Source: Bacteroidales bacterium (lineage in GTDB: Bacteria > Bacteroidota > Bacteroidia > Bacteroidales > WCHB1-69). Taken from it: a stretch of DNA of 64,000 nucleotides. Below, piece after piece: positions 1-64,000 of the stretch (within the stretch, counting starts at the first letter, position 1; each line of letters begins with the position of its first letter). The translations under genes and the position numbers were made by a program. The notes under the pieces were generated by a model. It saw nothing but the letters and a program-made list of their open reading frames with translations. It was not told where the DNA came from and did no database searches. The DNA is taken from assembly GCA_038240835.1 (NCBI GenBank), contig JBBRGJ010000001.1, positions 3,776 to 67,775 of the forward strand, given 5' to 3'.

Positions 1-476
1 AAGGCTCTGATGCTGGTCTTTGTGTAATTCCATACGATTGTGTGACTTCCGAAATACAAGCGTGGGGAAATCGTGCGAAAGTGGAAATTTTAACCATGGA
101 CGAAGCGCGTGAGATTGCCGCAAAAAGTGATGCATTTTTGGAAGGATATACCGGAACAAAGGGCGGAATTATCGGTTCACTTGCGGCGGTCGGGCTTCGG
201 AAAATTGGCAACGATGGTCGATTCTTACACGTAAAAGGTATGCGCGACCTTAAAGGGGGATTTGATATTAAAAACTTCTTCAATATCGCAGACATCGATC
301 AGATTGTGGAGTTAGAAACAGGCAAAGAAATTACCAGTGGAACCATCTTTCTTGAAGAGTGGTGGCGACCTGTGTTGAAAAATAAAAATAAAGTACTTTT
401 TGTAGAATCAATAAAAAACAATGATTATGAATGGACAAACATCTCAAAAGACGTCATCAGGAGTATTTCCTCTTAG
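1..476 (+). CDS. hypothetical protein, probably 5'-truncated at the window edge
   Basis: The ORF track gives 42..476 with a GTG start. The same frame is stop-free back to nt 3, so the gene likely starts upstream of the window. It overlaps the next gene by 56 nt. No family recognised. Confidence 0.55.
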   Translation, partial: GSDAGLCVIPYDCVTSEIQAWGNRAKVEILTMDEAREIAAKSDAFLEGYTGTKGGIIGSLAAVGLRKIGNDGRFLHVKGMRDLKGGFDIKNFFNIADIDQIVELETGKEITSGTIFLEEWWRPVLKNKNKVLFVESIKNNDYEWTNISKDVIRSISS

Positions 477-993
477 TATTTCTAACTCGGTTGTTAGATA
501 CATCTTGCTCTATCTGATTGGCGCATTTGCCATGGTCATCCATGCTCGCTTACGTTTACACTTGGGAATTCCTGGTCACCAAGGATTTATTTATATGGCC
601 TTGCTTGTTGGCGCTTCTTCAGCACTTAGTACTCGTTTTTCGGGACTTGCATTTGCAGCCGGTTCTTCCACTATTTTAGCTTTTGGAATTTTAGGTTTTT
701 CAAATCCATTTATTTTTGTCGAATACCTTTTTGTGGGAATAGTGGCCGATATACTTCTGAATGTTTCCAAAACAAGCAGATATAAATTGATCTTTATCTT
801 GTTGGTAGGAGCATTGGGTTATGGAATGATTCCTGTGATTCGATTAATTATGACCTCGTTGACTGGTTTTCCATTCAAATCGTTTATGAAATTCGGATTT
901 GGAGTAGTGATGTTATCTCACATTGGGTTTGGAATGGCTGGTGCGATTTCTGGCTTTGGCATTAGCAAACTGTTTGCGTCAAAGAAGAGCTAA
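421..993 (+). CDS. integral membrane protein (about 5-6 TM helices), unknown family
   Basis: 190 aa, almost entirely hydrophobic helices (YILLYLIGAFAMVI, FIYMALLVGASSAL, LIFILLVGALGYGMIPVI and others). Its stop abuts the next ATG. Confidence 0.6.
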   Translation: MIMNGQTSQKTSSGVFPLSISNSVVRYILLYLIGAFAMVIHARLRLHLGIPGHQGFIYMALLVGASSALSTRFSGLAFAAGSSTILAFGILGFSNPFIFVEYLFVGIVADILLNVSKTSRYKLIFILLVGALGYGMIPVIRLIMTSLTGFPFKSFMKFGFGVVMLSHIGFGMAGAISGFGISKLFASKKS

Positions 994-1884
994 ATGAAAA
1001 GAACTGTATTCATTGCGATGGCTTTGATAGGAGTGTTGTCAATCTTAAATTCCTGTAAGAAGGAGGTCGTTGAGAAAATTTCACCTTCCATTTATTTTGC
1101 CGTAGAGCCTAATTTTTTATCGACCGATTCGGTGTTGAATTTGAATCAGAAGGTGAGCGTGAAAATTTATGCTTCGTCTGAAGGTTCTGCCATCACGCTG
1201 TTTAATTTCAAAATTTATGACGGAGAAAAGGTTACTTCCGTGGATTCGGGGTTGAATACAAGTGCCTTTTCTAAAGAGATTACTTTTACGAAAGGTCTAG
1301 CAACTCACGAAAGATGGGTGTTTGCAGTTAGAAATAAAGACATGCAGTGGGATAGCGTTTCGTTATCGGTTGATTTGAAACCCGGTTGGCAGTTTGGACC
1401 TATTACTACGGTGACTGGAATTCAACTTGGCGCTCAACAGAATAATTCCTTTGGAAGTTTCTATTCCATCTCACAGAATTTGGTCGCTACGCTTGCCATT
1501 GGCGCTAACTCTTCCAGTTTTTACGATTTGTGCTACTATTTTGATAATACTGGCGATATGAATACGCTTGCTTCTCCGGGAGCGAATATTTCAACCTCTA
1601 TTTTTGATCTGTCATCGTGGGCTGTGAAAAACGAAGCCCGATTTATGCAAACAACGCTCACTGCAACCGATTTTGATAATAGTCACAACGATAGTCTGAT
1701 TATCTCCAATACTTTTGTCTATCAATCGGGTAAGAGAAAGTGTAAACTGCTTGCCCCAGGCGATGTCTACTCTTTTATTCGTGGCGATTACAAAGGATTA
1801 ATTAAGTTTACCCAAGTTGTGGGTGCCGAGAGTGGAAACGTAGTCATGGACATAAAATATCAACCACTAACTGATAAACGATGA
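994..1884 (+). CDS. lipoprotein, unknown function
   Basis: Signal peptide ending in a lipobox-like LNSC. The ATG directly follows the upstream stop, and the 3' end overlaps the receptor gene by 4 nt (ATGA). Confidence 0.65.
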   Translation: MKRTVFIAMALIGVLSILNSCKKEVVEKISPSIYFAVEPNFLSTDSVLNLNQKVSVKIYASSEGSAITLFNFKIYDGEKVTSVDSGLNTSAFSKEITFTKGLATHERWVFAVRNKDMQWDSVSLSVDLKPGWQFGPITTVTGIQLGAQQNNSFGSFYSISQNLVATLAIGANSSSFYDLCYYFDNTGDMNTLASPGANISTSIFDLSSWAVKNEARFMQTTLTATDFDNSHNDSLIISNTFVYQSGKRKCKLLAPGDVYSFIRGDYKGLIKFTQVVGAESGNVVMDIKYQPLTDKR

Positions 1885-4166
1885 AATTTAAACACCTAAT
1901 TTTTCTGTTGTTTTTGTCTATTATCGGCAAAAATGTGATGACTCAATCGATTCAAGGGGTGGTCTATGATTCCATTAGCAAAAAAAATGTTGCGGATGTT
2001 TATGTATTGGATGAAAAGTATAATTTAATCGCTGTCACAACCAATGAGGGTAGATTTACAGTAGATTTTATAGAAAATTCAACCATTCATTTTTCTCATG
2101 TAGGATTTCACTCTTTTCAAATAAACTTGAAACCCCAATCGGATGGTCTTTTAAAAATTGCATTGATTCCAATCACCACTATTTTGGACTCGGTGATTGT
2201 TTCTGCCGATTTGAATGGTTCGGGACAAAAAGAAGTGCCCATGTTTGCAAAAACTATTTCACAAAATGATCTGATGGAAACACCAGCGACAAACATCGAC
2301 CTTTTTTTGAGAAAAGTGCCCGGCGTGAATGTCAACCGCAGTTGGGGAATTTTTTCAAAAAATGCAAGCATTACCATGCGAGGTCTTACCAACAGCGCTT
2401 CTGTGTTGGTTGCTTTGGATGGAGTGCCTCTCAATAAGTTAGCAGGGGGAAGTGTGAATTGGAACATGATGTCTTCCTCTTCGCTGTCCAGAATTGAGGT
2501 GGTAAAAGGTTCAAATGCAGCTCAATATGGGATGAATGCCATGGGCGGATGTGTGAATTTGGTTGGAAGAAAACCACAAAAAAAGTTGGAAGGAACGTTG
2601 TCGCTGTTTGGAGGAACTTACAATACTGGTGGAGGAACTTTGTATTTGGGAAGTAGAAACGATGAACATCGAATTAAATATTATTGGAATTTAAACCTAA
2701 ATGCCAGGTCTGGCGATGGATATATCTACTTTCCCACCAACGCACCTTCGCCAATTGCACAGAAAACTTACCTAAAAGAGAAATCTGCCTTGTTTAACAG
2801 CGGCGTAACTTGGAATCGCAGACACTCTACTCAAATTGGAGCACTGTGGAGTCTCGACAAAAGGGGAGAAGGTATTAAAGTGTGGGAGAAGGATGGAAGT
2901 TATAATAGCTACAATACTAATATTTTATGGGTTAAACATAATTATACTACTTCCAAATTGAATCTTTCGTTGCTTGCTTTTTCTAACGTAGAAAATTACT
3001 TCCGACAAAACGAAAATGTGAATAATTCGGGACTTTATCAATACTCAGAAACAAATTCATTGAAAGGAGATCGGGGAGTGAAACTGATTGCGAATTGGCT
3101 TCCCTCTATTAAGAACAATACGCTCAGTGGTGGCGTGGAAATCCGCCAAGGTGATGTGAGAGCTTCTGATTTGTACTATACATCTACCGATAAAATTACC
3201 TTTAAAGGGAATTTGGTTTTTGCGGGAATGTTTTTGCAAGATGATATCAAAATTACAAGTAAATTGAATGCTAAAATGTCTTTCCGATACGATTGGGCTT
3301 GGTTTAATCATGGAAATCTCGTGGTGTCTAATCCAACGCCGGTAACACTCTTTTTAGTGCCAGTAGATCAAAATTTTGAAAATAAACAGTGGAATGGATT
3401 TAGTCCAAAACTCTCGTTGTCGTATGATTTTGCAAAATCTACGATGATTTATATTTCTGCTTCCAAAGGTTTTTTGCCTCCCAAAATTGAGGATATGACT
3501 AAGTCTGGAAAAATAAGAAAAGGGTTCAAAATGGCAAACCCAAATCTATTTCCCGAACGATTGGCAAATTATGAGTTGGGCGTGAAATCGGTGTGGTTCA
3601 AAAAATTGGAAGTTGAAGCGGTGGTTTACTACAGTCATGGAAATGATTTTCAATACTTTGTCTCACAAGGTGATTCTGTGGATGTTGGCGCTGATGCCTT
3701 ATTACCAGTATTGCAAAAGACGAACATTGCCAATGTGGATATTTTTGGAACTGATTTGTTGATTAATTGGAAACAGAGTAAGTATTTTAATTTTCAAGTT
3801 AATTACTCCTACAACTCCAGCAAAATTGGGTCTATGAGTAGCGAAAACCCTGAAGTGCTCAAACTGGAAGGCAAGTTCTTGGCTGAAGTTCCTACACATA
3901 TTTTGGGCGTTTACTCAGATTTTCATCTGAAAGGATTTAACCTCTCTCTGTCGTATAATTATAATGGGGATCAGTGGTACGACGACGAGAATGTAGAAAT
4001 AGTAAAAGCATACAGCCTTTTCAATAGCAAGTTGTCCAAACGGATAAGCAAAAATATTTGGGCCGCCATCAGCATCGAAGATCTCTTGGATAGCCACTAC
4101 ATCGACCGAAAAGGATATTTATCCCCCGGCAGATTTATCCTCGGAGAACTGAGAATCGAATTTTAA
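1881..4166 (+). CDS. TonB-dependent receptor with N-terminal carboxypeptidase-regulatory-like domain
   Basis: 761 aa with a signal peptide. CarbopepD_reg-like segment IQGVVYDS..EGRFTV, plug motifs (ITMRGL, VLVALDGVPLN) and a C-terminal barrel ending in aromatic F (ELRIEF). Confidence 0.85.
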   Translation: MKFKHLIFLLFLSIIGKNVMTQSIQGVVYDSISKKNVADVYVLDEKYNLIAVTTNEGRFTVDFIENSTIHFSHVGFHSFQINLKPQSDGLLKIALIPITTILDSVIVSADLNGSGQKEVPMFAKTISQNDLMETPATNIDLFLRKVPGVNVNRSWGIFSKNASITMRGLTNSASVLVALDGVPLNKLAGGSVNWNMMSSSSLSRIEVVKGSNAAQYGMNAMGGCVNLVGRKPQKKLEGTLSLFGGTYNTGGGTLYLGSRNDEHRIKYYWNLNLNARSGDGYIYFPTNAPSPIAQKTYLKEKSALFNSGVTWNRRHSTQIGALWSLDKRGEGIKVWEKDGSYNSYNTNILWVKHNYTTSKLNLSLLAFSNVENYFRQNENVNNSGLYQYSETNSLKGDRGVKLIANWLPSIKNNTLSGGVEIRQGDVRASDLYYTSTDKITFKGNLVFAGMFLQDDIKITSKLNAKMSFRYDWAWFNHGNLVVSNPTPVTLFLVPVDQNFENKQWNGFSPKLSLSYDFAKSTMIYISASKGFLPPKIEDMTKSGKIRKGFKMANPNLFPERLANYELGVKSVWFKKLEVEAVVYYSHGNDFQYFVSQGDSVDVGADALLPVLQKTNIANVDIFGTDLLINWKQSKYFNFQVNYSYNSSKIGSMSSENPEVLKLEGKFLAEVPTHILGVYSDFHLKGFNLSLSYNYNGDQWYDDENVEIVKAYSLFNSKLSKRISKNIWAAISIEDLLDSHYIDRKGYLSPGRFILGELRIEF

Positions 4167-4169
4167 ATA

Positions 4170-4676
4170 AGTATTGTTATTTCTTAATTCTGTCTTCTTG
4201 CATTTTTCTTCTTCCTTTGTGAAACTTTGTGCCTCCTTTGTCTACCTAGTATAATGGTAGATAAATGTTACTTCGTGGCACAGCATAAAGTTTTTATTAG
4301 TTGCACTTTTGGCTTCTTTTTTGTCACAAAAATCGATTGCTTCGCCTCAATTTTTCCGCCAAAAAATACAATTTATTTTCCATCTCTGGACCCGGGCGTT
4401 GCCCGAGCCTTATATAAGCTGGGCACTTCGACTTAGCTCAGCACACCGCTTTCAGCCCGTTTATCCTTCACTAGGGGACTAATTTGCCCCACTGTCCCGA
4501 TAATTATCAAGAGCAGTAAAGTTTCTAATTATAAAAGACTTCATATTTCTTACTTCTATATTCTATATTCTTGCTTCTTCTTTTTCAGTCTCGCTTCGCG
4601 CACTCATCACTCATCACTTCTTCTTCTTCAGTTTCACAACAAAAAATCATTTAACTAACATTTCAAAAAATTATTC
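4170..4676. repeat. modular intergenic repeat block A
   Basis: Contains ctttgtg-type module 4211-4240 and inverted hairpin module 4240-4266. Also a reverse-oriented cacttcgac..gctcag module near 4424-4446, cttacttct-type runs 4541-4580 and tctcgcttcgcg/catcactcatcac 4588-4618. Confidence 0.8.
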
Positions 4677-4684
4677 TAAATTTG
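4677..4684 (+). promoter_or_regulatory. Bacteroidota -7 box TAAATTTG upstream of wtpA
   Basis: Exact match to the TAnnTTTG consensus, 49 nt before ATG 4733. Confidence 0.45.
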
Positions 4685-4732
4685 TCATCAATTACCGATA
4701 TGTTTATTTTTACATGTCATAAATACTTGAAA

Positions 4733-5722
4733 ATGAAGAAATACAACACAGTTTTTATTAAAGGATTGATTTCTATTCCGCTCCTTGTGATGATTTTAAT
4801 CTTTTTTTCCAGTTGCAAACCAACAAAAAAAACGGACGATCTTTCGGGCGATCTGATTATCTTCCATGCAGGCAGTCTGTCGATGCCGTTGAAGGAGATT
4901 GCCGTTGAATTTAAAAAGGAATATCCCAACGCAAATATACTGTTTGAAGCGGCTGGAAGTGTCGAAAGTGCTCGTAAGATTACCGAATTAAACAAACCTT
5001 GTGATGTGATGCTCTCTGCTGATTATGCCGTCATTGATAAAATGTTGGTTCCCAAATATGCCGATTGGAATATTAAGTTTGCCTCGAATGAAATGGCCAT
5101 CGTCTTTTCCGAAAAATCAAAACGTAGTGGCGAAATAGATTCTGCAAATTGGATGGATGTTTTACTTGATAAGTCGGTTAAAATTGGTCGCTCCGACCCA
5201 AATTCTGATCCCTGTGGCTATCGGACTGTTTTGGTGGCTAAGTTGGCGGAATCATTTTACAAAAAAGCTGGATTAGCCAACCAATTGATGAACAAAGATC
5301 GGGAGAATATTCGTCCCAAAGAGACTGATTTGTTGGCTTTGTTAGAGACCAATACCATCGATTATATTTTCTTGTATCGTTCGGTGGCGGTTCAGCACAA
5401 CTTGAAATTTATCACTTTACCCGATCAAGTGAACCTTAAAAGTTCTGAATTTGAGGATTTATATAATAACGTTTCAACAAATATTAATGGAAAAAAACCT
5501 GGTGAAACCTACGAGCAAGTGGGAGAACCCATGGTGTATGGGGTCACAATATTGAATAATGCTCCCAATCGGAAATTAGCACTCGCTTTTGTCGAATTTC
5601 TGCTCACAAGCGACAAAGGCATGGCAATCATGGCAAAACTCGGTCAACCATCGGTGGTGCCTTCCTCTACATTTACCTTTGATAAAATTCCGGAAGAGTT
5701 GAAACGTTTTGCAAAGAAATAA
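4733..5722 (+). CDS. wtpA: tungstate/molybdate ABC transporter substrate-binding lipoprotein, WtpA type
   Basis: Motifs FHAGSL, EAAGS, DPNSDPCGYR and VYGVTILNNAPN match the WtpA-type oxyanion binder as I recall it. The lipobox FFSSC follows the internal ATG at 4733. The TTG at 4682 lies inside a promoter box. Confidence 0.7.
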   Translation: MKKYNTVFIKGLISIPLLVMILIFFSSCKPTKKTDDLSGDLIIFHAGSLSMPLKEIAVEFKKEYPNANILFEAAGSVESARKITELNKPCDVMLSADYAVIDKMLVPKYADWNIKFASNEMAIVFSEKSKRSGEIDSANWMDVLLDKSVKIGRSDPNSDPCGYRTVLVAKLAESFYKKAGLANQLMNKDRENIRPKETDLLALLETNTIDYIFLYRSVAVQHNLKFITLPDQVNLKSSEFEDLYNNVSTNINGKKPGETYEQVGEPMVYGVTILNNAPNRKLALAFVEFLLTSDKGMAIMAKLGQPSVVPSSTFTFDKIPEELKRFAKK

Positions 5723-5794
5723 AACTTACTATAATTCTACTTTTAATTGCACTCGTGAGAGTAGGAAAATTACCTCTTTTTTAGCTTTTTTGGC

Positions 5795-5915
5795 GAAGTC
5801 TTGATTTTTTGGTTACTTTTGTTCGTAGAATTTTTATAATATAATGAACTCACGCTTTCGCCCCTTAAAAAGAACGGGGCTCAGTTGTATCAAGACAAAA
5901 GTGACACTAAAAAAG
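5795..5915. repeat. repeat modules inside the wtpA-wtpB spacer
   Basis: gtcttgattttttggttacttttg (5799-5822) and caagacaaaagtgacactaaaaa (5891-5913). The latter recurs at 55328-55350. Confidence 0.65.
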
Positions 5916-6017
5916 AAATAACTTCGGAGTAAATTGTGTTACGCTTTTTTGAAAAATTCTTGTCCTAATGATAATTCCTTGCGGTTTTAAGGAAACAGGT
6001 TAACTACAAAAAAATTA

Positions 6018-6803
6018 ATGATTAAAAAAATAGACACATTAAGTTTAATATTCACCTTTTTGGCGGGGTTGCTCTTGTTGTTTATAATTGCACCCGTTTT
6101 CGGAATGTTCTTATCAACCGCTCCCGTTGAGGTGTTTGATGTAGCTAAAGATGCGGAAGTACAGCGTAGTGTTGGTCTAACTTTATGGACATCTATGTTC
6201 GCCACACTGTTATTTTCTATTGGTGCAATTCCTTTGGCATATTTGCTGGCGCGAAAGAAATTTCCTCTCCGAAAGTTGCTCATTGGGATCATCAATATAC
6301 CTGTAATTATTCCACACTCTGCTGCCGGAATTGCTTTGTTAGGACTGGTTTCTAGAGATACTGTATTGGGCAAATTTGCCGAATCAATCGGTATTAGTTT
6401 TGTAAATCACCCCGCCGGAATTGTCATTGCAATGGCGTTTATCAGCATTCCGTATTTGATTAATTCTTCCATTGATGGGTTTAATAATGTACCCGAAAGA
6501 CTAGAGTTAGTGGCGCAGAATCTCGGTGCATCTAAGTCGAGGGCATTTTTCACCATCGCTCTGCCATTGGCTTGGCGCAATATTCTTACTGGACTGATAA
6601 TGATGTGGGGACGTGGATTGAGCGAATTTGGTGCTATTGTAATTATTGCCTATCACCCAATGGTTACTCCTGTGATGATTTTTGAACGATTTAACTCCTA
6701 TGGACTCGCTTATGCACGACCAGTTACCGTTCTTTTTATCATTATATGCCTGACTATTTTTGTTGGATTAAATTACCTCTCTAAAAGACGTCGAAATGCT
6801 TAA
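6018..6803 (+). CDS. wtpB: tungstate/molybdate ABC transporter permease
   Basis: 261 aa, 5-6 TM helices, binding-protein-dependent permease loop (SKSRAFFTIALPLAWRNI). Overlaps the ATPase gene by 8 nt. Confidence 0.75.
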   Translation: MIKKIDTLSLIFTFLAGLLLLFIIAPVFGMFLSTAPVEVFDVAKDAEVQRSVGLTLWTSMFATLLFSIGAIPLAYLLARKKFPLRKLLIGIINIPVIIPHSAAGIALLGLVSRDTVLGKFAESIGISFVNHPAGIVIAMAFISIPYLINSSIDGFNNVPERLELVAQNLGASKSRAFFTIALPLAWRNILTGLIMMWGRGLSEFGAIVIIAYHPMVTPVMIFERFNSYGLAYARPVTVLFIIICLTIFVGLNYLSKRRRNA

Positions 6804-7851
6804 ATTAGAAAATGTATGTAAATCTTTTAAAGAGTTTTCACTCAACAACGTTACTCTTTCGGTTGAGAAGGGCGCTTATTTTATGCTGATTGGAAGTTCG
6901 GGTTCGGGCAAAACTCTATTGTTAGATATTATTGCTGGATTAAACAATGCCGATAGTGGAACCATACTTGTCAACGGCACCAATGTAAATCTTCTGCCAA
7001 TTCAAAAACGAAATGTTGGGTTAGTCTATCAAAATCAAACTTTATTTCCTCATATGTCTGTGTATGAAAACATTGCTTATCCGCTAAAATGTAAAAAGGT
7101 TGACAAAAAATCAATTTCTAACATAATCCACGACATTGCAGTTGAAACAGAAATTGGTCATCTACTTTTGCGCCGTATTCAGGGACTTTCGGGAGGAGAA
7201 ATACAACGAGTTACCATAGCACGTGCATTGGTTAACAAACCAGATGTTTTGCTTTTAGACGAACCCTTGTCAATGCTCGATGTTCAGTTGAAAAGAGGAG
7301 TGAGCTCGCTGTTGAGAAAATTAAATCAGCAGGGACAAACCATCGTGCATGTCACCCACGACTACGAAGAAGCCCTTTCCTTAGCCAATACCATTGGAAT
7401 TATAGAAAAAGGGACACTTATTCAAACGGGAACAATCAAAGAAGTGCTTCAATATCCGAAATCCGAGTTTGTGGCCAATTTTGTGGGAATAAAGAACTTC
7501 TTCCACGGGAAAATTAAAGAAAAAACACAAAATCTTGCTGTTTTCGACTCGAATGGTGTAATCTTTCAAGTAGAAACCACTTCCAATATCGATGCAAAAG
7601 GTTTCTTAGTAGTGGATGCAAATAATATTGTTGTTTCTCATGAACCGATTTCGTCATTGTCCCCCAACACATTTGAAGGAACAATAGCTGAGGTTTTTCC
7701 AACCAGAAATGGAGTTGAACTAAAGATTGATATAGGTATAGAAATAATTGCACAAATACCCACACACTCATTCGAAAACCTTCCTTTTAAGACAAACTCA
7801 ACCGTCTGGATAACCCTAAATCCCAATGAAATAAGATTTTCAGAGCAATAA
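6796..7851 (+). CDS. wtpC: tungstate/molybdate ABC transporter ATP-binding protein with C-terminal TOBE/Mop-like domain
   Basis: Walker A GSSGSGKT, signature LSGGEIQR, Walker B LLLDEP. The C-terminal ~120 aa look like a TOBE domain. Confidence 0.8.
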   Translation: MLKLENVCKSFKEFSLNNVTLSVEKGAYFMLIGSSGSGKTLLLDIIAGLNNADSGTILVNGTNVNLLPIQKRNVGLVYQNQTLFPHMSVYENIAYPLKCKKVDKKSISNIIHDIAVETEIGHLLLRRIQGLSGGEIQRVTIARALVNKPDVLLLDEPLSMLDVQLKRGVSSLLRKLNQQGQTIVHVTHDYEEALSLANTIGIIEKGTLIQTGTIKEVLQYPKSEFVANFVGIKNFFHGKIKEKTQNLAVFDSNGVIFQVETTSNIDAKGFLVVDANNIVVSHEPISSLSPNTFEGTIAEVFPTRNGVELKIDIGIEIIAQIPTHSFENLPFKTNSTVWITLNPNEIRFSEQ

Positions 7852-7861
7852 TTTGAATGTA

Positions 7862-8232
7862 CTTGATTTCTTATATTCTTGTTACTTCGTTTCACCACTA
7901 AGGCACTTAGAGCACTTAGGAACATTTATCTAACAGCTTGCTGGTAGACTAAGACTTCTGACTTCTTTCTTCTCTTCTTCTTCTTCTTCCTTTGTGAAAC
8001 TTTGTGCCTTCTTTGTGTTACTTCGTGTTATAGCATAAACCTTTCAGCTGGGACACAAAAGACACAAAGAATACACAAAAGACACAAAGAAGATTTATCT
8101 AACAGCTTGCTAGGAAGACTAAGTTCACTAAGAATCATTTATCTACCAGCTTGCTGGTAGACTAAGACTTCTTAATTCTTACTTCTGTATTCCCTCTTCT
8201 TTTCACGTTTCACGGAAAATCGTTTCACTTTC
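7862..8232. repeat. modular intergenic repeat block B
   Basis: Three copies of atttatcta(a/c)cagcttgct(a/g)g(g/t)a(a/g)gactaag (7924-7953, 8093-8123, 8137-8166). Also the ctttgtg/cacaaag hairpin 7986-8092, cttaattcttacttctgtattc 8167-8192 and ttttcacgtttcacggaaaatcgtttcac 8200-8228. Confidence 0.85.
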
Positions 8233-8245
8233 TTGAAAAAAAGAC

Positions 8246-8253
8246 TACTTTTG
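8246..8253 (+). promoter_or_regulatory. -7 box TACTTTTG upstream of moeA
   Basis: TAnnTTTG match 19 nt before ATG 8272. Confidence 0.45.
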
Positions 8254-8271
8254 TACTTAAAACAAAAACGG

Positions 8272-9447
8272 ATGATTACCTTTGAAAAAGCCCTTCGTAC
8301 TGTCCTTGACTCATCTTTTTTAATTGGAGAAGAGGACGTCTCTATTTTGGATTCACTGAACCGAGTATTATCTCAAGACGTGGTTTCTGATATGAATATG
8401 CCGCCTTTCGATAAGTCGGCCATGGATGGTTATGCATGTCGATTTCAGGATGTTAAAAATGTATTGGAAGTAGTGGAGACAATTCCCGCAGGAAAATTCC
8501 CCGAAAAAGAAATTTTTGAAAATCAGTGTGCCAAAATAATGACCGGTGCCAAACTTCCAGTAGGAGCCGATTGTGTGATAATGGTGGAACATACTGAAAA
8601 CGTTGGAGAGGATAAAATTCGTTTTACCAAAGAGACAACCAACAAAAATATTTGCTATTTGGCCGAAGATGTAAAAGAAAACGATATTGTGCTCACCAAA
8701 GGAACGCTCGTCAAACCACAGCATATTGCTATTTTATCCGCAGTGGGCGCTGTTGCTGTACATGTGTTCAAAAAACCTCGAGTGGCTGTCATCGCGACTG
8801 GGGACGAATTGGTTGAACCTTTTTTTAAACCAGAAAAATCACAAATTCGAAACAGTAACGGTTATCAGATGGTGTCGCAAGTGACAAGTTGTGGAGGAAT
8901 TGCCAACTACATGGGAATTGTTCGCGACGATGAAGATTATTCCATTGCATTGATTTCCAAAGCGTTGATGGAGAATGATATTGTGCTCCTTTCGGGAGGA
9001 GTTTCAATGGGCGATTTCGATTTTGTGGGTGCAGCACTCAAAAAAAATGGAATCAATATCCTTTTTGATAGTGTGGCGATTCAACCGGGAAAACCAACAA
9101 CTTTTGGTGTGGGAAATAAAAAAATCTGTTTCGGAATGCCCGGAAATCCAGTCTCCTCATTTATTCAGTTTGAACTATTGGCAAAACCATTGATTCAAAA
9201 AATGAACGGTAGAGATGTCGAAATAGCTTCCCAGAAACTGCCATTGAAGAAAGATTTTTATAGAAAGAAAGCGGAACGATTGGCAATTGTGCCTAGTCAT
9301 ATTCATGCCGATTATACGGTAGAACCAGTAAATTATCATGGTTCGGCTCATATTTTCTCATTAGGAGATGCCGATTCTATCATGTTTATTCCAATGGGTG
9401 TGAATGAATTAAAAGCAGGAGATTTAGTAGATGTTAGACAAATTTAA
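8272..9447 (+). CDS. moeA: molybdopterin molybdenumtransferase MoeA
   Basis: MPPFDKSAMDGYA and PGNPVS motifs. The start is taken at ATG 8272 because the TTG at 8233 lies upstream of the predicted -7 box. Confidence 0.85.
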   Translation: MITFEKALRTVLDSSFLIGEEDVSILDSLNRVLSQDVVSDMNMPPFDKSAMDGYACRFQDVKNVLEVVETIPAGKFPEKEIFENQCAKIMTGAKLPVGADCVIMVEHTENVGEDKIRFTKETTNKNICYLAEDVKENDIVLTKGTLVKPQHIAILSAVGAVAVHVFKKPRVAVIATGDELVEPFFKPEKSQIRNSNGYQMVSQVTSCGGIANYMGIVRDDEDYSIALISKALMENDIVLLSGGVSMGDFDFVGAALKKNGINILFDSVAIQPGKPTTFGVGNKKICFGMPGNPVSSFIQFELLAKPLIQKMNGRDVEIASQKLPLKKDFYRKKAERLAIVPSHIHADYTVEPVNYHGSAHIFSLGDADSIMFIPMGVNELKAGDLVDVRQI

Positions 9448-10231
9448 TAGAGATATAAGCTATCTTCGGATATCTGTAACCGACCGATGCAATTTGCGGT
9501 GTACATACTGCATGCCCGAAGAGGGGATGAAACTGTTGTCGCACAATGATATACTTACGTTCGAAGAGATTGTGGAAATTGTTGAGGTAGGTGTGAAATT
9601 GGGAATTTCAAAAGTTAGAATTACGGGGGGCGAACCCTTGGTGAGAAAAGGAATTGTAGATTTGGTTTCCAAAATTGCTCAAATCGATGGAATCGAAGAT
9701 TTATCCATGACAACCAATGGGATTTTGTTGAAACAATTTGCCGCCGACCTGAAAAAAGCGGGCCTGCATCGCTTAAATATTAGTTTGGATACATTGGATG
9801 CCAATAAATATAGCGAAATTTCCCGTGGAGGAAAATTAAGCGAAGCATTGGAAGGAATTATGGAGGCTAAAAAGATTGGATTTTCGCCCATCAAAATCAA
9901 CTGTGTGATTGTTGAAAATGCGCAAGAACCCGATGCAATCGCGGTAAAAGAGTTTTCCGAAAAACATGGTTTTTTTGTGCGTTATATTCACCAGATGAAT
10001 TTAAATACAGGTGAATTTTCTGTCGTCGAAGGGGGCGATGGAGGTAATTGTATTAACTGCAGCCGCTTAAGATTAACTGCCAATGGAGATTTAAAACCTT
10101 GCCTTTTCAACGATATTTCGTTTAATGTGCACGAGTTTGGAATTGAAGAAGCTTATAAATTGGCCATCGAGAAGAAACCAAAGTGTGGAACTTACAATAA
10201 TACTGGAGAATTTTATAACATAGGAGGTTAA
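9431..10231 (+). CDS. moaA: GTP 3',8-cyclase MoaA, compact 266-aa form
   Basis: Radical-SAM CNLRCTYC, second cluster CxxCx13C (CINCSRLRLTANGDLKPC) and a C-terminal GG. Overlaps moeA by 17 nt. Confidence 0.85.
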   Translation: MLDKFNRDISYLRISVTDRCNLRCTYCMPEEGMKLLSHNDILTFEEIVEIVEVGVKLGISKVRITGGEPLVRKGIVDLVSKIAQIDGIEDLSMTTNGILLKQFAADLKKAGLHRLNISLDTLDANKYSEISRGGKLSEALEGIMEAKKIGFSPIKINCVIVENAQEPDAIAVKEFSEKHGFFVRYIHQMNLNTGEFSVVEGGDGGNCINCSRLRLTANGDLKPCLFNDISFNVHEFGIEEAYKLAIEKKPKCGTYNNTGEFYNIGG

Positions 10232-10684
10232 ATGAAACAATTTTCTCATACCGATAAACAGGGAAAAGCAAATATGGTAGATGTGGGAGATAAAATTCCA
10301 CAACTTCGCATAGCAAAAGCAACGGGTAAAATATTGCTTTCAGCTGATACACTGAAACTTATTCAGGAAAATCTGATGAAGAAAGGAGATGTGCTTACGA
10401 TTGCCAACATTGCTGGAATTCAAGCGGCAAAACAGACCTCTTCGCTCATTCCACTCTGTCACCCGTTGCAAATTACCAAAGCGGATGTAAAAACAACTCT
10501 TTGCGAAGATGGTGTGATTGCCACCAGCGAAGTGAGATGCATTGGACAAACAGGAATAGAAATGGAGGCACTCACAGGAGTAGGCATCGCATTATTGACC
10601 ATTTATGATATGTGCAAAGCTGTCGATAAATCGATGGTGATTGAAGGAATTAGACTCATTGAAAAAACAAAAACTGATATTTAA
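10232..10684 (+). CDS. moaC: cyclic pyranopterin monophosphate synthase MoaC
   Basis: FSHTDKQGKANMVDVGDK and LIPLCHPL motifs. The ATG abuts the moaA stop. Confidence 0.9.
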   Translation: MKQFSHTDKQGKANMVDVGDKIPQLRIAKATGKILLSADTLKLIQENLMKKGDVLTIANIAGIQAAKQTSSLIPLCHPLQITKADVKTTLCEDGVIATSEVRCIGQTGIEMEALTGVGIALLTIYDMCKAVDKSMVIEGIRLIEKTKTDI

Positions 10685-10685
10685 T

Positions 10686-11615
10686 ATGCAAACAATTAAG
10701 ATATTATCTGTAAATACATCAGAGAAAAAAGGCATTGTTAAAACACCCGTTGCTAAAATTGAACTTTCTGAAGTTGGAATTAAAAATGATGCTCATGCAG
10801 GACCTTGGCACCGACAAATAAGCCTTTTGGGAAAAGAGAGTTTTGATAAGTTCTCTATCGAAGCAAAACGTGAAATTCTTTTTGGCGAGTTTGCCGAAAA
10901 CATCACGACCGAAGGTGTCATTTTATATAAAACATCGCCGTTAGATATTTTTAAAAATAAAGAGTTGGAATTGATGGTCACACAAATTGGCAAAAAATGT
11001 CATGGCGATAGTTGTGCGATTTTTCGAGAAGTGGGCAATTGTGTGATGCCAAAAGAGGGGATATTTGCCAAAGTGATTCGCGGTGGCGAAATGAAAGCCG
11101 GCGACGTGTTAGAATATCACCCAAAAATATATAAAGTGAAAGTGATAACGCTTAGCGATCGTGCCAGCAGAGGCGAATATGAAGATTTAAGCGGTCCGGA
11201 AGTTGCCAAAATAGTCCAAACTTATTTCGAAAAAGCAAACAAACTGGTCACCACAGAAGTGGTAGTCATTCCTGACGATGAGGAACAATTGAAACAGATT
11301 TGTATGATGGATAAAAATCATTACGACGTTATTATTACCACCGGCGGAACAGGAATTGGGCCAAGAGACATAACTCCTGACGTAATTCGACCTCTTTTAG
11401 ATAAAGAAATTCCAGGAATTATGGAAATAATCCGTGTTCGTTATGGGATGGAAAAACCCAATGCATCGCTCAGCCGAAGCATCGCTGGAGTGATGGGAAG
11501 CACCTTGGTTTACACCTTGCCAGGAAGCGTAAAAGCCGTAAGAGAATACATGGATGAAATCCTGAAAACACTCGAACACCTTGTCTACATGCAATATGGG
11601 TTGGATGCTCATTAA
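10686..11615 (+). CDS. MOSC domain fused to a MogA/MoaB-type molybdopterin adenylyltransferase domain
   Basis: N-terminal MOSC-like region (GEFAENITTEG). C-terminal MoaB/Mog region (ITLSDRASRGEYEDLSGP, ITTGGTGIGPRDITPD). ATG 10686 lies 2 nt after the moaC stop. Confidence 0.75.
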   Translation: MQTIKILSVNTSEKKGIVKTPVAKIELSEVGIKNDAHAGPWHRQISLLGKESFDKFSIEAKREILFGEFAENITTEGVILYKTSPLDIFKNKELELMVTQIGKKCHGDSCAIFREVGNCVMPKEGIFAKVIRGGEMKAGDVLEYHPKIYKVKVITLSDRASRGEYEDLSGPEVAKIVQTYFEKANKLVTTEVVVIPDDEEQLKQICMMDKNHYDVIITTGGTGIGPRDITPDVIRPLLDKEIPGIMEIIRVRYGMEKPNASLSRSIAGVMGSTLVYTLPGSVKAVREYMDEILKTLEHLVYMQYGLDAH

Positions 11616-11657
11616 TCTTTGAAAGCCAATTGACAATAATATAAAAGTGCATATTTT

Positions 11658-12404
11658 TCACCAATTATCAAACACTGATTTAGATTCTACTGCATTTTCC
11701 ACATCATCCGGCAGTTGATAAAAGAAATCTATATTGGTTTGTTTTTCCAACTCATCTATGGAAACCACAAAAAAGGAGAGTGGTTTGGTGGACCCTTCGT
11801 TTTTTAGGATAAAAGCTATGGCTTTGGCTGGTTTGGGAGGATCGTAGAATAAAATTGCTTTGTAAAATCTGGTTGGAGCGCCAATTTTACCTTTGCCAAT
11901 GTATTCGATAAAGGAATCTAATATCGGACCAGTGGCTACGTAAATTGTACCATATTTTTCGGCCCAAGTTCTCACTTTTTCTTCTAAGTTTTTCCATATT
12001 ACTCGGTTGAATTGAGGTTTTTGTGGACTCATATTCGAGAAATAAAACGACTCGGTCATGGTTTGCATACTTCTGCTCATATCGGCCGCTGGAGCCAGGT
12101 GCCCTTTGTCGTAACCCGATTTTTTATAATCATTATTGGAACCTTGACCTGTTCTGGAAATTTCGGGATCGGCCACAAATTTATTGGTTCGTTTAAACTT
12201 CACACCATCCGATGCACTAAGAGGATATGCTACCCAATATGCTTGCTTGTGAGTGGTGGAGAACGAAATCTGCATTCCCGTTTTCTTTAATATCTGCTGA
12301 TCGGTAAATGTGCTTTTGGGAAGCTCATACTGAATGATGTTTTGAGAAAAAAGCAGACTTGGGATAAAGTAGATAATACTTAGGAATAACCATCTTTTTT
12401 TCAT
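11658..12404 (-). CDS. secreted DNA/RNA non-specific endonuclease (Serratia nuclease / DRGH family)
   Basis: Signal peptide. DKGHLAPAADM (DRGH-type active site) and SNMSPQ..FNR motifs. Confidence 0.8.
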   Translation of the reverse strand: MKKRWLFLSIIYFIPSLLFSQNIIQYELPKSTFTDQQILKKTGMQISFSTTHKQAYWVAYPLSASDGVKFKRTNKFVADPEISRTGQGSNNDYKKSGYDKGHLAPAADMSRSMQTMTESFYFSNMSPQKPQFNRVIWKNLEEKVRTWAEKYGTIYVATGPILDSFIEYIGKGKIGAPTRFYKAILFYDPPKPAKAIAFILKNEGSTKPLSFFVVSIDELEKQTNIDFFYQLPDDVENAVESKSVFDNW

Positions 12405-12497
12405 GCGAATGTTCTTTTTTTTGTAAAAGTATCCATTTTCTGAGAGATTAGTTGTAATTTTAACATCAAAAACAATTTAGTACATAATATTTTAACG

Positions 12498-14570
12498 ATG
12501 AAAAAATTAATTCTATTGGTTTGTGCTTTTACAACAGTCTGTGTATTAGCTCAAAACACAAAAACGATAGGTTTAGCCAAAGGCTTAAAAGATAAAAGTA
12601 TGAATGATAAAATTACACCTGAGTTTTTGTGGCAACTTGGTAGGGCTGGAGATATTAAGATTTCACCCGACGGAACAAAAGTCCTCTACGGAGTAACTAC
12701 TTACAGCATTTCTGCAAACAAAGGAAACCGTGAATTGTATGTCATTTCTGTGGATGGTGGTGAACCTAAACGGTTGACAGAAACTCCAAACAGTGAATTC
12801 AACGCTATTTGGCGTCCCGATGGAAAAAAAATTGGATACATCTCTGCCGAAGGCGGAACTCCTCAAATTTGGGAGATGAATCCTGATGGAACCGAAAAAG
12901 TTAAAATTTCCAACATCGCCAGTGGCGTGAATGGATTTGCTTATTCGCCAACGATGAAAAATATTTTGTTTACGACGGAAGTGAAACTTGATGCAACAGT
13001 TCAAGATACTTATCCCGATTTGCCAGAAGCAAATGCGATGATTTACACCGAATTGATGTATCGCCACTGGGATGCGTGGTCGGATCAATCGTATAGCCAT
13101 ATTTTTGTTCTTTCTTACCCAATTCCTGCCGTTAATCAAGGCAAAGATATTATGCCAAACGAGAGATGGGACGCACCAATTACCCCAGATGGCGGAATGG
13201 AACAAGTTGCATGGGATAATACTGGAAATAAAATTGCCTATACGTCTAAAAAATCTTTTGGAAAAGAGTATGCTACATCAACTAATTCTGATATCTATTT
13301 GTATGATTTAGTGTCGGATAAAACCACCAACATAAGTGCTCCTAATCCTGGATACGATATGGATCCTGTATTTTCTCCAGATGGAAAATATATTGTTTGG
13401 AATAGTATGAAAACAGCGGGTTTTGAGTCGGATAAGAAAAGAATCATCATCTATAATCTTGCGACTTCCAAAGCGGAAGATTTTTCGGCAAATTTTGATC
13501 AAAGTTCTTCCAGTTTTGTCTGGAGCAACGATAGCAAATCACTTTATTTCATCAGCGGTATTCATGCTACGTATCAATTGTATCAATTAGAAATTGGTAA
13601 GAAAAAAATAACTCAAATTACCCAAGGAAGACACGATTACACGGAATTGCAATTTGCTAAAAACAATAAATTGATTGGTTCAAAAATGTCGATGTCTATG
13701 CCTTCCGAAATTTTTTCGATAGAAGTAAAAACTGGCGTTGAAAAACAAATTTCGAATGTGAATACTGAAAAAATGGCAAGAGTGGCCAAAGGGAAAGTCG
13801 AAGAGCGTTGGATTGAAACTACCGATGGCAAGAAAATGTTGACATGGGTTATCTATCCTCCAAATTTTGATCCTAACATAAAATATCCAACCTTGCTTTA
13901 TACTCAAGGCGGACCTCAAAGTGCCATCAGTCAATTTTGGTCGTATCGTTGGAATTTCCAAATTATGGCTGCCAATGGTTACATTATCGTTGCTCCTAAC
14001 AGAAGAGGATTGCCAACATTTGGACAGGAATGGAATGACCAAATTAGCCAAGATTATGGTGGCCAAAATCAAGTTGACTGTCTTACTGCCATCGATACTT
14101 TGTGTAAAGAACCATTTGTAAATAAAGATAAATTAGGTGCTGTGGGCGCCAGTTATGGTGGATTCTCTGTATATTGGTTGGCAGGAAATCATAACAAACG
14201 TTTCAAAGCATTTATCTCACATTGTGGCATGTTCAATTTCGAAAGTTGGTATGGCACTACCGAGGAATCTTTCTTTGCTAATCACGATTTAGGTGGTGCT
14301 TATTACAACAAAAATCGTCCAAAAAGTTACGATTTCTCTCCACATCGTTTCATCGGTAATTGGGATACTCCAATACTAGTAATTCATGGCGGAAACGACT
14401 TCAGAATCCCTTACACCGAAGGAATGCAAGCATTTAATGCCGCTCAAATGAAAGATATTCCAAGTAAATTTTTGTTCTTCCCCGAGGAGTCACATTTTGT
14501 CCTAAAACCACAAAACTCGATTCTCTGGCAACGCGAATTTTTTAAATGGTTTGACTCTTATTTGAAATAA
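12498..14570 (+). CDS. S9 family serine peptidase (beta-propeller plus alpha/beta hydrolase)
   Basis: 690 aa with a signal peptide. Nucleophile motif GASYGGF, C-terminal D and H (HGGNDFR, EESHF). Confidence 0.85.
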   Translation: MKKLILLVCAFTTVCVLAQNTKTIGLAKGLKDKSMNDKITPEFLWQLGRAGDIKISPDGTKVLYGVTTYSISANKGNRELYVISVDGGEPKRLTETPNSEFNAIWRPDGKKIGYISAEGGTPQIWEMNPDGTEKVKISNIASGVNGFAYSPTMKNILFTTEVKLDATVQDTYPDLPEANAMIYTELMYRHWDAWSDQSYSHIFVLSYPIPAVNQGKDIMPNERWDAPITPDGGMEQVAWDNTGNKIAYTSKKSFGKEYATSTNSDIYLYDLVSDKTTNISAPNPGYDMDPVFSPDGKYIVWNSMKTAGFESDKKRIIIYNLATSKAEDFSANFDQSSSSFVWSNDSKSLYFISGIHATYQLYQLEIGKKKITQITQGRHDYTELQFAKNNKLIGSKMSMSMPSEIFSIEVKTGVEKQISNVNTEKMARVAKGKVEERWIETTDGKKMLTWVIYPPNFDPNIKYPTLLYTQGGPQSAISQFWSYRWNFQIMAANGYIIVAPNRRGLPTFGQEWNDQISQDYGGQNQVDCLTAIDTLCKEPFVNKDKLGAVGASYGGFSVYWLAGNHNKRFKAFISHCGMFNFESWYGTTEESFFANHDLGGAYYNKNRPKSYDFSPHRFIGNWDTPILVIHGGNDFRIPYTEGMQAFNAAQMKDIPSKFLFFPEESHFVLKPQNSILWQREFFKWFDSYLK

Positions 14571-14752
14571 AAAAAGATAAGCTTTCTGGGTGAGTTATGG
14601 ATCTTCTGGTTCGTGTAGTTTATCCAAAAAAGTCTTCATTGTATAAACGTAAAATGGATTTCTGTTTTTGAGAGAAAACAATGAATATCCTTTTACTTGC
14701 AGATTAATTGTTTTAAAAATAGTTGGGCAAACCAAACAGGGAAAAAATGTGT

Positions 14753-15544
14753 ATGAAAAAATGGATGTTATTATTGTTGGTGGTTTTTGGCATGAATCAA
14801 CTTTTTGCCGGATGGAAATTTATCGAAAAAAAGTCCAATCCACAAGGACTGACTTCGTTTGATACCATTGTTGTTCAGAATAATAAAATGCGCTCTGGCT
14901 CCAAAGAGGCAACTTATATCTACGATTTGGATGGTCAGAAGATAACGGTTATGAATAACTTTTATCGTACTTATTGGACGGGAACTCCTGATCAATATAG
15001 AGAAGGTGTTTTGTCAGGATTGAAAGAACAAATCGAGCTAATTATTAATCGTTTACCGAAAGAGAAACAGGTTGAATCGAGAGCAAAATTAGAGGGGATA
15101 ATGCAAGAAATGCAAAATCCGACCGCTGGTAAATCGGCTGGAATCGTAGTGGATGTGAAAAAAATTATTGACAAAATCATGATTTTGGGATACAATACTC
15201 AACGATACGAATTTTGGATTGAGGGGAAAAAGAAACTTTCCATTTGGGTGTCCGAGAAAATATTAATCAACAACGATTTTAATTTGGTGAAATTCGGACA
15301 GCTTATGCAACGGTTGATGTCTAACAATCCTAAGTTAGCGATAAAATCATCGGCTCAGTACATTGATGTGCTTAAAAAAGGTTATCCATTAAAAACAATA
15401 GAATACCTTGGAGGCGGAGAGATTGCCAGCGAATTGGTTTTTGCTAAAAAAGGAAATTATTCCAACTCTTTATTTGCGCCCTCATCTCAATTTAAAATCG
15501 TTCCTCTTGCTACACTTATTAAATCTATGAAAATAAAAGGATAA
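14753..15544 (+). CDS. hypothetical secreted protein
   Basis: Signal peptide MKKWMLLLLVVFGMNQLFA begins at an internal ATG (14753; alternative 14747). No confident family. Confidence 0.6.
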   Translation: MKKWMLLLLVVFGMNQLFAGWKFIEKKSNPQGLTSFDTIVVQNNKMRSGSKEATYIYDLDGQKITVMNNFYRTYWTGTPDQYREGVLSGLKEQIELIINRLPKEKQVESRAKLEGIMQEMQNPTAGKSAGIVVDVKKIIDKIMILGYNTQRYEFWIEGKKKLSIWVSEKILINNDFNLVKFGQLMQRLMSNNPKLAIKSSAQYIDVLKKGYPLKTIEYLGGGEIASELVFAKKGNYSNSLFAPSSQFKIVPLATLIKSMKIKG

Positions 15545-15551
15545 TATAGAA

Positions 15552-16286
15552 ATGAAAAAGTTAAATTTAATAATCCTATTAATCTCAATTTTTTACCTGA
15601 ATTATAGTTTCGCTCAATGCCCCAGAGGAAGAGTAAATAGTGCTAACTGTTGCGGAGCTCATTACGATGCCAATAAAAACTTTATTTGTGATTACTCTGA
15701 AGTAAAAACAGTGGTGGAATCTGAAAAAGAGCCAGAAAAAGAGGTAAAAAAAGTTGAGGTCGTATCTGTTGAAAAAAATCTAACTGTGGCTCAGCACGAT
15801 AAATCAAAATCGTGTGCTGGTTGTAAACATAAATGTTCAGAATCATCGGAGAACGTTGAAGCAGTTGCCTCTTCGGAAGAGGATGAGTTCAAATCGATGG
15901 ATGAAGAGGTAGATACTACTTCTGTTACGGCTACGGAGCTCGAAGCAATTGATAAACCGAAAGAAAAACCATATAGTTTGATTTTTATCTCTCTACTTAC
16001 CTTTGGACTATATGCATTTACATGGGCATTGGCTAAATTAAAAAAGATTAAACTATCCTTACACCGTAAGATTTGGAATGTAATTTTGTTCCTGACTTTT
16101 TTGGTCTCTTGCCTTTTCGGGTTTTTCCTCGTAATCCAACTTAATTATGATTTCGTAATGGATTGGTATAAAACTCTCATTTATTGGCATGTTCAATTTG
16201 GTATTGCTATGACCATTATTGCTTTCTTTCACGCAATATGGCACACCAAATATTACATCAATATGTTCAAACAGAAAAAGAATTAA
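15552..16286 (+). CDS. hypothetical membrane protein: signal peptide, Cys-rich head, acidic linker, His-containing TM bundle
   Basis: 244 aa. CPRGRVNSANCCGAHYDANKNFIC, then an E/K/S-rich region with CAGCKHKC, then 3-4 TM helices containing HVQFG..FFHAIWH. Confidence 0.6.
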   Translation: MKKLNLIILLISIFYLNYSFAQCPRGRVNSANCCGAHYDANKNFICDYSEVKTVVESEKEPEKEVKKVEVVSVEKNLTVAQHDKSKSCAGCKHKCSESSENVEAVASSEEDEFKSMDEEVDTTSVTATELEAIDKPKEKPYSLIFISLLTFGLYAFTWALAKLKKIKLSLHRKIWNVILFLTFLVSCLFGFFLVIQLNYDFVMDWYKTLIYWHVQFGIAMTIIAFFHAIWHTKYYINMFKQKKN

Positions 16287-16299
16287 ATTCAAGTTCAAC

Positions 16300-16625
16300 A
16301 CTGAGACATTTATCTACCAGCTTGCTAGGTAGATTTATCTAACAGCTTGCTGGTAGACTAAGATTTCTGTATTTTTCTTCCTTTGTGAAACTTTGTGAAA
16401 CTTTGTGTCTTCTTTGTGTCACTTTGTGTAATAGCATAAACTTTTCAGCTATGCCACAAAATACACAAAGAAGGCACAAAAGACACAAAGACCACTTTTT
16501 TCTTACTTCTTACTTTTTATTTCTTATTATTTCTTACTTCATTTCACGTTTCACTTTTCACGTTTTGTTCACTGAGCCTGTCGAAGTGCACCTTCTTCTT
16601 CTTCTTCCTCTTCCTCACTTCTATT
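16300..16625. repeat. modular intergenic repeat block F
   Basis: Hairpin module copies 16308-16332 and 16333-16362. Also the ctttgtg/cacaaag hairpin 16377-16494, cttactt runs, ttcacg runs and tcactgagcctgtcgaagtgcac 16569-16591. Confidence 0.85.
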
Positions 16626-16661
16626 TTAATGTTAATATTTCAACCTAAACACATTTTTTCG

Positions 16662-16669
16662 TAAATTTG
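16662..16669 (+). promoter_or_regulatory. -7 box TAAATTTG upstream of topB
   Basis: TAnnTTTG match 20 nt before ATG 16689. Confidence 0.45.
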
Positions 16670-16688
16670 TCAAAATTGAAAGTCTATA

Positions 16689-19001
16689 ATGAAAGTCTGT
16701 ATTGCCGAAAAACCAAGTGTCGCCAAAGAAATTGCCCGTATATTGGGTGCAAATTCGCGTAAAGATGGTTTTTTTGAAGGCAACGATTATCAGGTCACAT
16801 GGACTTATGGCCATTTGTGTACGCTGAAAAGTCCTGATGATTATACCGATCAGTGGAAAAGATGGGATCTCTATGCACTTCCAATGATTCCAACTCGTTT
16901 TGGTCTTAAATTGATCGCAAACGAAGGATCCATCAAACAGTTTAAAGTAATAGAAACTCTTTTAAATTCCTGTGATGAGGTGATAAACTGCGGGGATGCT
17001 GGAATTGAAGGAGAACTTATTCAGCGGTGGGTATTGGCAAAGGCACAATGTACAAAACCTCTCAAACGACTTTGGATATCTTCGCTAACGGACGAAGCCA
17101 TTAAAGAGGGTTTTACAAAGTTAAAACAGGGCAGCGACTTCGATTTATTGTATGCTGCCGGAAATGCCCGTGCCATCAGCGACTGGATTTTGGGAATGAA
17201 TGCCAGCAGACTTTATACACTCAAATATGCCAATGGTAAAGGCGTGTTGTCGGTTGGAAGAGTGCAAACTCCTACATTAGCGCTGCTTGTGCGACGATTT
17301 GAAGAGATTCACAATTTTGTTCCAAAGATCTATTGGGAACTCAAAACTACTTATAGAGAAGTCCTTTTTAATTCTACCAAGGGACGATATGATACGCAGG
17401 AAGATGCAGTTGCTGTATTAGAGAAAATTAAAAGTCATGAGTTTGAAATTGTCTCTTTTGAAAAGAAAAAAGGAACGGAGCAACCTCCTAAACTTTTCGA
17501 TTTAACCTCTCTTCAAGTGGAGTGTAATAAGAAATTTAGCTTTTCGGCAGAAGATACGTTGAAATATATTCAATCGCTCTACGAGAAGAAATTGGTGAGT
17601 TACCCAAGGGTTGATACCACTTTTTTGCCCTTAGATGTCTATCCGAAAATTGAGGGAATTCTGAGAAATATGACACCCTACGCCAATGTAATTGCCCCAC
17701 TGTTGGGGAAACCTATTCGAAAGAGTAAAAAGGTTTTTGATGATAAAAAAATCACCGATCACCACGCTGTTATTCCCACAGGAGTAGCGCCAACGTCGGG
17801 ATTACAACTTTACGAGAAACAAGTATATGATCTAATTGCCAAACGTTTTATCGCCGTTTTCTACCCCGATTGTATTGTGTCGAATACTACTGTCATTGGC
17901 GATGTGGTGGGAACGGAGTTTAAAGCGACTGGAAAAGAGATTTTGGAAGATGGTTGGCGTGTACTTTATCCTAAAAAAGAGTTGGATAAAGAGGAGGGTG
18001 ACAGCGATGAGGAACAATTGATGCCAACTTTTGTCAAAGGAGAACGTGGACCGCATGAACCCGATTTTTTTGAAAAACAGACTCAACCTCCAAAACTACA
18101 CACCGAAGCTACTTTGCTTAGAGCGATGGAAACTGCTGGTAAACAAGTGGATGACGATGAACTGCGTGATTTGATGAAAGAGAATGGAATTGGAAGACCT
18201 TCCACTCGAGCAAATATTATTGAAACTCTTTTTAGACGGAAATATGTAGTCAGAGAGAAGAAGAATTTAGTTCCTACACAAACGGGAATACAATTGATTA
18301 ATACCATTCAAAATGAGTTGCTTAAGTCGGCGGAACTTACTGGAATTTGGGAGAAAAAACTTCGCCAAATTGAACGGGGTGAGTACGATGCAAAGATGTT
18401 TTTGGATGAGATGAAACTGATGGTGGCTCAATTGGTTGCAGATGTGAAAAATGAACACTATTTTGTGATAAATATCGAACAGGATGAGGTTAAAAAAGAG
18501 GCTCCCGAAGCGAAGTCAAAAACTCCTGCAAGCTCCAAAGCCAATGAAGATACTCGTTGTCCAAAATGCAAAAAAGGCAATATTTTAAAAGGAAAATCTG
18601 CTTTTGGTTGCAGTGAGTATAAATCAGGGTGCGATTTTAAAATTGAATTTGAGCAAATGGGAAAAACCCTCACCGATAAACAGATTCTTACGTTGATTTC
18701 TAAAGGGAAATCTCCCAAAATAAAAGGATTTGAAATTGAAGGGAAAAAAGCGAATGGTGTAATTGTTTTAGATTCATCATTTCATGCAAAATTTGAAGCC
18801 GACTCGGAGGAAAAAAGTCAAGTGCCCAAGAAATTAGTCTGCCCAAAATGCGGAAAAGGGGAGATGCTCAAAGGCAAATCTGCATACGGCTGCAGCCACT
18901 TCCGCGAAGGATGCAATTTTGTTGTCTCATTTGATAAGCTAGGAGAAAAAACACCTACTCAAAAAGAACTGGATGAATTGTTCAAAACAGAACATAGATA
19001 G
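16689..19001 (+). CDS. topB: DNA topoisomerase III
   Basis: Toprim start MKVCIAEKPSVA, active-site Tyr context SYPRVDT, and two C-terminal CPKC..GC zinc ribbons. Confidence 0.85.
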   Translation: MKVCIAEKPSVAKEIARILGANSRKDGFFEGNDYQVTWTYGHLCTLKSPDDYTDQWKRWDLYALPMIPTRFGLKLIANEGSIKQFKVIETLLNSCDEVINCGDAGIEGELIQRWVLAKAQCTKPLKRLWISSLTDEAIKEGFTKLKQGSDFDLLYAAGNARAISDWILGMNASRLYTLKYANGKGVLSVGRVQTPTLALLVRRFEEIHNFVPKIYWELKTTYREVLFNSTKGRYDTQEDAVAVLEKIKSHEFEIVSFEKKKGTEQPPKLFDLTSLQVECNKKFSFSAEDTLKYIQSLYEKKLVSYPRVDTTFLPLDVYPKIEGILRNMTPYANVIAPLLGKPIRKSKKVFDDKKITDHHAVIPTGVAPTSGLQLYEKQVYDLIAKRFIAVFYPDCIVSNTTVIGDVVGTEFKATGKEILEDGWRVLYPKKELDKEEGDSDEEQLMPTFVKGERGPHEPDFFEKQTQPPKLHTEATLLRAMETAGKQVDDDELRDLMKENGIGRPSTRANIIETLFRRKYVVREKKNLVPTQTGIQLINTIQNELLKSAELTGIWEKKLRQIERGEYDAKMFLDEMKLMVAQLVADVKNEHYFVINIEQDEVKKEAPEAKSKTPASSKANEDTRCPKCKKGNILKGKSAFGCSEYKSGCDFKIEFEQMGKTLTDKQILTLISKGKSPKIKGFEIEGKKANGVIVLDSSFHAKFEADSEEKSQVPKKLVCPKCGKGEMLKGKSAYGCSHFREGCNFVVSFDKLGEKTPTQKELDELFKTEHR

Positions 19002-19860
19002 CAATTGAACGCGGATTTTTTTGGGGAATAGAGATAGCAGAGAACGCGGATGACGCGGATTTCTTATGATGAACGCGGATTTCTTTTTTTGGATGTTTGA
19101 GGATTTTTAGATAGCAATTGAACGCGGATGACGCTGATTTCTTATGATTAACGCGGATTTTTTTTTGAATGGGCACAAGTTGATCAAAGGTTCTTCGCTA
19201 TTTTGGTGTTTGCCTGCACTCAGATAATCAGATCACTATTTCGCCACTAAGCCATTTATCTACCAGCTTGCGAGGTAGACCAAGATTACTTAAGTTTTTT
19301 TGTCACACTCATTCTCCGCGGCGAAGTGAAGTGTCTCCACCCAAGGCTCTTCTTTATTCTTAATTCTGTATTCTTACTTCTTTCTTTCTTCTCCTTCTTC
19401 TTTTCACCTTTCACGGAAAACCGTTTCACCTTCTTATTTCTTACTTCTGTATTCTTTCTTCTTTCTTCTTCGTTTCACTCCCGATAGGGTTCAGGGTTCA
19501 TGGTGCAGGGTTCAGGGTTTGGTTTTAGTTCTACTTTATTACACGTTCTTCTTGTTTATTGAATTCTTCCTTCCTCTTCTTCTTCTTCTTCATTTCACCT
19601 TTGGTCACTGAGCCTGTCGAAGTGCACTTTTCACGTTTTACCACTAAGGCATTTATCTACCAGCATGCTAGGTAGACTAAGAACACTAAGATTCATTTAT
19701 CTACCAGCCTGCTAGGTAGACTAAGATTTCTTTTCTTCTGTATTCTTTCTTCTTTTTCTTTTTGTCACACTGAGCCTGTCGAAGTGCACCTCCCACCCTT
19801 TGGTCACTGAGCCTGTCGAAGTGCACCTTTCACCTTTCACCTTTCACCCTTCCTCTTTCC
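18996..19860. repeat. modular intergenic repeat block G (865 bp, between convergent topB and the M14 gene)
   Basis: aacgcggat units 18996-19166; hairpin module at 19254-19284, 19651-19681 and 19695-19725. gtcac(ac)tgagcctgtcgaagtgcac at 19604-19627, 19764-19789 and 19803-19826. Also tcagggt heptads 19487-19517 and ttcac / cttactt runs. Confidence 0.85.
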
Positions 19861-21672
19861 CTATCGAAAAACTCCCTTCTTCACCGTCATCAATAAATCC
19901 AACGTAATTTGTTCTGGAACTCTAATCACAGGATATACATTGAAAACTTTGTCCCAGTAAGGCGTTTTTTTATAAAACCAGTTGTAAATGCCATATTGAT
20001 TGTCTCTAAAAAGAGTGTCATTTTTTATCTTTGTTTCAAATTCTAGTTTAAGCGCTGGGTCTTTTTCCATCATTTCGCGCATCATTTTCTCCATTACGTA
20101 AGATTCTGCGTACTCTTTTTGTTCAAAATAGATGTTGAAAAATCCCCATTGCAGAAATGAATCTGGGGAATCGGGCTCAAACATGTGGGCAACTAGTTTT
20201 AATCTCAGTTGTGATACGGGGACAATGATGGAGCCTTTTGGAATCATCACATCTTGCTTGTACATGGAGTTTATCTGACTTTTTACAGTTTGTCTGCCTT
20301 CTGAACTGTTGCCACTCAACTCAATTTTATCGAAAACGGTGACCTCTCCCGGAATGGTAATGTCTGCTTTTGTTCTGAAATACTCTATTTTATGAATGTC
20401 TAAAAGCTCTCCAACAAAAGTGATTTCCGGAGGAATAACGTAGGCGTATGGAAGTGTAACTTGAGATTCTACTTTTAAAGCACGATAATAGGGGATGGAA
20501 AAATTCTCGTTTCGAGTATTATCATATTTAAACCAGTTTCCACCCGTAAGATCGCTCTTGTCCACATCGTAATGCACTCCCTTGAAAGTAGTCATGATGG
20601 AATCGCCACTTGGGACAAATTTTATTGGAAATGGAGCATTGAAAAACTCTTTAGAAACCATCGATTCATCCGCTCTTTTGTTTAAAAACTGAAGGGTGAA
20701 TTTCTCTTTTTTGAATATCTTTAGCGACTCCATTATTAGTTCATAAGTGGCAAATACTCGCGTTTTATACGGTTTTAGCATGTGTGTTTCAATTAGCATA
20801 CAACCTCTGTTACGAGCCGCTGCATAACCATTCATCAACTTTATTGGCGAAACATAATTAATTAATCCACTTCGGGGATCGTGCCAACTTTTGAAAATTA
20901 CGTATGGAAATATGGGGTATCCAAGGGAATCCATTTTTGGCTCTACTTGCTGAATGTATTTGGTCTCCAACCATTTGGATTGCTCTAAATCCATATTGCC
21001 AGAAGTTTCTAAACTGTAAGTGATAGCGTATTGATAATCAGCTCCATCGGTAGTGTGGCAATCAAAAAGGAAATCGGGATTCCATTTGTTGTACATTTTT
21101 AACCAATGTTTCATCTCTATGGCGTCTGCCTTCAGGTAATCCCGGTTTAAATTGTAATTTGCTGCCGTTGTCCGCCAGCCCATCTCCTTGGGACCATTTT
21201 GGTTGATTCGATTGTGAGCGCCCCATCTTTCGTGACCATCTACGTTGAAAATAGGAATAAATAAAATGGTGATATCATCCAATAACTCAATATTTTTCTT
21301 CTTAAAAATTAGGTCTCTAATGAGCATAAAACCTGCATCTTTTCCATCAGGTTCACCCGGATGCACGCACGCTTGAATCAACACCACCACTCTTCCCGAT
21401 TTCTTAATGCTGATGGGATTGGTATAAAAATCCTTGTCGATGATCAGCATTGGAATATCCTTGCCCCGCGCAGACTCGCCAATAGAGACCATGTTCACCA
21501 TTTTTGATTTTTCCTCCAACTCCTTGCAATAATCAACGGTGGCTTTATATGTAGGCGTTTCCAAAAAATCGGAACTTTCAAAATAGGTAGGGGATATGTC
21601 ACCTTTTTGTTGACAAAACACAAATAGAGGATAAATTAAAAGTAAGATTGCAATTGTTTTTTTCATGTTCAA
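19861..21672 (-). CDS. M14 family zinc carboxypeptidase-like protein
   Basis: Signal peptide. Zinc-ligand HxxE motif in the context HPGEPDG, plus NLNRDY and a later His (FDCHTTDG). Confidence 0.75.
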   Translation of the reverse strand: MNMKKTIAILLLIYPLFVFCQQKGDISPTYFESSDFLETPTYKATVDYCKELEEKSKMVNMVSIGESARGKDIPMLIIDKDFYTNPISIKKSGRVVVLIQACVHPGEPDGKDAGFMLIRDLIFKKKNIELLDDITILFIPIFNVDGHERWGAHNRINQNGPKEMGWRTTAANYNLNRDYLKADAIEMKHWLKMYNKWNPDFLFDCHTTDGADYQYAITYSLETSGNMDLEQSKWLETKYIQQVEPKMDSLGYPIFPYVIFKSWHDPRSGLINYVSPIKLMNGYAAARNRGCMLIETHMLKPYKTRVFATYELIMESLKIFKKEKFTLQFLNKRADESMVSKEFFNAPFPIKFVPSGDSIMTTFKGVHYDVDKSDLTGGNWFKYDNTRNENFSIPYYRALKVESQVTLPYAYVIPPEITFVGELLDIHKIEYFRTKADITIPGEVTVFDKIELSGNSSEGRQTVKSQINSMYKQDVMIPKGSIIVPVSQLRLKLVAHMFEPDSPDSFLQWGFFNIYFEQKEYAESYVMEKMMREMMEKDPALKLEFETKIKNDTLFRDNQYGIYNWFYKKTPYWDKVFNVYPVIRVPEQITLDLLMTVKKGVFR

Positions 21673-21702
21673 ATTATTTTTTAAAGCTGATTTTTTTTGA
21701 GA

Positions 21703-22899
21703 TTAATAAGTTAAGCCAAAAAGCCAAAGAGGTATTTTATTTCCAAATCCAATTTCAATATTGTCTAATACAAGAAATCCATTTTCTATATTTGAAATTT
21801 GTTTCTTTGTCTTGTTTTTACCGCCAATTTCAATATTGTATTTTTTTGACACCACAAAATCTGTAGTTTTGGAAAATGCAACATCATGTTTTACACGAAC
21901 TTGATTCATGAAAAATGATTCTCTAACACTGCCAATATTCGTCTGCTCTTCCCCTAAAGCAAAAGCGTAATTGGTGTTTCCTAAATAAATTTTATCCGGT
22001 TTTGTCATTTGTTTTAACCCGTTGGCATCTTTGTGCAACAACATGATTGCCTCTGCTTTGTTTAAATATTGCAGATAATTTAGAAGACTGATGCGAGTTG
22101 TTTCAATATCATGGCTTAGTTGCGAGATGTTTGGAGTAAATGGAACCAGTGATGAAAGAATTGCAAAAAGCTTTTTTATCTTTAAAACAGAATAATAGTC
22201 AATTCGTTCCATGGATGGCAAATCCATTTCAATAATTGTATTTAATGTCGCTAATAATCGTGTGTGATAAAGCTCCTTATCCTCTTTGTAGTATGGGAAA
22301 TATCCATAACGGATGTATTGATTAAAGGCAACTAATGGCTTGAAGTCTTTCCCTAAAGACATGGAAAGATTTATGTGGTTTGTAATTATTTCATCCACAG
22401 TGACAGTATTTGAAATGATACCGTATTCATACTCAAGAAACTCACGAAAAGATAATCCATACAGATGGTATGTTATTGCTCTTCTGCTTAAATCGGCTTC
22501 TCCTTTATATACTTCGAGTATAGAGGATCCCGTAAAAACAATTTTCATTTCTGGATGACTATCATAGATGTTTTTTATCTCTCGTGACCAACCTTTATAA
22601 TTATGTACTTCGTCGAGAAATAGTGCTTTTCCTCCTTGTTTGGCAAATTCGTCAGCTAAATCAACCAATGAATGAGTCGAAAACCATAGGTTGTCAAGAG
22701 ATGCATATAAAGATTCATTGTAATTGTGAGCATAGTTTAGTTTGATATATTGAAGCAATAGGGTTGTCTTGCCAGCACCACGTGAACCTATAATTGCAAT
22801 CAACCTGTTTTGCCAATGAATCTCACTATATAAATATCGTTTAAAATCGATAGATACCCGATTTAATTGTTGAAAATAAGAGGAAAATAGTTGTTGCAT
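21703..22899 (-). CDS. AAA_14-type ATPase with a DUF4143-like C-terminal domain
   Basis: Walker A GSRGAGKTT and Walker B LFLDEVH. Length and C-terminal half are typical of the AAA_14 + DUF4143 architecture (from memory, not searched). Confidence 0.7.
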   Translation of the reverse strand: MQQLFSSYFQQLNRVSIDFKRYLYSEIHWQNRLIAIIGSRGAGKTTLLLQYIKLNYAHNYNESLYASLDNLWFSTHSLVDLADEFAKQGGKALFLDEVHNYKGWSREIKNIYDSHPEMKIVFTGSSILEVYKGEADLSRRAITYHLYGLSFREFLEYEYGIISNTVTVDEIITNHINLSMSLGKDFKPLVAFNQYIRYGYFPYYKEDKELYHTRLLATLNTIIEMDLPSMERIDYYSVLKIKKLFAILSSLVPFTPNISQLSHDIETTRISLLNYLQYLNKAEAIMLLHKDANGLKQMTKPDKIYLGNTNYAFALGEEQTNIGSVRESFFMNQVRVKHDVAFSKTTDFVVSKKYNIEIGGKNKTKKQISNIENGFLVLDNIEIGFGNKIPLWLFGLTY

Positions 22900-22924
22900 G
22901 ATCTTAAAATTAAAATTATTTCAA

Positions 22925-22932
22925 CAAAGATA
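22925..22932 (-). promoter_or_regulatory. -7 box TATCTTTG (minus strand) upstream of the AAA ATPase gene
   Basis: The reverse complement of caaagata matches TAnnTTTG, about 25 nt before ATG 22899. Confidence 0.4.
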
Positions 22933-22972
22933 CTAAATTGTATGATATAAAATACAAATTTAGACAAAAAAT

Positions 22973-23024
22973 GTATTCTGTAAAATACAATTTGTTCTGT
23001 TTTTTGTATTCTGTAAAATACAAT
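22973..23024. repeat. two exact 19-bp direct repeats gtattctgtaaaatacaat, 33 bp apart
   Basis: 22973-22991 and 23006-23024. Each has an internal gtatt..aatac dyad. They lie 75-125 bp upstream of the ATPase start. Confidence 0.8.
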
Positions 23025-23111
23025 CTGTAAATATCAATTCAATAATACTCTAAAATTGGAACCAAAACAAGCCAAAAGATGTCGGGCCCGAAGAGGGGAG
23101 GCGGGGGCGGA

Positions 23112-23207
23112 GTCTGTAAAGTCGAAAGTCTATCAAGTAAAAAGTTTGTAAAGTAAAAAGTCTATCAAGTAGAAAGTTTATAAAGTAGAAAGTCTATAAA
23201 GGAAATA
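23112..23207 (+). repeat. tandem repeat: six 16-bp units (three 32-bp units)
   Basis: gtctgtaaagtcgaaa gtctatcaagtaaaaa gtttgtaaagtaaaaa gtctatcaagtagaaa gtttataaagtagaaa gtctataaaggaaata. Confidence 0.85.
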
Positions 23208-24001
23208 GCCATCAACAGCCATTAGAGATGGCCGATCATAAAGTTAGTAGAGATTTTTTACCAATTTAAAAAAAATACCAAATCATGAAAAGCACCCTCA
23301 GAGCCACACTCTATAGACTTTAAGGACTTTACAGCCTTTCCACTTTAGGTTTTACTACCATTTGAGTGGAAGAGAGCACAAATATCAAAATTGTTATTTA
23401 AAAAATGTCATGCTGAGATTTCATCCAATAAAAATTTGGAAATAAAGGGTTGATGACAGTGAGAAAATTTACCGCTATTTGGGGCTTAGAATAAGCATTG
23501 TGGCTGTTTTAGCGAGCGTCATACTGTCACGATAGCTATCGTGATAGTCGAAGTATTAAAGAAAGAGGTTTATGAAAGCACTTTTTACAGTCCTTCGATT
23601 AACTCAGGAAGACCAGAAAAAGCAACATTCCAATTCTGTCATTGGTAGTTTATCGAAGTCGACATAGTGAGAATATGAAGAAGAATAATAACCGCAGAGC
23701 TCGCTGAGAGAAGGAAAAAAGTTGAGGACGCAGAGGCGCGAAGCGTGGAAAAGAAGAAAAGGAATACAGAATTAAGAATACAGAAGTAAGAAATCTAAGT
23801 CTACCTAGCAAGCTGGTAGATAAATGTCTTAGTGGTGTCTTTCCTTCTCTTCTCTTTTGTACCTTTTGCTACTTTTGTGGTTCAAAAAAAAAACAAAAAG
23901 CGCGAAGCGCCACCGGAAAACCCCAGCATCGCTTCGCGCCCTTTATAAACTTTACAGACTTTATAGACTTTAAGAACTTTCCACTTTAAGGACTTTATTC
24001 C
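23208..24001. repeat. modular intergenic repeat block H (rest of the 1.1-kb ORF-free region)
   Basis: Reverse-oriented modules: ctatagactttaaggactttacag 23311-23334, gaatacagaagtaag 23761-23793, hairpin module 23795-23825 and ctttataaactttacagactttatagactttaag 23941-23975. Also gtcat(g/a)ctg variants at 23407 and 23519. Confidence 0.8.
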
Positions 24002-24628
24002 CTAAAAAAGCACTCCCACACGAACTCCAACAAATTGGTATAGAACTCTGGTTTCTTGATTTGTGGTTAATGTTTTGAATTCAAAATTAAGATCATCAGA
24101 CCATTTTAGTGAGCTCTCTTGCAATTTATATTCAAAAGAGATAACTCCAGCAGCAGATTTAGAAAACATTACTTTCAATCCCAGTCCGCCTGCAAAAAAT
24201 AGTCCTTCGGTCGCACCTTCAATCACCAAATTTTTTGGATCTGGAATTGGCGACTCGTACCATTTGCTCGAATATCCAAAATCGGCACTGATGAATGGTG
24301 AGTAACGACCATATAAGAGATTCGCTCTTAAATCAGCATATAATGGGATAAACGAAGTTCGTTTCCATTTTTCAAAACCTACGCCCATACCCAACGAAAA
24401 ATAAGGATTAAATTGATATCCAACTACTTGGTGCAACGATACGGCCGTGTTCAAATTGGTCATCGTGGTGTTTTCAGCATAACTGATCTCGTTAAATCCA
24501 TTCGCAAAACTAAACGATGAAATATAAATCACCCCACGTTCTTTAAAATCATCCATCTGCTGAGCCTGCATATTCGCAGAAAACCCCATCATAATGACAA
24601 AAACTAAAATAGTATATTTCTTTAGCAT
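24002..24628 (-). CDS. outer-membrane beta-barrel (porin-family) protein
   Basis: Signal peptide, alternating beta-strand pattern, C-terminal VGVRVGVLF. Confidence 0.65.
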   Translation of the reverse strand: MLKKYTILVFVIMMGFSANMQAQQMDDFKERGVIYISSFSFANGFNEISYAENTTMTNLNTAVSLHQVVGYQFNPYFSLGMGVGFEKWKRTSFIPLYADLRANLLYGRYSPFISADFGYSSKWYESPIPDPKNLVIEGATEGLFFAGGLGLKVMFSKSAAGVISFEYKLQESSLKWSDDLNFEFKTLTTNQETRVLYQFVGVRVGVLF

Positions 24629-24835
24629 AAGTATATTTTTTTACAAAAGTACGTTATTTTTTATCAGCTTCTGAAGTGTATGTGCTTTTTTATATATCTC
24701 CAATTTAATAAAAGTTCCTAATCTTCTATGGTATTGATTAAAGATTTTTCATGATAACCTTCTTTAGAATTCCCTTTATTAGAATGTAAATACCTAATCT
24801 GTTTATTTTTTTTTGTTTAAAGTGTTTTATTTTTG

Positions 24836-24843
24836 TATCTTTG
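24836..24843 (+). promoter_or_regulatory. -7 box TATCTTTG upstream of the T9SS cargo gene
   Basis: TAnnTTTG match 27 nt before ATG 24870. Confidence 0.45.
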
Positions 24844-24869
24844 TGTACTTATTTTAAAAATTTCATGTT

Positions 24870-26849
24870 ATGAAAAAAATATTACAATTATTGTCTATTT
24901 TTCCAATATTGTCTCTTTTCCTATTATTTAACGGTTCTGATATAATTGCTCAAACTACGAAGATTCAGCCAGTTCAATGTGGCTATTTGATGCCGGAAAT
25001 AAAAACCACAATTAAAGCTATTGCCGTCACAGGAGCTACTGGTTACAGATTTCGAGTGAGTGATGGAGATACATATTTAGAAATCATTGATAAAACTGTA
25101 AATAATTTTAAGTTAACACAACTGTTGACTGCGCCCAAATACAATACATCTTACATTATTGATGTGGCTGTTAAAACAACAGGAAGTTACGGCAGTTACG
25201 GAGAAGCATGTATTTTGACAACTCCTTCTGCTCCCCTTACAAAAATTCAAGAAAGTCAATGTGGAATAACTCTTTCGGATATAAATACCTTCGTTTATGC
25301 CGATGCAATGTGGTATATCGACATGTACCGATTTAAAATAGATGATGGTGTAAATCCGCCTCAAACTTATGAAACTACAGGACGGACATTTAAATTTCCA
25401 TTTTTCCCCTCCTTTGAATATAACACAACTTACAGTGTCTCAGTTGCGTTAAAAGCTGGTGGCATTTGGGGCTCTTATGGCCCAGTTTGTTCGGTGAAAA
25501 CTCCTTGTCAGAATTTAAAAGTATTTGCAGATACTGATGGTGATACCTTTGGAGATCTATCTAATTTTATTATTTCTTGTAATGGTGTTCCCGAAGGTTA
25601 CGTCCTCGATTCTTTAGATTGTGATGACGCAGATATGACAATTTATCCAGGTGCTCCTGAAATTTGTGGTGATGGAAAAGACAATAATTGCAATAATCAA
25701 ATTGATGAGTCAGGTTGTTCTGTTATTACCACTTTAACTGAAGATGTTTGTGGTTCAACTTTTGAGTTTTTAAATACTACTTGGATTACAGCAAATCCGG
25801 TTGAAGGAGCTGAACAATATGAATTTAAAATAACTGCAGGGGCGTATGAAGCAACTGCCTTTGATGATTTGCAAGCGACCAAAGCTCGATTCCCTCAATT
25901 TCTCGATTATCAATATAATACAACTTATGATGTTCAGGTTCGTGTTAAATTCAATGGTGTTTGGGGCGCATATTCTGTCCCTTGCTCAATTACTACTACT
26001 GATCATCCTTATACCAACATTGAATCACCTACCTGCAATTCTACATTGCCATTAATAACTACATACATTTATGCAAAAACGGTATCTGATGTTACGGCAT
26101 ATCGATTTAAAGTTAATGATGGAGTTCATTCAGAAGAGGTGTTAGAGAAAACGGTTAGAACATTTAATATTCCAATGTTAGCTAATTGGAATTATGGAGA
26201 AACTTATCAGATCTCTGTAGCCGTTAAATTTAGAGATGTTTGGTATCCATACGAAAATATTTGTCAATTATCATCTCCTACTGTTCCAACTCCAGTAGTG
26301 CAAACGAGTCAATGTAATTCTATATTAGCAAAACCTTCTACTACTATTAAATCAACTTTAATAACTGGTGCAACGGATTATAGATTTGAAATTAGCTTTG
26401 GTGATTCTACCCAAATTGTGGATAAATCTATTAATGAGTTCAAACTCACAGAGAAAGCAACTGCGCCCAGAAATGGTGTTGTATACACAATTAGAGTTGC
26501 CGCAAAAGTTTTCAATGTTTGGGGCGATTTTGGGAGTGCCTGTAGCGTTACTACTCCTGGCGCCAAAAACGAAGCTTTAACCGTTGTTGAAAATGAAAAA
26601 CACGAACTGTCTGCTATCGTTTCACCAAACCCTTCTAGTGATAAATTTACGATTTCGATTAATTCAGATATTTCAGGAAGTGTAGACGTATTGGTTACAA
26701 ATATTCTTGGTCAGAAAATTGAAAGTTTTTATCTGACGGTTTCAGATTTGTCAAAACTAACCTTTGGTGCAAACTATGAAAAAGGAATATACTTAGTTAC
26801 CATTCGCCAAGGTGCACATAGAAAAGTATATAAAATAGTCAAACAATAG
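24870..26849 (+). CDS. T9SS-secreted protein with five ~88-aa Cys-bracketed repeats and a central MopE-like Cys/Asp-rich motif
   Basis: Signal peptide. Five repeats of the pattern C..(T/A)GAT.YRF..DG...YNT.Y.V.V..K..G.WG.YG..C..TTP. Central DTDGDTFGD..DCDDAD..YPGAPEICGDGKDNNCNNQIDE. C-terminal Por sorting domain (VSPNPSSDKFTI...GIYLVTI..KIVKQ). Confidence 0.8.
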   Translation: MKKILQLLSIFPILSLFLLFNGSDIIAQTTKIQPVQCGYLMPEIKTTIKAIAVTGATGYRFRVSDGDTYLEIIDKTVNNFKLTQLLTAPKYNTSYIIDVAVKTTGSYGSYGEACILTTPSAPLTKIQESQCGITLSDINTFVYADAMWYIDMYRFKIDDGVNPPQTYETTGRTFKFPFFPSFEYNTTYSVSVALKAGGIWGSYGPVCSVKTPCQNLKVFADTDGDTFGDLSNFIISCNGVPEGYVLDSLDCDDADMTIYPGAPEICGDGKDNNCNNQIDESGCSVITTLTEDVCGSTFEFLNTTWITANPVEGAEQYEFKITAGAYEATAFDDLQATKARFPQFLDYQYNTTYDVQVRVKFNGVWGAYSVPCSITTTDHPYTNIESPTCNSTLPLITTYIYAKTVSDVTAYRFKVNDGVHSEEVLEKTVRTFNIPMLANWNYGETYQISVAVKFRDVWYPYENICQLSSPTVPTPVVQTSQCNSILAKPSTTIKSTLITGATDYRFEISFGDSTQIVDKSINEFKLTEKATAPRNGVVYTIRVAAKVFNVWGDFGSACSVTTPGAKNEALTVVENEKHELSAIVSPNPSSDKFTISINSDISGSVDVLVTNILGQKIESFYLTVSDLSKLTFGANYEKGIYLVTIRQGAHRKVYKIVKQ

Positions 26850-26898
26850 TTTAGGGCATGAAAAAGGAGGTAGATACCTCCTTTTTCATGCCCTAAAC
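26849..26898. terminator. 24-bp perfect inverted repeat between convergent genes (probable bidirectional terminator)
   Basis: gtttagggcatgaaaaaggaggta / tacctcctttttcatgccctaaac with a 2-nt centre. It starts in the last base of the stop codon of the T9SS cargo gene. Confidence 0.6.
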
Positions 26899-26932
26899 TA
26901 CATGGATTTCCTGAATAAAATCTCGAATTCCT

Positions 26933-28030
26933 CTATTTTTTTGAAATAATAGTATTGTAAATATTGGAGTATTCATGAGCAATTACTTTCCAATCATGAT
27001 TCACCATAATTTTCTTAAATGCATTTTCGGAAAGTTGTTTTAGTTTTTCATCATCGCCTATGACTGTTTTGATTTTAGAAGCTAAATCATCCGAATTTCC
27101 ACTTTCAAAATATAATACTTCTGTTTCGTCAAAAACATATACATTTTCTATGATATTACTCGCAATGATAGGGGTTTTAAGGGATGCAGTTTCAAGTAGC
27201 ATATTAGACATGCCTTCGTTTAATGATGGAAATATAAACAGTTTTGCATTGCAAATTATTTTAAACAACTCCTCTTTTTCGGTTATTAACCCTAAATAAT
27301 CAAGGTTCAGTCCGATTGATTTTTTTAAAATTAACTCCTTATAGCCTGAAATATGATCTAAAGAGCCTACAATTTTAACTTTCCCTTTATATTCAATTTT
27401 ATGTAAAGCATCTAACAAAAGATGAAGTCCTTTTAATCCAATAATTCTACTTGCCGAAAAACAGATGTAATCTTCTACACGTTTGTTTTTAAGAAGATCA
27501 GGATAGATATATACTCCATTCGGAATGTAAATAATCTCTTTTTTGCAAACAGTATTCAAATATTGAATGTGTGGTTTACAGACTGATACTGTTATGTTTG
27601 AAAATTTCAAAGCAATGTATTCGAATGCTCTAAAAAATATTTTGTCTAATTTATTCCATTTGTTGTCATTTTTCGGAATTATCCCTCTTACTGTATTAAT
27701 GACTGGATATTTTATTCTTAAAAATGGTATAATAAATCCTGCATATATATGTTGAACATGAATTACATCATAATTTGCCATAAAAAGACAATGAAACATT
27801 GATTTGATATAATACGATAGAGTGTCTAATCTTTTTATTGGAAAGGCTTTTAAGGTAATTTGATTTATTCCATGATAATTTCCACTTAGGTTTGTATGCG
27901 AAGAAACCGAATATACTGTAATGTTAAAATCGTCTTTTAATTCTAACATCATCGATTCGGTAGCTCTTGCACCTCCACCGTAACCAGGAAGACCCTTAAC
28001 TCCAATTACTGCAATTTTCTTTTTAATCAT
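26933..28030 (-). CDS. glycosyltransferase, GT4/GT1 fold with DUF1972-like N-terminus
   Basis: KIAVIGVKGLPGYGGGA N-terminus. EGMSNMLLETASLKTPIIAS (the E-x7-E region). Confidence 0.7.
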   Translation of the reverse strand: MIKKKIAVIGVKGLPGYGGGARATESMMLELKDDFNITVYSVSSHTNLSGNYHGINQITLKAFPIKRLDTLSYYIKSMFHCLFMANYDVIHVQHIYAGFIIPFLRIKYPVINTVRGIIPKNDNKWNKLDKIFFRAFEYIALKFSNITVSVCKPHIQYLNTVCKKEIIYIPNGVYIYPDLLKNKRVEDYICFSASRIIGLKGLHLLLDALHKIEYKGKVKIVGSLDHISGYKELILKKSIGLNLDYLGLITEKEELFKIICNAKLFIFPSLNEGMSNMLLETASLKTPIIASNIIENVYVFDETEVLYFESGNSDDLASKIKTVIGDDEKLKQLSENAFKKIMVNHDWKVIAHEYSNIYNTIISKK

Positions 28031-29096
28031 CTATTAAAATTTCCGTGTAATTGTTTTTTAAAGCTGTTGCTGAATACTCGTTCCTTAGCAAATCTATTGA
28101 ATTATTACTGAACTTTTGATACATTTCGGGATTTGAAATAACATTTAAAATTGATGTTGCAATTTGAGTTGAATCCCCAATTTTTGAAGTAAATCCATTA
28201 AAATTGTCTACCACTAACTTGCTGCTATCGCCAGCTGTTGTTGCAATGATGGGGAGCTTGAAACTCATCGCTTCCATAATGGTATTAGACATACCTTCAA
28301 AAATAGAAGTAGATATGTAAAGATCAGCTTTTATATACTCTTCATTAGTATTTGCCAACTGACCATCCACTATTTTAATATATTCAGACAATCCGAATTC
28401 AATGATTTTCTCTAAAATTGTTTTGTAAAGTGGCCCATATCCAACAATAGTTAATTCAAACTGATCAAATTTTAATCTATTTTTTAATTTATCAATGGAT
28501 TCAATGAGCGTATTATATCCTTTTTCTTCTACAAATCGGCCAACAGTTAAAAACTTAAAAAATTGAGTATGTTCGATGGATCGATTGATTAAAAGATTTT
28601 TATCAGGGATCAAAATCCCATTAGGGATAACGAATATGTTTTTTTCTTTGAACCCATATCCAATATATTTTGTTTTTGCAAAATAGCTATTTGATATAAA
28701 TTTTATATTTAAACAATTACAAATACACTTCATCGCAATCATTTTATGGAATGATTTAGACTTAGGTCCTCTAATTCCACAAAGAATGTTTTTTGTGCCA
28801 ACAATTTTTCCAACTACTGAACCTAATATGTTGTTGCTTGGCAAATAGCAAATTAAATTTTTCGCTTTTGCTCTCTTCAAAATAAGGAATAATGAAATCA
28901 ATTTATTGATAAAACAACCTTTTAAGAAAACGATATTGTCAATTTCTTTATACGAAATATGGTTGTTGCTTTTTGAGTTTTGATGATGAACTACAACTAA
29001 TGTTTTTCGCTCTTTTTGTAACTCTTTAGCCAAAATTAATGATTGCTTTTCTGCACCACCTTTCGTCAATGATCTTATGTAGATGATTGTGTTCAT
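28023..29096 (-). CDS. glycosyltransferase family 4
   Basis: GGAEKQ N-terminal motif and EGMSNTIMEAMSFKLPIIAT. Overlaps both neighbours by 4-8 nt. Confidence 0.75.
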   Translation of the reverse strand: MNTIIYIRSLTKGGAEKQSLILAKELQKERKTLVVVHHQNSKSNNHISYKEIDNIVFLKGCFINKLISLFLILKRAKAKNLICYLPSNNILGSVVGKIVGTKNILCGIRGPKSKSFHKMIAMKCICNCLNIKFISNSYFAKTKYIGYGFKEKNIFVIPNGILIPDKNLLINRSIEHTQFFKFLTVGRFVEEKGYNTLIESIDKLKNRLKFDQFELTIVGYGPLYKTILEKIIEFGLSEYIKIVDGQLANTNEEYIKADLYISTSIFEGMSNTIMEAMSFKLPIIATTAGDSSKLVVDNFNGFTSKIGDSTQIATSILNVISNPEMYQKFSNNSIDLLRNEYSATALKNNYTEILIDD

Positions 29097-29653
29097 TTAT
29101 CAACAAAATCTAAGATTATTTTCTTTCGGTCTTGTTTTGATGTCCCTGTTGGAATTATGACACTTTTTGACAAACAATCTTCTTTGTATTGTTCTATGTT
29201 TTTTATTGGCTTGGCTGGAATTCCAATTGCCACTGAATTGTCGGGGATGTCCTTTGTGACAATACTCCCACTGCCTATCACAACATTGTTTCCAATATTT
29301 GTATTTGGCATTATGATTACATTAGAGCCAATAAAGACATTATTACCAATAGTTATCCTCCCAAAAATATTTAACCCAGGGAACTGATTTCTAAGAACAA
29401 AAACTCCTCCGTCGTGTGTGTGAAAAACTACATCTTGCGTAATTGTAACGTTATCACCAATAGAGATTAAATATGCTTCACTTCCCCATCTTGGAAATCC
29501 AGTGATTCGTACATTTTTGCCGAATTTTATTTTGTGATAATAGGCGCAGACTCTATATTTTCGGGTGTTTGACGACAAGGACATCAGTAGCAAGTAAATT
29601 ATTCTATTTAATTTTTTCATGTATTTTATGATAGTAGTTGTTATATTGACCAA
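29093..29653 (-). CDS. hexapeptide-repeat (LbH) O-acetyltransferase
   Basis: Repeated [LIV]G-x4 hexapeptides (IGNNVFIGSNVIIMPNTNIGNNVVIGSGSIV). The true start may be the internal ATG near 29620. Confidence 0.75.
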   Translation of the reverse strand: MVNITTTIIKYMKKLNRIIYLLLMSLSSNTRKYRVCAYYHKIKFGKNVRITGFPRWGSEAYLISIGDNVTITQDVVFHTHDGGVFVLRNQFPGLNIFGRITIGNNVFIGSNVIIMPNTNIGNNVVIGSGSIVTKDIPDNSVAIGIPAKPIKNIEQYKEDCLSKSVIIPTGTSKQDRKKIILDFVDK

Positions 29654-30887
29654 GGGTCATTCCTAATAGAAAAAAGCCAAATATTCTAAACGTAATTGCA
29701 TTTAATCCCCCAGAGAAGGACATGGCTATTATACTAAAAAAGGAAGAGACGAAAAGATAATTTAAATGTACAAGATTTCGATTTGATATTCTTCGCCTGA
29801 CTCTTTTTTTGAAAAATAGAAATTTTGAAAAAACCTTTAAATAAAATAGAGCATATAAAATTATTCCAACTAGTCCGCTACTGAAAAAGATAATGTTTAT
29901 ATCTACATGCAAGGGTCTGTCTCCAAATTCTCCGTTGCCATAATTCTCAACCGAGTTAAAAGGCTTCTCTCCAAAAAAAAGCAACTTTAATGATTTCTGT
30001 TCGAAACGCTCTTCCCATAAATTAATAGATTCTTTCAGCCTTGATTCCTCATTTAAACCTTTGTCAAATGTTTTAGTTCTTGCGTCAAATTGTTTGTCAA
30101 ACAATGAGTTAAATTCAGGAAGAACAAAAATGACGGCAATGCCAATTATGATAATAAATCTAATAGATTGAACACCTATCCTGTAAAAAAGAATTATTCC
30201 AATTCCTGAAATGCCCAAAATCACATATGCTGAACGCCTGAATGCGATGATAATAATACCTACAACTAAAAAAGTTAACACGATAAATAGTAGCTTTTGC
30301 TTTTTTATTAGAATTAAGGCCATGCTTATGGTAATAGTTAGACTTGGGATATACCACATGTTTGAAACAATTCCTCCAGTATAAAACCCTACTTCTTCAG
30401 AGTATCCAGCCCATCCGAGTTTGAAGATGTTTGAAATTATGATGTTGACAAGAGTGATGATCAACAGAGAAAAAGCCATCTCCTTGAATTTGATGAGATT
30501 AAAATTATTACGACTAAAATAAGTGTAAAATGCATAAAAACTATAAATAATCAGAATGAATTTAATAGTTTCAGTGATGCCTTTAATGTTTTGGAACTCA
30601 AAAATTGTCGATATACTTAAGATAGAAATCAATAAAATAAAATAAATATAGGCTGGTTTATTTTGAAAAGAAATTGATTTTGAACTTCTCCTGAGTTTGA
30701 AGTAGAAGAAGATTATAATAAAAAATCTAATTAAATTTAATATCAAAGTACTTGATGAATCTATCGAATAGAACACTAAATCGTAAATATAGTTGAAAGG
30801 AAGGAACATATATACTGCTTTGTGTGTGTCTTTTGTTAAGACATACAAAAAGTAAATACAAAGTATAATGATTATTGCAATTTGCAT
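29604..30887 (-). CDS. O-antigen/EPS polymerase (Wzy-like) multi-pass membrane protein
   Basis: 427 aa, about 10-12 TM helices plus one larger loop. Its position next to Wzx is typical of Wzy. Confidence 0.6.
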   Translation of the reverse strand: MQIAIIIILCIYFLYVLTKDTHKAVYMFLPFNYIYDLVFYSIDSSSTLILNLIRFFIIIFFYFKLRRSSKSISFQNKPAYIYFILLISILSISTIFEFQNIKGITETIKFILIIYSFYAFYTYFSRNNFNLIKFKEMAFSLLIITLVNIIISNIFKLGWAGYSEEVGFYTGGIVSNMWYIPSLTITISMALILIKKQKLLFIVLTFLVVGIIIIAFRRSAYVILGISGIGIILFYRIGVQSIRFIIIIGIAVIFVLPEFNSLFDKQFDARTKTFDKGLNEESRLKESINLWEERFEQKSLKLLFFGEKPFNSVENYGNGEFGDRPLHVDINIIFFSSGLVGIILYALFYLKVFSKFLFFKKRVRRRISNRNLVHLNYLFVSSFFSIIAMSFSGGLNAITFRIFGFFLLGMTLGQYNNYYHKIHEKIK

Positions 30888-31879
30888 TAAATGTCGTTTT
30901 TTGGGACGATGTCTAAGATCTGAATATTTTTATTGCGAAAAATTTGATAGACTTCTAAAATGTCTTTGTTCGTGACGAATTTTTGTAAATCTATTGAAAT
31001 AATTTCAATATTATCTGGCAGTATCTCTTTTAGTGTTACTAAAGCAGATGAGTAAAAAGAGAGTACTATTTTTGGAGAAATCAAGTTGTCTGTTAAATAT
31101 AGTTCAAGAGGAATTGAAATGGGGCCTTTTGTGATGGAGAAGTTTTCCGGATATTTTATTTTATTTACAGATAGTTCCCATCTATGAGGAATATATTCGA
31201 TTGTCGAATTACTATAATATTGACCTATTATTTTAAAAAAATAATTAATTTCTTCCTCTGTAAATAATTTTGCCTCAAGCAACGGCTGACCAATAAAAAT
31301 TATTTTTTCACCCAAAGTTGATTTCTGAATCGACTTAAGATATGAGAAGTTATTCTTTAAAAAAATGTGAGAAGTTGGACTTGATTCAGGTGTCCTTAAA
31401 AACGAGAATGAGGTAACGCTATTATTGTTTGTCAGATAGTCAAAATCTAATCCTTTAGAACTTAATCCGTCATCTAATAATATGATCTCTTTGTTTGAAA
31501 CAGAGTTTGTGATTTTATGGAAATCTTTGTAATTTGGATCACCTATAATAATTGAATTATGTTTCTTTAGAAGGGCCTCTATTCTCTTTTGTTGAATTTT
31601 TTGCTGAATTATTGCGCCAATTTTAATTGGTATTTTTAATAATAAATGGTCTCTTAAGATAATCTGTTTCCCAAATAATGAGATGATGTTAGAATTGAAT
31701 ATTTTGATTCTTTTATACGATTTGATATTCAAATAATTAAAAGAATTGGTCATCTGGATGTTTGAGAAATTGTATTTCTCAAAGTAAATAAAATCAATTT
31801 TATCCAATGAAATATTCATCGAAAATGCATATTCTACAGCACAGATCAATTGCAAGGGGGTTTTAATTATTGCGATCAT
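30887..31879 (-). CDS. putative nonulosonic-acid (sialyl-type) transferase, GT52-like
   Basis: From my recollection of GT52 (LsgB/Lst type): N-terminal KTPLQ, LLDDG, FIGQPLLE, YIPHR and SFYSSALVTL line up with CTPLQ, FDDG, FIGQPLL, YFPHP and FFSSVAFNL. It sits next to the CMP-sugar pathway. Confidence 0.45.
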   Translation of the reverse strand: MIAIIKTPLQLICAVEYAFSMNISLDKIDFIYFEKYNFSNIQMTNSFNYLNIKSYKRIKIFNSNIISLFGKQIILRDHLLLKIPIKIGAIIQQKIQQKRIEALLKKHNSIIIGDPNYKDFHKITNSVSNKEIILLDDGLSSKGLDFDYLTNNNSVTSFSFLRTPESSPTSHIFLKNNFSYLKSIQKSTLGEKIIFIGQPLLEAKLFTEEEINYFFKIIGQYYSNSTIEYIPHRWELSVNKIKYPENFSITKGPISIPLELYLTDNLISPKIVLSFYSSALVTLKEILPDNIEIISIDLQKFVTNKDILEVYQIFRNKNIQILDIVPKNDI

Positions 31880-33137
31880 TTAATGTTTTAATTAGTAAGT
31901 AATATGCAAGAATTGATGTGATTACAAATCCAATTAAAGTGCCCACTGATACAGCTGTTAATGGTGAGAAAAAAGGCAAACAGATAATTGGAAAAACAAA
32001 CATTAAAATTACTTTTAATATACTATATATTGAAACCGCTTTTTTATTTCCAATGCTGTAAAAAATATTGATACATATAGTATTTGTATTTATTACGCCA
32101 CTTATTAAAAACAACTGTGTAGCAAGAGTTCCTTCAATATATTTTGGGAAATACAGCTCTATAGCCCAAGGAATAAAAAAGATAGAAAATATAATAGTGG
32201 GGATTAATAAGATAATAGAAGCTAGGTATATTTTGTTCACATACGGAATGAGTATCTTTTTGTCTTGATGCTTCCCATATAAATAGGAGAACTTGGGGTA
32301 TAAAAATTGAGATATCGTACCAGGCAAAAAAGCAATTGCAGTGAAAACTGCTGTAGCTGGGGAAAATAGTCCAACTAAATACACCGACCCAATAGCGAGC
32401 AAAATCATTCGATTAAACGTTTTTGTTACTTGTTGAAGATATCCCCATGCGAATATAGGAACACCGACTTTCATTAATTTACGAAATGACTCTTTTGAAA
32501 AATTGGCTTTTAATTTAAATGGACGAAATATGTGAGTTAAAATTAAAAAAATAAACGCGTTCGAAAAGTAGAAAATTAATAGTCCATTATAGTTGAAAAA
32601 ATAGACAAATGATAAACTTAAAATCATGAAAAATGAAGATACATGATTTATTTTAGACAAAGTGTCAAAACTTTTAGATGTTCTATACGTGACATTTAAA
32701 TAGTTCTGGTAAAAGCTAAATGAAATTAAAAAGACGATTACAAGAAGCATCTTAATCTCATGTTCGCCCATTTTTCCAAAGAAATAGATGAGAAGAGTGA
32801 TTATTAATCCTAATATAAGAGTTCCACTACTTAATGCTTTTGCATATGATATTCCTGTTTTTACTAATTCTTTTGCTTCATTTTCTTTGTTCTGTCCAAA
32901 TAAAAAAGGAATTTCTCTGTTTAAGCCGGTAAAAACTCCTAGTTGTAAGAAAAATGTATATGCTATCAATACATTGAATGAGTTGTAAATGCCAATTTCA
33001 TTTGGAGATACCCATTTTAGAATAATCACATTTGTAACCGCTAAAATAAGTGTTTTAATAAAACTAGATAAGGCAAAATTAAAAAAAACCGTCTTTTCCT
33101 TGGTTAGTTTTATTTTAGATAAAAAAGCGTATTGCAT
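31863..33137 (-). CDS. wzx: oligosaccharide flippase (Wzx / MOP superfamily)
   Basis: 424 aa, about 12 TM helices, typical polysaccharide-biosynthesis-protein topology and context. Confidence 0.7.
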   Translation of the reverse strand: MQYAFLSKIKLTKEKTVFFNFALSSFIKTLILAVTNVIILKWVSPNEIGIYNSFNVLIAYTFFLQLGVFTGLNREIPFLFGQNKENEAKELVKTGISYAKALSSGTLILGLIITLLIYFFGKMGEHEIKMLLVIVFLISFSFYQNYLNVTYRTSKSFDTLSKINHVSSFFMILSLSFVYFFNYNGLLIFYFSNAFIFLILTHIFRPFKLKANFSKESFRKLMKVGVPIFAWGYLQQVTKTFNRMILLAIGSVYLVGLFSPATAVFTAIAFLPGTISQFLYPKFSYLYGKHQDKKILIPYVNKIYLASIILLIPTIIFSIFFIPWAIELYFPKYIEGTLATQLFLISGVINTNTICINIFYSIGNKKAVSIYSILKVILMFVFPIICLPFFSPLTAVSVGTLIGFVITSILAYYLLIKTLNDRNN

Positions 33138-33142
33138 TTTAG

Positions 33143-33826
33143 CTATGATTTATTTTTGAGAATTAATTCGCACAAATCCCAATCAATTTCTGTGTCAATA
33201 TCGAGAGAATCAATTTCTGACATGAAATATTTTTTAATTTTCTTAAATTCTGTCATAGAGCCTTTTTTTAATGATTTTACATTTATAATGTAAATAGCAC
33301 CATTTAATTCCCATACTTTTGGACAATCTTGCCTTCTAATAAAATTGCCTTTTTTAGTCTTTCTCAAAAAACCATGTTCATTTTCTTCATATAAGACAAA
33401 ATATGGATTTGATTTAGTCTCTTTAACGGATACAACCATGTCGATATTGTCAGTATATAATTCTAGAGATTCTTTAATGTGAAACGATGTTCGAAATGGT
33501 GATGTTGGTTGTAGTAAAATAATCGTGTCAGGGACGAACCCTTTTTCTTCAACTTCTTTTAATGCATGAATTAAAACATCGTGTGTGGATGAGTTGTCTT
33601 GAGAAATATCTGAGGGTCTAATAAATGGGACAGTTAGCCCAGTTTGTTCGACAATTTTTTTGATATTCAAATCATCCGTTGATACTATTATTTGGTCGTC
33701 AGTAAATAATTCTCTAGCAGCGGCAATTGTGTAGTGAATTAATGGGATTTTATTTAGCAATCTGATGTTTTTACCAGGAACTCCTTTAGAACCGCCTCTG
33801 GCAGGAATTATAACTAATGGCTTCAT
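33143..33826 (-). CDS. neuA: CMP-nonulosonic acid synthetase (acylneuraminate cytidylyltransferase, NeuA/LegF type)
   Basis: IIPARGGSKGVPGKNI N-terminal cytidylyltransferase motif; 227 aa. Confidence 0.85.
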   Translation of the reverse strand: MKPLVIIPARGGSKGVPGKNIRLLNKIPLIHYTIAAARELFTDDQIIVSTDDLNIKKIVEQTGLTVPFIRPSDISQDNSSTHDVLIHALKEVEEKGFVPDTIILLQPTSPFRTSFHIKESLELYTDNIDMVVSVKETKSNPYFVLYEENEHGFLRKTKKGNFIRRQDCPKVWELNGAIYIINVKSLKKGSMTEFKKIKKYFMSEIDSLDIDTEIDWDLCELILKNKS

Positions 33827-34872
33827 TATAATTGAATGTTTAATATATCTTCTTGTGCTTTTGCAAAATCCTCAGGTTTGCCAATATCTAACCAGTAGCC
33901 TAAATGTGGATAGGAGGTGACTTTTTTCCCCATTTTAATTAATGTTTCCATAAAATCTGTGGAGTTAAACTCTTTTTGGATGGGGATATGTTCTAAAAGT
34001 TCTCGTTTAAACAAATATATTCCTCCGTTTGCATAATAGGTGTATTGGGGCTTTTCTTTAAAGTCGGTAATGATTCCTTCATCGGTTTCCAATATAGCGT
34101 AAGGAACTTGAACGTGATACGGAATGGTTGCAACAGCTAAATCAGCTTGTTTGTTTATAAAATGAAGGAATAAATTTTCGTAATCTATGTTTGTGAGAAG
34201 ATCGGAATTGAGCACCATAATATAATCACTCAAGAAATTATGAATTAACGAAATGGATCCAATGGTTCCCAACGGTTCTTCCTCTGTAATATGATGAATT
34301 TTAATGTTTTTTTGGCTGCCATCTCCAACATGTTCGATAATTTGATCTCCTAAATATCTGGATGTAATCCAAATATTGTCGATTCCAAAAAGGCGCAATC
34401 GATCTATGTTGTGATCAATGATTGTTTTTGGACCAACTTTTAATAATGGTTTTGGCGTATGGTCTGTTAATGGTCTTAATCGTTCGCCTCTTCCACCGGC
34501 CATAATCACTGCATCGATGGGAAGATAAGATTTTATTTCACGAAAATTAATGACATTTACAACTTCATTCTTTTTATTAATAATTGGAATGATTCTGAAA
34601 TTTTGATTGCGGTATTCAATAACTTTAGCAAAATCACAATCTTCTTTTCGTAAATACCGTGGATTGGGTTGAATAATACAATCTACGATATCTTGAATGC
34701 TAAATCCTTTGAGTAAACCCCTACGTACATCACCATCGGTAAGCGATCCGATCAGTTTATTGTCCCCGTCAACAATGAAAATAATTGCATCTATGGCAAG
34801 CGAGTCTAGTCGCTCGAGTGCTTCTCTTATTGTACTTCCTGATGCCAATAAGTGTTTTCTAAATGTTTTCAC
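33826..34872 (-). CDS. CBS-pair + sugar-1-phosphate nucleotidyltransferase (PtmE-like)
   Basis: N-terminal CBS pair. MAGGRGERLRPLT..PKPLL nucleotidyltransferase motif. Confidence 0.75.
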   Translation of the reverse strand: MKTFRKHLLASGSTIREALERLDSLAIDAIIFIVDGDNKLIGSLTDGDVRRGLLKGFSIQDIVDCIIQPNPRYLRKEDCDFAKVIEYRNQNFRIIPIINKKNEVVNVINFREIKSYLPIDAVIMAGGRGERLRPLTDHTPKPLLKVGPKTIIDHNIDRLRLFGIDNIWITSRYLGDQIIEHVGDGSQKNIKIHHITEEEPLGTIGSISLIHNFLSDYIMVLNSDLLTNIDYENLFLHFINKQADLAVATIPYHVQVPYAILETDEGIITDFKEKPQYTYYANGGIYLFKRELLEHIPIQKEFNSTDFMETLIKMGKKVTSYPHLGYWLDIGKPEDFAKAQEDILNIQL

Positions 34873-35977
34873 GATACGCTTTTTTTAGTTCGTTAATGAT
34901 TGCGTTTGAGGTGTCTGGTTTGAAGAAAAGGTTGCACCCCTCGTATTCAATCTTTGAAAAAGTAATTGTTTCCTGATATATTTGTTCGCTGTTGAACGGA
35001 ACATGAATTACATTTTCACCGCAAATACGCCCTTTTTGCCGATCTCCCAAATTTAATACATATTTCCCAAAGGAAGCGGCTTCAATGATTCCACTCGAAG
35101 TATTTCCTATCATCAAAGCACAATGTTTCATGGCAGAGAAGTAACCACGTGTTCCTAAATTTTCAACACAAATTATTCTGTTTTGTGTTTCTGCTGAAAG
35201 GCGCAACAATCGATCTCGAATCACTGCATTGCTGGTATCTGCATTGGGTAAAGTAACCAATACTTGAAACTCGTTCAAGCGAAGAATTGCATTTGAAAAC
35301 GCTTCAATGTTTTGTTGATTATTTTCGGGATGAATAGTTTCAGGATGTATCGTTGTTAATATAGTTGGGGGAGATAAATCAATGGAAAATTGATCTTTAA
35401 ATTCTTCGATTGAATAGAGAGAAATTGATTTTAAATTTTCTAAACTTAATGCTCCAACATTAAAAACGTTTTTTTGAGATGAAATTAGTTCTTCAACTCT
35501 TGATTTGTGTTGTTCACAAGAGGTAAAATGGAGTTTGGAAGCATGGGTAATGGAATTTCTAAAAATGTTATCCATTGCACCCAAGGTGGTTTCCCCGCCA
35601 TGAATATGCGCAAAGTTAATCCCAAATGGAATTCCGGCAGTTACAGCTGCAAACATTTCGTATCGGTCGCCAAGGCATAATACCCAATCGTATTTTGTTG
35701 AATATTTGTCCCAAAAATCAGAAAATTCGGCAATAGTTTTGGCAATGGCTTTAGAAATATCAACGGCAGAATCTCCTTTTGGAGTGGTTTTTAATTTGTA
35801 CTTTACGTTAAAGCCATCTTTCAATATTTGGTCGATTGTATATCCAAACTCGTGCGACAGGTGAGTGCCAAAAGCAATAATGTCGAATTCTAAATCTACT
35901 GTTTTATCTAGCGTTTTTAAAAGGGGAACATATACTCCGTAATCTGCACGCGAACTGGTGAGAATTGCAATTTTCAT
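34859..35977 (-). CDS. neuC: hydrolysing NDP-N-acetylhexosamine 2-epimerase (NeuC/LegG type)
   Basis: MKIAILTSSRADYG start. ATG 35977 forms an ATGA overlap with the neuB stop. Confidence 0.8.
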   Translation of the reverse strand: MKIAILTSSRADYGVYVPLLKTLDKTVDLEFDIIAFGTHLSHEFGYTIDQILKDGFNVKYKLKTTPKGDSAVDISKAIAKTIAEFSDFWDKYSTKYDWVLCLGDRYEMFAAVTAGIPFGINFAHIHGGETTLGAMDNIFRNSITHASKLHFTSCEQHKSRVEELISSQKNVFNVGALSLENLKSISLYSIEEFKDQFSIDLSPPTILTTIHPETIHPENNQQNIEAFSNAILRLNEFQVLVTLPNADTSNAVIRDRLLRLSAETQNRIICVENLGTRGYFSAMKHCALMIGNTSSGIIEAASFGKYVLNLGDRQKGRICGENVIHVPFNSEQIYQETITFSKIEYEGCNLFFKPDTSNAIINELKKAYRENI

Positions 35978-36996
35978 AACAAATCCTCCCAAGCTAATTG
36001 GTCGTCAGAAAACAAGTTCTTGATTGTCCTTTTTCCAATTACTTTGTCAATTTCCATCGGCGAGATGCCATCTCCTGGCCTTTTCATGATTAAATCTGTG
36101 GCTTTTATTTCTAGTCCAGCTTTGATGTCATTTTTTACATGAATACTTTTGCGGGCAATATCTTTATTTTTTATTTCCGATGGAGAAGCCGTTTTTATTC
36201 CATCACCGCTCAGGGCAAGTTCCACATTCCTGATGGCTTCTACCATCGCTTTCAATTCATTGGGTTCGAGTGATGCTGCGTGATCTGGACCTTTCATCTT
36301 TCGGTCTAATGTAAAATGTTTTTCAATAATAGTAGCTCCTAATGCAACTGCTGCAATGGGAATTTCAATGCCTAAAGTGTGATCCGAATAGCCAATTTCG
36401 ACTCCAAATTCCGATTGAATATGGAGCATCGCTCTTAAGTTTACATCGCGCATGGGGGTTGGATATTCCGTATTGCAATGCAATATAGATATTTTATCCA
36501 TTGAAATACCTTCGTTTGTAAGGACTTTTAATGCATCTTTTATCTCTCCTAAATCAGACATTCCAGTAGACAATACGATGGGTTTCCCTTTTTGAGCAAT
36601 GTGTCTTAATAAAGGAAGATTTGTGATTTCGCCAGAGGGGATTTTGAAAAAAGGAATTCCAATCTCCGATAGAATATCAACACTGATTTCGTCAAATGCA
36701 GTGGACAAAAACTGAATTTTTTTACTATCGCAATAAGCCTTGAGATCTAATAGTTCAGTTTCTGATAACTCGAGTTGCTTGAGCATTTGATATTGAAAGC
36801 CATTCTCATTTAAATCATTTTTTTTCTGATATTCAGCCATTTTAGCACTCTTTGAAACAATATTTTCGGCTTTAAATGTTTGAAATTTGACAAAATCTGC
36901 CTTTGCATCCGTTGCCGCGTCAATCAATTTTTTAGCAATTGATATTGATCCGTTGTGGTTCACTCCAATTTCAGCAATAATGATGACCTTTTTCAT
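35974..36996 (-). CDS. neuB: nonulosonic acid synthase (NeuB/LegI type)
   Basis: IIAEIGVNHNGS motif, TIM-barrel part and a C-terminal SAF domain. Confidence 0.85.
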   Translation of the reverse strand: MKKVIIIAEIGVNHNGSISIAKKLIDAATDAKADFVKFQTFKAENIVSKSAKMAEYQKKNDLNENGFQYQMLKQLELSETELLDLKAYCDSKKIQFLSTAFDEISVDILSEIGIPFFKIPSGEITNLPLLRHIAQKGKPIVLSTGMSDLGEIKDALKVLTNEGISMDKISILHCNTEYPTPMRDVNLRAMLHIQSEFGVEIGYSDHTLGIEIPIAAVALGATIIEKHFTLDRKMKGPDHAASLEPNELKAMVEAIRNVELALSGDGIKTASPSEIKNKDIARKSIHVKNDIKAGLEIKATDLIMKRPGDGISPMEIDKVIGKRTIKNLFSDDQLAWEDLL

Positions 36997-37631
36997 TATT
37001 TTATTTGTCTTTTTAATGGATTTCCAAAATACATACTAGGTACTTCGATGGATTTATTTACAATACTTCCAATTCCGATGATTGTATTATCCGGAATTTG
37101 GATATTATTTGAGAGGATACTTCCACTTCCAATAAAACAATTATTGCCAATAGTGCAATTTCCATTAATGATTACGCCTGTTGAAATATGAGTGTTATTG
37201 CCAATTATGGTATCGTGTTCGATGAGAGATTTTGAGTTTATGATGCAATTTTCGCCAATAATTACATTTGAATTTACCAAAGCATGATTCATGACAATTG
37301 ATCCTCTGCCAATTTTTGCAAATTCTGAAAAATAGGCAGCTTTTGAAACAATGGTTGCCAATTCGCCCCCTTTACTAAGAACTAAATTCATAAGATTTTT
37401 ACGAAGGGTGGAATCTTTGATTTGTCCTACAGTAATAATAAATTGGCAAGATGAAGCATGTTTTGAAATAAGTTCATCTGTCCCGATGATTGGAAATCCA
37501 CAACAGAACTCTCCAATTCTGTCTGATTTATCTAAAATTCCAATGATGGTATAGTCAGAGTTTTTCGCAACTTCAATTACAGAATTACAGTGTCCTCCAC
37601 CTCCAATTAATATCAACTTCTTTTTTTTCAT
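36996..37631 (-). CDS. NeuD/PglD/LegH-family sugar N-acetyltransferase
   Basis: LILIGGGGHCNSVIEVA Rossmann-like N-terminus followed by hexapeptide repeats. Confidence 0.8.
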   Translation of the reverse strand: MKKKKLILIGGGGHCNSVIEVAKNSDYTIIGILDKSDRIGEFCCGFPIIGTDELISKHASSCQFIITVGQIKDSTLRKNLMNLVLSKGGELATIVSKAAYFSEFAKIGRGSIVMNHALVNSNVIIGENCIINSKSLIEHDTIIGNNTHISTGVIINGNCTIGNNCFIGSGSILSNNIQIPDNTIIGIGSIVNKSIEVPSMYFGNPLKRQIK

Positions 37632-38779
37632 ATTCTTACACTACTAGGTATATTCACCACTCGTTCTTCAACCCAAATTGAATTTGTTAATTCATCTGTT
37701 TGACAATCCTTATACATCGGCAGTCGGTTCATTAGTTGCCAAACAGGTCTGGTCATTACCCCAGCAGCATTCGTTTCTTGAAGAAATTGTTGCTGAATTA
37801 TTCTATTTGGCAATATCACAGCGTTTAACCAATAGTTGGATTTGCAATCAATGGGTTCGTTAAAGAAATCGATGCCTTTTATGGTCGAGAAAAATGACTT
37901 ATATTTTTGAGCTGTTTCTCTCTTGTTTTCAATAATCTTTTCGATCAGTTCCATTTGTGCACAACCGAGCGCAGCATTTATGTTTGGCATTCGATAATTG
38001 TACCCAATTTCATCATGTTCAAAATTCCATGCATGAGGAACTTTAGCTTGGGTGGTGAGATGTTTGGCTTTAATGGCCAGATCTTCATCGTTGAAAAGTA
38101 ACATACCACCACCACCAGTAGTAATTGTTTTATTTCCATTAAAACTTAATACGCCAATTTTGCCAAATGTGCCCGTATGTTTCCCTTTGTAAAAACTCCC
38201 TAAGCTTTCAGCGGCATCTTCTATTAATTCTAACTTCCATTTTTTGCACACACTTAACAGTTCTTCAATACGAACCGGATGCCCAAATGTGTGCATTGGA
38301 ACACAAGCTTTTATTGTTCGCTTGGTCTTTATATTTATGCAATGTCCATTTCTGAGTTCGGCATTTTGTTCTAACCATTTTTCAACAGCAATAGGGGAGA
38401 GTCCCATGGTCTCTTTGTCCACATCTATAAATATTGGATGCGCATTGCAATAGGAAATAGCATTCGCAGTTGCAACAAATGTAAGTGCCTGGGTAATGAC
38501 TTCATTATCTTTCTCTACGCCCAGCAATTTGAGTGCTAAATGTAATGCATTGGTGCCGTTAACACACGCAACCGCTTTTTTTGTTCCGGTATATTTCTCC
38601 ATTTTTTCTTCAAAGAGATCGACATATTTCCCAACACTTGAAACAAAGGTTGAGTCAATACACTCTGTAAGATATTTCTTTTCTTTTCCGTTAAAAGTTG
38701 GACTGTGCAACGTGATTGTGTCGTTTGAACAGGCATATAAACTTTTGACGAATGAAATAAATAATTTAATATTGATCAT
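37628..38779 (-). CDS. DegT/DnrJ/EryC1-family PLP aminotransferase (LegC type)
   Basis: HSPTFNGKEKKYLTECIDSTFVSSVGKYV N-terminus and SFNGNKTITTGGGG (PLP Lys). Start set at the internal ATG 38779; the ORF-track extension is hydrophobic junk. Confidence 0.8.
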   Translation of the reverse strand: MINIKLFISFVKSLYACSNDTITLHSPTFNGKEKKYLTECIDSTFVSSVGKYVDLFEEKMEKYTGTKKAVACVNGTNALHLALKLLGVEKDNEVITQALTFVATANAISYCNAHPIFIDVDKETMGLSPIAVEKWLEQNAELRNGHCINIKTKRTIKACVPMHTFGHPVRIEELLSVCKKWKLELIEDAAESLGSFYKGKHTGTFGKIGVLSFNGNKTITTGGGGMLLFNDEDLAIKAKHLTTQAKVPHAWNFEHDEIGYNYRMPNINAALGCAQMELIEKIIENKRETAQKYKSFFSTIKGIDFFNEPIDCKSNYWLNAVILPNRIIQQQFLQETNAAGVMTRPVWQLMNRLPMYKDCQTDELTNSIWVEERVVNIPSSVRI

Positions 38780-38895
38780 GTAATATAAATAATTGACAAA
38801 AATTAAGATATAGCAAAGCCCTTTCACTCACATTGATATTTTGTTTAAATATATGAGTTACAGCTATTTGTGTTATTTTTTCTGAGAAAATTTAA

Positions 38896-39393
38896 TTATA
38901 TTTTCTCTATGTCATTTCCCATTAATTCAAAGACAAAGGCTTGCCCAATGGCTTCAATGATAATCAATACTTTTGATTTACCCTTGATTTGGGTTAACAC
39001 TCCTTGCATTCCTTTAAATGGTCCTTTTTTTATCAATACGTTGTCTCCCAGCTGAATGTTTAGTGTCGAAATCAACTGAGGTTTTTGTTCAATGCTTAAA
39101 TACTCTTTAATCCCGTCAATGATTGATTTGTCAATTTTATAATCTATGTTTTCAAATTTAATAATCTTGGCAACTCCTTCGGTGAATAATATATGATCTC
39201 TCTGTTTTGGTGAAAAGTAGACAAATAAATATCCCGGAAAAAGTGGCTTCTCTACCCATTTTTTTCGGTCACTCCACTGAACATATTCTTTAAAAAGAGG
39301 AAGATAGGTGTCAAACCCTTGCATATTGAGTATATGGTCACATTTTTTTTCAAATCTCGACCGTGTGACTAATATGTGCCAACTCTTCTCCAT
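38896..39393 (-). CDS. UpxY-family NusG-like transcription antiterminator
   Basis: NGN domain (WHILVTRSRFEKK..PLFPGYLFV) plus KOW (GDNVLIKKGPFKGMQGVL). Heads the biosynthetic part of the polysaccharide locus. Confidence 0.8.
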   Translation of the reverse strand: MEKSWHILVTRSRFEKKCDHILNMQGFDTYLPLFKEYVQWSDRKKWVEKPLFPGYLFVYFSPKQRDHILFTEGVAKIIKFENIDYKIDKSIIDGIKEYLSIEQKPQLISTLNIQLGDNVLIKKGPFKGMQGVLTQIKGKSKVLIIIEAIGQAFVFELMGNDIEKI

Positions 39394-39420
39394 TCCCCTC
39401 TAGGTCATTATTATATTAAA

Positions 39421-39453
39421 AATAATCTGGGAGATTTAACCTCCCAGATTATT
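39421..39453 (-). terminator. 13-bp-stem hairpin plus T-rich tail between the ompA-like gene and upxY
   Basis: aataatctgggag / ctcccagattatt with a 7-nt loop. On the minus strand it is followed by tttaatataat. Confidence 0.55.
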
Positions 39454-39461
39454 CAAACTTA
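39454..39461 (-). promoter_or_regulatory. -7-like box TAAGTTTG (minus strand) overlapping the ompA-like stop, upstream of the upxY hairpin
   Basis: The reverse complement of caaactta matches TAnnTTTG. A 13-bp-stem hairpin follows immediately, then the upxY ATG. Confidence 0.35.
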
Positions 39462-40763
39462 TTTTATGATAATAAAATCAACCCGACGATTAATCGAATT
39501 ATTTTTGCTCGACAATGGATCGGAGCTAACTTTAACCATTGTTTCCAATCGAGATCTATTAATGTTATACTCTTTTGCTAACATTTCGAGCACCGCTTTT
39601 GAACGATTATTTGCAAGTTTATTATTTACCCCATCTTTGTCTCTTTTGTCGGTATGAGCAATTACTGTGAGGCGTGCATTTGGATACGTTCTTAAATAGA
39701 GCGCTACAGCTGCCATGTTGGCAAAATTATTTCTTGTAATTGTATAACTACCTGTTTCGAAATAAACAGAAGGAAGTACTGCTCCAAAACTTACTTGTTT
39801 ATCAGACATTAGAGAGTCTACCTTGTCAGAAATATCTTGTGTCTTTTCCTTCAATGCAATCACTTTTTCATCCACAGGTTTTACTACGGCTTGTGCAATA
39901 GAATCCATTTTGGTGTTTTTAAGTGCAGCAACTTCTTTTGCTAACGAATCTACTTTTTGGGCCAATGCGTCATATCCATCGGTATTATTTTTTGCATTTT
40001 CGTATTCTCCCATATTAACCCACTGGAGGGATTTCTCTTTTTTGCCAAAGATGTAATGGACCCCAAAATGGGTATAGCTATATTTGTCTCTAGGGTTGTA
40101 TTGACGTTCAAAGGCATCTAACTTATCAGAATTTAAATTACGGAGGTTTGTCTCTAAATTGATGAAAATTTTCTCGCTAATACGATATTTTACTCCTAAT
40201 CCAACTGGGAATACGGCTTCAATAGTTCTATCTGCTTTAGTGTTTCCATTGTCGCTATATCCTCTACTTGCGACAAATACATCTTGGTCAAGGGTTGTTA
40301 GTTTTGCACGGAAGGCAACTAATCCAAATCCAATTAATCCATAAAAATCCAATTTTTCATTCAATTTCAAACGAGGAGCCCACCATTTACTAAGACTTAC
40401 GGTCGCATTAAAACCATACTCCATGATATTTGAATTGAATTTCAGATTAGCTACTGCATGGTTTTTCCAATTCGTTTTTTTTCCAGCTAAATCCCCATAG
40501 ATAAATTGTCCCTGAAGTCCAAGAATAGGAGACACTTGGTACCCAACAACAGCACCGCCTCCAAATTTCCATTCACCACTCACTGGCATGTAGTCTTGTT
40601 GTTTAATATTGGTAAAAGTAATCATAGTTCCACCATTTAAACCAATGTAAAATCGGTTGTAGCCTTTGTATTCAGGTTCAACCGTTTTTTCAATTTGAGC
40701 AAATGTATTTTGCGCAAAAATGAGTGTTATTAAGATAAGTATTCCCCTTTTAATTGTTTTCAT
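39459..40763 (-). CDS. OmpA-family protein: N-terminal beta-barrel, central coiled coil, C-terminal OmpA domain
   Basis: Signal peptide. Coiled-coil-like segment (ALAQKVDSLAKEVAALKN...KEKTQDISDKVDSL). C-terminal OmpA motif (TDKRD..NNKLANNRSKAV..NRRVDFII). Confidence 0.8.
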   Translation of the reverse strand: MKTIKRGILILITLIFAQNTFAQIEKTVEPEYKGYNRFYIGLNGGTMITFTNIKQQDYMPVSGEWKFGGGAVVGYQVSPILGLQGQFIYGDLAGKKTNWKNHAVANLKFNSNIMEYGFNATVSLSKWWAPRLKLNEKLDFYGLIGFGLVAFRAKLTTLDQDVFVASRGYSDNGNTKADRTIEAVFPVGLGVKYRISEKIFINLETNLRNLNSDKLDAFERQYNPRDKYSYTHFGVHYIFGKKEKSLQWVNMGEYENAKNNTDGYDALAQKVDSLAKEVAALKNTKMDSIAQAVVKPVDEKVIALKEKTQDISDKVDSLMSDKQVSFGAVLPSVYFETGSYTITRNNFANMAAVALYLRTYPNARLTVIAHTDKRDKDGVNNKLANNRSKAVLEMLAKEYNINRSRLETMVKVSSDPLSSKNNSINRRVDFIIIK

Positions 40764-40769
40764 ATAGTC

Positions 40770-43214
40770 TTACTTTTTGTTTTTACGGAATAAAGATAAA
40801 ATATTTTTTTTGTTCTTATTGTTAACATTGTCAGAATAATAATAATTGTGGCGATATTTATACCCATATTTATATCGATATTCATAGCTGTCTCGCCTTG
40901 AATCGTCGTTGAGGATAATTCCAATGCTTCTTATCTGTTCAGTTTTATATACGTTGTTTATGTCTTCTAAAAATCTTTTTCTTGTGTATTTCAAACGAAC
41001 AATATATAAAATAGTGTCAACGTTTGGAAAAATTTGCAATGCATCCGAAACAATATTGATAGGCGGAGTATCTATGATGATAAATTCATATTGTTTTTTC
41101 AACTCATCAATCATTTTTAACATATTTTCAGACCCAATCAATTCTGATGGATTTGGAGGAATTGGTCCCGCTGCAAGATAATCTAAATTAGCGATATGCG
41201 TTTTGCTGATTGACTCGTTAATGGTAGATTGCCCTGATAAATATGTGCTTATCCCCGTATGCGACTCTGAATCGAATACTTTAGATAATCCAGGATTTCG
41301 AAGATCCAGTCCAAGAATAATAGTCTTCTTGTTTGTGATGGCATAGCCAATCGCAATATTCACTGAAATGAATGTTTTTCCTTCGGATGGAATTGAAGAG
41401 GTGACTAATATAGTGTGTTGGTCTGTATTGTTTAATATAAATTTCAATTTAGTTCTTAATGCTCTAAAAGCTTCTGCGATATCCGATTTAGGAAAATCAT
41501 TTACAACCGTTGCGTTGGGATATTCCGAGTGGGGAATGCTTGTAATTATAGGGATTTTCGTAATGGGTGTGATATCTGTTTTTGATTCAATGTAGTCGTA
41601 TAAGTTTTTCTTAATGATTACGTATAAAATTGGAAGAAAAAGACCTAAAATTAATGATATTAAGTAAATTAATTGTTTGTTTGGGGATACTGGATTTGTA
41701 TTTATTGCGCGAGCACTATCAATAAGTTGACTGTCGGGCATGTTGGACGCTTTTGCAATAGCAGACTCAGCTCTTTTTTGAAGAAGAAATATATAAATAT
41801 CATTGTTTATTTTGAAATTCCGTTGCATTCCTATTAAAGAACGCTCAGTTTCTGGTATTTTCAACAACTCTTTGTCATAACTGGCTAAGTTTTTCTTTAA
41901 CTCTCTGATTTCAATTAAGGTTGTACTATTTAAACTTTTGATGGTTTCGATTATCCCATTTTTAGTTTCTGTAATTTGTTTGTTTATGTTTTGAACTAAT
42001 GGGTTGTTGTTTGTAGAGTTGAATTGCAATTTCCTCTTTTCTGAAGAAAATGAAAATAAGTCACTCACTAATTTGTTTAATAGTACGTCTGATATTCCCA
42101 TTACAGAAGGGGTGACAATATCCTTAAACTCATCATTGATTAAAAGATAATCGTTTAAGTATTTGAAATATTTTAATCGAAGTTCGGCCAACGCAATGTC
42201 TGTTGCAATTTTTTGTGACTGTTCATAAGCGCCAGCTACCTGAATGTCTACATTAATTACTTTATTTGTGCGTCTGAATGATTCTAGTTGAGATTCGTTT
42301 GAGTGGAGTGAATCAGATAGACCAGATAATTGCGTGTCGATAAAATCAATGGTTGAAGAAGCAATTTTGTTTTTTTCTAGTAAGTTGTTTATGGTGTATT
42401 GCTCAATAAATTCATTTAAAAAATCAATTGCCTCTTCTGAGTTATCATGAATTAAACTTACGTCAATGATGTCAGACTTTTTACTAGTAGGTTCTGCTTT
42501 AATAGAACTATTTAAAACTGTGGATAGATTTTTTAAATCCCTAATTTCAAAATAATACGTCTCATCAGTCATTATATTTTCATCAACTTCAGAATCTTTC
42601 CGCTCTTCTATCTTTAATTTTAACCAGTTTGTTTCTATCCATTGATCCGTTTTGAATGTTTGATTCAATGTTTTTGATTGAGGACTCGATTTTGAAGTTG
42701 TCAAGTCGATAAAGTTTATAGATTGGTTGTTGTGAGCCTCTAACTCTATTTTAAAGGTTGTTTTGTTGATAAATTTAAGTTTGAATAATCCAATTAGTTG
42801 TGGATGTGTTTCGTCAAAAACAACTGAAAAAGGAGCTTTTTTGTATATATTGTCTCTGCGAAGTTTGTTGAATTTGTAGTAACTGACAAAATGGTTCGAA
42901 TTCCTAATGGTTGCTTCAGCGATACTGTATGATTTAATAATCCCTATTTCGTTTTCAATGTTTTGTTGATTGTCAAAAAGACCAAATCCTTTCATTAATT
43001 CATCTGAATTTCCAGGTTTAGAATCTTTTTTTATTAAAATAGTTGAAGTTGCTTTGTATTTTCTTACAGTTTTGATGTTGATATAATAACCGACTGAGAA
43101 ACAAATCAATATACTTATCGGAAAGAAATACCAAATTCTAATGATATTGCTGATGTAGGATTTTATATCAATACTTTCATCTTTCTGTATGTTGTCAATT
43201 TGTTCAATGTCCAT
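40770..43214 (-). CDS. wzc: polysaccharide co-polymerase / BY-kinase (Wzc type)
   Basis: Wzz-like N-terminus with 2 TM helices. Walker A in VTSSIPSEGKT. C-terminal Tyr cluster YEYRYKYGYKYRHNYYY. Confidence 0.85.
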   Translation of the reverse strand: MDIEQIDNIQKDESIDIKSYISNIIRIWYFFPISILICFSVGYYINIKTVRKYKATSTILIKKDSKPGNSDELMKGFGLFDNQQNIENEIGIIKSYSIAEATIRNSNHFVSYYKFNKLRRDNIYKKAPFSVVFDETHPQLIGLFKLKFINKTTFKIELEAHNNQSINFIDLTTSKSSPQSKTLNQTFKTDQWIETNWLKLKIEERKDSEVDENIMTDETYYFEIRDLKNLSTVLNSSIKAEPTSKKSDIIDVSLIHDNSEEAIDFLNEFIEQYTINNLLEKNKIASSTIDFIDTQLSGLSDSLHSNESQLESFRRTNKVINVDIQVAGAYEQSQKIATDIALAELRLKYFKYLNDYLLINDEFKDIVTPSVMGISDVLLNKLVSDLFSFSSEKRKLQFNSTNNNPLVQNINKQITETKNGIIETIKSLNSTTLIEIRELKKNLASYDKELLKIPETERSLIGMQRNFKINNDIYIFLLQKRAESAIAKASNMPDSQLIDSARAINTNPVSPNKQLIYLISLILGLFLPILYVIIKKNLYDYIESKTDITPITKIPIITSIPHSEYPNATVVNDFPKSDIAEAFRALRTKLKFILNNTDQHTILVTSSIPSEGKTFISVNIAIGYAITNKKTIILGLDLRNPGLSKVFDSESHTGISTYLSGQSTINESISKTHIANLDYLAAGPIPPNPSELIGSENMLKMIDELKKQYEFIIIDTPPINIVSDALQIFPNVDTILYIVRLKYTRKRFLEDINNVYKTEQIRSIGIILNDDSRRDSYEYRYKYGYKYRHNYYYSDNVNNKNKKNILSLFRKNKK

Positions 43215-43217
43215 TGC

Positions 43218-44009
43218 CTATTTTTTTGAGATAAAAGAGATGATTACAATAACAGTGGTGATAGCACTTAATATAGTAGAATATGGGAAAACTGCTAACC
43301 CAAAAGGTTTGGTTTTCATAGGTTCAACATAAACTATATCGTTCGGCATTAAGATAAATGCCTCACTAGATATTAGAGTAGATTTAGTAATATCAATGGT
43401 TAATATCTTACAATTATCATCTCCAATTTTTCTCACAACGGATATGTTTCTTCTATTTCCGTATGGAGTTAAATCCCCAGCCATTGCAATTGCATCTAAA
43501 AGATTGATGTGCTTTTGTGATGCATAATACTGACCAGGTCTAATTACTTCTCCAAGGACTGAAAAGTTCGTATTGGCTAGCTTTACGCTAACTATTGCAT
43601 CAAGTATAAATCTATGCATTGATTTTTCAATAGCGTCTTTGAGTTGCTCTGTCGTCATTGATTTGCATGAAAAAGATCCCACTAAAGGCAATTGTATGTT
43701 AAACTCATCATCAATAGAATAAGTGGTTAGAAATAGAGAATATGGTGTTACAGATGCAGACGAAAATGGTTCGGTATTTTTTCCATTAATCAATGTCCTC
43801 ATTTCCGGATTAGTGGTTTTGATATCGATGTATAAATTATCTCCCTTTTGAAGTAAATAGGGTTGTGAGACTACTTTTATGGTGTCGTTGTGGTTCGATT
43901 TGTCTCGTTGTAGATACTTAAGTCTGCTTACAGGTGTGCAGGATGTTATTAGGAGTGATAGGATGCCTAATAAAACTAAAGTATATGTTATGTTATTGTA
44001 TTTCAGCAT
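43218..44009 (-). CDS. wza: polysaccharide export protein (Wza family)
   Basis: Lipobox ITSC, Poly_export-like LQKGDNLYIDI, SLBB-like region and a C-terminal TM helix. Confidence 0.8.
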   Translation of the reverse strand: MLKYNNITYTLVLLGILSLLITSCTPVSRLKYLQRDKSNHNDTIKVVSQPYLLQKGDNLYIDIKTTNPEMRTLINGKNTEPFSSASVTPYSLFLTTYSIDDEFNIQLPLVGSFSCKSMTTEQLKDAIEKSMHRFILDAIVSVKLANTNFSVLGEVIRPGQYYASQKHINLLDAIAMAGDLTPYGNRRNISVVRKIGDDNCKILTIDITKSTLISSEAFILMPNDIVYVEPMKTKPFGLAVFPYSTILSAITTVIVIISFISKK

Positions 44010-44052
44010 TTTAATTGTAATTCTCTATTTGAACAGATTTGTTGTATATATG

Positions 44053-44060
44053 CAAAATTA
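44053..44060 (-). promoter_or_regulatory. -7 box TAATTTTG (minus strand) upstream of wza
   Basis: The reverse complement of caaaatta matches TAnnTTTG, 44 nt before ATG 44009, inside the 104-bp wzi-wza spacer. Confidence 0.4.
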
Positions 44061-44113
44061 GTATTTTTTTACATTATATACTCTATTTTTTTTGTTAATT
44101 CACGAAAAGTAGT

Positions 44114-45820
44114 TTATAATCCTATGTTGAGCCCAGTTTTTATAATCACATGATTTCCTTGCTCAAAGGGTGATGTAAATCTGTCAAGATAATACTTAGC
44201 TGATTGATTGTCAGCTGATTTTGTTGAAATAAGTGATTTCGAAATTCCAGCTTCAAATTTTATATTGTTTGTAATTTGATAGTTAATTTCAAGATTCAAT
44301 TGTTGTTTTTTCCAAACAATATCTTTTAAAAATTCAAACTCATCTACTTTGGGTAGATTTCTCCCAACAATGTAAGGATAGTCGTTCCCTTTTAATATTT
44401 GAGTAAAAGAAGCTTCTACTGTTATTTTATAATGTGGTTTATAACTTAATGCTAAATAGATTTCTTCTGCATTATCCACTAGGTAGCTGCCCAAATTGTA
44501 GTAGTTGGTTTCGAAGGTGGTTGTTGGGACTCTATGTTTAAAAGTCATGGGTTTTGTGTGAGTATATTCAGCCGTAAAACTGATGTTTTGGAGTAAGAAG
44601 TTGCTGGTTTTTAATCCAGCTTTGTAACTGATAAAATTGGTTCGTTTTGAATTCCCAATTCGGTCTTTCGAAAATTCATCAATAAAAAAGGATGAGTAGA
44701 GATGAATGTTTTTGATGTTTCGTGAACTAATGTTGAAAAAGAGTTGCGAATTTTCATTTTCCACGCCCCGTGTGAGTGTGTGATCTATGGATTTGAAAAA
44801 CATGACTGGAATCAGGTATGCAGGCTGAATGCTCTTGTCGCTATAAACGATTGAATTTCCAAACGAAAAACTGAAGTTCTTAAATGGGCGAATGGTGAAC
44901 ATGTTGGCTGCTATGTATTTGTCGCTATATATTTCTCTATCCATACCGGTAGAGGTGGTGTAAGAGCGACTGCTGTCAATTTCCATCGAGACCAACCATC
45001 CGTGAAAATAGTTCAATTCAAACCAGTTGGTAGGGGTTAAATTTAGTTTTATGCTGGCAAACGAAGGGGTTCGACCTGATAAAATATTACTCCCATGATT
45101 GTTGTCGCCCCATTCGATATGATCTTTAATCAATCCAATATTTCCCCACTTCCAAGCGTAAGTAATTCCGCCTCGCATTTCGCTGTAGTCGGCTCCCAAT
45201 CTGCCTCCATTGTTTACTTTATAACTTCCTCCTTCGTACAAGGTTAAGTTTGTAGGCTGGGCGTAGATGTCGTTTTTTTGATAATTATCGCGTAAGCTTG
45301 CGTAAATGGAGAGATTATCGCCAATGTAGCCCACAAAGTTTGCTCCAATTCTATTGTGATATCTATACTCTTTGTCATCCCGAATGTCGTAAGTTCTGCC
45401 TGCTATTGGTCGAATGGTTGCTCTGAAGTTTTTGTCGTAATAATTTATGCTTAATGGATTGAGTGAGTTGTCGAATGAACCGGTTTTTTTGAATACTGAG
45501 TATTTGCTTTTAGAATAACTCTCTTTGTTCTCGATCGCATATTCTTTCAACAAAAAATCTAACTCTTTTTGTTGACGATGATTGAGTTGTTCTTTGTTTT
45601 GTTCTGCTTCAATTAATTTTTCTAGAATAAAAGTTCTGCTGTAAGGTTTGATGGCCGAATTGAGTTTGATGACCTGTTTTGAAGCTAATTCATCCAAAAA
45701 ATCATAGATTTTAGAGTTTTGAATATGCTCATACGCCACTTGCGAATGCCCATTTGTAGAGCAAAAAAGAATAACGATTGTGGTGAATAACAGCTGTGCG
45801 AAAAGAGTAGGTTTGTTCAT
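44114..45820 (-). CDS. Wzi-like capsule assembly outer-membrane protein
   Basis: Signal peptide. The N-terminal YDFLDELASKQVIKLNSAIKPYSR resembles the Wzi L..L.D.GVI.L....P.S helix region. Rest is beta-rich. Sits between the PGT and wza. Confidence 0.55.
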   Translation of the reverse strand: MNKPTLFAQLLFTTIVILFCSTNGHSQVAYEHIQNSKIYDFLDELASKQVIKLNSAIKPYSRTFILEKLIEAEQNKEQLNHRQQKELDFLLKEYAIENKESYSKSKYSVFKKTGSFDNSLNPLSINYYDKNFRATIRPIAGRTYDIRDDKEYRYHNRIGANFVGYIGDNLSIYASLRDNYQKNDIYAQPTNLTLYEGGSYKVNNGGRLGADYSEMRGGITYAWKWGNIGLIKDHIEWGDNNHGSNILSGRTPSFASIKLNLTPTNWFELNYFHGWLVSMEIDSSRSYTTSTGMDREIYSDKYIAANMFTIRPFKNFSFSFGNSIVYSDKSIQPAYLIPVMFFKSIDHTLTRGVENENSQLFFNISSRNIKNIHLYSSFFIDEFSKDRIGNSKRTNFISYKAGLKTSNFLLQNISFTAEYTHTKPMTFKHRVPTTTFETNYYNLGSYLVDNAEEIYLALSYKPHYKITVEASFTQILKGNDYPYIVGRNLPKVDEFEFLKDIVWKKQQLNLEINYQITNNIKFEAGISKSLISTKSADNQSAKYYLDRFTSPFEQGNHVIIKTGLNIGL

Positions 45821-45843
45821 ATTGTCTTTGATATCAGGTTAAA

Positions 45844-47355
45844 CTATTTGCTTCTAGCTCTTTTGAATAGAATGTTTTTTAAAATTAGGAAAAAATATTT
45901 TACATCAGTGATAAAAGGTCTATTTTCATATTGTAACAAGTATTTTTTTTCAGAAGCCACAATTTCGTCAATGTCTTTTGGCAAATCTACGTAATAGGGA
46001 GGGAGCAGTCCGGGTTTGAACTGGATTCTGTATTTTTGAAACTCTTCAGGATATAGTTTAAAATACTGTTCGCTCAGTGGACGGACTCCCACTAATTTAA
46101 TCTCTCTCTTATAAATGTTGATGAACATCGGAAACTCATCAATCCAAAATTTCCTAAATATTTTTCCAGCAGTCGAAATTCGGAAATCATCTTTGAATTT
46201 TCCTCCTCTGTCAAGGTTGTTGTTTTGGTAAACAAATTCTTGGATGTATTCGCTGTATGGATGCATGGTTCTGAATTTCAATACATTAACTATCTTGCCA
46301 TTTTTTCCAATTCTTCTAAGTTTTATAAGAGGTCCATACGTGGGTTCTAAATCAAGGATTGGCTTGGATGTTTTTTTCATCACATACCAAGTTTTCATAT
46401 CAATTTGCTTATAATCGATGAGCTCAAATCCACATGAGTAGAGTCTACCCAAGACTTCCGCATGCGAAATCGCTCTGTCTTTACCTTTGGTAAAATAGAA
46501 ATAAATTCGTTTAAAAAATGGCAACTTTGGCCATACTCTTTTATACGTGAAATAGAATAGGTAACAGCAATAATTAATTCCCCAAGGAATGGTTTTGAAA
46601 AAATGTTCCTTACGTGTTCGGTTTGTGATAGCATTGCAGATTAAATAACCTTCATGTTCTAGTTTTAATGTAATCGTTTGAAGATATTTGTTTATTTTTT
46701 GAATATCATTGATTGAGGATAAATTAACGATGTTCTTCGAAATATATGGGATTCTGAGAATATTAAATCTGGAGGTAGCTTTTAAATATTCTGTCTCTGA
46801 AGAAGTTTTATTGATGTGGATTTTAAATAAATCTAGCACCTCTTGACCTTCTGTTTTCCTAATCAATTCTATAATATCTTGATTTTCTTCATCGACATAA
46901 TCGATACGTTTTACACAATTTTCCTCATTTTTTACCACTTTTTTCATTATTTTCAAGTGATCGATATCTTCTTTATTGGCTACAACCACTGCATGCTTAT
47001 ATGCTAATAAACTAAGAATCCAGATGATGTTTAGACTCAGTAAAATACCCAAGAAGCCAAGAATTACAACTCGACTTGGAAATGGTAATTCTAAAACATA
47101 AATAGAGGAGAGAAGTAAAACAGCACTTAAAGACCAACTGTAAAAATGTTTCTCTAAAAACAGTCGGTTACTGCTTTTATATGGTATCGTGTATTTTCTT
47201 AAAATCAGAGAAATTAATATATAAATAGCACTATATGAAGCAAATAGATAGAAAAATCGATTAAAGGTAAAAGAGAAAGAACTCTCTTTGAGGTATACAG
47301 AAATGGTGTAGGATAAGAGTAATAAGATGAAATCAAAGAAGAATCTAAAATTCAT
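45844..47355 (-). CDS. polyprenyl-phosphate sugar-phosphate transferase (bacterial sugar transferase family)
   Basis: C-terminal KFRTM...DEFPMFINIYKREIKLVGVRP motif and an N-terminal 4-TM block. Start set at ATG 47355; the TTG at 47376 overlaps the -7 box. Confidence 0.8.
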   Translation of the reverse strand: MNFRFFFDFILLLLSYTISVYLKESSFSFTFNRFFYLFASYSAIYILISLILRKYTIPYKSSNRLFLEKHFYSWSLSAVLLLSSIYVLELPFPSRVVILGFLGILLSLNIIWILSLLAYKHAVVVANKEDIDHLKIMKKVVKNEENCVKRIDYVDEENQDIIELIRKTEGQEVLDLFKIHINKTSSETEYLKATSRFNILRIPYISKNIVNLSSINDIQKINKYLQTITLKLEHEGYLICNAITNRTRKEHFFKTIPWGINYCCYLFYFTYKRVWPKLPFFKRIYFYFTKGKDRAISHAEVLGRLYSCGFELIDYKQIDMKTWYVMKKTSKPILDLEPTYGPLIKLRRIGKNGKIVNVLKFRTMHPYSEYIQEFVYQNNNLDRGGKFKDDFRISTAGKIFRKFWIDEFPMFINIYKREIKLVGVRPLSEQYFKLYPEEFQKYRIQFKPGLLPPYYVDLPKDIDEIVASEKKYLLQYENRPFITDVKYFFLILKNILFKRARSK

Positions 47356-47373
47356 ATATATATTATTTGTTAG

Positions 47374-47381
47374 CAAATTTA
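47374..47381 (-). promoter_or_regulatory. -7 box TAAATTTG (minus strand) upstream of the sugar transferase gene
   Basis: The reverse complement of caaattta matches TAnnTTTG, 19 nt before ATG 47355. Confidence 0.45.
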
Positions 47382-47465
47382 CAACTTTAATTTCTTATAC
47401 GAAAGAGTGACTTTACATGTTGTCCCCAATTGTATGTTTAAAAGTGATTGAAATTAATCATTTTT

Positions 47466-47490
47466 TACATTTGCAAAATTTGTATATTTG
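47466..47490 (+). promoter_or_regulatory. two candidate -7 boxes (TACATTTG, TATATTTG) upstream of guaA
   Basis: Both match TAnnTTTG. The proximal one ends only 4 nt before ATG 47495, which would give a near-leaderless transcript. Confidence 0.4.
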
Positions 47491-47494
47491 CACC

Positions 47495-49024
47495 ATGAAT
47501 GAGATGATATTAATCCTAGATTTTGGTTCGCAATACACTCAGTTGATTGCGCGAAGAGTTAGAGAACTCAATGTTTATTGTGAAATTCACCCGTATAACA
47601 AAATCCCAGCTTTTGGGAGCGAGTTAAAAGGGGTGATTTTGTCGGGCAGCCCCTTTTCAGTGAGAACAGAGGGAGCGCCTAATCCCGATATTAGCAATAT
47701 TAGAGGCAAATTTCCAATGTTGGCTGTTTGTTACGGAGCGCAACTTTTGGCGCAACAAAATGGCGGAACTGTGTTGCCTTCAGAAACTCGTGAATATGGA
47801 AGAGCTCATCTTTCATTCGTGAATAACCAATCAGATTTATTGCAAGATATTCCTAATGGAAGTCAGGTGTGGATGTCGCACGGAGATACCATTTCGGTAA
47901 TGCCCGATAATTTTGAAATTATTTGCAGCACTTCGGATGTAAAAGCGGGTGGATTTAAAATCAAAGGCGAAGATACGTATGGAATTCAATTTCACCCCGA
48001 AGTTTATCACTCTACCGATGGAATGACGTTGTTGAAAAACTATGTTTATAACATTGCTAAATGCAGCGGAAACTGGACTCCAGATTCATTTGTAGATACC
48101 ACCATTGCTGAATTAAAAGAAAAATTGGGTTCTGATAAAGTTATTTTAGGACTCTCTGGAGGTGTAGATTCATCGGTAGCAGCTGTGCTTTTGCATAAAG
48201 CCATTGGCGAAAACTTATATTGTATTTTTGTAGATAATGGATTGCTTCGCAAAAATGAATTTCAAGAAGTATTGGATTCGTATCAGCACATGGGTTTGAA
48301 CGTAAAAGGGGTAAATGCTTCTGCGGATTTTTATAAAGCGCTTAGCGGAATCACCGAACCCGAAGCAAAACGTAAAGCCATTGGCAAGACATTTATCGAT
48401 GTATTTGATGCAGAGGCCAAAAAAATAGAAAATGTGACTTGGTTGGCACAAGGCACCATTTATCCTGACGTGATTGAATCGTTGTCGGTAAAAGGTCCAT
48501 CTGCAACCATCAAATCGCATCACAATGTGGGCGGACTTCCCGATTATATGAAACTTCAAATTGTAGAACCGCTCAAATCGTTGTTCAAAGATGAGGTGCG
48601 TAGGGTAGGAGCTGCGATGGAAATGTCGGAAACATTGTTGAAACGCCATCCATTTCCTGGTCCAGGACTTGGAATCCGAATTCTAGGAGATATTACACCC
48701 GAAAAAGTAGCTATTCTACAAGAAGTGGATGATGTATTTATCAAACATTTGCGCAATTCGGGTTGGTACGACAAAGTTTGGCAAGCTGGAGTAATGCTCT
48801 TGCCAGTTCAAAGTGTAGGCGTAATGGGCGACGAACGTACGTATGAAAGCGTAGTAGCCTTGCGAGCAGTAAGTTCCACAGACGGTATGACCGCAGATTG
48901 GTCGCACTTGCCTTACGATTTATTAGCAAAAATTTCAAACGATATAATCAACAAAGTAAAAGGGGTAAACAGAGTAGTCTACGACATCAGCTCAAAACCA
49001 CCCGCAACCATAGAATGGGAATAA
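47495..49024 (+). CDS. guaA: glutamine-hydrolysing GMP synthase
   Basis: [22 protein letters not shown]-loop SGGVDSS, C-terminal PPATIEWE. Start at the internal ATG 47495. Confidence 0.95.
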
Positions 49025-49345
49025 AGGATTCAGGGTGCAGGGTTTAGGGTTCAGGGTTTCAGGGTTCAAGGTTCAGGGTCAATGGTTTAAGGTTCATGGT
49101 GCAGGGTTTGGTTTTAGTTCTACTTTATTACACGTTCTTCTTATTTATTGTATTCTTTCTTTCACTTCTTGGTTTTGTCACACTGAACAAAGTGAAGTGT
49201 CTCTTCTTACTTCTTAATTCTTTCTTTCTTCTTTTCACGTTTCACTTTTCACAACTCAAAAACACAAAGTCCTCTATAAACTACTTCTTACTTCTTACTT
49301 CTGTATTCTTTCTTCTTCTCACTCGTCACTTCTTCTTTCATATTC
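49025..49345. repeat. modular intergenic repeat block L
   Basis: tcagggt-type heptads 49029-49110; a segment 49091-49160 near-identical to 19495-19570. Also gtcacactgaacaaagtgaagtgtctc 49177-49203 plus cttactt and ttcac runs. Confidence 0.85.
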
Positions 49346-49358
49346 ACATTTTAAAACT

Positions 49359-51065
49359 ATGAAACACATTTTAAAATTCTTATTCCTGTTGACGCTTGTT
49401 TTTTCAAGTGTTGTCATTATTGCGCAAGTAAATAATGTTAAAAGTACTCGTATAGAGAATATTAACGGCAAATCTTATTACATTCATACCGTTGAAAAAG
49501 GTCAAACGCTGTATGGGATTTCCAAGATATATGCCGTTTCGGTGGATGAGATTTTAGAATATAACTCCGAAGCAGCTTCTGGTTTGAAAAAAGGGATGGA
49601 TTTGAAGATTCTAACCAAACAGAATATGGGAACCCCAATCGTTCCAGAAATTAAAAATCCAGTAGTGGTTGCTCCGAAAAAATCCGACAGTGTCAAAGAT
49701 AGTATCATTCAACATGTTGTAAAACAGGGAGAAACATTGTATTCAATTTCTGCTAATTACAAAGTGTCTGTGACTGATCTAAAAAAATGGAATGCCAATT
49801 TAACCGATCAGATTTCTGTGGGTGATACTATTTTGGTTCGTTTGCTGAATAAAAAAGATCAGGTAAACAATGCTCATATTGTTGAAATTATCAACAAAGG
49901 CGTGGATGTTGAACCCAAAGCAATTCCCTTAGATACGGTTAAAAAAGAGATTACTCCCACCGTTGTATCTAAATCATTCCGTGGTTATTATGAAGTTGCG
50001 TTGATGGTTCCATTTATGCTTTCTGATATAGCAAATTCGGAATCCATTAGATCAATTAAAGATCTTGAATCTGAAAAATCTTTTGAATTTATTCAGTTTT
50101 ACGAATCCTTTCTCATTGCGTTCAAGCAATTTGAAAAATTAGGCGTAAAAGTCACATTGAGAGTGTATGATATTACGAGTGATACCAACCGATTGAATAA
50201 AGTGCTCAACTCGCTTGATTTTCAAAATGTAGACATGATCATTGGACCATTTTTTACCTCTACCTACAAAGTGGCTTCCAATTGGGCAAAAAAAAACCAA
50301 GTATATATTGTCAATCCATTTTCGCATCGTGATGATCTATTTGTGGATAATCCATTCACCATCAAATTAGTCTCTTCGGATAAAAGTCAGTCGCTTAAAA
50401 TAGCTCAATATTGCAACTCCTTGTCCTCCGACGCAAATGTGGTTGTGGTTCATAATGGAACGGCTGATGAGAAGAAATTTTTATCACTTCTAAAGCAAGC
50501 ATTTGCCACAGTTGCCAACAAAATTAGTGTGAAAGATGTTTTGTATAGTCAAAAAGGAATTGGTGGTGTAAGCGAGAAAATGGTGTCTGGTAAAATGAAT
50601 ATTGTGATCTCATTGCTTTCCAAAGAGGCGGTGGTTACTAACTTTGTTAGAAGATTGTATGAGCTAAAACGTGAGAATTTAATTCTTTTAGCACCCGATT
50701 CTTGGGAGAAATTTGACAACATTGAGACAGATTATTTTGAGTCGTTACACTTGCATCTATTTGATGGCTATTTTGTGGATTATTCGAATGAAAACTCAAT
50801 TAAATTTGTCGAAGAATTTAGAGCACAATACAATACAGAACCAGATATCAACAAATACGCTTTTCAGGGGTATGATATCTGTACTTATTTTGTGGGAGCG
50901 CTCATCAAAGATGGTTATTCCTGGACCGAAAAATTAAATGATTATCACCCAGAGCTAATCAGTACAAAAATCAAATTACATCGAATAGACGAGAATTCTG
51001 GTTGGGAAAACACTGAATTACAAATATTCAAAATTGAAAATTATAAATTTGTGTCAGCTCAATAA
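49359..51065 (+). CDS. LysM (x2) + periplasmic-binding-protein-like domain protein
   Basis: Signal peptide, two LysM motifs (HTVEKGQTLYGISKIY, HVVKQGETLYSISANY) and a type-1 PBP-like C-terminal half. Confidence 0.75.
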   Translation: MKHILKFLFLLTLVFSSVVIIAQVNNVKSTRIENINGKSYYIHTVEKGQTLYGISKIYAVSVDEILEYNSEAASGLKKGMDLKILTKQNMGTPIVPEIKNPVVVAPKKSDSVKDSIIQHVVKQGETLYSISANYKVSVTDLKKWNANLTDQISVGDTILVRLLNKKDQVNNAHIVEIINKGVDVEPKAIPLDTVKKEITPTVVSKSFRGYYEVALMVPFMLSDIANSESIRSIKDLESEKSFEFIQFYESFLIAFKQFEKLGVKVTLRVYDITSDTNRLNKVLNSLDFQNVDMIIGPFFTSTYKVASNWAKKNQVYIVNPFSHRDDLFVDNPFTIKLVSSDKSQSLKIAQYCNSLSSDANVVVVHNGTADEKKFLSLLKQAFATVANKISVKDVLYSQKGIGGVSEKMVSGKMNIVISLLSKEAVVTNFVRRLYELKRENLILLAPDSWEKFDNIETDYFESLHLHLFDGYFVDYSNENSIKFVEEFRAQYNTEPDINKYAFQGYDICTYFVGALIKDGYSWTEKLNDYHPELISTKIKLHRIDENSGWENTELQIFKIENYKFVSAQ

Positions 51066-51079
51066 TTTTTGTGTCAATT

Positions 51080-51262
51080 TAGTACAAAGAAAGAAGAGGT
51101 ATCAAAGAAAGAATGTGACGAGCTTCGCTCCGTTACTCCCGAAAAAACAGAAATCTCTGATTTCATTTTTTTTCGAGGATCCACGAAAAAATAACAATCC
51201 GCCAGTTGGCGGATTTATTTTTCGGGACCCGTTACCCCGTCACCTCTTCGTACTTCGTTATT
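51080..51262. repeat. modular intergenic repeat block M
   Basis: gtgacgagcttcgctccgttac (complement orientation of block O/P modules). The cccgaaaaaa..ttttttcgaggatccacgaa..aatccgccagttggcggatt..tttttcgggacccgttacc unit is shared with block N. Confidence 0.8.
51196..51223. terminator. hairpin aatccgcc-agtt-ggcggatt with flanking A/T runs (bidirectional terminator candidate)
   Basis: 8-bp GC-rich stem extended by cgaaaaaataac / tatttttcg. It lies between the convergent LysM and yraN genes. Confidence 0.55.
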
Positions 51263-51278
51263 TTTTCTTTAAAATCAG

Positions 51279-51641
51279 TTACATCCCAGCCTGAAAAGCA
51301 TCCTTTATAATTTTGATATCCTGTTGTTTGGAGTTGTACAACACTGAAACAATATCAAAACGAAACTCTTCCATTATGTCATACTTTTCGGCATAGTGAT
51401 TGGCTGCACGAATTAGAAAAAACTGTTTCTTTTTGGTGACAAAAGTTTCGGGCTCTCCAAAATAGTTTGTTTGACGAGTTTTTACTTCTACCAAGACAAT
51501 CATATTATCCTCCTTCGCAATGATGTCTACTTCATCGTTTCCGTATCTCCAATTGGTGTGTAAAATTTCATATCCAAGTTTCCTTAGTTCGGCTAAAGCA
51601 AGCTCTTCGCCCGCTTTTCCTAAATCGTTGTGTTCTGCCAT
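51279..51641 (-). CDS. yraN: YraN family (UPF0102) endonuclease-like protein
   Basis: GEELA..L...GY.IL..NWR....EVDIIA......VLVEVKTR pattern; 120 aa. Confidence 0.85.
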   Translation of the reverse strand: MAEHNDLGKAGEELALAELRKLGYEILHTNWRYGNDEVDIIAKEDNMIVLVEVKTRQTNYFGEPETFVTKKKQFFLIRAANHYAEKYDIMEEFRFDIVSVLYNSKQQDIKIIKDAFQAGM

Positions 51642-51644
51642 CGG

Positions 51645-52550
51645 TTAATTGTTAAAGGTTAAAGTGCTCGACTCTTTTGTGACTGAAAGGGTTACTTCGG
51701 CTCCCATTTTTAAAGCAAAATTTTGGTCAATATGTCCGGCTGGAAATCCAAAACAGACTGGAAATGAAAACTCTTTCACGGACTCATGAATTATCTCTTC
51801 GGCTGTTTTCCCAAAAGGGACTGTATTGTCGTGCATATCAGACATTCCGCCAACGATGAGACCTATTAAGTTCTTGATTTTTCCACTTCTTTTTAAAGAG
51901 AGAATCATTCGGTCGATGTGATAGAGATATTCATCTAAATCTTCCAAAAACAGTATTTTTCCATCGGTGTTAATGTCCGAAATAGATCCTTGTAAACTGT
52001 ATAATATGGATAAGTTTCCCCCAATCAAAACTCCTTTTGATTGACCAATTCTGTTCATTGGAGTATTGGAAAACGAGTAGGAGAGAGGTTTCCCGGTGAG
52101 TGCGTTCAAAAGTGTGTTCACCGATTCATTACTTGAGCCATCAACTGGGAAATTGATGGGCATGGTGCTGTGGATTGTTTTTAGTCCCAAGTGATGAAGA
52201 TGAGCATGTAAAACGGTGACATCGCTATACCCACAAATCCATTTTGGAGCTGATAACAGTGGGGTGAAATCAATAGAATCAATGATTCTAGCAGTTCCAT
52301 AACCGCCTCTAGTACAAATTATTGCTTTGACTTTGGGGTGCTTGATAAGATATTCAAAATCTTCTGTTCTTTGTTCGTCAGAACCTGCAAATTGATTTTC
52401 GGCAGCATAAATATTTGGAGGAGTAACAACATTAAATCCTTGGTTTTTAAGAAAAATAATGACAGGTTCGAGTTCGGTTTTGGTTATTTTTCGGGCTGTG
52501 GAAACAAGTCCAATCGTATCGCCAATGGATAAATATTCTGGAGTAATCAT
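51645..52550 (-). CDS. ldcA: S66 family LD-carboxypeptidase
   Basis: CTRGGYGTARI, nucleophile context GYSDVTVLH, and the C-terminal GHI region. Confidence 0.8.
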   Translation of the reverse strand: MITPEYLSIGDTIGLVSTARKITKTELEPVIIFLKNQGFNVVTPPNIYAAENQFAGSDEQRTEDFEYLIKHPKVKAIICTRGGYGTARIIDSIDFTPLLSAPKWICGYSDVTVLHAHLHHLGLKTIHSTMPINFPVDGSSNESVNTLLNALTGKPLSYSFSNTPMNRIGQSKGVLIGGNLSILYSLQGSISDINTDGKILFLEDLDEYLYHIDRMILSLKRSGKIKNLIGLIVGGMSDMHDNTVPFGKTAEEIIHESVKEFSFPVCFGFPAGHIDQNFALKMGAEVTLSVTKESSTLTFNN

Positions 52551-52639
52551 CTTTATCTATTTATTTAGATGCAAATATACATTTTATTTATCCTAAATGA
52601 ATTAATTGTAATTTAAAAAAACGAACTTAGCTAGAAGAA

Positions 52640-52925
52640 AGAGGTGCCAAAGTGACGAGTGACGAGTGACAGAGCGGAGTCTCGCTTTTCGCCGGTCTCG
52701 CTTCGCGGTCACTCGTCACCTGTCACTTCCCTCCATCGTCGCTTTCCCGAAAAAAAGAGCAGCCTAATGGCTGATCGTTTTTTTTCGAGGATCCACGAAT
52801 TTTTACAAAATCTCTCCGCCGCGGCGGATTAAAATTCGGGACGCGGTCACTCCCGAAAAAACAATCCGCCAGTATGTGGATTTATTTTTCGGGACCCGTT
52901 ACCTTCCTTCATCGTCACTTTTTCC
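52640..52925. repeat. modular intergenic repeat block N
   Basis: gtgacgagtgacgagtgac 52653-52671 paired with gtcactcgtcacctgtcac 52709-52727. 14-nt perfect palindrome tccgccgcggcgga 52815-52828. cccgaaaaa / tttttcggg hairpin units are shared with block M. Confidence 0.8.
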
Positions 52926-52992
52926 TACAAACAATGAACATTGCTTTGTTAGCAAAAAAAAACAAAATACAATATTGAAAAACAAAACACGT

Positions 52993-53000
52993 TAATTTTG
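52993..53000 (+). promoter_or_regulatory. -7 box TAATTTTG upstream of exbB
   Basis: TAnnTTTG match 29 nt before ATG 53029. Confidence 0.45.
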
Positions 53001-53028
53001 CATCATCAAATATTAAATTTAAAAGTAT

Positions 53029-53745
53029 ATGCTAAATACAATTTTGTTACAAGTCACAAAGGCAGGTGAGGCAGTGGCTGAAAATGTTTCCAATGCTCCA
53101 GTTGCAGCTCCTCAACAGTTTGAATCTTTGAATATTTGGAGTTTGACGTTAAAAGGGGGATGGATTATGATCCCATTGGCTCTTATGTCAATTCTTGCCA
53201 TCTATATTTTTGTGGAACGTTTTATTACGTTGAACAAAGCCGGAAAGGATGATCCAAATTTCATGAACAACATTCGTGATTTTATCCACAATGGCCGTTT
53301 GGATTCTGCGGTGGCTCTTTGTAAAAACAATCAAACTCCGTTGGCACGAATGATTGAAAAAGGGTTGACTCGTCTAGGGAAACCATTAAATGATATCAAT
53401 GCTGCCATCGAGAATGTAGGAAAATTAGAAGTAACACGATTGGAAAAAAACATTGCGGCTTTAGCAACCATTGCAGGTGCAGGTCCAATGCTTGGTTTTT
53501 TGGGAACAGTTACTGGGATGGTGAAAGCTTTTTACGACATGGCCAAAGCTGGGAATAATATTGATATTCAATTACTTTCGAGTGGTATTTACGAAGCAAT
53601 GGTTACCACTGTTGGTGGACTTGTAGTTGGTATTATAGCGTATATTTGTTACAATATATTGGTTGCAAGAGTTGAAAAAGTGGTCTATATCTTAGAAGCT
53701 CGAACCACTGAATTTATGGATTTATTAAATGAGCCAGTAGCTTAA
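53029..53745 (+). CDS. exbB: MotA/TolQ/ExbB proton-channel protein
   Basis: 3 TM helices and the GPMLGFLGTVTGM motif. Confidence 0.85.
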   Translation: MLNTILLQVTKAGEAVAENVSNAPVAAPQQFESLNIWSLTLKGGWIMIPLALMSILAIYIFVERFITLNKAGKDDPNFMNNIRDFIHNGRLDSAVALCKNNQTPLARMIEKGLTRLGKPLNDINAAIENVGKLEVTRLEKNIAALATIAGAGPMLGFLGTVTGMVKAFYDMAKAGNNIDIQLLSSGIYEAMVTTVGGLVVGIIAYICYNILVARVEKVVYILEARTTEFMDLLNEPVA

Positions 53746-53766
53746 TTTATTTAAAATAGGATAGTT

Positions 53767-54183
53767 ATGGCATTAAAAACCAGAAATAAGAGAAATATTG
53801 AGTTTAGTACCGCTTCTATGTCGGATTTGGTGTTTTTATTACTCATTTTTTTTATGATTACATCGACATTGGTGAGTCCAAATGCAATTAAACTTTTGTT
53901 GCCAAATAGCACCGGTCAAGTTAAATCTCCAAAGACCATGAACGTTTATGTGAGGGCTCCCGATGAATTTTATGTGGAAGAAAATCGTGTGCCTTTGGAA
54001 GAACTTTCTTTAAAGATTCAAGAAAACTTGGTTGGTCAACCTGATGATGCAACCGTTGTTTTACGTTCCGACAAAGAAGCAGCTGTTCAGTTGGTTGTAA
54101 ATGTAATTGATGCGGTGAACAAAATAAATGAACAGTACCAAAAAAAGTACAAAGTTATTTTGGCAACAAATCCACAGAAATAA
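53767..54183 (+). CDS. exbD: biopolymer transport protein ExbD/TolR
   Basis: N-terminal SMSDLVFLLLIFFMITST TM helix; 138 aa. Confidence 0.85.
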   Translation: MALKTRNKRNIEFSTASMSDLVFLLLIFFMITSTLVSPNAIKLLLPNSTGQVKSPKTMNVYVRAPDEFYVEENRVPLEELSLKIQENLVGQPDDATVVLRSDKEAAVQLVVNVIDAVNKINEQYQKKYKVILATNPQK

Positions 54184-54219
54184 CGTTAAACCTTATAGAT
54201 CAAATCAAATTAGTGCAAT

Positions 54220-54924
54220 ATGTTAAAGATAAGCAATCAACATAAGGGAATTATTGGAACCGTGGTGTTTCATTGTCTTTTATTGCTCTGTTTCTTTTTT
54301 ATGGGGTTTAAAACTCCATTACCTTTGCCCGAAGAGATTGGTACAGAGATAGATATGGGCGGTGGTGGCGGTGGTTCATCCAGTTCTGATGTAAGTACAC
54401 CTGCATCATCCAGTCCCGAAGATTATGCTACCCAAAATTCTGAAGAATCGACAGCATTGACTAATAATAAAAATAAAGTCATCAGAAAAAATGTCGATAA
54501 CAAAGTGGTAGAACCCAAAGTGGATGAACGTTTTATCTATAAAAAATCAAATAATAATGGTTCTGGCAATGGGAACGGCAATGGAAATGGTCCTGGCACT
54601 GGTCCCGGAAGTGGTCCTGGTGATGGAGGCGGAAATGGTCCCGGTCACGGTCCTGGCAATGGTCCTGGATTTTCTTTGAATGGAAGAAGTGCCAAAAGTT
54701 TGCCCGCTCCCGATTTTAGCAACATACAAGGAAAGGTAGTCGTTAGAATTAAAGTAGATCCAAATGGGAAAGTGATTGACGCAGAAGCAATTTCAAAAGG
54801 TTCAACCATTGCAAATAATAAAGTTTGGAAAAAATGTGAAGAATATGCAATGAGAGCAAAATTCAGTGCAAAATCTGATGCGCCGGATGTACAGCAAGGA
54901 ACGATTACTTATATTATTGAGTAA
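54220..54924 (+). CDS. tonB: TonB-family energy transducer with a Gly/Asn/Pro low-complexity linker
   Basis: N-terminal TM anchor, (NG)n(PG)n linker, C-terminal TonB_C-like beta region (GKVVVRIKVDPNGKVIDAE). Confidence 0.7.
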   Translation: MLKISNQHKGIIGTVVFHCLLLLCFFFMGFKTPLPLPEEIGTEIDMGGGGGGSSSSDVSTPASSSPEDYATQNSEESTALTNNKNKVIRKNVDNKVVEPKVDERFIYKKSNNNGSGNGNGNGNGPGTGPGSGPGDGGGNGPGHGPGNGPGFSLNGRSAKSLPAPDFSNIQGKVVVRIKVDPNGKVIDAEAISKGSTIANNKVWKKCEEYAMRAKFSAKSDAPDVQQGTITYIIE

Positions 54925-54950
54925 TAGTTTTGTAGATATATTTCTAAAAT

Positions 54951-54991
54951 AAAAAAATGCTCAAGTATCGAAATATTTGAGCATTTTTTTT
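54951..54991 (+). terminator. intrinsic terminator after tonB
   Basis: aaaaaaatgctcaa - 12-nt loop - ttgagcatttttttt. Confidence 0.65.
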
Positions 54992-55009
54992 ATGAAATCT
55001 TTTTAGGGG

Positions 55010-55300
55010 GAGAAGTGAACAGGTGAGTGAAGCTCGTTCTGAAAGAGGTGACGGAGTAACGGGGTAACGGGGTAACGGAGCGAAGCTCGTCTGAAGAAGT
55101 GGCCGAGTGGCGGAGTAGCCGAGTGGCGGAGTGGAGCGAAGCTCGACTGGCCTCGCAAGAGTCTCGCTTCGCGCCCGGACTCGCTTGCGCATCGTCGCTT
55201 CGCGCCCGGACTCGCTTGCGCATCGTCGCTTTGCGGTCACTCCGTTACTCCGTAGCCCCGTCACCTTCTTCACTCGTCACCCCGTTACTTTTTTCTCAAA
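55010..55300. repeat. GC-rich modular repeat block O (upstream of folC)
   Basis: ggtaacgg octads 55047-55080. gccgagtggcggagt units. About 108 bp (55096-55203) are ~94% identical to 56789-56895. A perfect 31-bp tandem duplication lies at 55164-55225, with complementary gtcactccgttac / gtcacc modules on the right arm. Confidence 0.85.
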
Positions 55301-55316
55301 GTATTATTTTTTTTTC

Positions 55317-55324
55317 TACTTTTG
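55317..55324 (+). promoter_or_regulatory. -7 box TACTTTTG upstream of folC
   Basis: TAnnTTTG match 105 nt before ATG 55429. Confidence 0.4.
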
Positions 55325-55428
55325 CAGCAAGACAAAAGTGACATTAAAAATAGGATCTTAGAAGGAAAAAAGGTTCATCTTTTTCGACAAAATATTTTTT
55401 TTAAAAAGAGTAAATCAATTGCTTAATT

Positions 55429-56703
55429 ATGAATTACAAAGAAACGTTAGAATATTTATTTAATAGTTTGCCCATGTTTCATCGGGTTGGAGCTGCAGCT
55501 TATAAGGCAAATTTGGATAATACGTATAAGTTGATGGATTTAACGGGACATCCTTACGAGAAATTTAAATCAATCCATGTTGCTGGAACTAATGGAAAGG
55601 GCTCTAGTTCTCACTTTCTTGCTTCCATCATGCAGGAGCAAGGGCTGAAAACTGGGTTGTACACATCGCCTCATTTAAAAGATTTTCGCGAAAGAATTAA
55701 AATTAATGGGGTGATGATTTCCGAAGAAGAAGTTGTTGGTTTTGTGGAGAAATACAAGTCTAATTTTGAAGAAATTCAACCCTCTTTTTTTGAAATGACT
55801 GTGGCCATGGCTTTCTCTTATTTTGCTAAAGAAAACGTAGATATTGCAATTATAGAAACGGGCTTAGGTGGTCGTTTAGATTCAACAAATGTCATTCATC
55901 CACTGCTCTCTATCATCACAAATATTGATTTTGATCATACCGCTTTGTTGGGAAATACATTGGTTGAAATTGCCGGTGAAAAAGCTGGAATTATAAAGAA
56001 AAATGTGCCAGTGGTGATTGGAGAATCTTCGGTAGAAACTGATTCTGTTTTTATACAAAAATCAATTATTGAAGATGCTCAAATTGTATTTGCTGACAAA
56101 GTAAATTTGGTGGAGGATGTGGAGATGATAAATCCTTTTTTAATGAATTTTAAATTTGGAAATTATAATCTTTCTAGTCCACTAGCTGGAAAGTATCAGC
56201 TAAAAAATTTGGTCACCGTATGTACCGCCATCGATCTGTTGAATAATTGTACTGACATTCAAATCTCTCCAAAAAACGTGGAGTTAGGAGTTCGTAATGT
56301 GATCAAAAATACACAATTTGTTGGAAGATGGCATCGATTGAATGAGAGTCCTTTAGCCATTGCTGATACAGGTCATAATCCTCATGGTTTGTCTATTGTG
56401 TTAAAACAATTGGAGGAATTGCAAGCAAAAACACTTCATTTTGTCCTGGGAATGGTCAACGATAAAGATATTGATTTGGCGTTGTCGATGATGCCAAAAA
56501 ATGCAGTTTATTATTTTTGCAAAGCAGATATTCCAAGAGGATTAAACCAAGAAATTTTGGCACAAATGGCTCAGAAGTTTGGATTAAATGGCTCGTGTTA
56601 CTCTTCTGTGAATGAAGCATATCAAGTTGCCTTAAAAAATGCAAAACCAGAAGATGTCGTCTTTGTCGGAGGAAGTACGTTTACAGTTGCTGAGGTGGTT
56701 TGA
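55429..56703 (+). CDS. folC: folylpolyglutamate synthase / dihydrofolate synthase
   Basis: HVAGTNGKGSS P-loop and Mur-ligase organisation. Confidence 0.9.
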   Translation: MNYKETLEYLFNSLPMFHRVGAAAYKANLDNTYKLMDLTGHPYEKFKSIHVAGTNGKGSSSHFLASIMQEQGLKTGLYTSPHLKDFRERIKINGVMISEEEVVGFVEKYKSNFEEIQPSFFEMTVAMAFSYFAKENVDIAIIETGLGGRLDSTNVIHPLLSIITNIDFDHTALLGNTLVEIAGEKAGIIKKNVPVVIGESSVETDSVFIQKSIIEDAQIVFADKVNLVEDVEMINPFLMNFKFGNYNLSSPLAGKYQLKNLVTVCTAIDLLNNCTDIQISPKNVELGVRNVIKNTQFVGRWHRLNESPLAIADTGHNPHGLSIVLKQLEELQAKTLHFVLGMVNDKDIDLALSMMPKNAVYYFCKADIPRGLNQEILAQMAQKFGLNGSCYSSVNEAYQVALKNAKPEDVVFVGGSTFTVAEVV

Positions 56704-57000
56704 AAGAGGTGACGAGTGACGAGTGACGAGTGACGGAGCGAAGCTCGACTGAAGAGGTGACGGGGTAACGGAGCGAAGCTTATCTGAGGAAGTGGCCGAG
56801 TTGCGGAGTAGCCGAGTGGCGGAGTGGAGCGAAGCTCGACTGGCCTCGCAAGAGTCTCGCTTCGCACCAGACTCCCTTGCGCATCGTCGCTTCGCGGTCA
56901 CTCGTCACTCGTCACCTGTCACTTTCCTCCATCGTCGCTTCGCGGTCACCCCGTTATTTCGTCACCCCGTTACCTTCTTGCTCCGTTTCTTCGAAGTCAT
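56701..57000. repeat. GC-rich modular repeat block P (downstream of folC)
   Basis: gtgacga heptads 56709-56734 are mirrored by gtcactcgtcactcgtcacc 56897-56916. It shares the ~108-bp core with block O and cgcttcgcggtcactcgtcacctgtcactt.cctccatcgtcgctt with block N. Confidence 0.85.
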
Positions 57001-57117
57001 CCTCCATTTCCCCCCTTGGAAAACAGAGTATTGAAAGGGTTTTCTCTTTTCCTTTGTTCAATAAATGTTTAACAATTTTTTTGTTATAAAAATAGTGTAA
57101 AAAACAACTATTTTTCA

Positions 57118-57125
57118 TACTTTTG
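57118..57125 (+). promoter_or_regulatory. -7 box TACTTTTG upstream of guaB
   Basis: TAnnTTTG match 20 nt before ATG 57145. Confidence 0.45.
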
Positions 57126-57144
57126 CACGATAAAGTATAAAATT

Positions 57145-58620
57145 ATGGATTTTAATTTTTCAAAAGATAAATTTGTAGGCGAAGGGCTAACCTACGATGA
57201 CGTATTATTGGTGCCAGCGTATAGCGAAGTACTGCCTCGTGAGGTAAGTTTGCGTACTAAATTTACCCGCAACATTGAATTGAATATTCCTATTGTTTCG
57301 GCGGCAATGGATACCGTTACTGAGTCAGAAATGGCAATTTCTATGGCTCAAGAGGGTGGAATTGGTGTTTTGCACAAAAATATGTCGATAGAGGCACAAG
57401 CCACCGAGGTAAAAAAAGTGAAACGTGCCGAAAATGGAATGATTATCAGTCCCATTACGATTTTAGAAAATGCCACAGCGGGAGATGCGCTTAAACTGAT
57501 GGCTGAGTACAAAATTGGTGGCATTCCGGTCGTGAACGAAAAAAACAACTTAGTAGGAATCGTGACCAATAGAGATTTGCGTTTTATTCGTGAAATGGCA
57601 AAACCCATCGCAACGATTATGACACGCAAAGTGGTGACTACTTCGGAGTTTACAACTTTTGAAAAAGCCGCCGATATTCTTCAAGAATACAAGATCGAAA
57701 AATTGCCAGTGGTGAATAAAGAGGGATTTTTAGTTGGCTTAATCACCTACAAAGATATTATAAAAATTAAAGCTCGTCCAAACGCCAACAAGGATAAAAT
57801 TGGTCGTTTGCGTGTTGCTGCTGGGGTTGGCGTTACTGCCGATACACTCAGTCGTTGCGAAGCTTTGGTGGCTGCAGGCGTAGATGCTTTGGTGATTGAT
57901 ACGGCTCATGGTCACTCCAAAGGAGTTTTGGAAATGGTTAGAAAAGTAAAAGATTTATATCCAGAAATTGAGTTGGTGGTTGGAAACATTGCAACGGCAG
58001 AAGCAGCTTTGGATCTCGTAAAAGCGGGAGCTGATGCTGTAAAAGTTGGAATTGGACCAGGATCAATATGCACTACTCGAATCATTGCAGGCATTGGCGT
58101 TCCTCAATTGGGCGCAATTTATGCAGTTTCACAAGCACTTAAAAATACAGGCGTTCCTGTAATTGCCGATGGTGGAATTCGTTACACTGGCGATATTGTA
58201 AAAGCAATTGCGGCAGGTGCCGACTGTATTATGGCAGGCTCGCTCTTCGCTGGCGTGGATGAATCTCCAGGTGAAGCAATTATTTTCGAAGGACGTAAAT
58301 ATAAAACATACCGAGGAATGGGATCCATTGATGCGATGCAAAAAGGGTCAAAAGATCGCTACTTTCAAGATGCTGAAGATGATCTTGGAAAGTTAGTTCC
58401 CGAAGGTATTGTAGGTCGCGTAGCTTATAAAGGAAGCCTTTCAGAAGTGGTTCACCAAATGACTGGTGGACTTAGAGCTGGAATGGGTTACACCGGTTCT
58501 GCAAGCATTGACCATCTGAAAAAATATGCTAAATTTGTAAAAATAACTCATGCAGGAATGGTCGAAAGTCATCCTCATGATATTACAATTACCCGTGAAG
58601 CACCAAATTATTCAAGATAA
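57145..58620 (+). CDS. guaB: IMP dehydrogenase
   Basis: CBS pair insert, catalytic [12 protein letters not shown]-terminal EAPNYS. Confidence 0.95.
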
Positions 58621-58651
58621 ATTATTAATCAACATTAAACTTAAAAAAAAT

Positions 58652-60715
58652 ATGAAAAGAGTTTCAATTGTGTTTGTTTTTATAATGGCAAACCTATTTT
58701 TATCACAACCTATTTTTGCTCAAAAGAAAGGGACTGCTAATAAAGCTACGAAACCTACTACTCAAACAAATGTAGCGACTCCAGTTCAAATAGAGGATCC
58801 TATTTTGATGACGATTAATGGTGAAAAAGTCACTAAATCGGAATTTTTAGGTGTATTTCTAAAAAATAATTCGAATAAAAATGCGCCCATTGATCAAAAA
58901 AGCATCAATGAGTACTTAGATCTTTATATCAATTTCAAACTGAAAGTAAAAGAAGCTGAGTTGTTGAAATACGATACTTCTGCTGCATTTATTAACGAGT
59001 TAGCAGGATATCGCAAACAGTTGGCACAACCTTATTTGGTCGACAAAGAGGTAAATGAAGTATTGTTGAACGAAGCTTACGATCGTTCCAAATTTGATGT
59101 TCGCGCGAGTCATATCTTGATTCGTTTGGATAAAGACGCATCTGCAAAAGACACCTTGATCGCCTATAATAAAATCTCTGCATTAAGAAATCGTTTTATC
59201 AAAGGCGAATCTTTTGCTAAATTAGCGGTAGAAGGTTCCGAAGATCCATCCGCTCGCGATCAGAGAGAAGAAGGTGGACGTCCTGGATACAAAGGAAACA
59301 AAGGTGATTTGGGCTATTTTTCAACATTTGACATGGTTTATCCATTCGAAAATGCAGCTTTTTCTACACCAGTAGGTCAAGTTTCTTCAATTCTTAGAAC
59401 CGATTTTGGCTACCACATTTTATACGTTGTTGATAAAAAACCTGCATTAGGAAAAGTTCATGTTGCGCACTTATTGGTAAAACTACCAGAGAATGCAACC
59501 AAAGCTGATACCATCGCTGCATTAGCAAAAGTGGCTGAAGTAGATGCGAAAATCAAAAATGGAGAAAATTTTGAGGAACTTGTAAAAACGTATTCCGACG
59601 ACAAAGGATCTTCTCCAAAAGGTGGATTATTGCCTTGGTTTGGTCCAAATAGAATGGTTCCAGAGTTTGTGTCTGTTCTTTACAGTCTCGAATTAAACCA
59701 AGTATCTGCACCTGTAGCGACAATTTATGGATGGCATTTTATTAAAATGGTAGAAAAAAGCAAAACTCAATCTTTTGACGAAGTTAAATCTGAATTGAAA
59801 ATGAAGATTGCGCGTGATGTTCGTTCCAATAAGAGTAAAGATTCATTCATCGAGAGATTAAAAGCAGAATATTCATTTGTCTATTATCCTAAAAATGTGG
59901 ATGAATTTGCTTCACTATTAGATTCTTCATTTCACACAGGAAGCTGGAAAGCAACAAAAGCTTCTGGTTTAACCAAACCAATCTTTGTGCTTGATGGAAA
60001 TAAATATACACAACCTCAATTTGCGGAATATTTGGAAAAACATCAAGCGGATAATTCGAAAGAAGAGTCTGGTTCTGTGTTGAAAAATAGATTCAAATCG
60101 TGGGTTGAAGAAGAGATTGTAGCTTACGAAGATTCTCGTTTGTCGGAAAAATATCCTGACTTTAGATTATTGCTAAAAGAGTATCGTGATGGTATTTTAT
60201 TGTTTGATTTAACCGACCGTAAAGTTTGGTCTAAAGCAATTAAAGATACTGTAGGGTTAGATGATTATTACGATGATTTGAAAAATAACTACAAATACCC
60301 ACGCCGTGTGGATGCTACTATTTACAAAGCAAAAGATGAGAAAAGTGCGAAAGCTGCTTTGAAAACGATTAAAAAAGAGTCTGCAAAAGGAACTGCTCCT
60401 GCTGAAATCGCTAAGATGGTCAACAAGAAAGGGGAGTTGGTAAAAGTAGAAACAGGTCTCTTTGCTGCTGGTGACAATGTAATCCTTGATGAGATTGAGT
60501 GGAAAGAAGGACTTTCGGGTGTTGAATACATTAAAAATAGTTTCAATATCATACGTATTTCAAAAGTATTGGCTCCTTCGGTTAAACCACTTTCCGAAAT
60601 CAAAGGAATTATTATTTCTGAATATCAAAACTATTTAGAAAAAGAGTGGATTCGCGAACTAAAAGCTAAATATACAGTAGTTGTAGATCAAGAAGTATTA
60701 AAATCAATAAAATAG
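58652..60715 (+). CDS. periplasmic PpiC/parvulin-type peptidyl-prolyl isomerase (two parvulin domains)
   Basis: Signal peptide at the internal ATG 58652. FGYHILYV and YGWHFIKM parvulin motifs. Confidence 0.8.
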   Translation: MKRVSIVFVFIMANLFLSQPIFAQKKGTANKATKPTTQTNVATPVQIEDPILMTINGEKVTKSEFLGVFLKNNSNKNAPIDQKSINEYLDLYINFKLKVKEAELLKYDTSAAFINELAGYRKQLAQPYLVDKEVNEVLLNEAYDRSKFDVRASHILIRLDKDASAKDTLIAYNKISALRNRFIKGESFAKLAVEGSEDPSARDQREEGGRPGYKGNKGDLGYFSTFDMVYPFENAAFSTPVGQVSSILRTDFGYHILYVVDKKPALGKVHVAHLLVKLPENATKADTIAALAKVAEVDAKIKNGENFEELVKTYSDDKGSSPKGGLLPWFGPNRMVPEFVSVLYSLELNQVSAPVATIYGWHFIKMVEKSKTQSFDEVKSELKMKIARDVRSNKSKDSFIERLKAEYSFVYYPKNVDEFASLLDSSFHTGSWKATKASGLTKPIFVLDGNKYTQPQFAEYLEKHQADNSKEESGSVLKNRFKSWVEEEIVAYEDSRLSEKYPDFRLLLKEYRDGILLFDLTDRKVWSKAIKDTVGLDDYYDDLKNNYKYPRRVDATIYKAKDEKSAKAALKTIKKESAKGTAPAEIAKMVNKKGELVKVETGLFAAGDNVILDEIEWKEGLSGVEYIKNSFNIIRISKVLAPSVKPLSEIKGIIISEYQNYLEKEWIRELKAKYTVVVDQEVLKSIK

Positions 60716-60718
60716 TCG

Positions 60719-61561
60719 TTGAAAAAAAGTGTAATCTTCTGCTTTTTTGCAGTTCTGATGTTTCTCTCTTCTTGCAATAACCATCGAGATGATGTGGCAT
60801 TGGCAAAAGTGGGTAGTGAATATTTGTATGCCTCCGATTTGAAAGGATTGGTCTCAGATAACGCTACCTCTGCCGATAGTGCATTGATCGTAAGTAGTTA
60901 TGTTCAATCGTGGGTAGAGCAACAGATTATGGCTCAAAAAGCAGAAGATGAACTTCCTTCGTCTAAAAGAGATTTTAAAAAGCAATTAGAAACCTATAAA
61001 CTCTCGCTTTTGATTCAGGCGTATGAATTTGATTATGTCGATAAACATTTAGATACATTGGTTTCAGAAAAAGAGATTTCTACCTATTATAATACGCATG
61101 TATCCGATTTTCAATTGAACTCAAATATTATTCAACTGATTTTTGTGAAATTCAAAAATTCACATCCGTTGATTAATCGAGTGAAACAGATGCTGTTCTC
61201 AAAAGCTCCCAATAAAAATTTGATTTCTAAGACGGTAGAAAAAGAAGCAGAGAACTTTTTTTTGGATGATAAAACATGGCTATTATTCGACGATATCACC
61301 AAAGAGTTGCCTCTTCAAAACTTTCAACAGTCTCAGTTTTTCTATAATAATCAGCTTGAGATAAAAGATTCATTGTATCATTATTTAATTGTGATTAAAG
61401 ACTTTAAAATAAAAGATGGTGTTTCTCCGTTGATGTACGAACGCGAAAATATAAAAACGATTATCTTAAATAATAGAAAGAATATATTGTTAGAAAAACT
61501 ACGATCAGAGGTTAAGAAAAAAGCGATAGAAAACTCTGATTTCGAAATATTCCAAAAATAA
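60719..61561 (+). CDS. hypothetical lipoprotein, possibly a SurA-N-like chaperone
   Basis: TTG start, lipobox LSSC. Conserved position between the two PPIase genes. Confidence 0.55.
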   Translation: MKKSVIFCFFAVLMFLSSCNNHRDDVALAKVGSEYLYASDLKGLVSDNATSADSALIVSSYVQSWVEQQIMAQKAEDELPSSKRDFKKQLETYKLSLLIQAYEFDYVDKHLDTLVSEKEISTYYNTHVSDFQLNSNIIQLIFVKFKNSHPLINRVKQMLFSKAPNKNLISKTVEKEAENFFLDDKTWLLFDDITKELPLQNFQQSQFFYNNQLEIKDSLYHYLIVIKDFKIKDGVSPLMYERENIKTIILNNRKNILLEKLRSEVKKKAIENSDFEIFQK

Positions 61562-61566
61562 ATAAA

Positions 61567-62922
61567 ATGAAATTATTAAAATTAAGTGCTCTGTTTATTG
61601 TCCTTTTTGTGATGGGCTTTTCGGTGAATGGTCAGGATAAGAAACCTGTAATCGATGAAGTAGTCGCCACTGTGGGAAATAAAGCGATTCTGTTGTCTGA
61701 GATTGAAAATCAGTATCTTCAATATAAATTGCAAAATCAAACGGAAGATTCAGACATCGATATCCGATGCATGATTTTGGATAATTTGATGTTGAGTAAA
61801 CTCTTGATTACGCAAGCCCAATTGGATAGTGTCGAGATTACCGATGGTCAAGTGGAAGAGAGAATTGAGCGAAATATGAGATACTTTATTTCGCAATTTG
61901 GCTCTAAACAGAAATTGGAAGAGTATTACAAGAAAAGCATGAAGGATATTAAAGATGAGTTGCGTGATAATGTAAGAGAGCAGCTTTATGTTGAATTTAT
62001 GCAAGAAAAAATAACCAGAGGCGTTGTTATTACACCTTCGGAGATCAATACCTATTTTAAGAAAATACCAGTGGACAGTATTCCAATTTTTCCTGCAGAA
62101 TATGAGATGTCTGAAATTGCAAAAGTTCCAAAAATATCTCAAAATCAAATGGATGCGGCTAAGTTTAAACTCAATGGACTGAGGGATCGTATTGTCGCAG
62201 GCGAAGGTTTTGCTACATTGGCAGTATTATACTCCGAAGATCCGGGTAGCGCTGTAAAAGGTGGCGAATTGGGTTTTGTAAATAGGGGAGAGTTGTATCC
62301 AGAATTTGAAACCGCTGCTTTTGCGCTTAAACAAGGAGAGATATCGCCAATTATTAAATCAAAAGCTGGTTATCATATCATCCAGCTGATTGAGCGCCGT
62401 GGACAATCCATCAACGTACGTCATATTTTGATTATGCTGAAACCAGCGATGGAAGATATGATTAGCGTGAAATCTTCGCTCGATTCGGTGTATACATTGC
62501 TCAAAAGCAGTTCGTTATCCGTGGATGAAGCTATTTCGACTTATTCCGAATCTCCGACCAAAAAGAACGGTGGATACATTATTAACCCATATTCAGGTAG
62601 CCTTTCATTCTCCGAAAACCAAATGGACGAGTCATTAGCTTCTGCTGTTGAGAAACTTACAGTTGGTGAATTTTCAAAACCAATGGTTTCCAAAAACGAA
62701 GAGGGTGAACTCTGTTACCGAATAGTGATTCTTAAAAAGAAAACAATGCCTCATAAAGCGAATATTTTAGACGATTATGATAAAATTCAAAAAGCAGCTT
62801 TAGAAGATAAGAAACAACGAACATTGGATAAATATGTATCCGATAAAATTGTGGATATTTATATAAATATTTTGCCAGCATATAAAAAGTGTTCATTTAT
62901 GCACACGTGGATAAAGGAGTAG
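61567..62922 (+). CDS. SurA-like periplasmic chaperone / PPIase
   Basis: Signal peptide, SurA_N-like region, parvulin motif AGYHIIQLIERR. Confidence 0.8.
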   Translation: MKLLKLSALFIVLFVMGFSVNGQDKKPVIDEVVATVGNKAILLSEIENQYLQYKLQNQTEDSDIDIRCMILDNLMLSKLLITQAQLDSVEITDGQVEERIERNMRYFISQFGSKQKLEEYYKKSMKDIKDELRDNVREQLYVEFMQEKITRGVVITPSEINTYFKKIPVDSIPIFPAEYEMSEIAKVPKISQNQMDAAKFKLNGLRDRIVAGEGFATLAVLYSEDPGSAVKGGELGFVNRGELYPEFETAAFALKQGEISPIIKSKAGYHIIQLIERRGQSINVRHILIMLKPAMEDMISVKSSLDSVYTLLKSSSLSVDEAISTYSESPTKKNGGYIINPYSGSLSFSENQMDESLASAVEKLTVGEFSKPMVSKNEEGELCYRIVILKKKTMPHKANILDDYDKIQKAALEDKKQRTLDKYVSDKIVDIYINILPAYKKCSFMHTWIKE

Positions 62923-62925
62923 TTT

Positions 62926-63894
62926 ATGATGATTTTTAAAGATGATGTAGAAGCCGTAGACGCTTTTATTGAGAAATATAATAGGATTAGAAAAGAGGTG
63001 GCCACGGTCATTGTTGGTCAGGATGATGTAGTGAGAGATGTGCTTATTGCTATCTTTTGCAGAAGTCACGCCTTGTTAGTAGGTGTTCCCGGATTAGCAA
63101 AAACATTGATGGTGACCACCATTGCTAAAAGTATTGGTTTGTCGTTTAATCGAATTCAGTTTACGCCCGATTTAATGCCGAGTGATATTATGGGAACTGA
63201 AATTTTGGACGAAAGTCGTAAGTTGAAGTTTGTAAAAGGTCCGGTGTTTTCGAACATTGTACTTGCCGATGAAATCAACAGAACTCCGCCAAAAACACAA
63301 TCAGCGTTGTTGGAAGCTATGCAAGAGCGGACCGTTTCCATCGCTGGAACTTCGCACCAACTGCCCAATCCATTCTTTGTACTTGCTACACAAAACCCTA
63401 TTGAACAAGAGGGAACCTATACATTGCCCGAGGCTCAACTCGATCGATTTATGTTTAATATCAACTTAGATTATCCCTCTTTTGATCAGGAGTTGGAGAT
63501 TGTGAAAAGTACAATCACCCGAGATTTACCTGAACCTGCTTCGGTGATGTCGGTGGAAGAGATTTTGTTTTTTCAACAGTTAATGCAACGAATTCCAATT
63601 GTGGAGAATGTTTATCGATATGCTGTAAATATTTCTGTAAAATCTCGTCCAGAGACTGAAATGGCTCACCCTTATGCCAACCAATATCTTTCGTGGGGCG
63701 CAGGACCTCGTGCTTCGCAGAATCTGATTATGGCAGCTCGCTGTCATGCTTTGATTCAAGGGAAACATGCTCCAGATATTGAAGATGTTAGAGCCGTGGC
63801 TCCATCTATACTTCGACATCGATTGGTGAAAAACTATAAAGCCGAAGCCGATGGTGTTTCTGTAGAGAATATCATTGAAGCATTTTTGAAATAA
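62926..63894 (+). CDS. MoxR-family AAA+ ATPase
   Basis: Walker A GVPGLAKT and Walker B/sensor VLADEINRTPPKTQSALLEAMQE. Confidence 0.9.
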   Translation: MMIFKDDVEAVDAFIEKYNRIRKEVATVIVGQDDVVRDVLIAIFCRSHALLVGVPGLAKTLMVTTIAKSIGLSFNRIQFTPDLMPSDIMGTEILDESRKLKFVKGPVFSNIVLADEINRTPPKTQSALLEAMQERTVSIAGTSHQLPNPFFVLATQNPIEQEGTYTLPEAQLDRFMFNINLDYPSFDQELEIVKSTITRDLPEPASVMSVEEILFFQQLMQRIPIVENVYRYAVNISVKSRPETEMAHPYANQYLSWGAGPRASQNLIMAARCHALIQGKHAPDIEDVRAVAPSILRHRLVKNYKAEADGVSVENIIEAFLK

Positions 63895-64000
63895 GTAATT
63901 TTGGATTTTTCTTGATTTGAAAAACGGAATCTATTCCTTTAATAAAGAAGAATCTTACAATCATAAAAACGACATTAATAATCACTAATATCAATTTATA

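Follow-up and report, generated by a model that had tools for sequence, protein, structure and literature searches.

The 1.1-kb spacer analyzed here carries arrays of one short repeat unit facing each other in inverted orientation, which raises the question of whether they delimit a single genetic element. The original prediction had treated about 730 bp of sequence bracketed by these arrays as either MITE-like or a large structured element. The window, as we call the whole 64-kb stretch of Bacteroidales DNA that was analyzed, places the spacer between two genes on the minus strand. The upstream gene probably encodes an outer-membrane beta-barrel protein, one homologue of which bears the JGI name long-subunit fatty acid transport protein. 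The downstream AAA_14 ATPase gene was missing from this position in all relatives examined. The features are as follows.

21703-22899, minus strand: AAA_14 ATPase gene, downstream of the spacer
22900-24001: spacer of 1.1 kb between the porin-like gene and the AAA_14 ATPase gene
23081-23110, plus strand: G-rich run immediately outside the left arm
23111-23206, plus strand: left arm, the purine-rich 5' arm of a local foldback; 11 units alternating between 9 and 7 nt, all AAAG-ended (six 16-nt repeats)
23207-23308: foldback loop with small hairpins such as GCCATC..GATGGC
23309-23351, minus strand: internal arm, CTTT-units on the plus strand; nearest partner of the left arm
23352-23736: locus-specific filler with short ORFs only
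23737-23880, minus strand: long imperfect hairpin, one arm rich in purines and the other in pyrimidines (z -2.0 and -2.7)
23883-23940, minus strand: intrinsic terminator of the porin-like gene (terminator scan; -33.9 kcal/mol, z -6.8)
23941-24001, minus strand: right arm within the 3' UTR of the porin-like gene, with seven AAAG units of 7 or 9 nt
24002-24628, minus strand: porin-like gene, upstream of the spacer (208 aa, signal peptide, C-terminal F, no Pfam match)

Matches to AGTCTRTAAAG with at most one mismatch occurred 17 times in the 64-kb window against 2.27 expected, a number reached by none of 100 shuffles. Eleven of the 17 lay in the spacer: six on the plus strand at 23111-23201, and two (23309-23337) and three (23941-23969) on the minus strand. 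Under a strict definition of an array (at least three consecutive 7- or 9-nt units, each AAAG-ended), the whole window contained exactly three, at 23113-23201 (plus), 23318-23351 (minus) and 23941-24001 (minus), compared with 0.02 in shuffled sequence. Likewise, Tandem Repeats Finder reported 5.7 copies with a period of 16 (81% matches) at 23111-23201 and a period of 9/18 at 23941-23998. The inverted arrays are therefore located where they had been predicted, and the description of the left edge as six 16-bp units was accurate. Inverted units were also present at the right edge and at the internal site, as predicted; however, the internal ones, said to be exact complements, are complements with one mismatch. 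The internal arm is a direct-repeat paralogue of the right arm (80% identical) and is separated from the left arm by 116 nt between strict array limits. Further heptamer arrays in the window are built on AGGGTTC, TTTCACG and GTGACGA.

The arms pair with one another. Duplexes of the left and right arrays reached -43.0 kcal/mol (z -4.2, equalled by none of 300 dinucleotide shuffles) and -45.6 kcal/mol (z -3.9, equalled by one of 300), and those of the left and internal arrays reached -30.7 and -39.0 kcal/mol, the latter with a z of -4.4; over both pairs of arms, z ranged from -2.4 to -4.4. Folding of the segment from the left to the internal arm (23105-23355) gave z values of -2.7 on the plus strand and -4.3 on the minus strand, and the foldback loop alone gave -2.3. 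Arms built by repeating a single unit would be expected to remain complementary whatever the register. In the left arm, 9-nt and 7-nt units follow one another to give the 16-nt repeat, whereas the right arm has mostly 9-nt units; the outer arms are consequently out of register, and their contiguous pairing is limited to 13 to 14 bp. The window thus contains termini whose complementarity allows a long stem, as in foldbacks of the intervening sequence (IVS) type, and also terminal inverted repeats, as in a MITE, although these arrays are low-complexity and out of register.

Folding of the whole 923 nt, proposed earlier as a check, gave z values of -4.8 and -5.4 (20 shuffles only), and in the predicted structures of minimum energy the terminal arrays are paired with each other. 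According to the folding models, the excess stability of the whole region comes from local hairpins, namely the terminator, a palindrome and the module hairpins. The terminator has the form expected of a rho-independent one, in which a GC-rich stem-loop and a subsequent T-run lie a short distance past a gene: its 10-bp GC stem joins 23930-23939 to 23900-23909 across a 20-nt loop, the T-run occupies 23883-23899 on the minus strand, and the stem-loop lies 62 nt past the stop of the porin-like gene. Because this terminator is located between the outer arms, both would rarely be found on one transcript. Two GC-rich islands had been pointed out earlier. One of them (23900-23939) is this stem with its minus-strand T-run; the other (23081-23110) did not fold (z +1.4 on both strands), which ruled it out as a terminator or hairpin. 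G/C runs also adjoin the outer array ends in two other loci (L096 and L130).

Much of the remaining interior is specific to this locus. The filler at 23367-23736 matched nothing elsewhere in the window or in approximately 1.7 Mb of related and metagenomic loci; the filler region also contains an 18-bp perfect palindrome, TCACGATAGCTATCGTGA, at 23527-23544 (hairpin z -3.9). The long imperfect hairpin is assembled from modules common to at least five other spacers of the window, and its tip is formed by a dispersed TCTACC..GGTAGA hairpin module (23800-23820) that was also found in three Bacteroidota MAGs. In the corresponding contig scan, the pattern was so short that most of the 85 stretches retrieved are chance matches, while about ten came from those three related MAGs. 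The reversed orientation noted for interior modules was confirmed, as 23750-23836 matches other window spacers in reverse. A rule by which modules keep their orientation relative to transcription was considered and rejected, with about nine spacers consistent and four inconsistent across the window and its relatives by crude gene calls, which is not significant; such a rule would account for the reversed modules of the window, as the genes on either side are encoded on the minus strand. The interior as a whole proved to be single-copy in the window and the ~1.7 Mb of loci, with the exception of the internal array (23309-23351) and approximately 23737-23838, contrary to what is expected of a multi-copy element.

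Coding and structural RNA searches added little to this picture. The spacer had been described as having no ORF of more than about 30 codons with a plausible start, which is contradicted by a 53-codon, TTG-initiated ORF at 23650-23811 (minus strand) without a Pfam match. No tRNA or tmRNA was detected by scanning, no rRNA is present within the 64-kb window, and tblastn combined with a six-frame profile search revealed no 23S rRNA intervening sequence protein (IVP) gene or remnant in the window interior. Comparison of the whole window with Rfam 15 gave no match at the gathering threshold, the region scored at best 24.6 bits at a relaxed threshold, where the gathering score is 59, and nothing relevant was found in 18 related loci (hairpins and cassettes). 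The array is open in frame with the stop codon of the porin-like gene for 47 codons, but early stops in relatives led us to reject read-through into the right array. A replication origin with iterons was likewise rejected, as there is no rep or dnaA context and no GC-skew switch, and the arrays adjoin many unrelated genes. The region is a non-coding patchwork with one terminator, and neither a gene nor a single mobile unit.

The arms belong to a family with many members outside the window. The left arm aligned over 91 nt at 82 to 86% identity with arrays of many metagenome contigs (E values down to 2e-23), and the exact 22-nt pattern GTCTRTAAAGTNNAAAGTCTRT matched at least 120 metagenome stretches of 27 to 57% GC but no viral contig. 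The array definition found nothing in approximately 560 kb of unrelated genomes. Array GC was about 30% whatever the GC content of the host. Judging from this GC range, the diversity of samples and the divergent 23S genes, the family appears to be common across taxa. In total, 152 of 163 elements were intergenic, often abutting stop codons, and their neighbors were ordinary housekeeping genes in every orientation; no transposase family was present among 94 array-flanking genes. Neighboring arrays faced inward in 46 pairs and outward in 10 (the loci were chosen by array pattern, so these are not population estimates), and the AAAG arm lay 5' of its CTTT complement in nearly all pairs. Inward pairs enclosed loops of 7 to 44 nt (27 pairs), 85 to 134 nt (5 pairs, including the 116 nt of the window) or 345 to 557 nt (14 pairs), and short-loop copies folded with z values of -4.7 to -9.3. 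AAAG arms in other genomes thus take the form of short intergenic hairpins, of brackets around an IVP gene, and of intervening sequences in 23S rRNA. Literature searches on the array sequence, on Lentimicrobium repeats and on IVP with flanking repeats retrieved no description of AAAG arrays.

A PF05635 ORF was intact in 9 of the 14 long loops (Pfam E ~1e-34), disrupted in 3 and absent from 2, in a set of loci that were selected by their arrays. The enclosed ORF encodes an Avd-like four-helix-bundle protein of about 115 aa (Pfam 23S_rRNA_IVP) and has a GC content of 27 to 39% in contigs of 28 to 50%. The left arm of the window is 81% identical over 91 nt to an arm next to an IVP gene in one locus (L125) and 80% identical in another (L098). 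No decayed IVP gene was detected in L094 or L203 by tblastn and six-frame profile search, which did find the positive controls L096 and L183. AAAG hairpins were also located inside LSU rRNA genes (one each in L134 and L210, two in L138), and the rRNA gene of L204 represents an empty site at the L134/L138 position. An independent sample was queried by IVP protein rather than by array and comprised Nostocales, Picosynechococcus, Geminocystis and Riemerella plasmids; seven of its eight IVP genes lay between inverted arrays of short repeats that differ in unit sequence from the AAAG family, with flank duplexes of -44 to -88 kcal/mol, compared with a mean of -26 and a minimum of -40.9 for 49 control genes.

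At the orthologous site, relatives differ piecemeal and not by one defined insertion. Arrays of the same family follow the stop codon of the porin-like gene's orthologue in L087, L088, L093 and L094, just as the right arm of the window begins immediately after the TAG stop at 24002-24004. No array was found at this site in L229, and more distant orthologues have no spacer at all. L093 has a short sense array only, in a 63-nt spacer that does not fold (z +1.5), and L087 has sense arrays only, one of which differs from that of L088 by strain-level indels. In L094, the same inverted bracket surrounds an unrelated 481 nt that has no sequence in common with the window interior. Two convergent genes end there, each with its stop codon next to one of the arms, and the array that adjoins the 300-aa gene of this pair matches the left arm of the window over 45 nt at 89%. 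Arms and interior therefore change independently, as is already seen between L093, L094 and L087/L088.

Taken with the observed homology, inward polarity, pairing potential and turnover of the arms and their link to IVP genes and rRNA, these comparisons lead us to favor, with a probability of roughly 0.6, a single foldback of the IVS type that lacks a gene (23111-23351), together with a solitary 3' UTR arm, in a fast-changing mosaic spacer. Accounts in which the outer arrays delimit one element are considerably harder to accommodate. If the arrays were the terminal inverted repeats of a non-autonomous element of ~890 bp inserted as a unit, their inverted, better-than-shuffled pairing, the array-free site of L229 and the recurrence of the same arms in L094 would all be expected. 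However, the L094 bracket holds unrelated sequence, several relatives keep the right arm downstream of the orthologous gene without the rest, and the left arm has a nearer partner 116 nt away. In addition, there is no target-site duplication, since the outside flanks (..GGGGCGG and CTAAAAAA..) have no common direct repeat, no second copy of the interior, apart from the arrays and mosaic modules, occurs in the window or any fetched locus, and a host gene's terminator lies within the supposed element, which together make insertion as a unit quite improbable. Of the earlier MITE-like designation, the homology of the arms to a hairpin family that behaves like selfish DNA survives, while the 730 bp as one element does not; "gene-less derivative" of that family is a fair, if loose, description of the arms. 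The alternative of a large structured noncoding RNA with its ends held together by the arrays draws on the whole-region fold and its paired termini, but those z values come from only 20 shuffles and the excess stability was traced to the terminator, palindrome and module hairpins. With no Rfam match at either threshold, no relative in which the interior is conserved or even has an alignable orthologue, and a strong terminator between the arms, 60 nt into the putative RNA and on the strand of the flanking genes, this part of the original prediction is extremely improbable.

Two other proposals concern the arrays themselves. Iteron- or operator-like arrays of sites for a DNA- or RNA-binding protein, possibly IVP, that regulate or insulate the flanking genes would be consistent with the regular unit spacing, with a sequence conserved across very different hosts, with the arrays that several relatives retain downstream of the orthologous gene and with the location of IVP genes between such arrays. 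IVP is also a homologue of Avd, an accessory protein that handles nucleic acids (PMC10053308). In contrast, the units vary freely in number and order, also from strain to strain, arrays are missing here in some relatives, they adjoin unrelated housekeeping genes in every orientation, and the window has no IVP gene. As the units flanking IVP genes in other lineages are quite different, complementarity fits better than sequence-specific binding, and we regard a binding-site role as unlikely. Minisatellites that arose by independent slippage, their inversion being an accident of two formerly convergent gene ends, would explain why each L094 arm abuts the stop codon of a convergent gene, why unit numbers differ between relatives and why this genome's spacers hold many other short-repeat arrays. 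Such an origin is already largely refuted by the family matches (91 nt at up to 86% elsewhere, the exact 22-nt pattern in at least 120 contigs) and the strong inward excess (46 versus 10). The same arms also occur inside rRNA genes and around IVP genes, and array GC is independent of host GC, leaving little credence for independent slippage.

The closest known counterpart of the gene-less foldback is the 23S rRNA IVS, known together with its small ORF (IVP, S23p) since the early 1990s. To our knowledge, no function or means of spread has been established for IVS or IVP, and spacer-filling short tandem arrays are equally unexplained. In classical IVS, such as those of Leptospira and Coxiella burnetii, terminal inverted repeats form a stem with the S23p ORF in its loop, GC content is low, and the elements, which have been called selfish, are cleaved experimentally by RNase III (PMC4990558). 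The AAAG family resembles them in its long stem of complementary termini, in a loop that is short or carries the ~115-aa four-helix-bundle ORF, in a GC content below that of the host and a sporadic distribution (PMC4990558), and in having members within 23S rRNA genes, for which a related gene provides an empty site. However, the window copy is in a protein-gene spacer and not in an rRNA helix, lacks the IVP ORF (gene-less and decayed members exist elsewhere), and has arms of 7-/9-nt tandem units in place of a unique 28-bp inverted repeat. Its 13 to 14 contiguous bp are shorter than classical stems, and one arm lies ~590 bp from the others with a terminator in between.

Other repeat families share fewer of these traits. 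REP sequences, fixed palindromic units of ~35 bp, flank RAYT transposase genes. REP, REPIN and BIME elements of Enterobacteria and Pseudomonas are likewise spacer hairpin repeats, often just past stop codons and in module mosaics, and a small gene (IVP) between inverted repeat copies recalls RAYT between REP sequences. However, the AAAG arms are tandem arrays of variable unit number, no RAYT or transposase was present among the 94 flanking genes, and the enclosed gene encodes a four-helix bundle with no known catalytic activity. Pneumococcal BOX elements and the Porphyromonas gingivalis BrickBuilt element are MITEs with short repeats; they are similarly modular, intergenic and hairpin-forming with units in variable number, whereas the window region has no target-site duplication, defined full-length unit or multi-copy interior. 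Cyanobacterial STRR, short tandemly repeated repetitive heptamer arrays, have been described as tandem arrays. They share the 7-nt-scale units in spacers and the several unit families per genome, and STRR-type arrays on Nostocales plasmids flank IVP genes in inverted orientation, although the host of the window is a member of the Bacteroidota and not a cyanobacterium. We came across no publication on paired inward-facing arms or on a link to IVP.

The gene-less foldback reading suggests the following history for the spacer. The three arrays would be arms of one foldback-repeat family, present as a complete gene-less foldback with a 116-nt loop at 23111-23351 and as a solitary arm at 23941-24001, upstream of the terminator in the 3' UTR of the porin-like gene; the ~590 bp between the internal and right arms would consist of that terminator, lineage-typical mosaic modules and unique filler. 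Because of its copies in 23S rRNA with an empty site, its low-GC passenger ORF and its presence or absence among relatives, the family behaves like selfish DNA, and it may be selfish or near-neutral hairpin DNA that inserts into gene-free gaps and pre-existing hairpins and whose arms lengthen and shorten by slippage. When both arms are on one transcript, they would form a long double-stranded stem that, by analogy with classical IVS, RNase III would cut. The outer bracket may then be a historical by-product and not a working pair, although its occurrence in both the window and L094 means that the outer pair could itself be maintained.

The practical message for the window itself is modest. The locus has nevertheless led to one family that ties IVS and IVP to short tandem repeat arrays, with AAAG-unit arms occurring between genes as bare hairpins, around IVP genes, in 23S rRNA and, as a fourth setting, split in a long spacer. 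A wider generalization, which we put forward as speculative and rather doubtful, is that inverted runs of one short tandem unit constitute a single cross-phylum selfish class that includes the AAAG family, the other foldbacks of this genome and the cyanobacterial STRR-type arrays. Its full form would carry the IVP (Avd-like) gene, whose product would help to make or spread the arrays, possibly in concert with a reverse transcriptase or polymerase of the host; rRNA IVS would be one landing site, and the window a decayed, gene-less footprint. If the tie between these arrays, IVS and IVP holds, register-free stems cleavable by RNase III would render insertions harmless in operons and rRNA, which would also account for the appearance of IVP genes inside cas operons and for the breaking of short-read assemblies at such spacers.

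Three arrays in the window, at 23111-23206 (+), 23309-23351 (-) and 23941-24001 (-), were recovered alike by Tandem Repeats Finder, by searching for the unit pattern and under a stricter array definition, in agreement with the original prediction that inverted arrays bound the spacer. All three consist of units ending in AAAG, either 9 nt (e.g., TCTGTAAAG) or 7 nt (e.g., TCGAAAG) long. The left arm alternates the two lengths, which explains its 16-nt period, and the right arm is mostly of 9-nt units. The unit pattern occurs 17 times in the window (2.3 expected), with 11 matches within spacer 22900-24001, and the strict definition yielded 3 arrays compared to 0.02 in shuffles. The right and internal arms are direct-repeat paralogues (80%); in the internal arm, the complements previously described as exact contain one mismatch.

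These arrays are the arms of a foldback family of the rRNA intervening sequence (IVS) type. Positions 23111-23351 form a complete gene-less foldback with a 116-nt loop, and an additional arm, 23941-24001, occupies part of the 3' UTR of the gene upstream. Between the two lie a terminator, modules typical of the lineage and filler that is unique. Overall, we favor, with a probability of roughly 0.6, a gene-less IVS-type foldback plus an extra arm, both from a selfish or near-neutral hairpin family, with the outer pair not acting together. Features are listed on the minus strand, which is the strand of both flanking genes.

Order of features across spacer 22900-24001
24628..24002, minus: gene of a 208-aa signal-peptide protein, no Pfam match, probably an outer-membrane barrel
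24001..23941, minus: right arm, directly after the TAG stop of the 208-aa gene
Next, minus: intrinsic terminator with 10-bp GC stem, 20-nt loop and T-run (-33.9 kcal/mol, z -6.8)
23880..23737, minus: long imperfect hairpin with a TCTACC..GGTAGA module at its tip and arms of pyrimidine-rich and purine-rich repeat modules
Next, minus: unique sequence of ~385 nt, holding an 18-bp perfect palindrome
Next, minus: internal arm, 116-nt loop and left arm in inverted orientation
Next, minus: G-rich run past the left arm
Next, minus: promoter region of the AAA_14 gene
22899..21703, minus: AAA_14 ATPase gene, followed after 30 bp by an M14 peptidase gene

Apart from the arrays, the imperfect hairpin is the only part of this spacer common to other spacers of the window. 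Just 5' of the AAA_14 gene, an 18-bp palindromic motif, TGTAT-N8-ATACA, is present three times (22939-22956, 22972-22989 and 23005-23022), overlapping TAnnTTTG promoter boxes at 22925-22932 and 22955-22962 (minus strand). The motif also occurs 5' of the M14 peptidase gene in relative L087 and within the spacer of relative L094, and looks like a candidate operator of some regulator. The window comes from a Bacteroidota bacterium; TAnnTTTG boxes stand immediately 5' of start codons, and a protein near the spacer carries a Por_Secre_tail (type IX secretion sorting) domain. The nearest named relatives found were Lentimicrobiaceae MAG CAZZHH01 (L041, L087), Bacteroidota MAG ELA627 (JBAXTE01) and Bacteroidales MAG CAUVYH02.

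Pairing of the outer arms exceeds that of dinucleotide shuffles (z -4.2 and -3.9), so pairing no better than chance, which would have counted against the original prediction, can be set aside. Folding of the whole region gave a z of about -5 (20 shuffles). As the periods of the arms differ, contiguous pairing of the outer arms does not exceed 13 to 14 bp, and since the terminator separates the two arms, it is unlikely that they act together. The region was originally thought to lack any ORF longer than about 30 codons with a plausible start; a 53-codon ORF with a TTG start and no family matches is present. One of the two GC-rich islands owes its composition to the strong intrinsic terminator, whose stem it forms, and the G-rich run beyond the left arm does not fold. 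The modules reported as reversed are co-oriented with the minus-strand genes here, and the supposed orientation rule is a mere tendency across the window and relatives.

The exact 22-nt left-arm pattern matched at least 120 metagenome stretches, on contigs of 27 to 57% GC, and no viral contigs; the full 91 nt of the left arm reached up to 86% identity to metagenome arrays. The array definition is specific, as ~560 kb from unrelated, chance-fetched genomes gave no match. Among the matches listed, loci chosen by the array pattern held 207 arrays in 120 loci, and opposite-strand neighbors faced inward (AAAG arm 5', CTTT arm 3') in 46 cases versus 10 outward, the latter being merely adjacent elements. 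Inward loops, among these matches, measured 7 to 44 nt (27 pairs), 85 to 134 nt (5, including the 116 nt of the window) or 345 to 557 nt (14). Copies with short loops fold strongly as hairpins (z -4.7 to -9.3). Intergenic positions were occupied by 152 of the 163 elements among the matches listed, often within 10 nt of a stop codon. By crude ORF calling, neighbors in the pattern-matched loci were ordinary housekeeping genes (122 Pfam families), with no transposase next to the arrays. The same crude calls placed ~11 of the 163 listed elements inside ORFs of at least 90 aa; at L209 10074-10107, an array apparently lies in frame within a putative 570-aa ORF, reading ..SVKSKVYKVYKE...

Among the matches listed, 9 of the 14 long loops hold an intact ORF of ~115 aa matching 23S_rRNA_IVP (PF05635, E about 1e-34), 3 contain a copy disrupted by an in-frame stop or frameshift, and 2 have none. 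The ORF takes up the loop almost exactly (e.g., L118). GC contents of these ORFs are 27 to 39% in contigs of 28 to 50% GC, and that of the arrays is near 30% regardless of the host. IVP is uncharacterized; its homologue Avd is an accessory protein in diversity-generating retroelements (PMC10053308). As an independent check, named plasmids were searched with the IVP protein instead of the array. This returned 29 records, mostly from Nostocales and Riemerella, annotated as "four helix bundle protein" or "S23 ribosomal protein." Of 8 records fetched, 7 have the IVP ORF bracketed by inverted runs of short tandem units, with a unit that varies by lineage: GGGAAAA (Nostoc, Geminocystis), AAGGTTC (Riemerella), GGTGACA (Anabaena), GGGTGTA (Calothrix), GGAGATA (Picosynechococcus) and CAGGAGT (Nostoc C052). 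The upstream-downstream duplexes reached -44 to -88 kcal/mol, compared to a mean of -26 (sd 6.8, minimum -40.9) kcal/mol for 49 control genes of the window. Several of the plasmid genes are located inside cas operons, a setting noted previously without mention of repeats (PMC3936711). Tandem-repeat arrays flank IVP genes in such operons (cas6-IVP-cas4, cmr2-IVP-cmr3) of Anabaena sp. 90 pANA02 (L222), Picosynechococcus PCC 7003 (L225) and Pseudanabaena galeata (L226), the last with arrays in direct rather than inverted orientation.

Comparison of loci with shared flanks placed AAAG hairpins inside 23S rRNA genes on groundwater metagenome contigs, singly in L134 (7395-7484) and L210 (10132-10213) and twice in L138 (1005-1078 and 2007-2089), which also has a group I intron there. 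Contig L204, likewise from groundwater, carries one in the 23S-5S spacer (7506-7594), and its gene is uninterrupted at the L134/L138 hairpin position, providing an empty site. In L134, the hairpin is nested within GC-rich GCTTCGC-type arms. In a classical IVS, an extended stem-loop whose termini are complementary takes the place of a small rRNA-helix loop; it sometimes carries an S23p ORF and is excised by RNase III, has a GC content below the host's and is considered selfish (PMC4990558). The rRNA-borne AAAG hairpins with their empty site match this description (PMC4990558). The IVP domain has also been reported in rRNA insertions of candidate-phyla bacteria (PMC11270868).

Syntenic contigs were reached via homologues of the 208-aa protein.

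Orthologous site in relatives (identity to the 208-aa protein)
P0013 and P0017 contigs, 52 to 56%: gene overlaps its convergent neighbor, no spacer
L229, 70%: 71-nt spacer, no arrays
L093, 69%: 63-nt spacer, sense array of four units, does not fold
L094, 70%: 586-nt spacer bracketed by the same inverted arrays as in the window
L087, 79%: 609-nt spacer, arrays sense-oriented only, 300-aa gene absent
Window: AAA_14 gene in place of the 300-aa gene

The flanking genes of L094 and L093 share ~94.6% nucleotide identity. The far arm of L094 abuts the stop codon of the convergent 300-aa gene, and 45 nt of it are 89% identical to the left arm of the window. The protein of L087 is also encoded by L088 and L089, which differ from L087 by an indel of roughly 90 nt (~70 nt net) within an array. 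Between the window, L094 and L087, the interiors have nothing in common except the operator-like motif; thus, arms are retained and rearranged as the sequence between them is exchanged. From these sequence comparisons, the window's outer bracket is most plausibly a historical leftover rather than the two termini of a single unit. The AAA_14 gene (21703-22899) is present in the window only, compared to L087, L093, L094 and L229. Most relatives have in its place the opposite-strand 300-aa gene, of unknown family and divergent from the M14 peptidase gene; L087 lacks both.

Among known systems, rRNA intervening sequences are nearest to the AAAG family in architecture, REP/REPIN/BIME elements and short-repeat-bearing MITEs are nearest in lifestyle, and the unit-array arms recall cyanobacterial STRR repeats. 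The MITE-like single element originally proposed is not supported for the window copy, which has neither a target duplication nor, within the 64 kb of this genome covered and ~1.7 Mb of related loci, a multi-copy unit. With a classical IVS it shares arm homology and stem potential, although it lacks the rRNA context and an IVP ORF. The family may represent hairpin DNA of a selfish or near-neutral kind, settling at harmless places such as gene-free gaps, rRNA helix loops and existing hairpins; hairpins nested in or beside other hairpin modules were seen in L160, L203 and L134. Arms of one repeated unit would remain complementary whatever the register, so slippage would be tolerated. With both arms on one transcript, the stem would presumably be open to RNase III cleavage, so that insertions in operons and rRNA would be tolerable.

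All window spacers over 300 bp (4167-4681, 7852-8232, 16287-16688, 19002-19860, 49025-49358, 52551-53028, 54925-55428 and 56704-57144) are mosaics of short tandem units (CTTTGTG, TTTCACG, AGGGTTC, CTTCTTA, GTGACGA, TCGCTTCGCG and others) and longer modules from a shared vocabulary. ELA627 uses the same vocabulary, including a 240-bp composite in tandem (L028 1-480). Other foldbacks, with arms of inverted runs of one short unit (CTTTGTG/CACAAAG or GTGACGR/YCGTCAC), have the architecture of the AAAG arrays and belong to different unit families. They lie at 7985-8095 (z -6.3), 16385-16495 (-7.5), 52640-52745 (-4.0), 55035-55295 (-3.3) and 56700-56985 (-4.0). A hairpin module of ~31 nt, ATTTATCTACCAGCTTGCTAGGTAGACTAAG, has ten copies in the window, at 7924, 8093, 8137, 16308, 16333, 19254, 19651 and 19695 (+) and at 23825 and 4266 (-). 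It recurs at 90 to 98% identity in ELA627, CAUVYH02 and Lentimicrobiaceae CAZZHH01, and a bin labeled Cloacimonadota (L019, L063) has a related form after its TTCACAA heptamer arrays. The 424-aa gene 55429-56703 is flanked by a 92%-identical direct repeat of a 122-nt repeat-module composite (55054-55175 and 56747-56868). Between convergent genes 24870-26849 and 26933-28030 lies a likely bidirectional terminator, a perfect inverted repeat of 26 nt around a 2-nt loop (26847-26900). AGGGTTC/AGGGTTT heptamer arrays occur at 19486-19520 and 49025-49109, starting exactly at the stop codon of gene 47417-49024; the unit is similar to the AAGGTTC arms flanking the IVP gene of a Riemerella plasmid (L221).

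Spacers of such repeat modules break short-read assemblies. Logan contig L001 (run SRR19962012) is identical to window 23813-34628 (10.8 kb) and ends in the middle of the TCTACC module of the spacer. The contigs of relatives L091 and L228 also stop tens of bases past the orthologue of the 208-aa gene.

No description of AAAG arrays, or of IVP genes generally wrapped in inverted tandem-repeat arms, was found in open-access text. The local feature is modest; the interest lies in the link, at the level of the family, between repeat arrays in spacers, IVP genes and the intervening sequences of rRNA.

Follow-up and report, generated by a model that had tools for sequence, protein, structure and literature searches.

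In Tannerella forsythia, a GDP-linked route to legionaminic acid has been shown biochemically for LegB, LegC and LegG, and LegB accepts only GDP-GlcNAc (PMC5378307). The 4,6-dehydratase on which a pathway depends may also be encoded away from the other genes: Bacillus subtilis needs the dehydratase gene spsM to make legionaminic acid but has it in a second locus (PMC7439481), and the PSA operon of Bacteroides fragilis has no dehydratase of its own and depends on UngD2, encoded elsewhere (PMC13063421). Here we describe a legionaminic-type gene module of an uncultured Bacteroidales bacterium that has no 4,6-dehydratase gene in its locus. We consider it probable (roughly 0.62) that this module encodes a canonical GDP-linked pathway and that its dehydratase is encoded outside the locus.

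The window, i.e. the whole 64-kb stretch of DNA that was analysed, carries at 33143-38779 on the minus strand six consecutive genes whose neighbors overlap by 1-19 nt (Table 1). All six of these overlapping reading frames had been described in the original prediction, and the enzyme that it assigned to each was reproduced with curated models (NCBIfam, Pfam). The aminotransferase scored 571.4 bits against the model for the LegC family aminotransferase (cutoff 420) and only 219.7 bits against the PseC model (cutoff 423.5), and LegC proteins encoded beside a dehydratase elsewhere are 70-73% identical to it. The NeuD/PglD-type protein (200.8 bits, cutoff 160.8) has the family assignment expected of the 4-N-acetyltransferase. 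The synthase scored 477.8 bits (cutoff 399.65) with a model that spans both NeuB and LegI, and fell below the cutoff of the PseI model; it is 50-65% identical to the NeuB proteins of most LegB/LegC loci, and its matches to solved structures are about equal for NmNeuB and B. subtilis SpsE (187 bits each). The hydrolysing epimerase (363.5 bits, cutoff 235.9) has as its best relatives in the PDB 5xvs/5zlr (214 bits, vs 116 bits for the Neu5Ac-type GNE), annotated as [quoted passage not shown], i.e. LegG, and its predicted substrate preference is accordingly of the LegG type. The protein with CBS and NTP_transferase domains has the architecture of PtmE, is presumably GTP-specific, and is 44-66% identical to its counterpart in most loci that contain LegB or LgaA; its top NCBIfam match is a mannose-1-phosphate guanylyltransferase model, at 152 bits far under the cutoff of 440. 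The nearest, and sole specific, NCBIfam match of the CMP-nonulosonate synthetase is PseF (139.5 bits, under the cutoff of 205.7).

Table 1. Features of the polysaccharide locus, in order of transcription.
Feature	Coordinates	Strand	Basis or remark
Upstream conserved export backbone	39459..47376	-	No dehydratase among its genes
upxY, NusG/RfaH-like antiterminator, first operon gene	38896..39393	-	NF033644 UpxY family, 119.7 bits, cutoff 100
Conserved non-coding element between upxY and first cassette gene	38805..38872	-	
legC, PLP-dependent NDP-4-keto-6-deoxy-GlcNAc 4-aminotransferase, 383 aa	37628..38779	-	TIGR04181, PF01041
legH/neuD/pglD-type N-acetyltransferase	36996..37631	-	TIGR03570, PglD_N + Hexapep
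legI/neuB nonulosonic acid synthase	35974..36996	-	TIGR03569
legG/neuC hydrolysing NDP-sugar 2-epimerase	34859..35992 (start 35977 by L001 gene caller)	-	TIGR03568
ptmE-like CBS + sugar-1-phosphate nucleotidyltransferase, presumed GDP-GlcNAc supply	33826..34872	-	PF00571 + PF00483
legF/neuA-type CMP-nonulosonate synthetase (CTP_transf_3 cytidylyltransferase)	33143..33826	-	PF02348
wzx-type flippase	31863..33137	-	Polysacc_synt_3, Polysacc_synt; 73% identical to L153 positional orthologue
Putative nonulosonate transferase (polysialyltransferase-like)	30887..31879	-	Via L153 orthologue
Putative wzy-like polymerase	29604..30887	-	Polytopic, hydrophobic; 56% identical to L153 orthologue
Hexapeptide-repeat acyltransferase	29093..29653	-	PF00132
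GT4 glycosyltransferase	28023..29096	-	PF00534
GT4 glycosyltransferase, last operon gene	26933..28030	-	PF00534, PF13439
Terminator-like hairpin, operon end	26851..26896	-	20-bp stem

Two other nonulosonic acid pathways were considered and rejected. The pseudaminic acid pathway uses a UDP-sugar hydrolase and involves no 2-epimerisation; here the PseC and PseI models stay under their cutoffs, PseB is absent, and a NeuC-type 2-epimerase is found instead of PseG. For Neu5Ac, NeuC (acting on UDP-GlcNAc), NeuB and NeuA suffice and the module has no 4-aminotransferase, whereas legC and neuD lead the present module, are under purifying selection with the rest of it, and accompany a NeuC closest to LegG. 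A grouping with plain Neu5Ac enzymes, which had been named as an outcome contrary to the original prediction, was not seen: the synthase, epimerase and aminotransferase fall among enzymes of loci that contain LegB and LegC.

Directly upstream of legC lies upxY, as predicted, and not a dehydratase gene. In Bacteroides fragilis a gene for the trans-inhibitor UpxZ is found directly after upxY; no such gene follows upxY in the window, where 116 nt of non-coding DNA extend to legC. An identical upxY-legC junction in an independent Logan assembly (SRR19962012, locus L001) shows that the arrangement did not arise through misassembly. Within the gap, the conserved element is predicted to form a weak hairpin and has no match in Rfam. 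Its core, TGTGAGTGAAAGGGCTTTGC at 38813-38832, is 100% identical in loci L001, L067, L068, L069 and L153, as well as in L071 and L072, and occurs once in the window, vs 0 occurrences expected by chance. In L071 and L072, legB comes after this core. The backbone upstream of upxY encodes, in order of transcription from 47376 to 39459, a Bac_transf phosphoglycosyltransferase, a 568-aa Wzi-like outer-membrane protein, Wza, Wzc and an OmpA/PorG-like protein, an order that is identical in L067, L069, L153 and L071. A hairpin followed by a T-run at 39450-39424, after the ompA-like gene, and the hairpin at 26896-26851 bracket the operon, in which UpxY, Wzx, a Wzy-like protein, two GT4 glycosyltransferases and an acyltransferase are encoded on one strand; the module heads this UpxY-controlled Wzx/Wzy polysaccharide operon, which extends from 39393 to 26933. 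The Wzy-like protein has no family match and the putative nonulosonate transferase has no Pfam match of its own; the positional orthologue of the latter in L153, 42-43% identical to it, matches PF07388 (A-2_8-polyST) over its full length with 32.2 bits (cutoff 23.3).

Neither a gene for a 4,6-dehydratase nor a remnant of one was detected anywhere in the 64 kb. Pfam scans of 46 ORFs of the window returned no SDR, Epimerase or Polysacc_synt_2 domain. A tblastn search of the window with 58 ORFs that directly precede legC homologues elsewhere, dehydratases for the most part, yielded nothing dehydratase-like; the only two matches below E = 0.04 lie in neuA and in a glycosyltransferase gene, and their queries were non-dehydratase neighbors. 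When all ORFs of 80 aa or longer in the six frames were searched with HMMs for the two dehydratase types (--max), no score exceeded 3 bits. Thus, the predicted absence of the enzyme from the locus was upheld by all three approaches, and a dehydratase gene just outside the locus, which was to have counted against the prediction, is not present within 64 kb. Neither LegB (TIGR04180) nor a PglF/LgaA-type Polysacc_synt_2 dehydratase, one of which would be expected with a Leg pathway, is encoded with this one. Such an absence is unusual, with precedents. Among 40 assessable homologous LegC+NeuB+NeuC loci, including that of the window, a dedicated dehydratase adjoins legC in 33 and another SDR is found nearby in 3, while 4 (the window, L067, L068 and L153) have no dehydratase or SDR of any kind. 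Because 33 of the 40 loci keep the dehydratase beside legC, its separation is an exception that needs explaining.

The four dehydratase-less loci have much else in common. The gene order upxY-legC-neuD-neuB-neuC-ptmE-(methyltransferase)-neuA of the window recurs in three other organisms (L067, L068/L069 and L153), none of whose loci contains an SDR, and the wza-wzc-ompA-upxY backbone is common to the window, L067, L068 and L153; GuaA is 89% identical to that of the window in L067 and L069, and across the three relatives Wzc is 73-78% and OmpA 63-81% identical. Comparison of the four loci shows saturation at synonymous sites (pS 0.64-0.83), with pN of 0.14-0.28, and for all six genes dN/dS is about 0.05-0.17, mostly at or below 0.1, except that neuD of L067 encodes a different acetyltransferase (26% identity). 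The best conserved of the six is ptmE (71-78% identity, dN/dS ≤0.09). The genes are therefore under strong purifying selection across four lineages. Of the alignment columns with at least 90% conservation among all homologues outside the clade, the clade keeps 71/71 in LegC, 42/42 in NeuC, 36/36 in PtmE and 72/73 in NeuB, which is no worse than in control clades. The LegC tree places the dehydratase-less clade with L070/L071, where, at the same chromosomal site, a bona fide LegB precedes LegC, and the nearest outgroups by PtmE have a dehydratase in cis: in L154 of Williamwhitmania taraxaci (GCA_900096565.1) a LegB (TIGR04180, 501 bits), and in L155 a 400-aa Polysacc_synt_2-type enzyme. Purifying selection, the conserved residues and the cis-encoded dehydratases of the outgroups together indicate that the module is functional and not a relic.

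That the genes remaining after deletion of legB are decaying and no longer make a nonulosonic acid is accordingly extremely improbable, even though neither the locus nor the window as a whole encodes the committed first step: none of the six ORFs is disrupted in any of the four diverged lineages, where synonymous sites are saturated and dN/dS is about 0.1, the conserved residues have been kept, and the flippase, putative nonulosonate transferase, polymerase and glycosyltransferases downstream are intact and syntenic in L153. Of the two options that the original prediction left open, the same conservation of the module in four lineages favors a dehydratase encoded elsewhere over a different sugar, and since three relatives show the same gap, the enzyme is probably to be found elsewhere in the genome. 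Neither alternative is proven. A GDP-GlcNAc dehydratase is a dedicated, non-housekeeping enzyme, and its presence in another part of the genome cannot be assumed.

In the pathway that we propose on the basis of homology, from which the carrier nucleotide, the stereochemistry of the product and the activities of the enzymes are all predicted, PtmE would form GDP-GlcNAc, and a 4,6-dehydratase from outside the locus, for which a LegB-type GDP-GlcNAc dehydratase from another glycan locus is the most likely candidate, would convert it to the NDP-4-keto-6-deoxy-GlcNAc. Amination at C4 by LegC and acetylation of the amine by the NeuD/PglD-type enzyme would be followed by removal of the nucleotide and C2 epimerisation by LegG, condensation with PEP by LegI and activation with CTP by LegF. 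The product would be a legionaminic-type, CMP-activated 5,7-diacetamido-tetradeoxy-nonulosonic acid, which the polysialyltransferase-like enzyme may attach to the repeat unit. The sugar expected of a Leg pathway is a 5,7-diacetamido-3,5,7,9-tetradeoxy-D-glycero-D-galacto-nonulosonate. The strong conservation of ptmE fits a GDP-linked route, because LegB of T. forsythia takes no substrate other than GDP-GlcNAc and the GDP route there is marked by a PtmE homologue (PMC5378307).

The trans-encoded enzyme might instead be a general dehydratase that feeds a UDP-linked pathway. UngD2, which serves the PSA operon of B. fragilis, and SpsM of B. subtilis are direct precedents, polysaccharide loci of related Bacteroidales commonly encode CapD-like proteins of ~640 aa (L003, L012 and L023), and the top PDB match of NeuC is annotated for both GDP- and UDP-diNAcBac. 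We nevertheless consider this unlikely. It would make ptmE, the best-conserved gene of the module, superfluous; LegC of this clade groups with LegC proteins that follow a LegB-type enzyme (L070/L071); and LegC of Campylobacter jejuni is reported to be specific for the GDP-keto-sugar, while LegB and LegC of T. forsythia work on GDP-GlcNAc (PMC5378307). Quite unlikely is a departure in the chemistry itself, in which the product or the first enzyme is non-canonical, with Gmd, the common GDP-mannose dehydratase, moonlighting on GDP-GlcNAc or LegC acting on another 4-keto sugar, e.g. GDP-4-keto-6-deoxy-mannose from Gmd, which, via an intermediate resembling perosamine, would give a 5-hydroxy, 7-acetamido nonulosonate. 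LegC is about equally similar to GDP-perosamine synthases (3bn1, 219 bits) and to PglE-type enzymes (1o61/4ztc, ~210 bits), several sources call its homologues “perosamine synthetase”, a mannose-1-phosphate guanylyltransferase model is the top NCBIfam match of the PtmE-like protein, and the absence of an SDR in cis is stable throughout the lineage. However, the perosamine-type names are automatic annotation, LegC shares its 70-73% identity with proteins encoded beside GlcNAc-type dehydratases, the family-conserved residues are unchanged in LegC, NeuC and PtmE, with one changed in NeuB, and the outgroups of the module are canonical LegB/LgaA loci. That a whole Bacteroidales lineage makes its nonulosonic acid with no dedicated GlcNAc 4,6-dehydratase, relying on the action of a general enzyme such as Gmd on GDP-GlcNAc or on another 4-keto sugar, is likewise very doubtful; if true, the action of LegC on GDP-4-keto-6-deoxy-mannose would yield a nonulosonate of a so far undescribed, 5-hydroxy-7-acetamido type.

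Under the favored reading of a GDP-linked pathway with its dehydratase encoded in trans, the locus is a modest variant of a known pathway, and its novelty is tempered by the split arrangements already published for B. subtilis spsM (PMC7439481) and B. fragilis UngD2 (PMC13063421). The CMP-legionaminic acid locus of T. forsythia FDC 92A2/UB4 (BFO_1065-1074; PMC5378307), from the same phylum, shares with the window LegC, a PglD-like acetyltransferase, LegG, a NeuB-type synthase, a CMP-synthetase and a PtmE homologue, but its legB (BFO_1074) lies directly beside legC (BFO_1073), whereas the window has legB neither in the locus nor elsewhere in the 64 kb; the T. forsythia sugar caps a protein O-glycan, while the window module follows upxY at the start of a Wzx/Wzy polysaccharide operon. 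The GDP-linked pathway of C. jejuni (LegB/C/H/G/I/F and PtmE; PMC5378307) corresponds to the module in its enzyme families, in the inferred order of reactions and in its PtmE-type protein; C. jejuni, however, encodes LegB and has its genes scattered in a flagellar glycosylation island, whereas the acetyltransferase of the window is of the NeuD/PglD type.

The sps Leg cluster of B. subtilis also has no 4,6-dehydratase of its own, the same split architecture as we infer for the window, but its route is UDP-linked: spsM is complemented by PglF and not fully by LegB, and SpsM is PseB/CapE-like (PMC7439481). Unlike B. subtilis, the window retains ptmE, which argues for the GDP route. The PSA operon of B. 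fragilis is, like that of the window, a Bacteroidales UpxY-type operon that has a 4-aminotransferase (WcfR) but no gene for the 4,6-dehydratase forming its substrate; in B. fragilis this enzyme comes from outside the operon. The PSA pathway, however, ends at a UDP-linked 4-amino hexose (AATGal) and has neither nonulosonic acid genes nor PtmE. The closest sequenced relatives of the module are W. taraxaci L154, with PtmE 66% and NeuA 59% identical, and L070-L072 (L071 is GCA_964653595.1), whose LegC proteins are 71-72% identical to that of the window; L071 and L072 share its wza-wzc-ompA-upxY backbone, a flank that L070 does not have. L070-L072 carry no neuB or neuC within the stretches fetched, and their pathway apparently ends with an acylated 4-amino sugar. 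In contrast to the window, L154 and L070-L072 both have a bona fide LegB gene directly before legC (TIGR04180, 496-501 bits).

Curated models returned the same six gene assignments as the original prediction, within a run of minus-strand genes that is uninterrupted from 47376 down to 26933 in the ORF listing, and the gene directly upstream of the aminotransferase, predicted to be upxY, matched a curated model for UpxY-family antiterminators and lies 116 nt from legC. The Pse-specific models PseC, PseI and PseF all scored below their cutoffs against the module proteins. The closest solved structure to NeuC is a GDP/UDP-N,N'-diacetylbacillosamine hydrolysing 2-epimerase (214 bits, versus 116 bits for the Neu5Ac-type GNE), while the synthase matches Neisseria meningitidis NeuB and Bacillus subtilis SpsE equally (187 bits each), and its similarity on its own does not discriminate the pathway. 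LegC, the acetyltransferase, the LegG-type epimerase and the PtmE architecture are those of the legionaminic acid (Leg) pathway; the synthase and the cytidylyltransferase are candidates for LegI and LegF; the cis-encoded dehydratase, which the original prediction had highlighted, is missing. As read from its sequence, the module would function as a Leg pathway, of which it is, as a gene cluster, an incomplete member.

Features of the window and of related loci (window coordinates unless a locus is named)
Feature	Coordinates	Strand	Basis or remark
Molybdate transporter-like and molybdenum cofactor genes	4682-11615	+	
ORF-poor segment, ~2 kb	22900-24870		
Flippase, polymerase and glycosyltransferase part	26001-34000		G+C 0.285-0.317
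330-aa protein, putative polysialyltransferase-like	30887-31879	-	via orthologue, polysialyltransferase family
CTP_transf_3 cytidylyltransferase (neuA/legF)	33143-33826	-	Pfam domain
CBS + NTP_transferase protein (PtmE-like)	33826-34872	-	Pfam domains
NeuC-type hydrolysing 2-epimerase	34859-35992	-	TIGR03568, 364 bits, cutoff 236
NeuB-type synthase	35974-36996	-	TIGR03569, 478 bits, cutoff 400
NeuD/PglD-type acetyltransferase	36996-37631	-	TIGR03570, 201 bits, cutoff 161
LegC-family aminotransferase	37628-38779	-	TIGR04181, 571 bits, cutoff 420
Conserved non-coding block, ~60 nt	38805-38872	-	
20-nt core of the block	38813-38832		
Hairpin and T-run	39450-39424		
OmpA/PorG-like protein, 434 aa	39459-40763	-	
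568-aa protein	44114-45820	-	
Phosphoglycosyltransferase, 510 aa	45844-47376	-	Bac_transf, residues ~350-502 only
Extra module genes, L067	14978-18377		
Extra module genes, L068	11638-15037		
Extra module genes, L156	4003-7401		
Orthologue of the 330-aa protein, L153	12988-13968		PF07388

The claim that no 4,6-dehydratase is present held across the whole window in three concordant checks. In Pfam scans, none of 46 window ORFs carried an SDR, Epimerase, Polysacc_synt_2 or GDP_Man_Dehyd domain. The ORFs that directly precede legC were taken from 58 homologous loci, most of these ORFs being dehydratases, and used as tblastn queries against the whole window; no dehydratase-like match was obtained, and just two matches were better than E = 0.04, both from non-dehydratase neighbours and located in neuA and a glycosyltransferase gene. 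Finally, unfiltered HMMs for both dehydratase types gave at most 3 bits against all six-frame window ORFs of at least 80 aa. The upxY-legC junction is identical in an independent Logan assembly (L001). A legB remnant at this junction was considered and rejected, since the gap is only ~100-116 nt in each of the four dehydratase-less loci and contains, in place of coding debris, a conserved element that looks regulatory. Two other proteins were discarded as candidates: the 330-aa protein, suspected from its size of being a hidden SDR, has no Rossmann or SDR match and an orthologue in the polysialyltransferase family, and the 568-aa protein, a potential unrecognised enzyme, is an outer-membrane protein to judge from its signal peptide, beta-barrel-like sequence and weakly Wzi-like orthologues.

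Such an absence is unusual. A scan for LegC homologues in one genome per GTDB species yielded 65 loci, with further contexts from protein look-ups, in which the legC-adjacent dehydratases were of two kinds, a ~330-aa LegB family (TIGR04180, ~495-506 bits) and a ~400-aa PseB/FnlA-like Polysacc_synt_2 type. Among the 40 assessable loci, i.e. those with LegC, NeuB and NeuC and a sufficiently long upstream flank, a dedicated dehydratase adjoins legC in 33, and in three the sole SDR is another, GalE/RmlB-like one within 1-4 kb. The remaining four, the window and its relatives L067, L068 and L153, lack any SDR. Two metagenome scans, one using PtmE by itself and the other an alignment of three PtmE sequences, recovered only distant nucleotidyltransferases and no member of this clade.

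All four loci without a dehydratase belong to a single lineage, and their module is alive. The export backbone and gene order of the window are common to L067, L068/L069 and L153, with synteny in L153 extending over the entire operon as far as the flanking T9SS gene; identity to the window is 89% for GuaA (L067, L069), 73-78% for Wzc and 63-81% for OmpA. The Leg genes are 54-78% identical across these loci, except neuD of L067, which is a different acetyltransferase (26% identity). Synonymous sites are saturated (pS 0.64-0.83, pN 0.14-0.28), and dN/dS is ~0.05-0.17, mostly at or below 0.1, in each of the six genes, again with the exception of the neuD replacement in L067. At columns with at least 90% conservation among all the other homologues, the clade keeps 71/71 LegC, 42/42 NeuC, 36/36 PtmE and 72/73 NeuB residues, a retention that does not differ from that of control clades. 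In neighbour-joining trees of NeuB and PtmE the four loci form one clade, and in that of LegC they group with the relatives L070 and L071, both of which carry a bona fide LegB upstream of legC and the latter of which shares the window's chromosomal backbone. The next PtmE relatives, from Williamwhitmania taraxaci (66%) and the outgroup locus L155 (68%), have a cis-encoded LegB and a 400-aa-type dehydratase, respectively. The simplest history is that the lineage lost legB from the cassette and retained the other genes under selection. What is new here is that incompleteness is a stable lineage trait, not an accident of one genome.

We propose that the module would follow the canonical legionaminic-type route, with the 4,6-dehydratase step supplied from outside the locus, and we put the probability of a trans-encoded dehydratase, with a GDP route preferred, at about 0.62. 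We favour an unlinked LegB-type enzyme over a UDP-specific PglF/UngD-type one, because conservation within the module is highest for ptmE and a PtmE homologue has been taken to mark the GDP route in Tannerella forsythia (PMC5378307). We infer the existence and type of this dehydratase, and likewise the carrier nucleotide and the product. A UDP route is rather unlikely, and a different chemistry or a moonlighting enzyme performing the missing step somewhat more so; that the selectively maintained module is a relic is very improbable.

Downstream of the six genes lie those for a Wzx flippase, the 330-aa protein, a Wzy-like membrane protein, a hexapeptide acyltransferase and two GT4 glycosyltransferases, along with a hairpin that resembles a terminator and has a stem of 20 bp. 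The 330-aa protein has no family match of its own, and its 42-43% identical positional orthologue in L153 matches the alpha-2,8-polysialyltransferase family above the gathering cutoff; the 330-aa protein is the probable nonulosonic acid transferase. Its single-sequence AlphaFold model (pLDDT 38.6) was too poor to use, and a PDB search with a two-sequence profile gave no match. G+C is low over the flippase, polymerase and glycosyltransferase part of the operon, whereas outside 22-34 kb most of the window has 0.33-0.41; such a drop is typical of serotype-specific regions that are exchanged horizontally.

Upstream of upxY, the export backbone comprises, in transcription order, a phosphoglycosyltransferase, whose first 350 residues match no family, a Wzi-like outer-membrane protein, Wza, Wzc and an OmpA/PorG-like protein. 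The second of these, the 568-aa protein, has no significant Pfam or NCBIfam match; the L067, L069 and L153 orthologues give weak matches to Wzi, a capsule assembly protein, and it is 76-81% conserved across the lineage. The last, with a C-terminal OmpA domain and an N-terminal PorG-like barrel, is kept between wzc and upxY in every lineage member, and a hairpin and a T-run come after it. It is unusual for such a protein to be a fixed part of a polysaccharide export block.

The conserved non-coding block is located between upxY and the gene that opens the cassette, and its core, TGTGAGTGAAAGGGCTTTGC, is identical in 7/7 related loci whether legC or legB follows, in contrast to the saturated synonymous sites of the Leg genes compared. 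Because conservation ends right after it, the block marks the junction between conserved backbone and variable cassette. The block is predicted to form a weak hairpin of 8 bp that includes one compensatory pair, and it has no Rfam match; Rfam and tRNA scans of the whole window found nothing, and a sigma-70 promoter scan, a model ill-suited to Bacteroidota promoters, was not above background (77 sites versus 65 expected). At the window's chromosomal site, L071 (from GCA_964653595.1) and L072 carry a different cassette, also present in L070, which lacks the upstream flank. This cassette encodes UpxY, LegB, a LegC-like protein, a GNAT, a FemAB-like acyltransferase and a CBS-nucleotidyltransferase but contains neither neuB nor neuC, a composition that suggests an N-acylated, GDP-linked sugar of the bacillosamine type and the swapping of cassettes at a fixed junction. 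Sister dehydratase-less loci have an extra methyltransferase gene between ptmE and neuA and two for GFO_IDH_MocA-type oxidoreductases after neuA. Together with the L067 acetyltransferase, an unrelated hexapeptide-type enzyme, these genes suggest that those relatives make modified derivatives of nonulosonic acid.

Elsewhere in the window, genes for a solute-binding protein, a permease and an ABC ATPase with a TOBE domain come before molybdenum cofactor genes, which encode MoeA, a MoaA-like radical-SAM protein and MOSC/MoCF domains; all of these are unrelated to the Leg module. IMPDH, at no more than 89% identity, narrowed the source to uncultured Bacteroidales/Bacteroidota. The sole ORF of the ORF-poor segment (208 aa) has no family matches, and the segment is flanked by genes for an AAA_14 ATPase and a T9SS-sorted protein with a MopE metal-binding motif.

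When bacterial surface sugars are predicted from genomes, the whole enzyme set is usually required to lie in a single cluster. The legionaminic-type module described here looks complete, but its committed first gene has been lost from the cluster and selection on the module persists in several related organisms, so one-cluster rules would wrongly call such genomes negative. Finding the dehydratase in these genomes would show whether environmental Bacteroidales glycan loci share precursor steps, as in Bacteroides fragilis; if the genomes hold none, something chemically new would be at work. The immediate biological significance is modest; pathways split in this way have been described before.

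Of the characterised systems in Bacteroidota, the closest is that of T. forsythia, in which GDP-GlcNAc is the only substrate accepted by LegB, the LegB/LegC pair works on it, and a GDP-linked diacetamido sugar is the substrate of LegG (PMC5378307). The split architecture that we infer for the module has precedents in B. subtilis, where legionaminic acid needs spsM from a second locus (PMC7439481), and in B. fragilis, where the PSA operon has no dehydratase feeding its aminotransferase and UngD2 supplies this activity from elsewhere (PMC13063421).

Follow-up and report, generated by a model that had tools for sequence, protein, structure and literature searches.

Why should folC be enclosed by two copies of a GC-rich repeat in an AT-rich genome? 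The window analyzed here, the whole stretch of 64,000 nucleotides from an uncultured Bacteroidota, has a GC content of 0.358, while the two blocks that enclose folC, here called A and B, reach 0.60-0.69, confirming the impression of a first-pass annotation that the blocks stand out from an AT-rich background. That annotation proposed that the flanking direct repeats could drive excision or amplification of folC, or alternatively that they insulate or terminate a separately regulated gene. Our analysis leads to a different answer: at least four junk-like blocks exist, A and B among them, and they do not form a special folC cassette. We consider it probable, at roughly 0.6, that A and B are two neighbors in one family of REP/BIME- or MITE-like mosaic palindromic repeats, which are non-coding, rich in GC and restricted to this lineage.

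Anatomy of the two blocks around folC

Block A lies past the terminator of the tonB-like gene, which belongs to an exbBD-tonB unit, and ahead of the TACTTTTG box of folC. Block B extends from the folC stop codon toward the -7-like box of guaB and has no T-run. The Bacteroidota -7 promoter consensus is TAnnTTTG. The features of this region are:

54951-54990, + strand: canonical terminator hairpin of the tonB-like gene, upstream of block A; inverted repeat with 18-nt arms at 94%
55015-55294, no strand: block A, a GC-rich mosaic hairpin block with the tonB-like gene on its left and folC on its right (sequence, repeats, module map, folds, GC)
55064-55207, + strand: core copy 1, containing the 108 nt first noted
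55317-55324, + strand: TACTTTTG -7-like box, downstream of block A, with the folC ATG 104 nt further on (pattern scan)
55429-56703, + strand: folC, folylpolyglutamate/dihydrofolate synthase (Pfam Mur_ligase_M and Mur_ligase_C; homologues named FolC)
56701-56980, no strand: block B, a GC-rich mosaic hairpin block beginning at the folC stop codon
56757-56899, + strand: core copy 2, partner of copy 1
57118-57125, + strand: TACTTTTG -7-like box of guaB, downstream of block B (pattern scan and alignment)

Precise alignment shows that the direct repeat is longer than the 108 nt first noted: the two core copies, 1693 bp apart and in direct orientation, align over 144 columns at 92.4% identity (138 nt at 94.2% by blastn, 122 nt at 92% by repeat search), and their longest exact run is 63 nt (55110-55172 = 56803-56865). 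The segment originally picked out, 55096-55203, has its counterpart at 56789-56895; the two differ by 4 substitutions and one 1-nt indel (95.4% identity), close to the earlier count by eye of about five substitutions and one indel. A second piece common to both blocks (55221-55270 and 56930-56979) is 86% identical, and A and B have 83 12-mers in common. An nhmmer profile of the core gave strong matches in A and B only, and also picked up a third block, C, at E = 3e-4. Both A and B open with TGAAAGAGGTGACG, which looks like a part of the element rather than a target-site duplication.

Each block is a mosaic of short modules. In block A these are:

55015-55047: degenerate module
55048-55078: 8-mer G-arm array, GTGACGGA/GTAACGGG
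55078-55089 and 55134-55145: GAGCGAAGCTCG, two copies
55099-55133: second 8-mer array, GTGGCCGA/GTGGCGGA/GTAGCCGA
55146-55164: apex
55165-73, 55196-204 and 55227-35: CGCTTCGCG words
55175-55236, + strand: 31-nt tandem duplication, CCCGGACTCGCTTGCGCATCGTCGCTTYGCG x2, spacing 31, in block A only (repeat search and alignment)
55236-55288: C-arm array, beginning GTCACTCC/GTTACTCC
55289-55294: T-run (TTTTTT)

In block B they are:

56709-56736: (GTGACGA)x3 followed by GTGACGG
56736-47 and 56827-38: GAGCGAAGCTCG, two copies
56757-71: GTGACGGG GTAACGG
56771-82: GAGCGAAGCTTA
56792-56826: 8-mer array; the apex follows the second GAGCGAAGCTCG
56858-66, 56888-96 and 56936-44: CGCTTCGC words
56897-56922 and 56945-56975: C-arm arrays
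56897-56943, + strand: B-only segment, absent in A, bounded by the direct repeat CATCGTCGCTTCGCG

The arms are built from tandem 7-8-nt words centered on GTNAC: the 5' arm has GTGACGA, GTAACGGG or GTGGCGGA, and the 3' arm has the complement words GTCACTC or GTTACTCC. The 5' arm also carries GAGCGAAGCTC words, the 3' arm carries CGCTTCGCG words, and the apex is unique. GCGAAGC/GCTTCGC mini-hairpin words are common to the blocks. GCGAAGC forms a very stable DNA mini-hairpin; it occurs 21 times against 2.9 expected, and 18 of these 21 occurrences are intergenic. Because any G-arm array can pair with any C-arm array, each block is predicted to fold, as single-stranded DNA or as RNA, into a long imperfect hairpin.

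The complementarity of the outer arms, previously judged by eye, is borne out by alignment: in block A, 55040-55076 pairs with 55236-55272 (37 nt, 78%), and in block B, 56709-56734 is complementary to 56897-56922 over 26 nt at 92%, rising to 100% in the inner 21 nt. The hairpin of more than 200 nt that had been proposed holds as a long predicted fold, with an RNA minimum free energy of about -130 kcal/mol for A and for B, but the fold is imperfect, and only the apex and the word arrays at the outer ends are true inverted repeats. The arm pairs that match best in block B are crossed (X-Y-core-X'-Y'), not nested. The RNA-fold z-scores against dinucleotide shuffles are -3.75 (A) and -3.0 (B), and the DNA-fold z-scores are -2.35 and -2.53, respectively; these values are modest, and we count them against our preferred explanation. 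Folding energies of the + and - strands are nearly equal, which fits a palindrome at the DNA level. Strand asymmetry was set aside as a discriminator between the RNA and DNA levels, the energies of the two strands being too alike. A coding reading of the blocks was likewise rejected: the A and B ORFs share 26 residues, diverge at the 1-nt indel and have no Pfam match.

A chain of related blocks, and relatives without them

The same modules are found well beyond the folC junctions. Two further blocks and two solo fragments carry them:

4587-4631, + strand: solo right-arm fragment, AGTCTCGCTTCGCGC plus an ACTCATC array, in the same vocabulary as the blocks
23890-23940: solo fragment of block modules
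51095-51262, no strand: block D, a related block between convergent gene ends
52637-52925, no strand: block C, a mosaic block between the divergent promoters of an S66-peptidase gene and exbB

Block C, which is placed between divergent -7 boxes, contains a GTGACGA-array hairpin (52650-52728) and three terminator-like hairpins with CCCGAAAAAA/TTTTTCGGG flanks. In block D, GTNAC/GCTTCGC words surround a terminator-like hairpin that is bidirectional (51196-51215); the block matches C in pieces of 22-44 nt at 93-100% identity, and it has words in common with A and B in inverted orientation. Near-identical pieces (22-138 nt at 93-100% identity) chain D to C, C to B and B to A, with 33 shared 12-mers for D-C and 33 for C-B. 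The C-B link is the most instructive: the B-only segment 56897-56943 matches block C at 52708-52744 with 97% identity over 37 nt, plus one extra heptamer. Because this segment is near-identical to block C, block B is, as read from its sequence, a chimera in which an A-like core is joined to a C-like arm.

The four blocks, each 170-290 nt long, all lie between genes and outside conserved terminator and promoter sequences, and together they fill every sizeable intergenic gap across 6 kb. Such 6-kb clustering is unlike random transposition, and we count it against our explanation. A census of 69 kb of the genome gave two full cores, four blocks and two fragments. The possibility, raised earlier, of a core spread over many loci with no preference for single genes is realized for the modules, which occur at several loci, but not for the full core, which occurs at only two in the 69 kb; the small numbers of full cores and blocks are also counted against our explanation. 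So is the lack of a transposase, RAYT or integrase in the window: none of these, and no recombinase, was found among its ~50 ORFs, nor was a Y1 transposase domain among these ORFs or an IS element in the window. Other intergenic gaps in the window hold further hairpin families whose arms are likewise word arrays, made of unrelated words such as CTTTGTG and TTCAGGG; this genome thus tends generally to build elements of this kind.

Three syntenic relatives (L002, L003 and L052) have short AT-rich spacers and no blocks beside folC. Their guaB genes are 88-89% identical to that of the window, and folC is ~70% identical in L002 and L003. In these relatives folC keeps its ancestral syntenic position and the terminator of the tonB-like gene at 54951-54990 is kept, and the guaB promoter region around 57118-57125 is conserved in all relatives; the empty spacers are too diverged to define a target-site duplication or sharp element ends, a further point that we count against our explanation. 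A closer relative from a different sample (L001, 93% nucleotide identity) does have the start of block B, with one GTGACGA fewer: (GTGACGA)2 then GTGACGG, compared with (GTGACGA)3 then GTGACGG in the window. To judge from these two sequences, this difference in unit number is microsatellite-like turnover. The L001 comparison covers the start of block B, and a guaB search gave no match closer than 89%.

Thus the two-sided arrangement around folC survives in part: A and B are real GC-rich hairpin islands in direct orientation, but the arrangement is not specific to folC, since the same modules build C, D and the solo fragments, B is chimeric, and relatives do without the blocks.

Comparison with known repeat families

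Searches outside the window returned no relatives of the blocks. The 29-nt apex had 0 matches in an exact scan of GTDB species genomes, among which the source genome is not included. The module GRGTRACGGAGCGAAGCTCG had 9 matches in GTDB genomes and 36 in JGI metagenomes (the source genome is in neither set), none a true relative: they are single chance matches in coding DNA of GC-rich Acidobacteriota, Actinomycetota and similar taxa. No match was found for block A by blastn against plasmids and phages, or for a 20-nt module pattern against viral contigs, and a full-text literature search with six block words returned only unrelated oligonucleotides.

The blocks nevertheless behave like several described repeats. 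REPs are species-restricted, form mosaic intergenic clusters and are thought to be selfish or to spread by gene conversion (PMC3733652, PMC3116915). Like the blocks, the REP/REPIN/BIME elements of Proteobacteria are extragenic, relatively GC-rich, imperfect palindromes, often at 3' ends, with side effects on termination and mRNA stability (PMC3733652, PMC3116915). The differences are considerable. A REP is a single 20-40-nt stem-loop with a GTAG or CGTC tag and a REPIN is a doublet of ~70-110 nt, whereas the blocks measure 170-290 nt and their arms are tandem arrays of 7-8-nt words instead of one conserved stem-loop. CGTC does occur inside many words (CATCGTCGCTT, TCGTCAC), and GTAG in GTAGCCGA, but neither is at a defined REP-like stem end. 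REP genomes hold tens to hundreds of dispersed copies, compared with four blocks in 69 kb here; REPs have a cognate RAYT, an IS200/IS605-type tyrosine transposase, of which the 64-kb window contains none; and the blocks have no sequence similarity to any described REP.

A second parallel is the BrickBuilt MITE of Porphyromonas gingivalis, which is intergenic, species-limited and modular, with tandem subunits that differ in number between copies and strains, and with inverted ends (PMC4596501). It resembles the blocks in being strictly intergenic, modular and from the Bacteroidota (PMC4596501). However, BrickBuilt is a 23-nt minisatellite with a defined leader and tail and 19 dispersed copies, whereas the blocks have 7-8-nt units in an array plus inverse array, and their known copies are clustered locally. 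The complementary outer arms correspond to the terminal inverted repeats of a MITE, except that they are arrays and not unique termini. A MITE would also be marked by a target-site duplication, by a clean empty site in relatives and by a related autonomous IS element whose ends match.

The arms alone recall the cyanobacterial STRR-type repeats and the GGGAATC/GGGGAYT arrays of Xanthomonas and Nostoc, intergenic heptamer tandems whose unit number differs among close relatives and some of which are paired and could form inverted repeats (PMC4692102). Both consist of head-to-tail 7-nt intergenic units in variable number, as seen between the window and L001. Heptamer arrays are usually single-stranded-sense G-rich runs with G-quadruplex potential; the arrays of the blocks, in contrast, are always accompanied by a complementary array and GCGAAGC/GCTTCGC words, giving composite hairpins. 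The RHEs of sponge mitochondria and the palindromic repeats of Volvox are GC-rich and invade AT-rich intergenic DNA; through nesting and recombination they become mosaics, and close relatives are free of them (PMC2800124, PMC2670323). These organelle elements come from another genetic system and are unrelated in sequence, and their likeness to the blocks is a behavioral analogy only. An integron gene cassette was considered and rejected. Integron cassettes are marked by attC with RYYYAAC / GTTRRRY core sites and by an IntI integrase with attI nearby; the window has no integrase and no attC core sites, the GTTAC words, read directly from the sequence, do not fit GTTRRRY, and the synteny of folC is conserved.

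Origin, possible functions and meaning

How might such a family fill neighboring gaps? On our preferred reading, as a family of mosaic palindromic repeats, the blocks would occupy dispensable DNA between the end of one unit and the promoter of the next. They would grow and change by replication slippage of their words, and segments would be exchanged among nearby blocks by template switching, by gene conversion or by a putative transposase. Such dynamics would explain the 144-nt core of A and B, the piece of C in B and the pieces of D in C, and the direct repeat around folC would be a by-product of one family colonizing two adjacent intergenic gaps. Local spread was probably by slippage, template switching or gene conversion. 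Read-through transcripts might end or pause in the hairpins and the blocks may insulate their neighbors, so that they may terminate or insulate transcription incidentally; any insulating effect is probably secondary.

The strongest competitor, although we regard it as unlikely, makes that effect primary: the blocks would be selected cis-acting elements, giant terminator, insulator or 3'-end stabilizer hairpins that uncouple folC from exbBD-tonB and guaB. Much of the layout is compatible with this idea. A and B lie exactly between same-strand transcription units, and B starts at the stop codon of folC, which has no other terminator. T-runs end A, C and D, and a terminator scan found canonical terminator-like hairpins only inside C and D, where GC-rich hairpins followed by T-runs resemble intrinsic (Rho-independent) terminators. 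In A, B and C the G-rich arm precedes the C-arm when read along the + strand, which is also that of the flanking genes, and REPs are known to stabilize upstream mRNA, according to work cited in PMC3116915 and PMC3733652. This orientation, together with the T-runs, could reflect selection for a transcriptional role. The positions of A and B are thus compatible with the earlier terminator or insulator proposal. However, C lies between divergent promoters, where there is nothing to terminate and no 3' end. Moreover, relatives with the same gene order do without blocks, the tonB-like gene has its own conserved terminator upstream of A, B has no T-run, and the blocks, with arms of 100+ nt compared with terminator stems of 5-20 bp, are far larger and more mosaic than a terminator requires.

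We think it improbable, if worth stating, that the folC blocks are the GC-rich dialect of an undescribed, genome-wide class of "word-array hairpins" in this Bacteroidota lineage: intergenic cassettes made from 7-8-nt words by templated slippage and by copying on hairpin templates, oriented with transcription, partly shared with relatives at ~70% FolC protein identity, and either maintained by a dedicated putative enzyme or selected as modular insulators.

Decidedly less probable is that the word arrays are sites for a sequence-specific protein (nucleoid, regulatory or restriction-modification-related), with GTNAC every 7-8 bp and the hairpin incidental. GTNAC is indeed 17-fold denser in the blocks (34/kb, compared with 2/kb outside) and mildly under-represented outside them (2.0/kb vs 3.3/kb expected); the 7-8-nt periodicity of the module map is strict, and the words are conserved between blocks. 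But the other families in the genome use unrelated words, and the common feature is therefore the design of array plus inverse array, not GTNAC; in addition, no candidate binding protein is encoded nearby, and with a spacing of 7-8 bp neighboring sites would not face the same side of the helix.

Genes for structured non-coding RNAs are more doubtful still. The long predicted hairpin points in this direction, the + strand having slightly the better energy and, in A and B, the larger number of G-U pairs. Against it, the two strands differ little in how well they fold, relatives lack the blocks, and the blocks are mosaic and variable in composition. No promoter-like box lies upstream of the blocks; the TACTTTTG boxes are downstream. 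Nor does any Rfam family apply: the whole window has no match at gathering score, folate- and purine-related riboswitches included, 50900-57200 has only three chance-level matches (E >= 0.19) in a search to E <= 1, and a scan of 4100-6100 returned nothing, the Moco riboswitch included.

We find scarcely credible the leading idea of the first-pass annotation, a recombination cassette in which the 1.7-kb folC segment is amplified or excised as a circle. Antifolates are one example of what such a cassette might respond to. The 63-nt exact direct repeat, within the 144-nt match at 92%, is long enough for RecA-type unequal crossing-over, which makes it mechanistically possible for the segment to be duplicated or deleted. 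But the family flanks other units too, B is chimeric with block C, relatives have no blocks, no integrase or recombinase is encoded nearby, and deletion of folC, a housekeeping gene whose syntenic position is conserved, would probably be lethal. The sole independent contig spanning folC (L058) has the normal A-folC-B arrangement.

An assembly or sequencing artefact can be dismissed, effectively refuted as it is for the block edges. Misassembly is a classic problem at repeats and GC-rich hairpins, and short-read contigs do break at the blocks. But three such contigs of the same strain from two other runs (L056, L057 and L058), which stop within blocks A, B and C, show 100% identity to the window across the block edges and cover the folC junctions with A's right arm and B's left arm. 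This independent coverage takes in block A outside its innermost 150 nt (55086-55223) and block B up to 56738. The start of block B is also present in L001, which comes from a different sample.

The finding mainly accounts for a local oddity around folC. It is also a warning to annotators and assemblers, as such blocks break short-read assemblies and yield spurious ORFs of 60-110 aa, and the blocks supply homology for local rearrangements around housekeeping genes. If the pattern is general, with many families of word-array hairpins, chain-like exchange between neighboring gaps and strain-level change in unit number, this lineage would be a compact natural system for the birth and spread of palindromic repeats without an obvious transposase. 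The lineage could then also reveal how far the Bacteroidota, whose transcription signals differ from those of model Proteobacteria, have recruited such repeats as terminators or insulators.

Anatomy of the GC-rich blocks around folC

As the first-pass annotation had described, folC lies in an AT-rich background (window GC 35.8%) and is flanked on both sides by GC islands of 58-69% GC. The DNA derives from an uncultured bacterium of the Bacteroidota; homologues found for FolC and GuaB carry labels of Bacteroidia, Bacteroidales or Bacteroidota MAGs. The gene, the blocks (intergenic repeats with predicted hairpins) and fragments sharing the vocabulary of blocks A and B are as follows:

4587-4631: solo fragment of block vocabulary
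23890-23940: solo fragment of block vocabulary
51095-51262: block D, between the convergent ends of the LysM/periplasmic-binding-protein gene and the UPF0102 gene (A/B vocabulary)
52637-52925: block C, between the divergent S66 LD-carboxypeptidase gene and exbB (A/B vocabulary)
55015-55294: block A, on one side of folC
55429-56703: folC (Mur-ligase domains)
56701-56980: block B, on the other side of folC

The 108-nt stretch reported on either side of folC does recur, differing by 4 substitutions and a single 1-nt indel (95.4% identity), and the direct repeat exceeds that length: 55064-55207 aligns with 56757-56899 over 144 columns (92.4% identity, with an exact run of 63 nt), and an additional common piece of 50 nt is 86% identical. 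Block A carries a 31-nt tandem duplication (55175-55236) relative to block B; in B, directly repeated copies of CATCGTCGCTTCGCG border a 47-nt insert (56897-56943). As had been claimed, complementarity links the outer arms, over 37 nt at 78% for A and over 26 nt at 92% for B, and long hairpins are predicted for both blocks (RNA folding, ∼-130 kcal/mol, z = -3.75 for A and -3.0 for B; DNA folding, z = -2.35 and -2.53). The proposed hairpin of >200 nt is nevertheless imperfect: true inverted repeats are confined to the outer arrays and the apex region, while the middle layers pair only through the rough complementarity that every G-arm array has to every C-arm array. The best-matching arm pairs of block B lie in crossed order (X-Y-core-X'-Y').

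The module map reveals a small vocabulary of words. Tandem words of 7-8 nt, centred on GTNAC or near variants (GTGACGA, GTGACGGA, GTAACGGG, GTGGCCGA, GTGGCGGA and GTAGCCGA, for example), form the 5' arms, each array ending with GAGCGAAGCTCG plus a short NCTGARGAR linker. Block B contains three of these super-modules; block A contains two, and a third in degenerate form. The apex, ACTGGCCTCGCAAGAGTCT, is unique, and past it the 3' arms run through CGCTTCGCG words into complementary arrays (GTCACTC, GTCACTCC, GTTACTCC, GTCACCCC). GCGAAGC, a classic DNA mini-hairpin of very high stability (PMC13037366), has 21 occurrences in the window where 2.9 would be expected (18 of 21 intergenic), on the + strand in left arms and the - strand in right arms. 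The density of GTNAC in the blocks is 17 times that in the remaining window.

The tonB-like gene has a canonical terminator at 54951-54990 that is also present in relatives; block A lies 3' of it and precedes a TACTTTTG box at 55317 that fits the Bacteroidota -7 promoter consensus, TAnnTTTG. Block B starts at the folC stop codon and stops a little short of the guaB promoter region (57067-57144), which is base-for-base conserved in relatives and holds TACTTTTG at 57118. Two divergent -7-like boxes flank block C (52572-79, - strand; 52993-53000, + strand), and block D encloses a bidirectional terminator-like hairpin. Thus the blocks sit in DNA that can expand without touching conserved signals. 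Separately, a 23-nt motif, CAAGACAAAAGTGACAYTAAAAA, is found exactly at 5891-5913 and 55328-55350 (0 expected by chance), in the leaders of the modB-like permease gene and of folC, ∼70 nt and ∼4 nt, respectively, downstream of a TACTTTTG -7-like box; it may be a leader element common to both genes.

Blocks C and D, relatives and independent contigs

Pairwise comparison of the blocks (shared 12-mers; longest pieces), which yields a chain of relatedness D-C, C-B, A-B
D-C: 33, direct; 44 nt at 93% and 22 nt at 100%
C-B: 33, direct; 37 nt at 97% and 26 nt at 96%
A-B: 83, direct; 138 nt at 94%
D-A and D-B: 12 and 17, nearly all inverted; ∼20 nt

The insert of B that is absent from A is a C-like piece, so that B is a chimera of A-like and C-like sequence. 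A profile search with the A/B core matched block C at E = 3e-4 and found no match in relatives. Between 51 and 57 kb, every sizeable intergenic gap is occupied by a block, and folC is therefore merely the unit that two blocks enclose; with blocks C and D and the solo fragments using the same vocabulary, the idea that the arrangement is about folC does not hold.

The gene order S66 peptidase, exbB, exbD, tonB-like, folC, guaB, ppiC... is conserved in the syntenic relatives L002 and L003, and from exbB on in a third, L052, where a TonB-dependent receptor gene replaces the S66 peptidase gene upstream of exbB. FolC is ∼70% identical to that of the window in L002 and L003, and GuaB is 88-89% identical in all three. 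The folC-adjacent spacers of these three are 80-323 nt long, AT-rich and devoid of the GC-rich words. The much closer relative L001 (93% nucleotide identity over folC) has the start of block B, its sequence stopping 37 nt into the block, with (GTGACGA)2 in place of the (GTGACGA)3 of the window. Thus this species-level lineage gained the blocks recently, and their arrays vary in length in a microsatellite manner. L052, whose GuaB is 89% identical, has its own unrelated MITE-like repeat (∼125 nt; 535-660 and 8328-8460), one copy of which lies in the tonB-like/folC gap, where the window has block A.

Block edges were independently confirmed by same-strain contigs from two other runs, which match 52812-55072, 53812-55085 and 55224-56738 at 100% identity; these short-read (Logan) contigs, L056, L057 and L058, end inside blocks C, A and B (52812, 55072/55085, 55224, 56738).

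Other word-array hairpins in the window

Further gaps of the window contain several hairpin families with the same array-plus-inverse-array design and other words (CTTTGTG/CACAAAG, tctaccagcttgctggtaga palindromes, TTCAGGG arrays, 16-nt agtctataaag arrays); some of these words also occur in the 70%-identity relatives. Individual observations are:

4210-4300, 7985-8095, 16375-16495: second hairpin family, with CTTTGTG-type left arm, CACAAAG-type right arm and conserved apex (a)tagcataaac(c/t)tttcagct; three copies, all with one orientation and each preceding a + strand gene
4367-4520: GC-rich (up to 56%), non-repetitive, upstream of a modA-like molybdate-binding gene; no Rfam match even at E ≤ 5, Moco riboswitch included
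7925-7955, 8095-8165, 16305-16365, 19250-19285, 19650-19720, 23795-23825: repeated occurrences of the palindromic word atttatctaccagcttgctggtagactaag, many of them as tandem or inverted pairs
16565-16590, 19600-19625, 19760-19790, 19800-19826; L003 2015-2048; L002 11-23: gtcac(ac)tgagcYtgtcgaagtgcac
19002-19160: unit gaacgcggatgacgcggatttcttatgat(g/t)aacgcggattt x2, just downstream of the topoisomerase gene, within an 859-nt convergent gap packed with word modules
19480-19525 (topoisomerase-downstream gap), 49025-49110 (directly 3' of the guaA stop codon): telomere-like heptamer arrays (TTCAGGG/TTTAGGG/GTGCAGG variants)
23100-23200, 23310-23345, 23940-24000: 16-nt-period arrays (agtctataaagtagaa...), inverse copies a few hundred nt off
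26847-26900: perfect 26-nt palindrome (TAGTTTAGGGCATGAAAAAGGAGGTA / complement), starting within the final bases of the + strand gene 24870-26849 and extending into the spacer that separates it from the convergent gene 26933-28030; probably a bidirectional terminator
49025-49358; L003 1885-2186: guaA-to-LysM-gene spacer, wholly word modules
L003 1890-1950: (aaagtttataaagtc)x4 following guaA

The word gtcac(ac)tgagcYtgtcgaagtgcac is common to the window and relatives with FolC only ∼70% identical. Hence at least some intergenic words are retained, or travel, over distances at the genus level. In the guaA-to-LysM-gene spacer of both the window and L003, no TAnnTTTG box precedes the downstream ATG, and pyrimidine-rich CTTCTTACTTCTGTATTCTT words abut the start codon.

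Nature and spread of the blocks

Modular grammar, chain-like sharing and intergenic "safe" positions are observed directly, as are absence in relatives, a unit-number change between strains and the lack of a coding or RNA-family signal. We consider it probable (about 0.6) that the blocks are mosaic palindromic repeats, selfish or neutral, that form a family restricted to this lineage and work in a REP/BIME-cluster- or MITE-like way. They resemble REP/REPIN/BIME elements in behavior (PMC3733652, PMC3116915) but differ in unit size and structure and in the lack of a RAYT within the window; the ∼50 window ORFs encode housekeeping, molybdenum-cofactor and polysaccharide-synthesis functions, with no transposase, RAYT or recombinase among them. 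The BrickBuilt MITE of Porphyromonas gingivalis shares a modular, strain-variable build (PMC4596501), although units and termini are not alike. The arms alone are similar to the heptamer arrays found between genes in Nostoc and Xanthomonas, where some arrays form inverted pairs (PMC4692102), and organelle GC-rich hairpin elements that invade AT-rich spacers are a behavioral analogue (PMC2800124, PMC2670323).

Such repeats would spread by slippage together with template switching or gene conversion between adjacent gaps, a route we prefer to random transposition because of the local relatedness chain and the chimera in B; alternatively, a trans-acting enzyme encoded elsewhere in the genome might act. 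The module pattern gave chance matches only, in GC-rich coding DNA, across 185,579 GTDB species genomes and JGI metagenomes; blastn of block A found no copy in plasmids and phages, nor did a 20-nt module pattern in viral contigs. An integron cassette was rejected (no integrase, GTTAC words unlike attC core sites, folC at its ancestral position), as was coding function (ORFs crossing A and B agree over 26 residues and diverge at the indel, with no Pfam match).

The hairpins, several followed by a T-run, would likely stop or pause read-through transcription as a side effect. That the blocks are instead selected terminators or insulators, a suggestion of the first-pass annotation, is the main rival and in our judgment unlikely, since block C lies between divergent promoters and relatives manage without blocks. 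Less likely still is that the word arrays are protein-binding arrays, of which we are very doubtful, and below that, that the blocks are ncRNA genes; an Rfam search of the blocks matched no family. Amplification or excision of folC, as first proposed, is mechanistically possible with 63 nt of perfect homology but highly improbable, as nothing was found in its support and its premise fails. We give almost no credence to an artefact.

The other word-array families and the words common to relatives leave a small chance of a larger, undescribed system in which the folC blocks would be one dialect. We assign the blocks to a variant of species-specific intergenic palindromic mosaic repeats, a family that breaks up k-mer assemblies of this organism.
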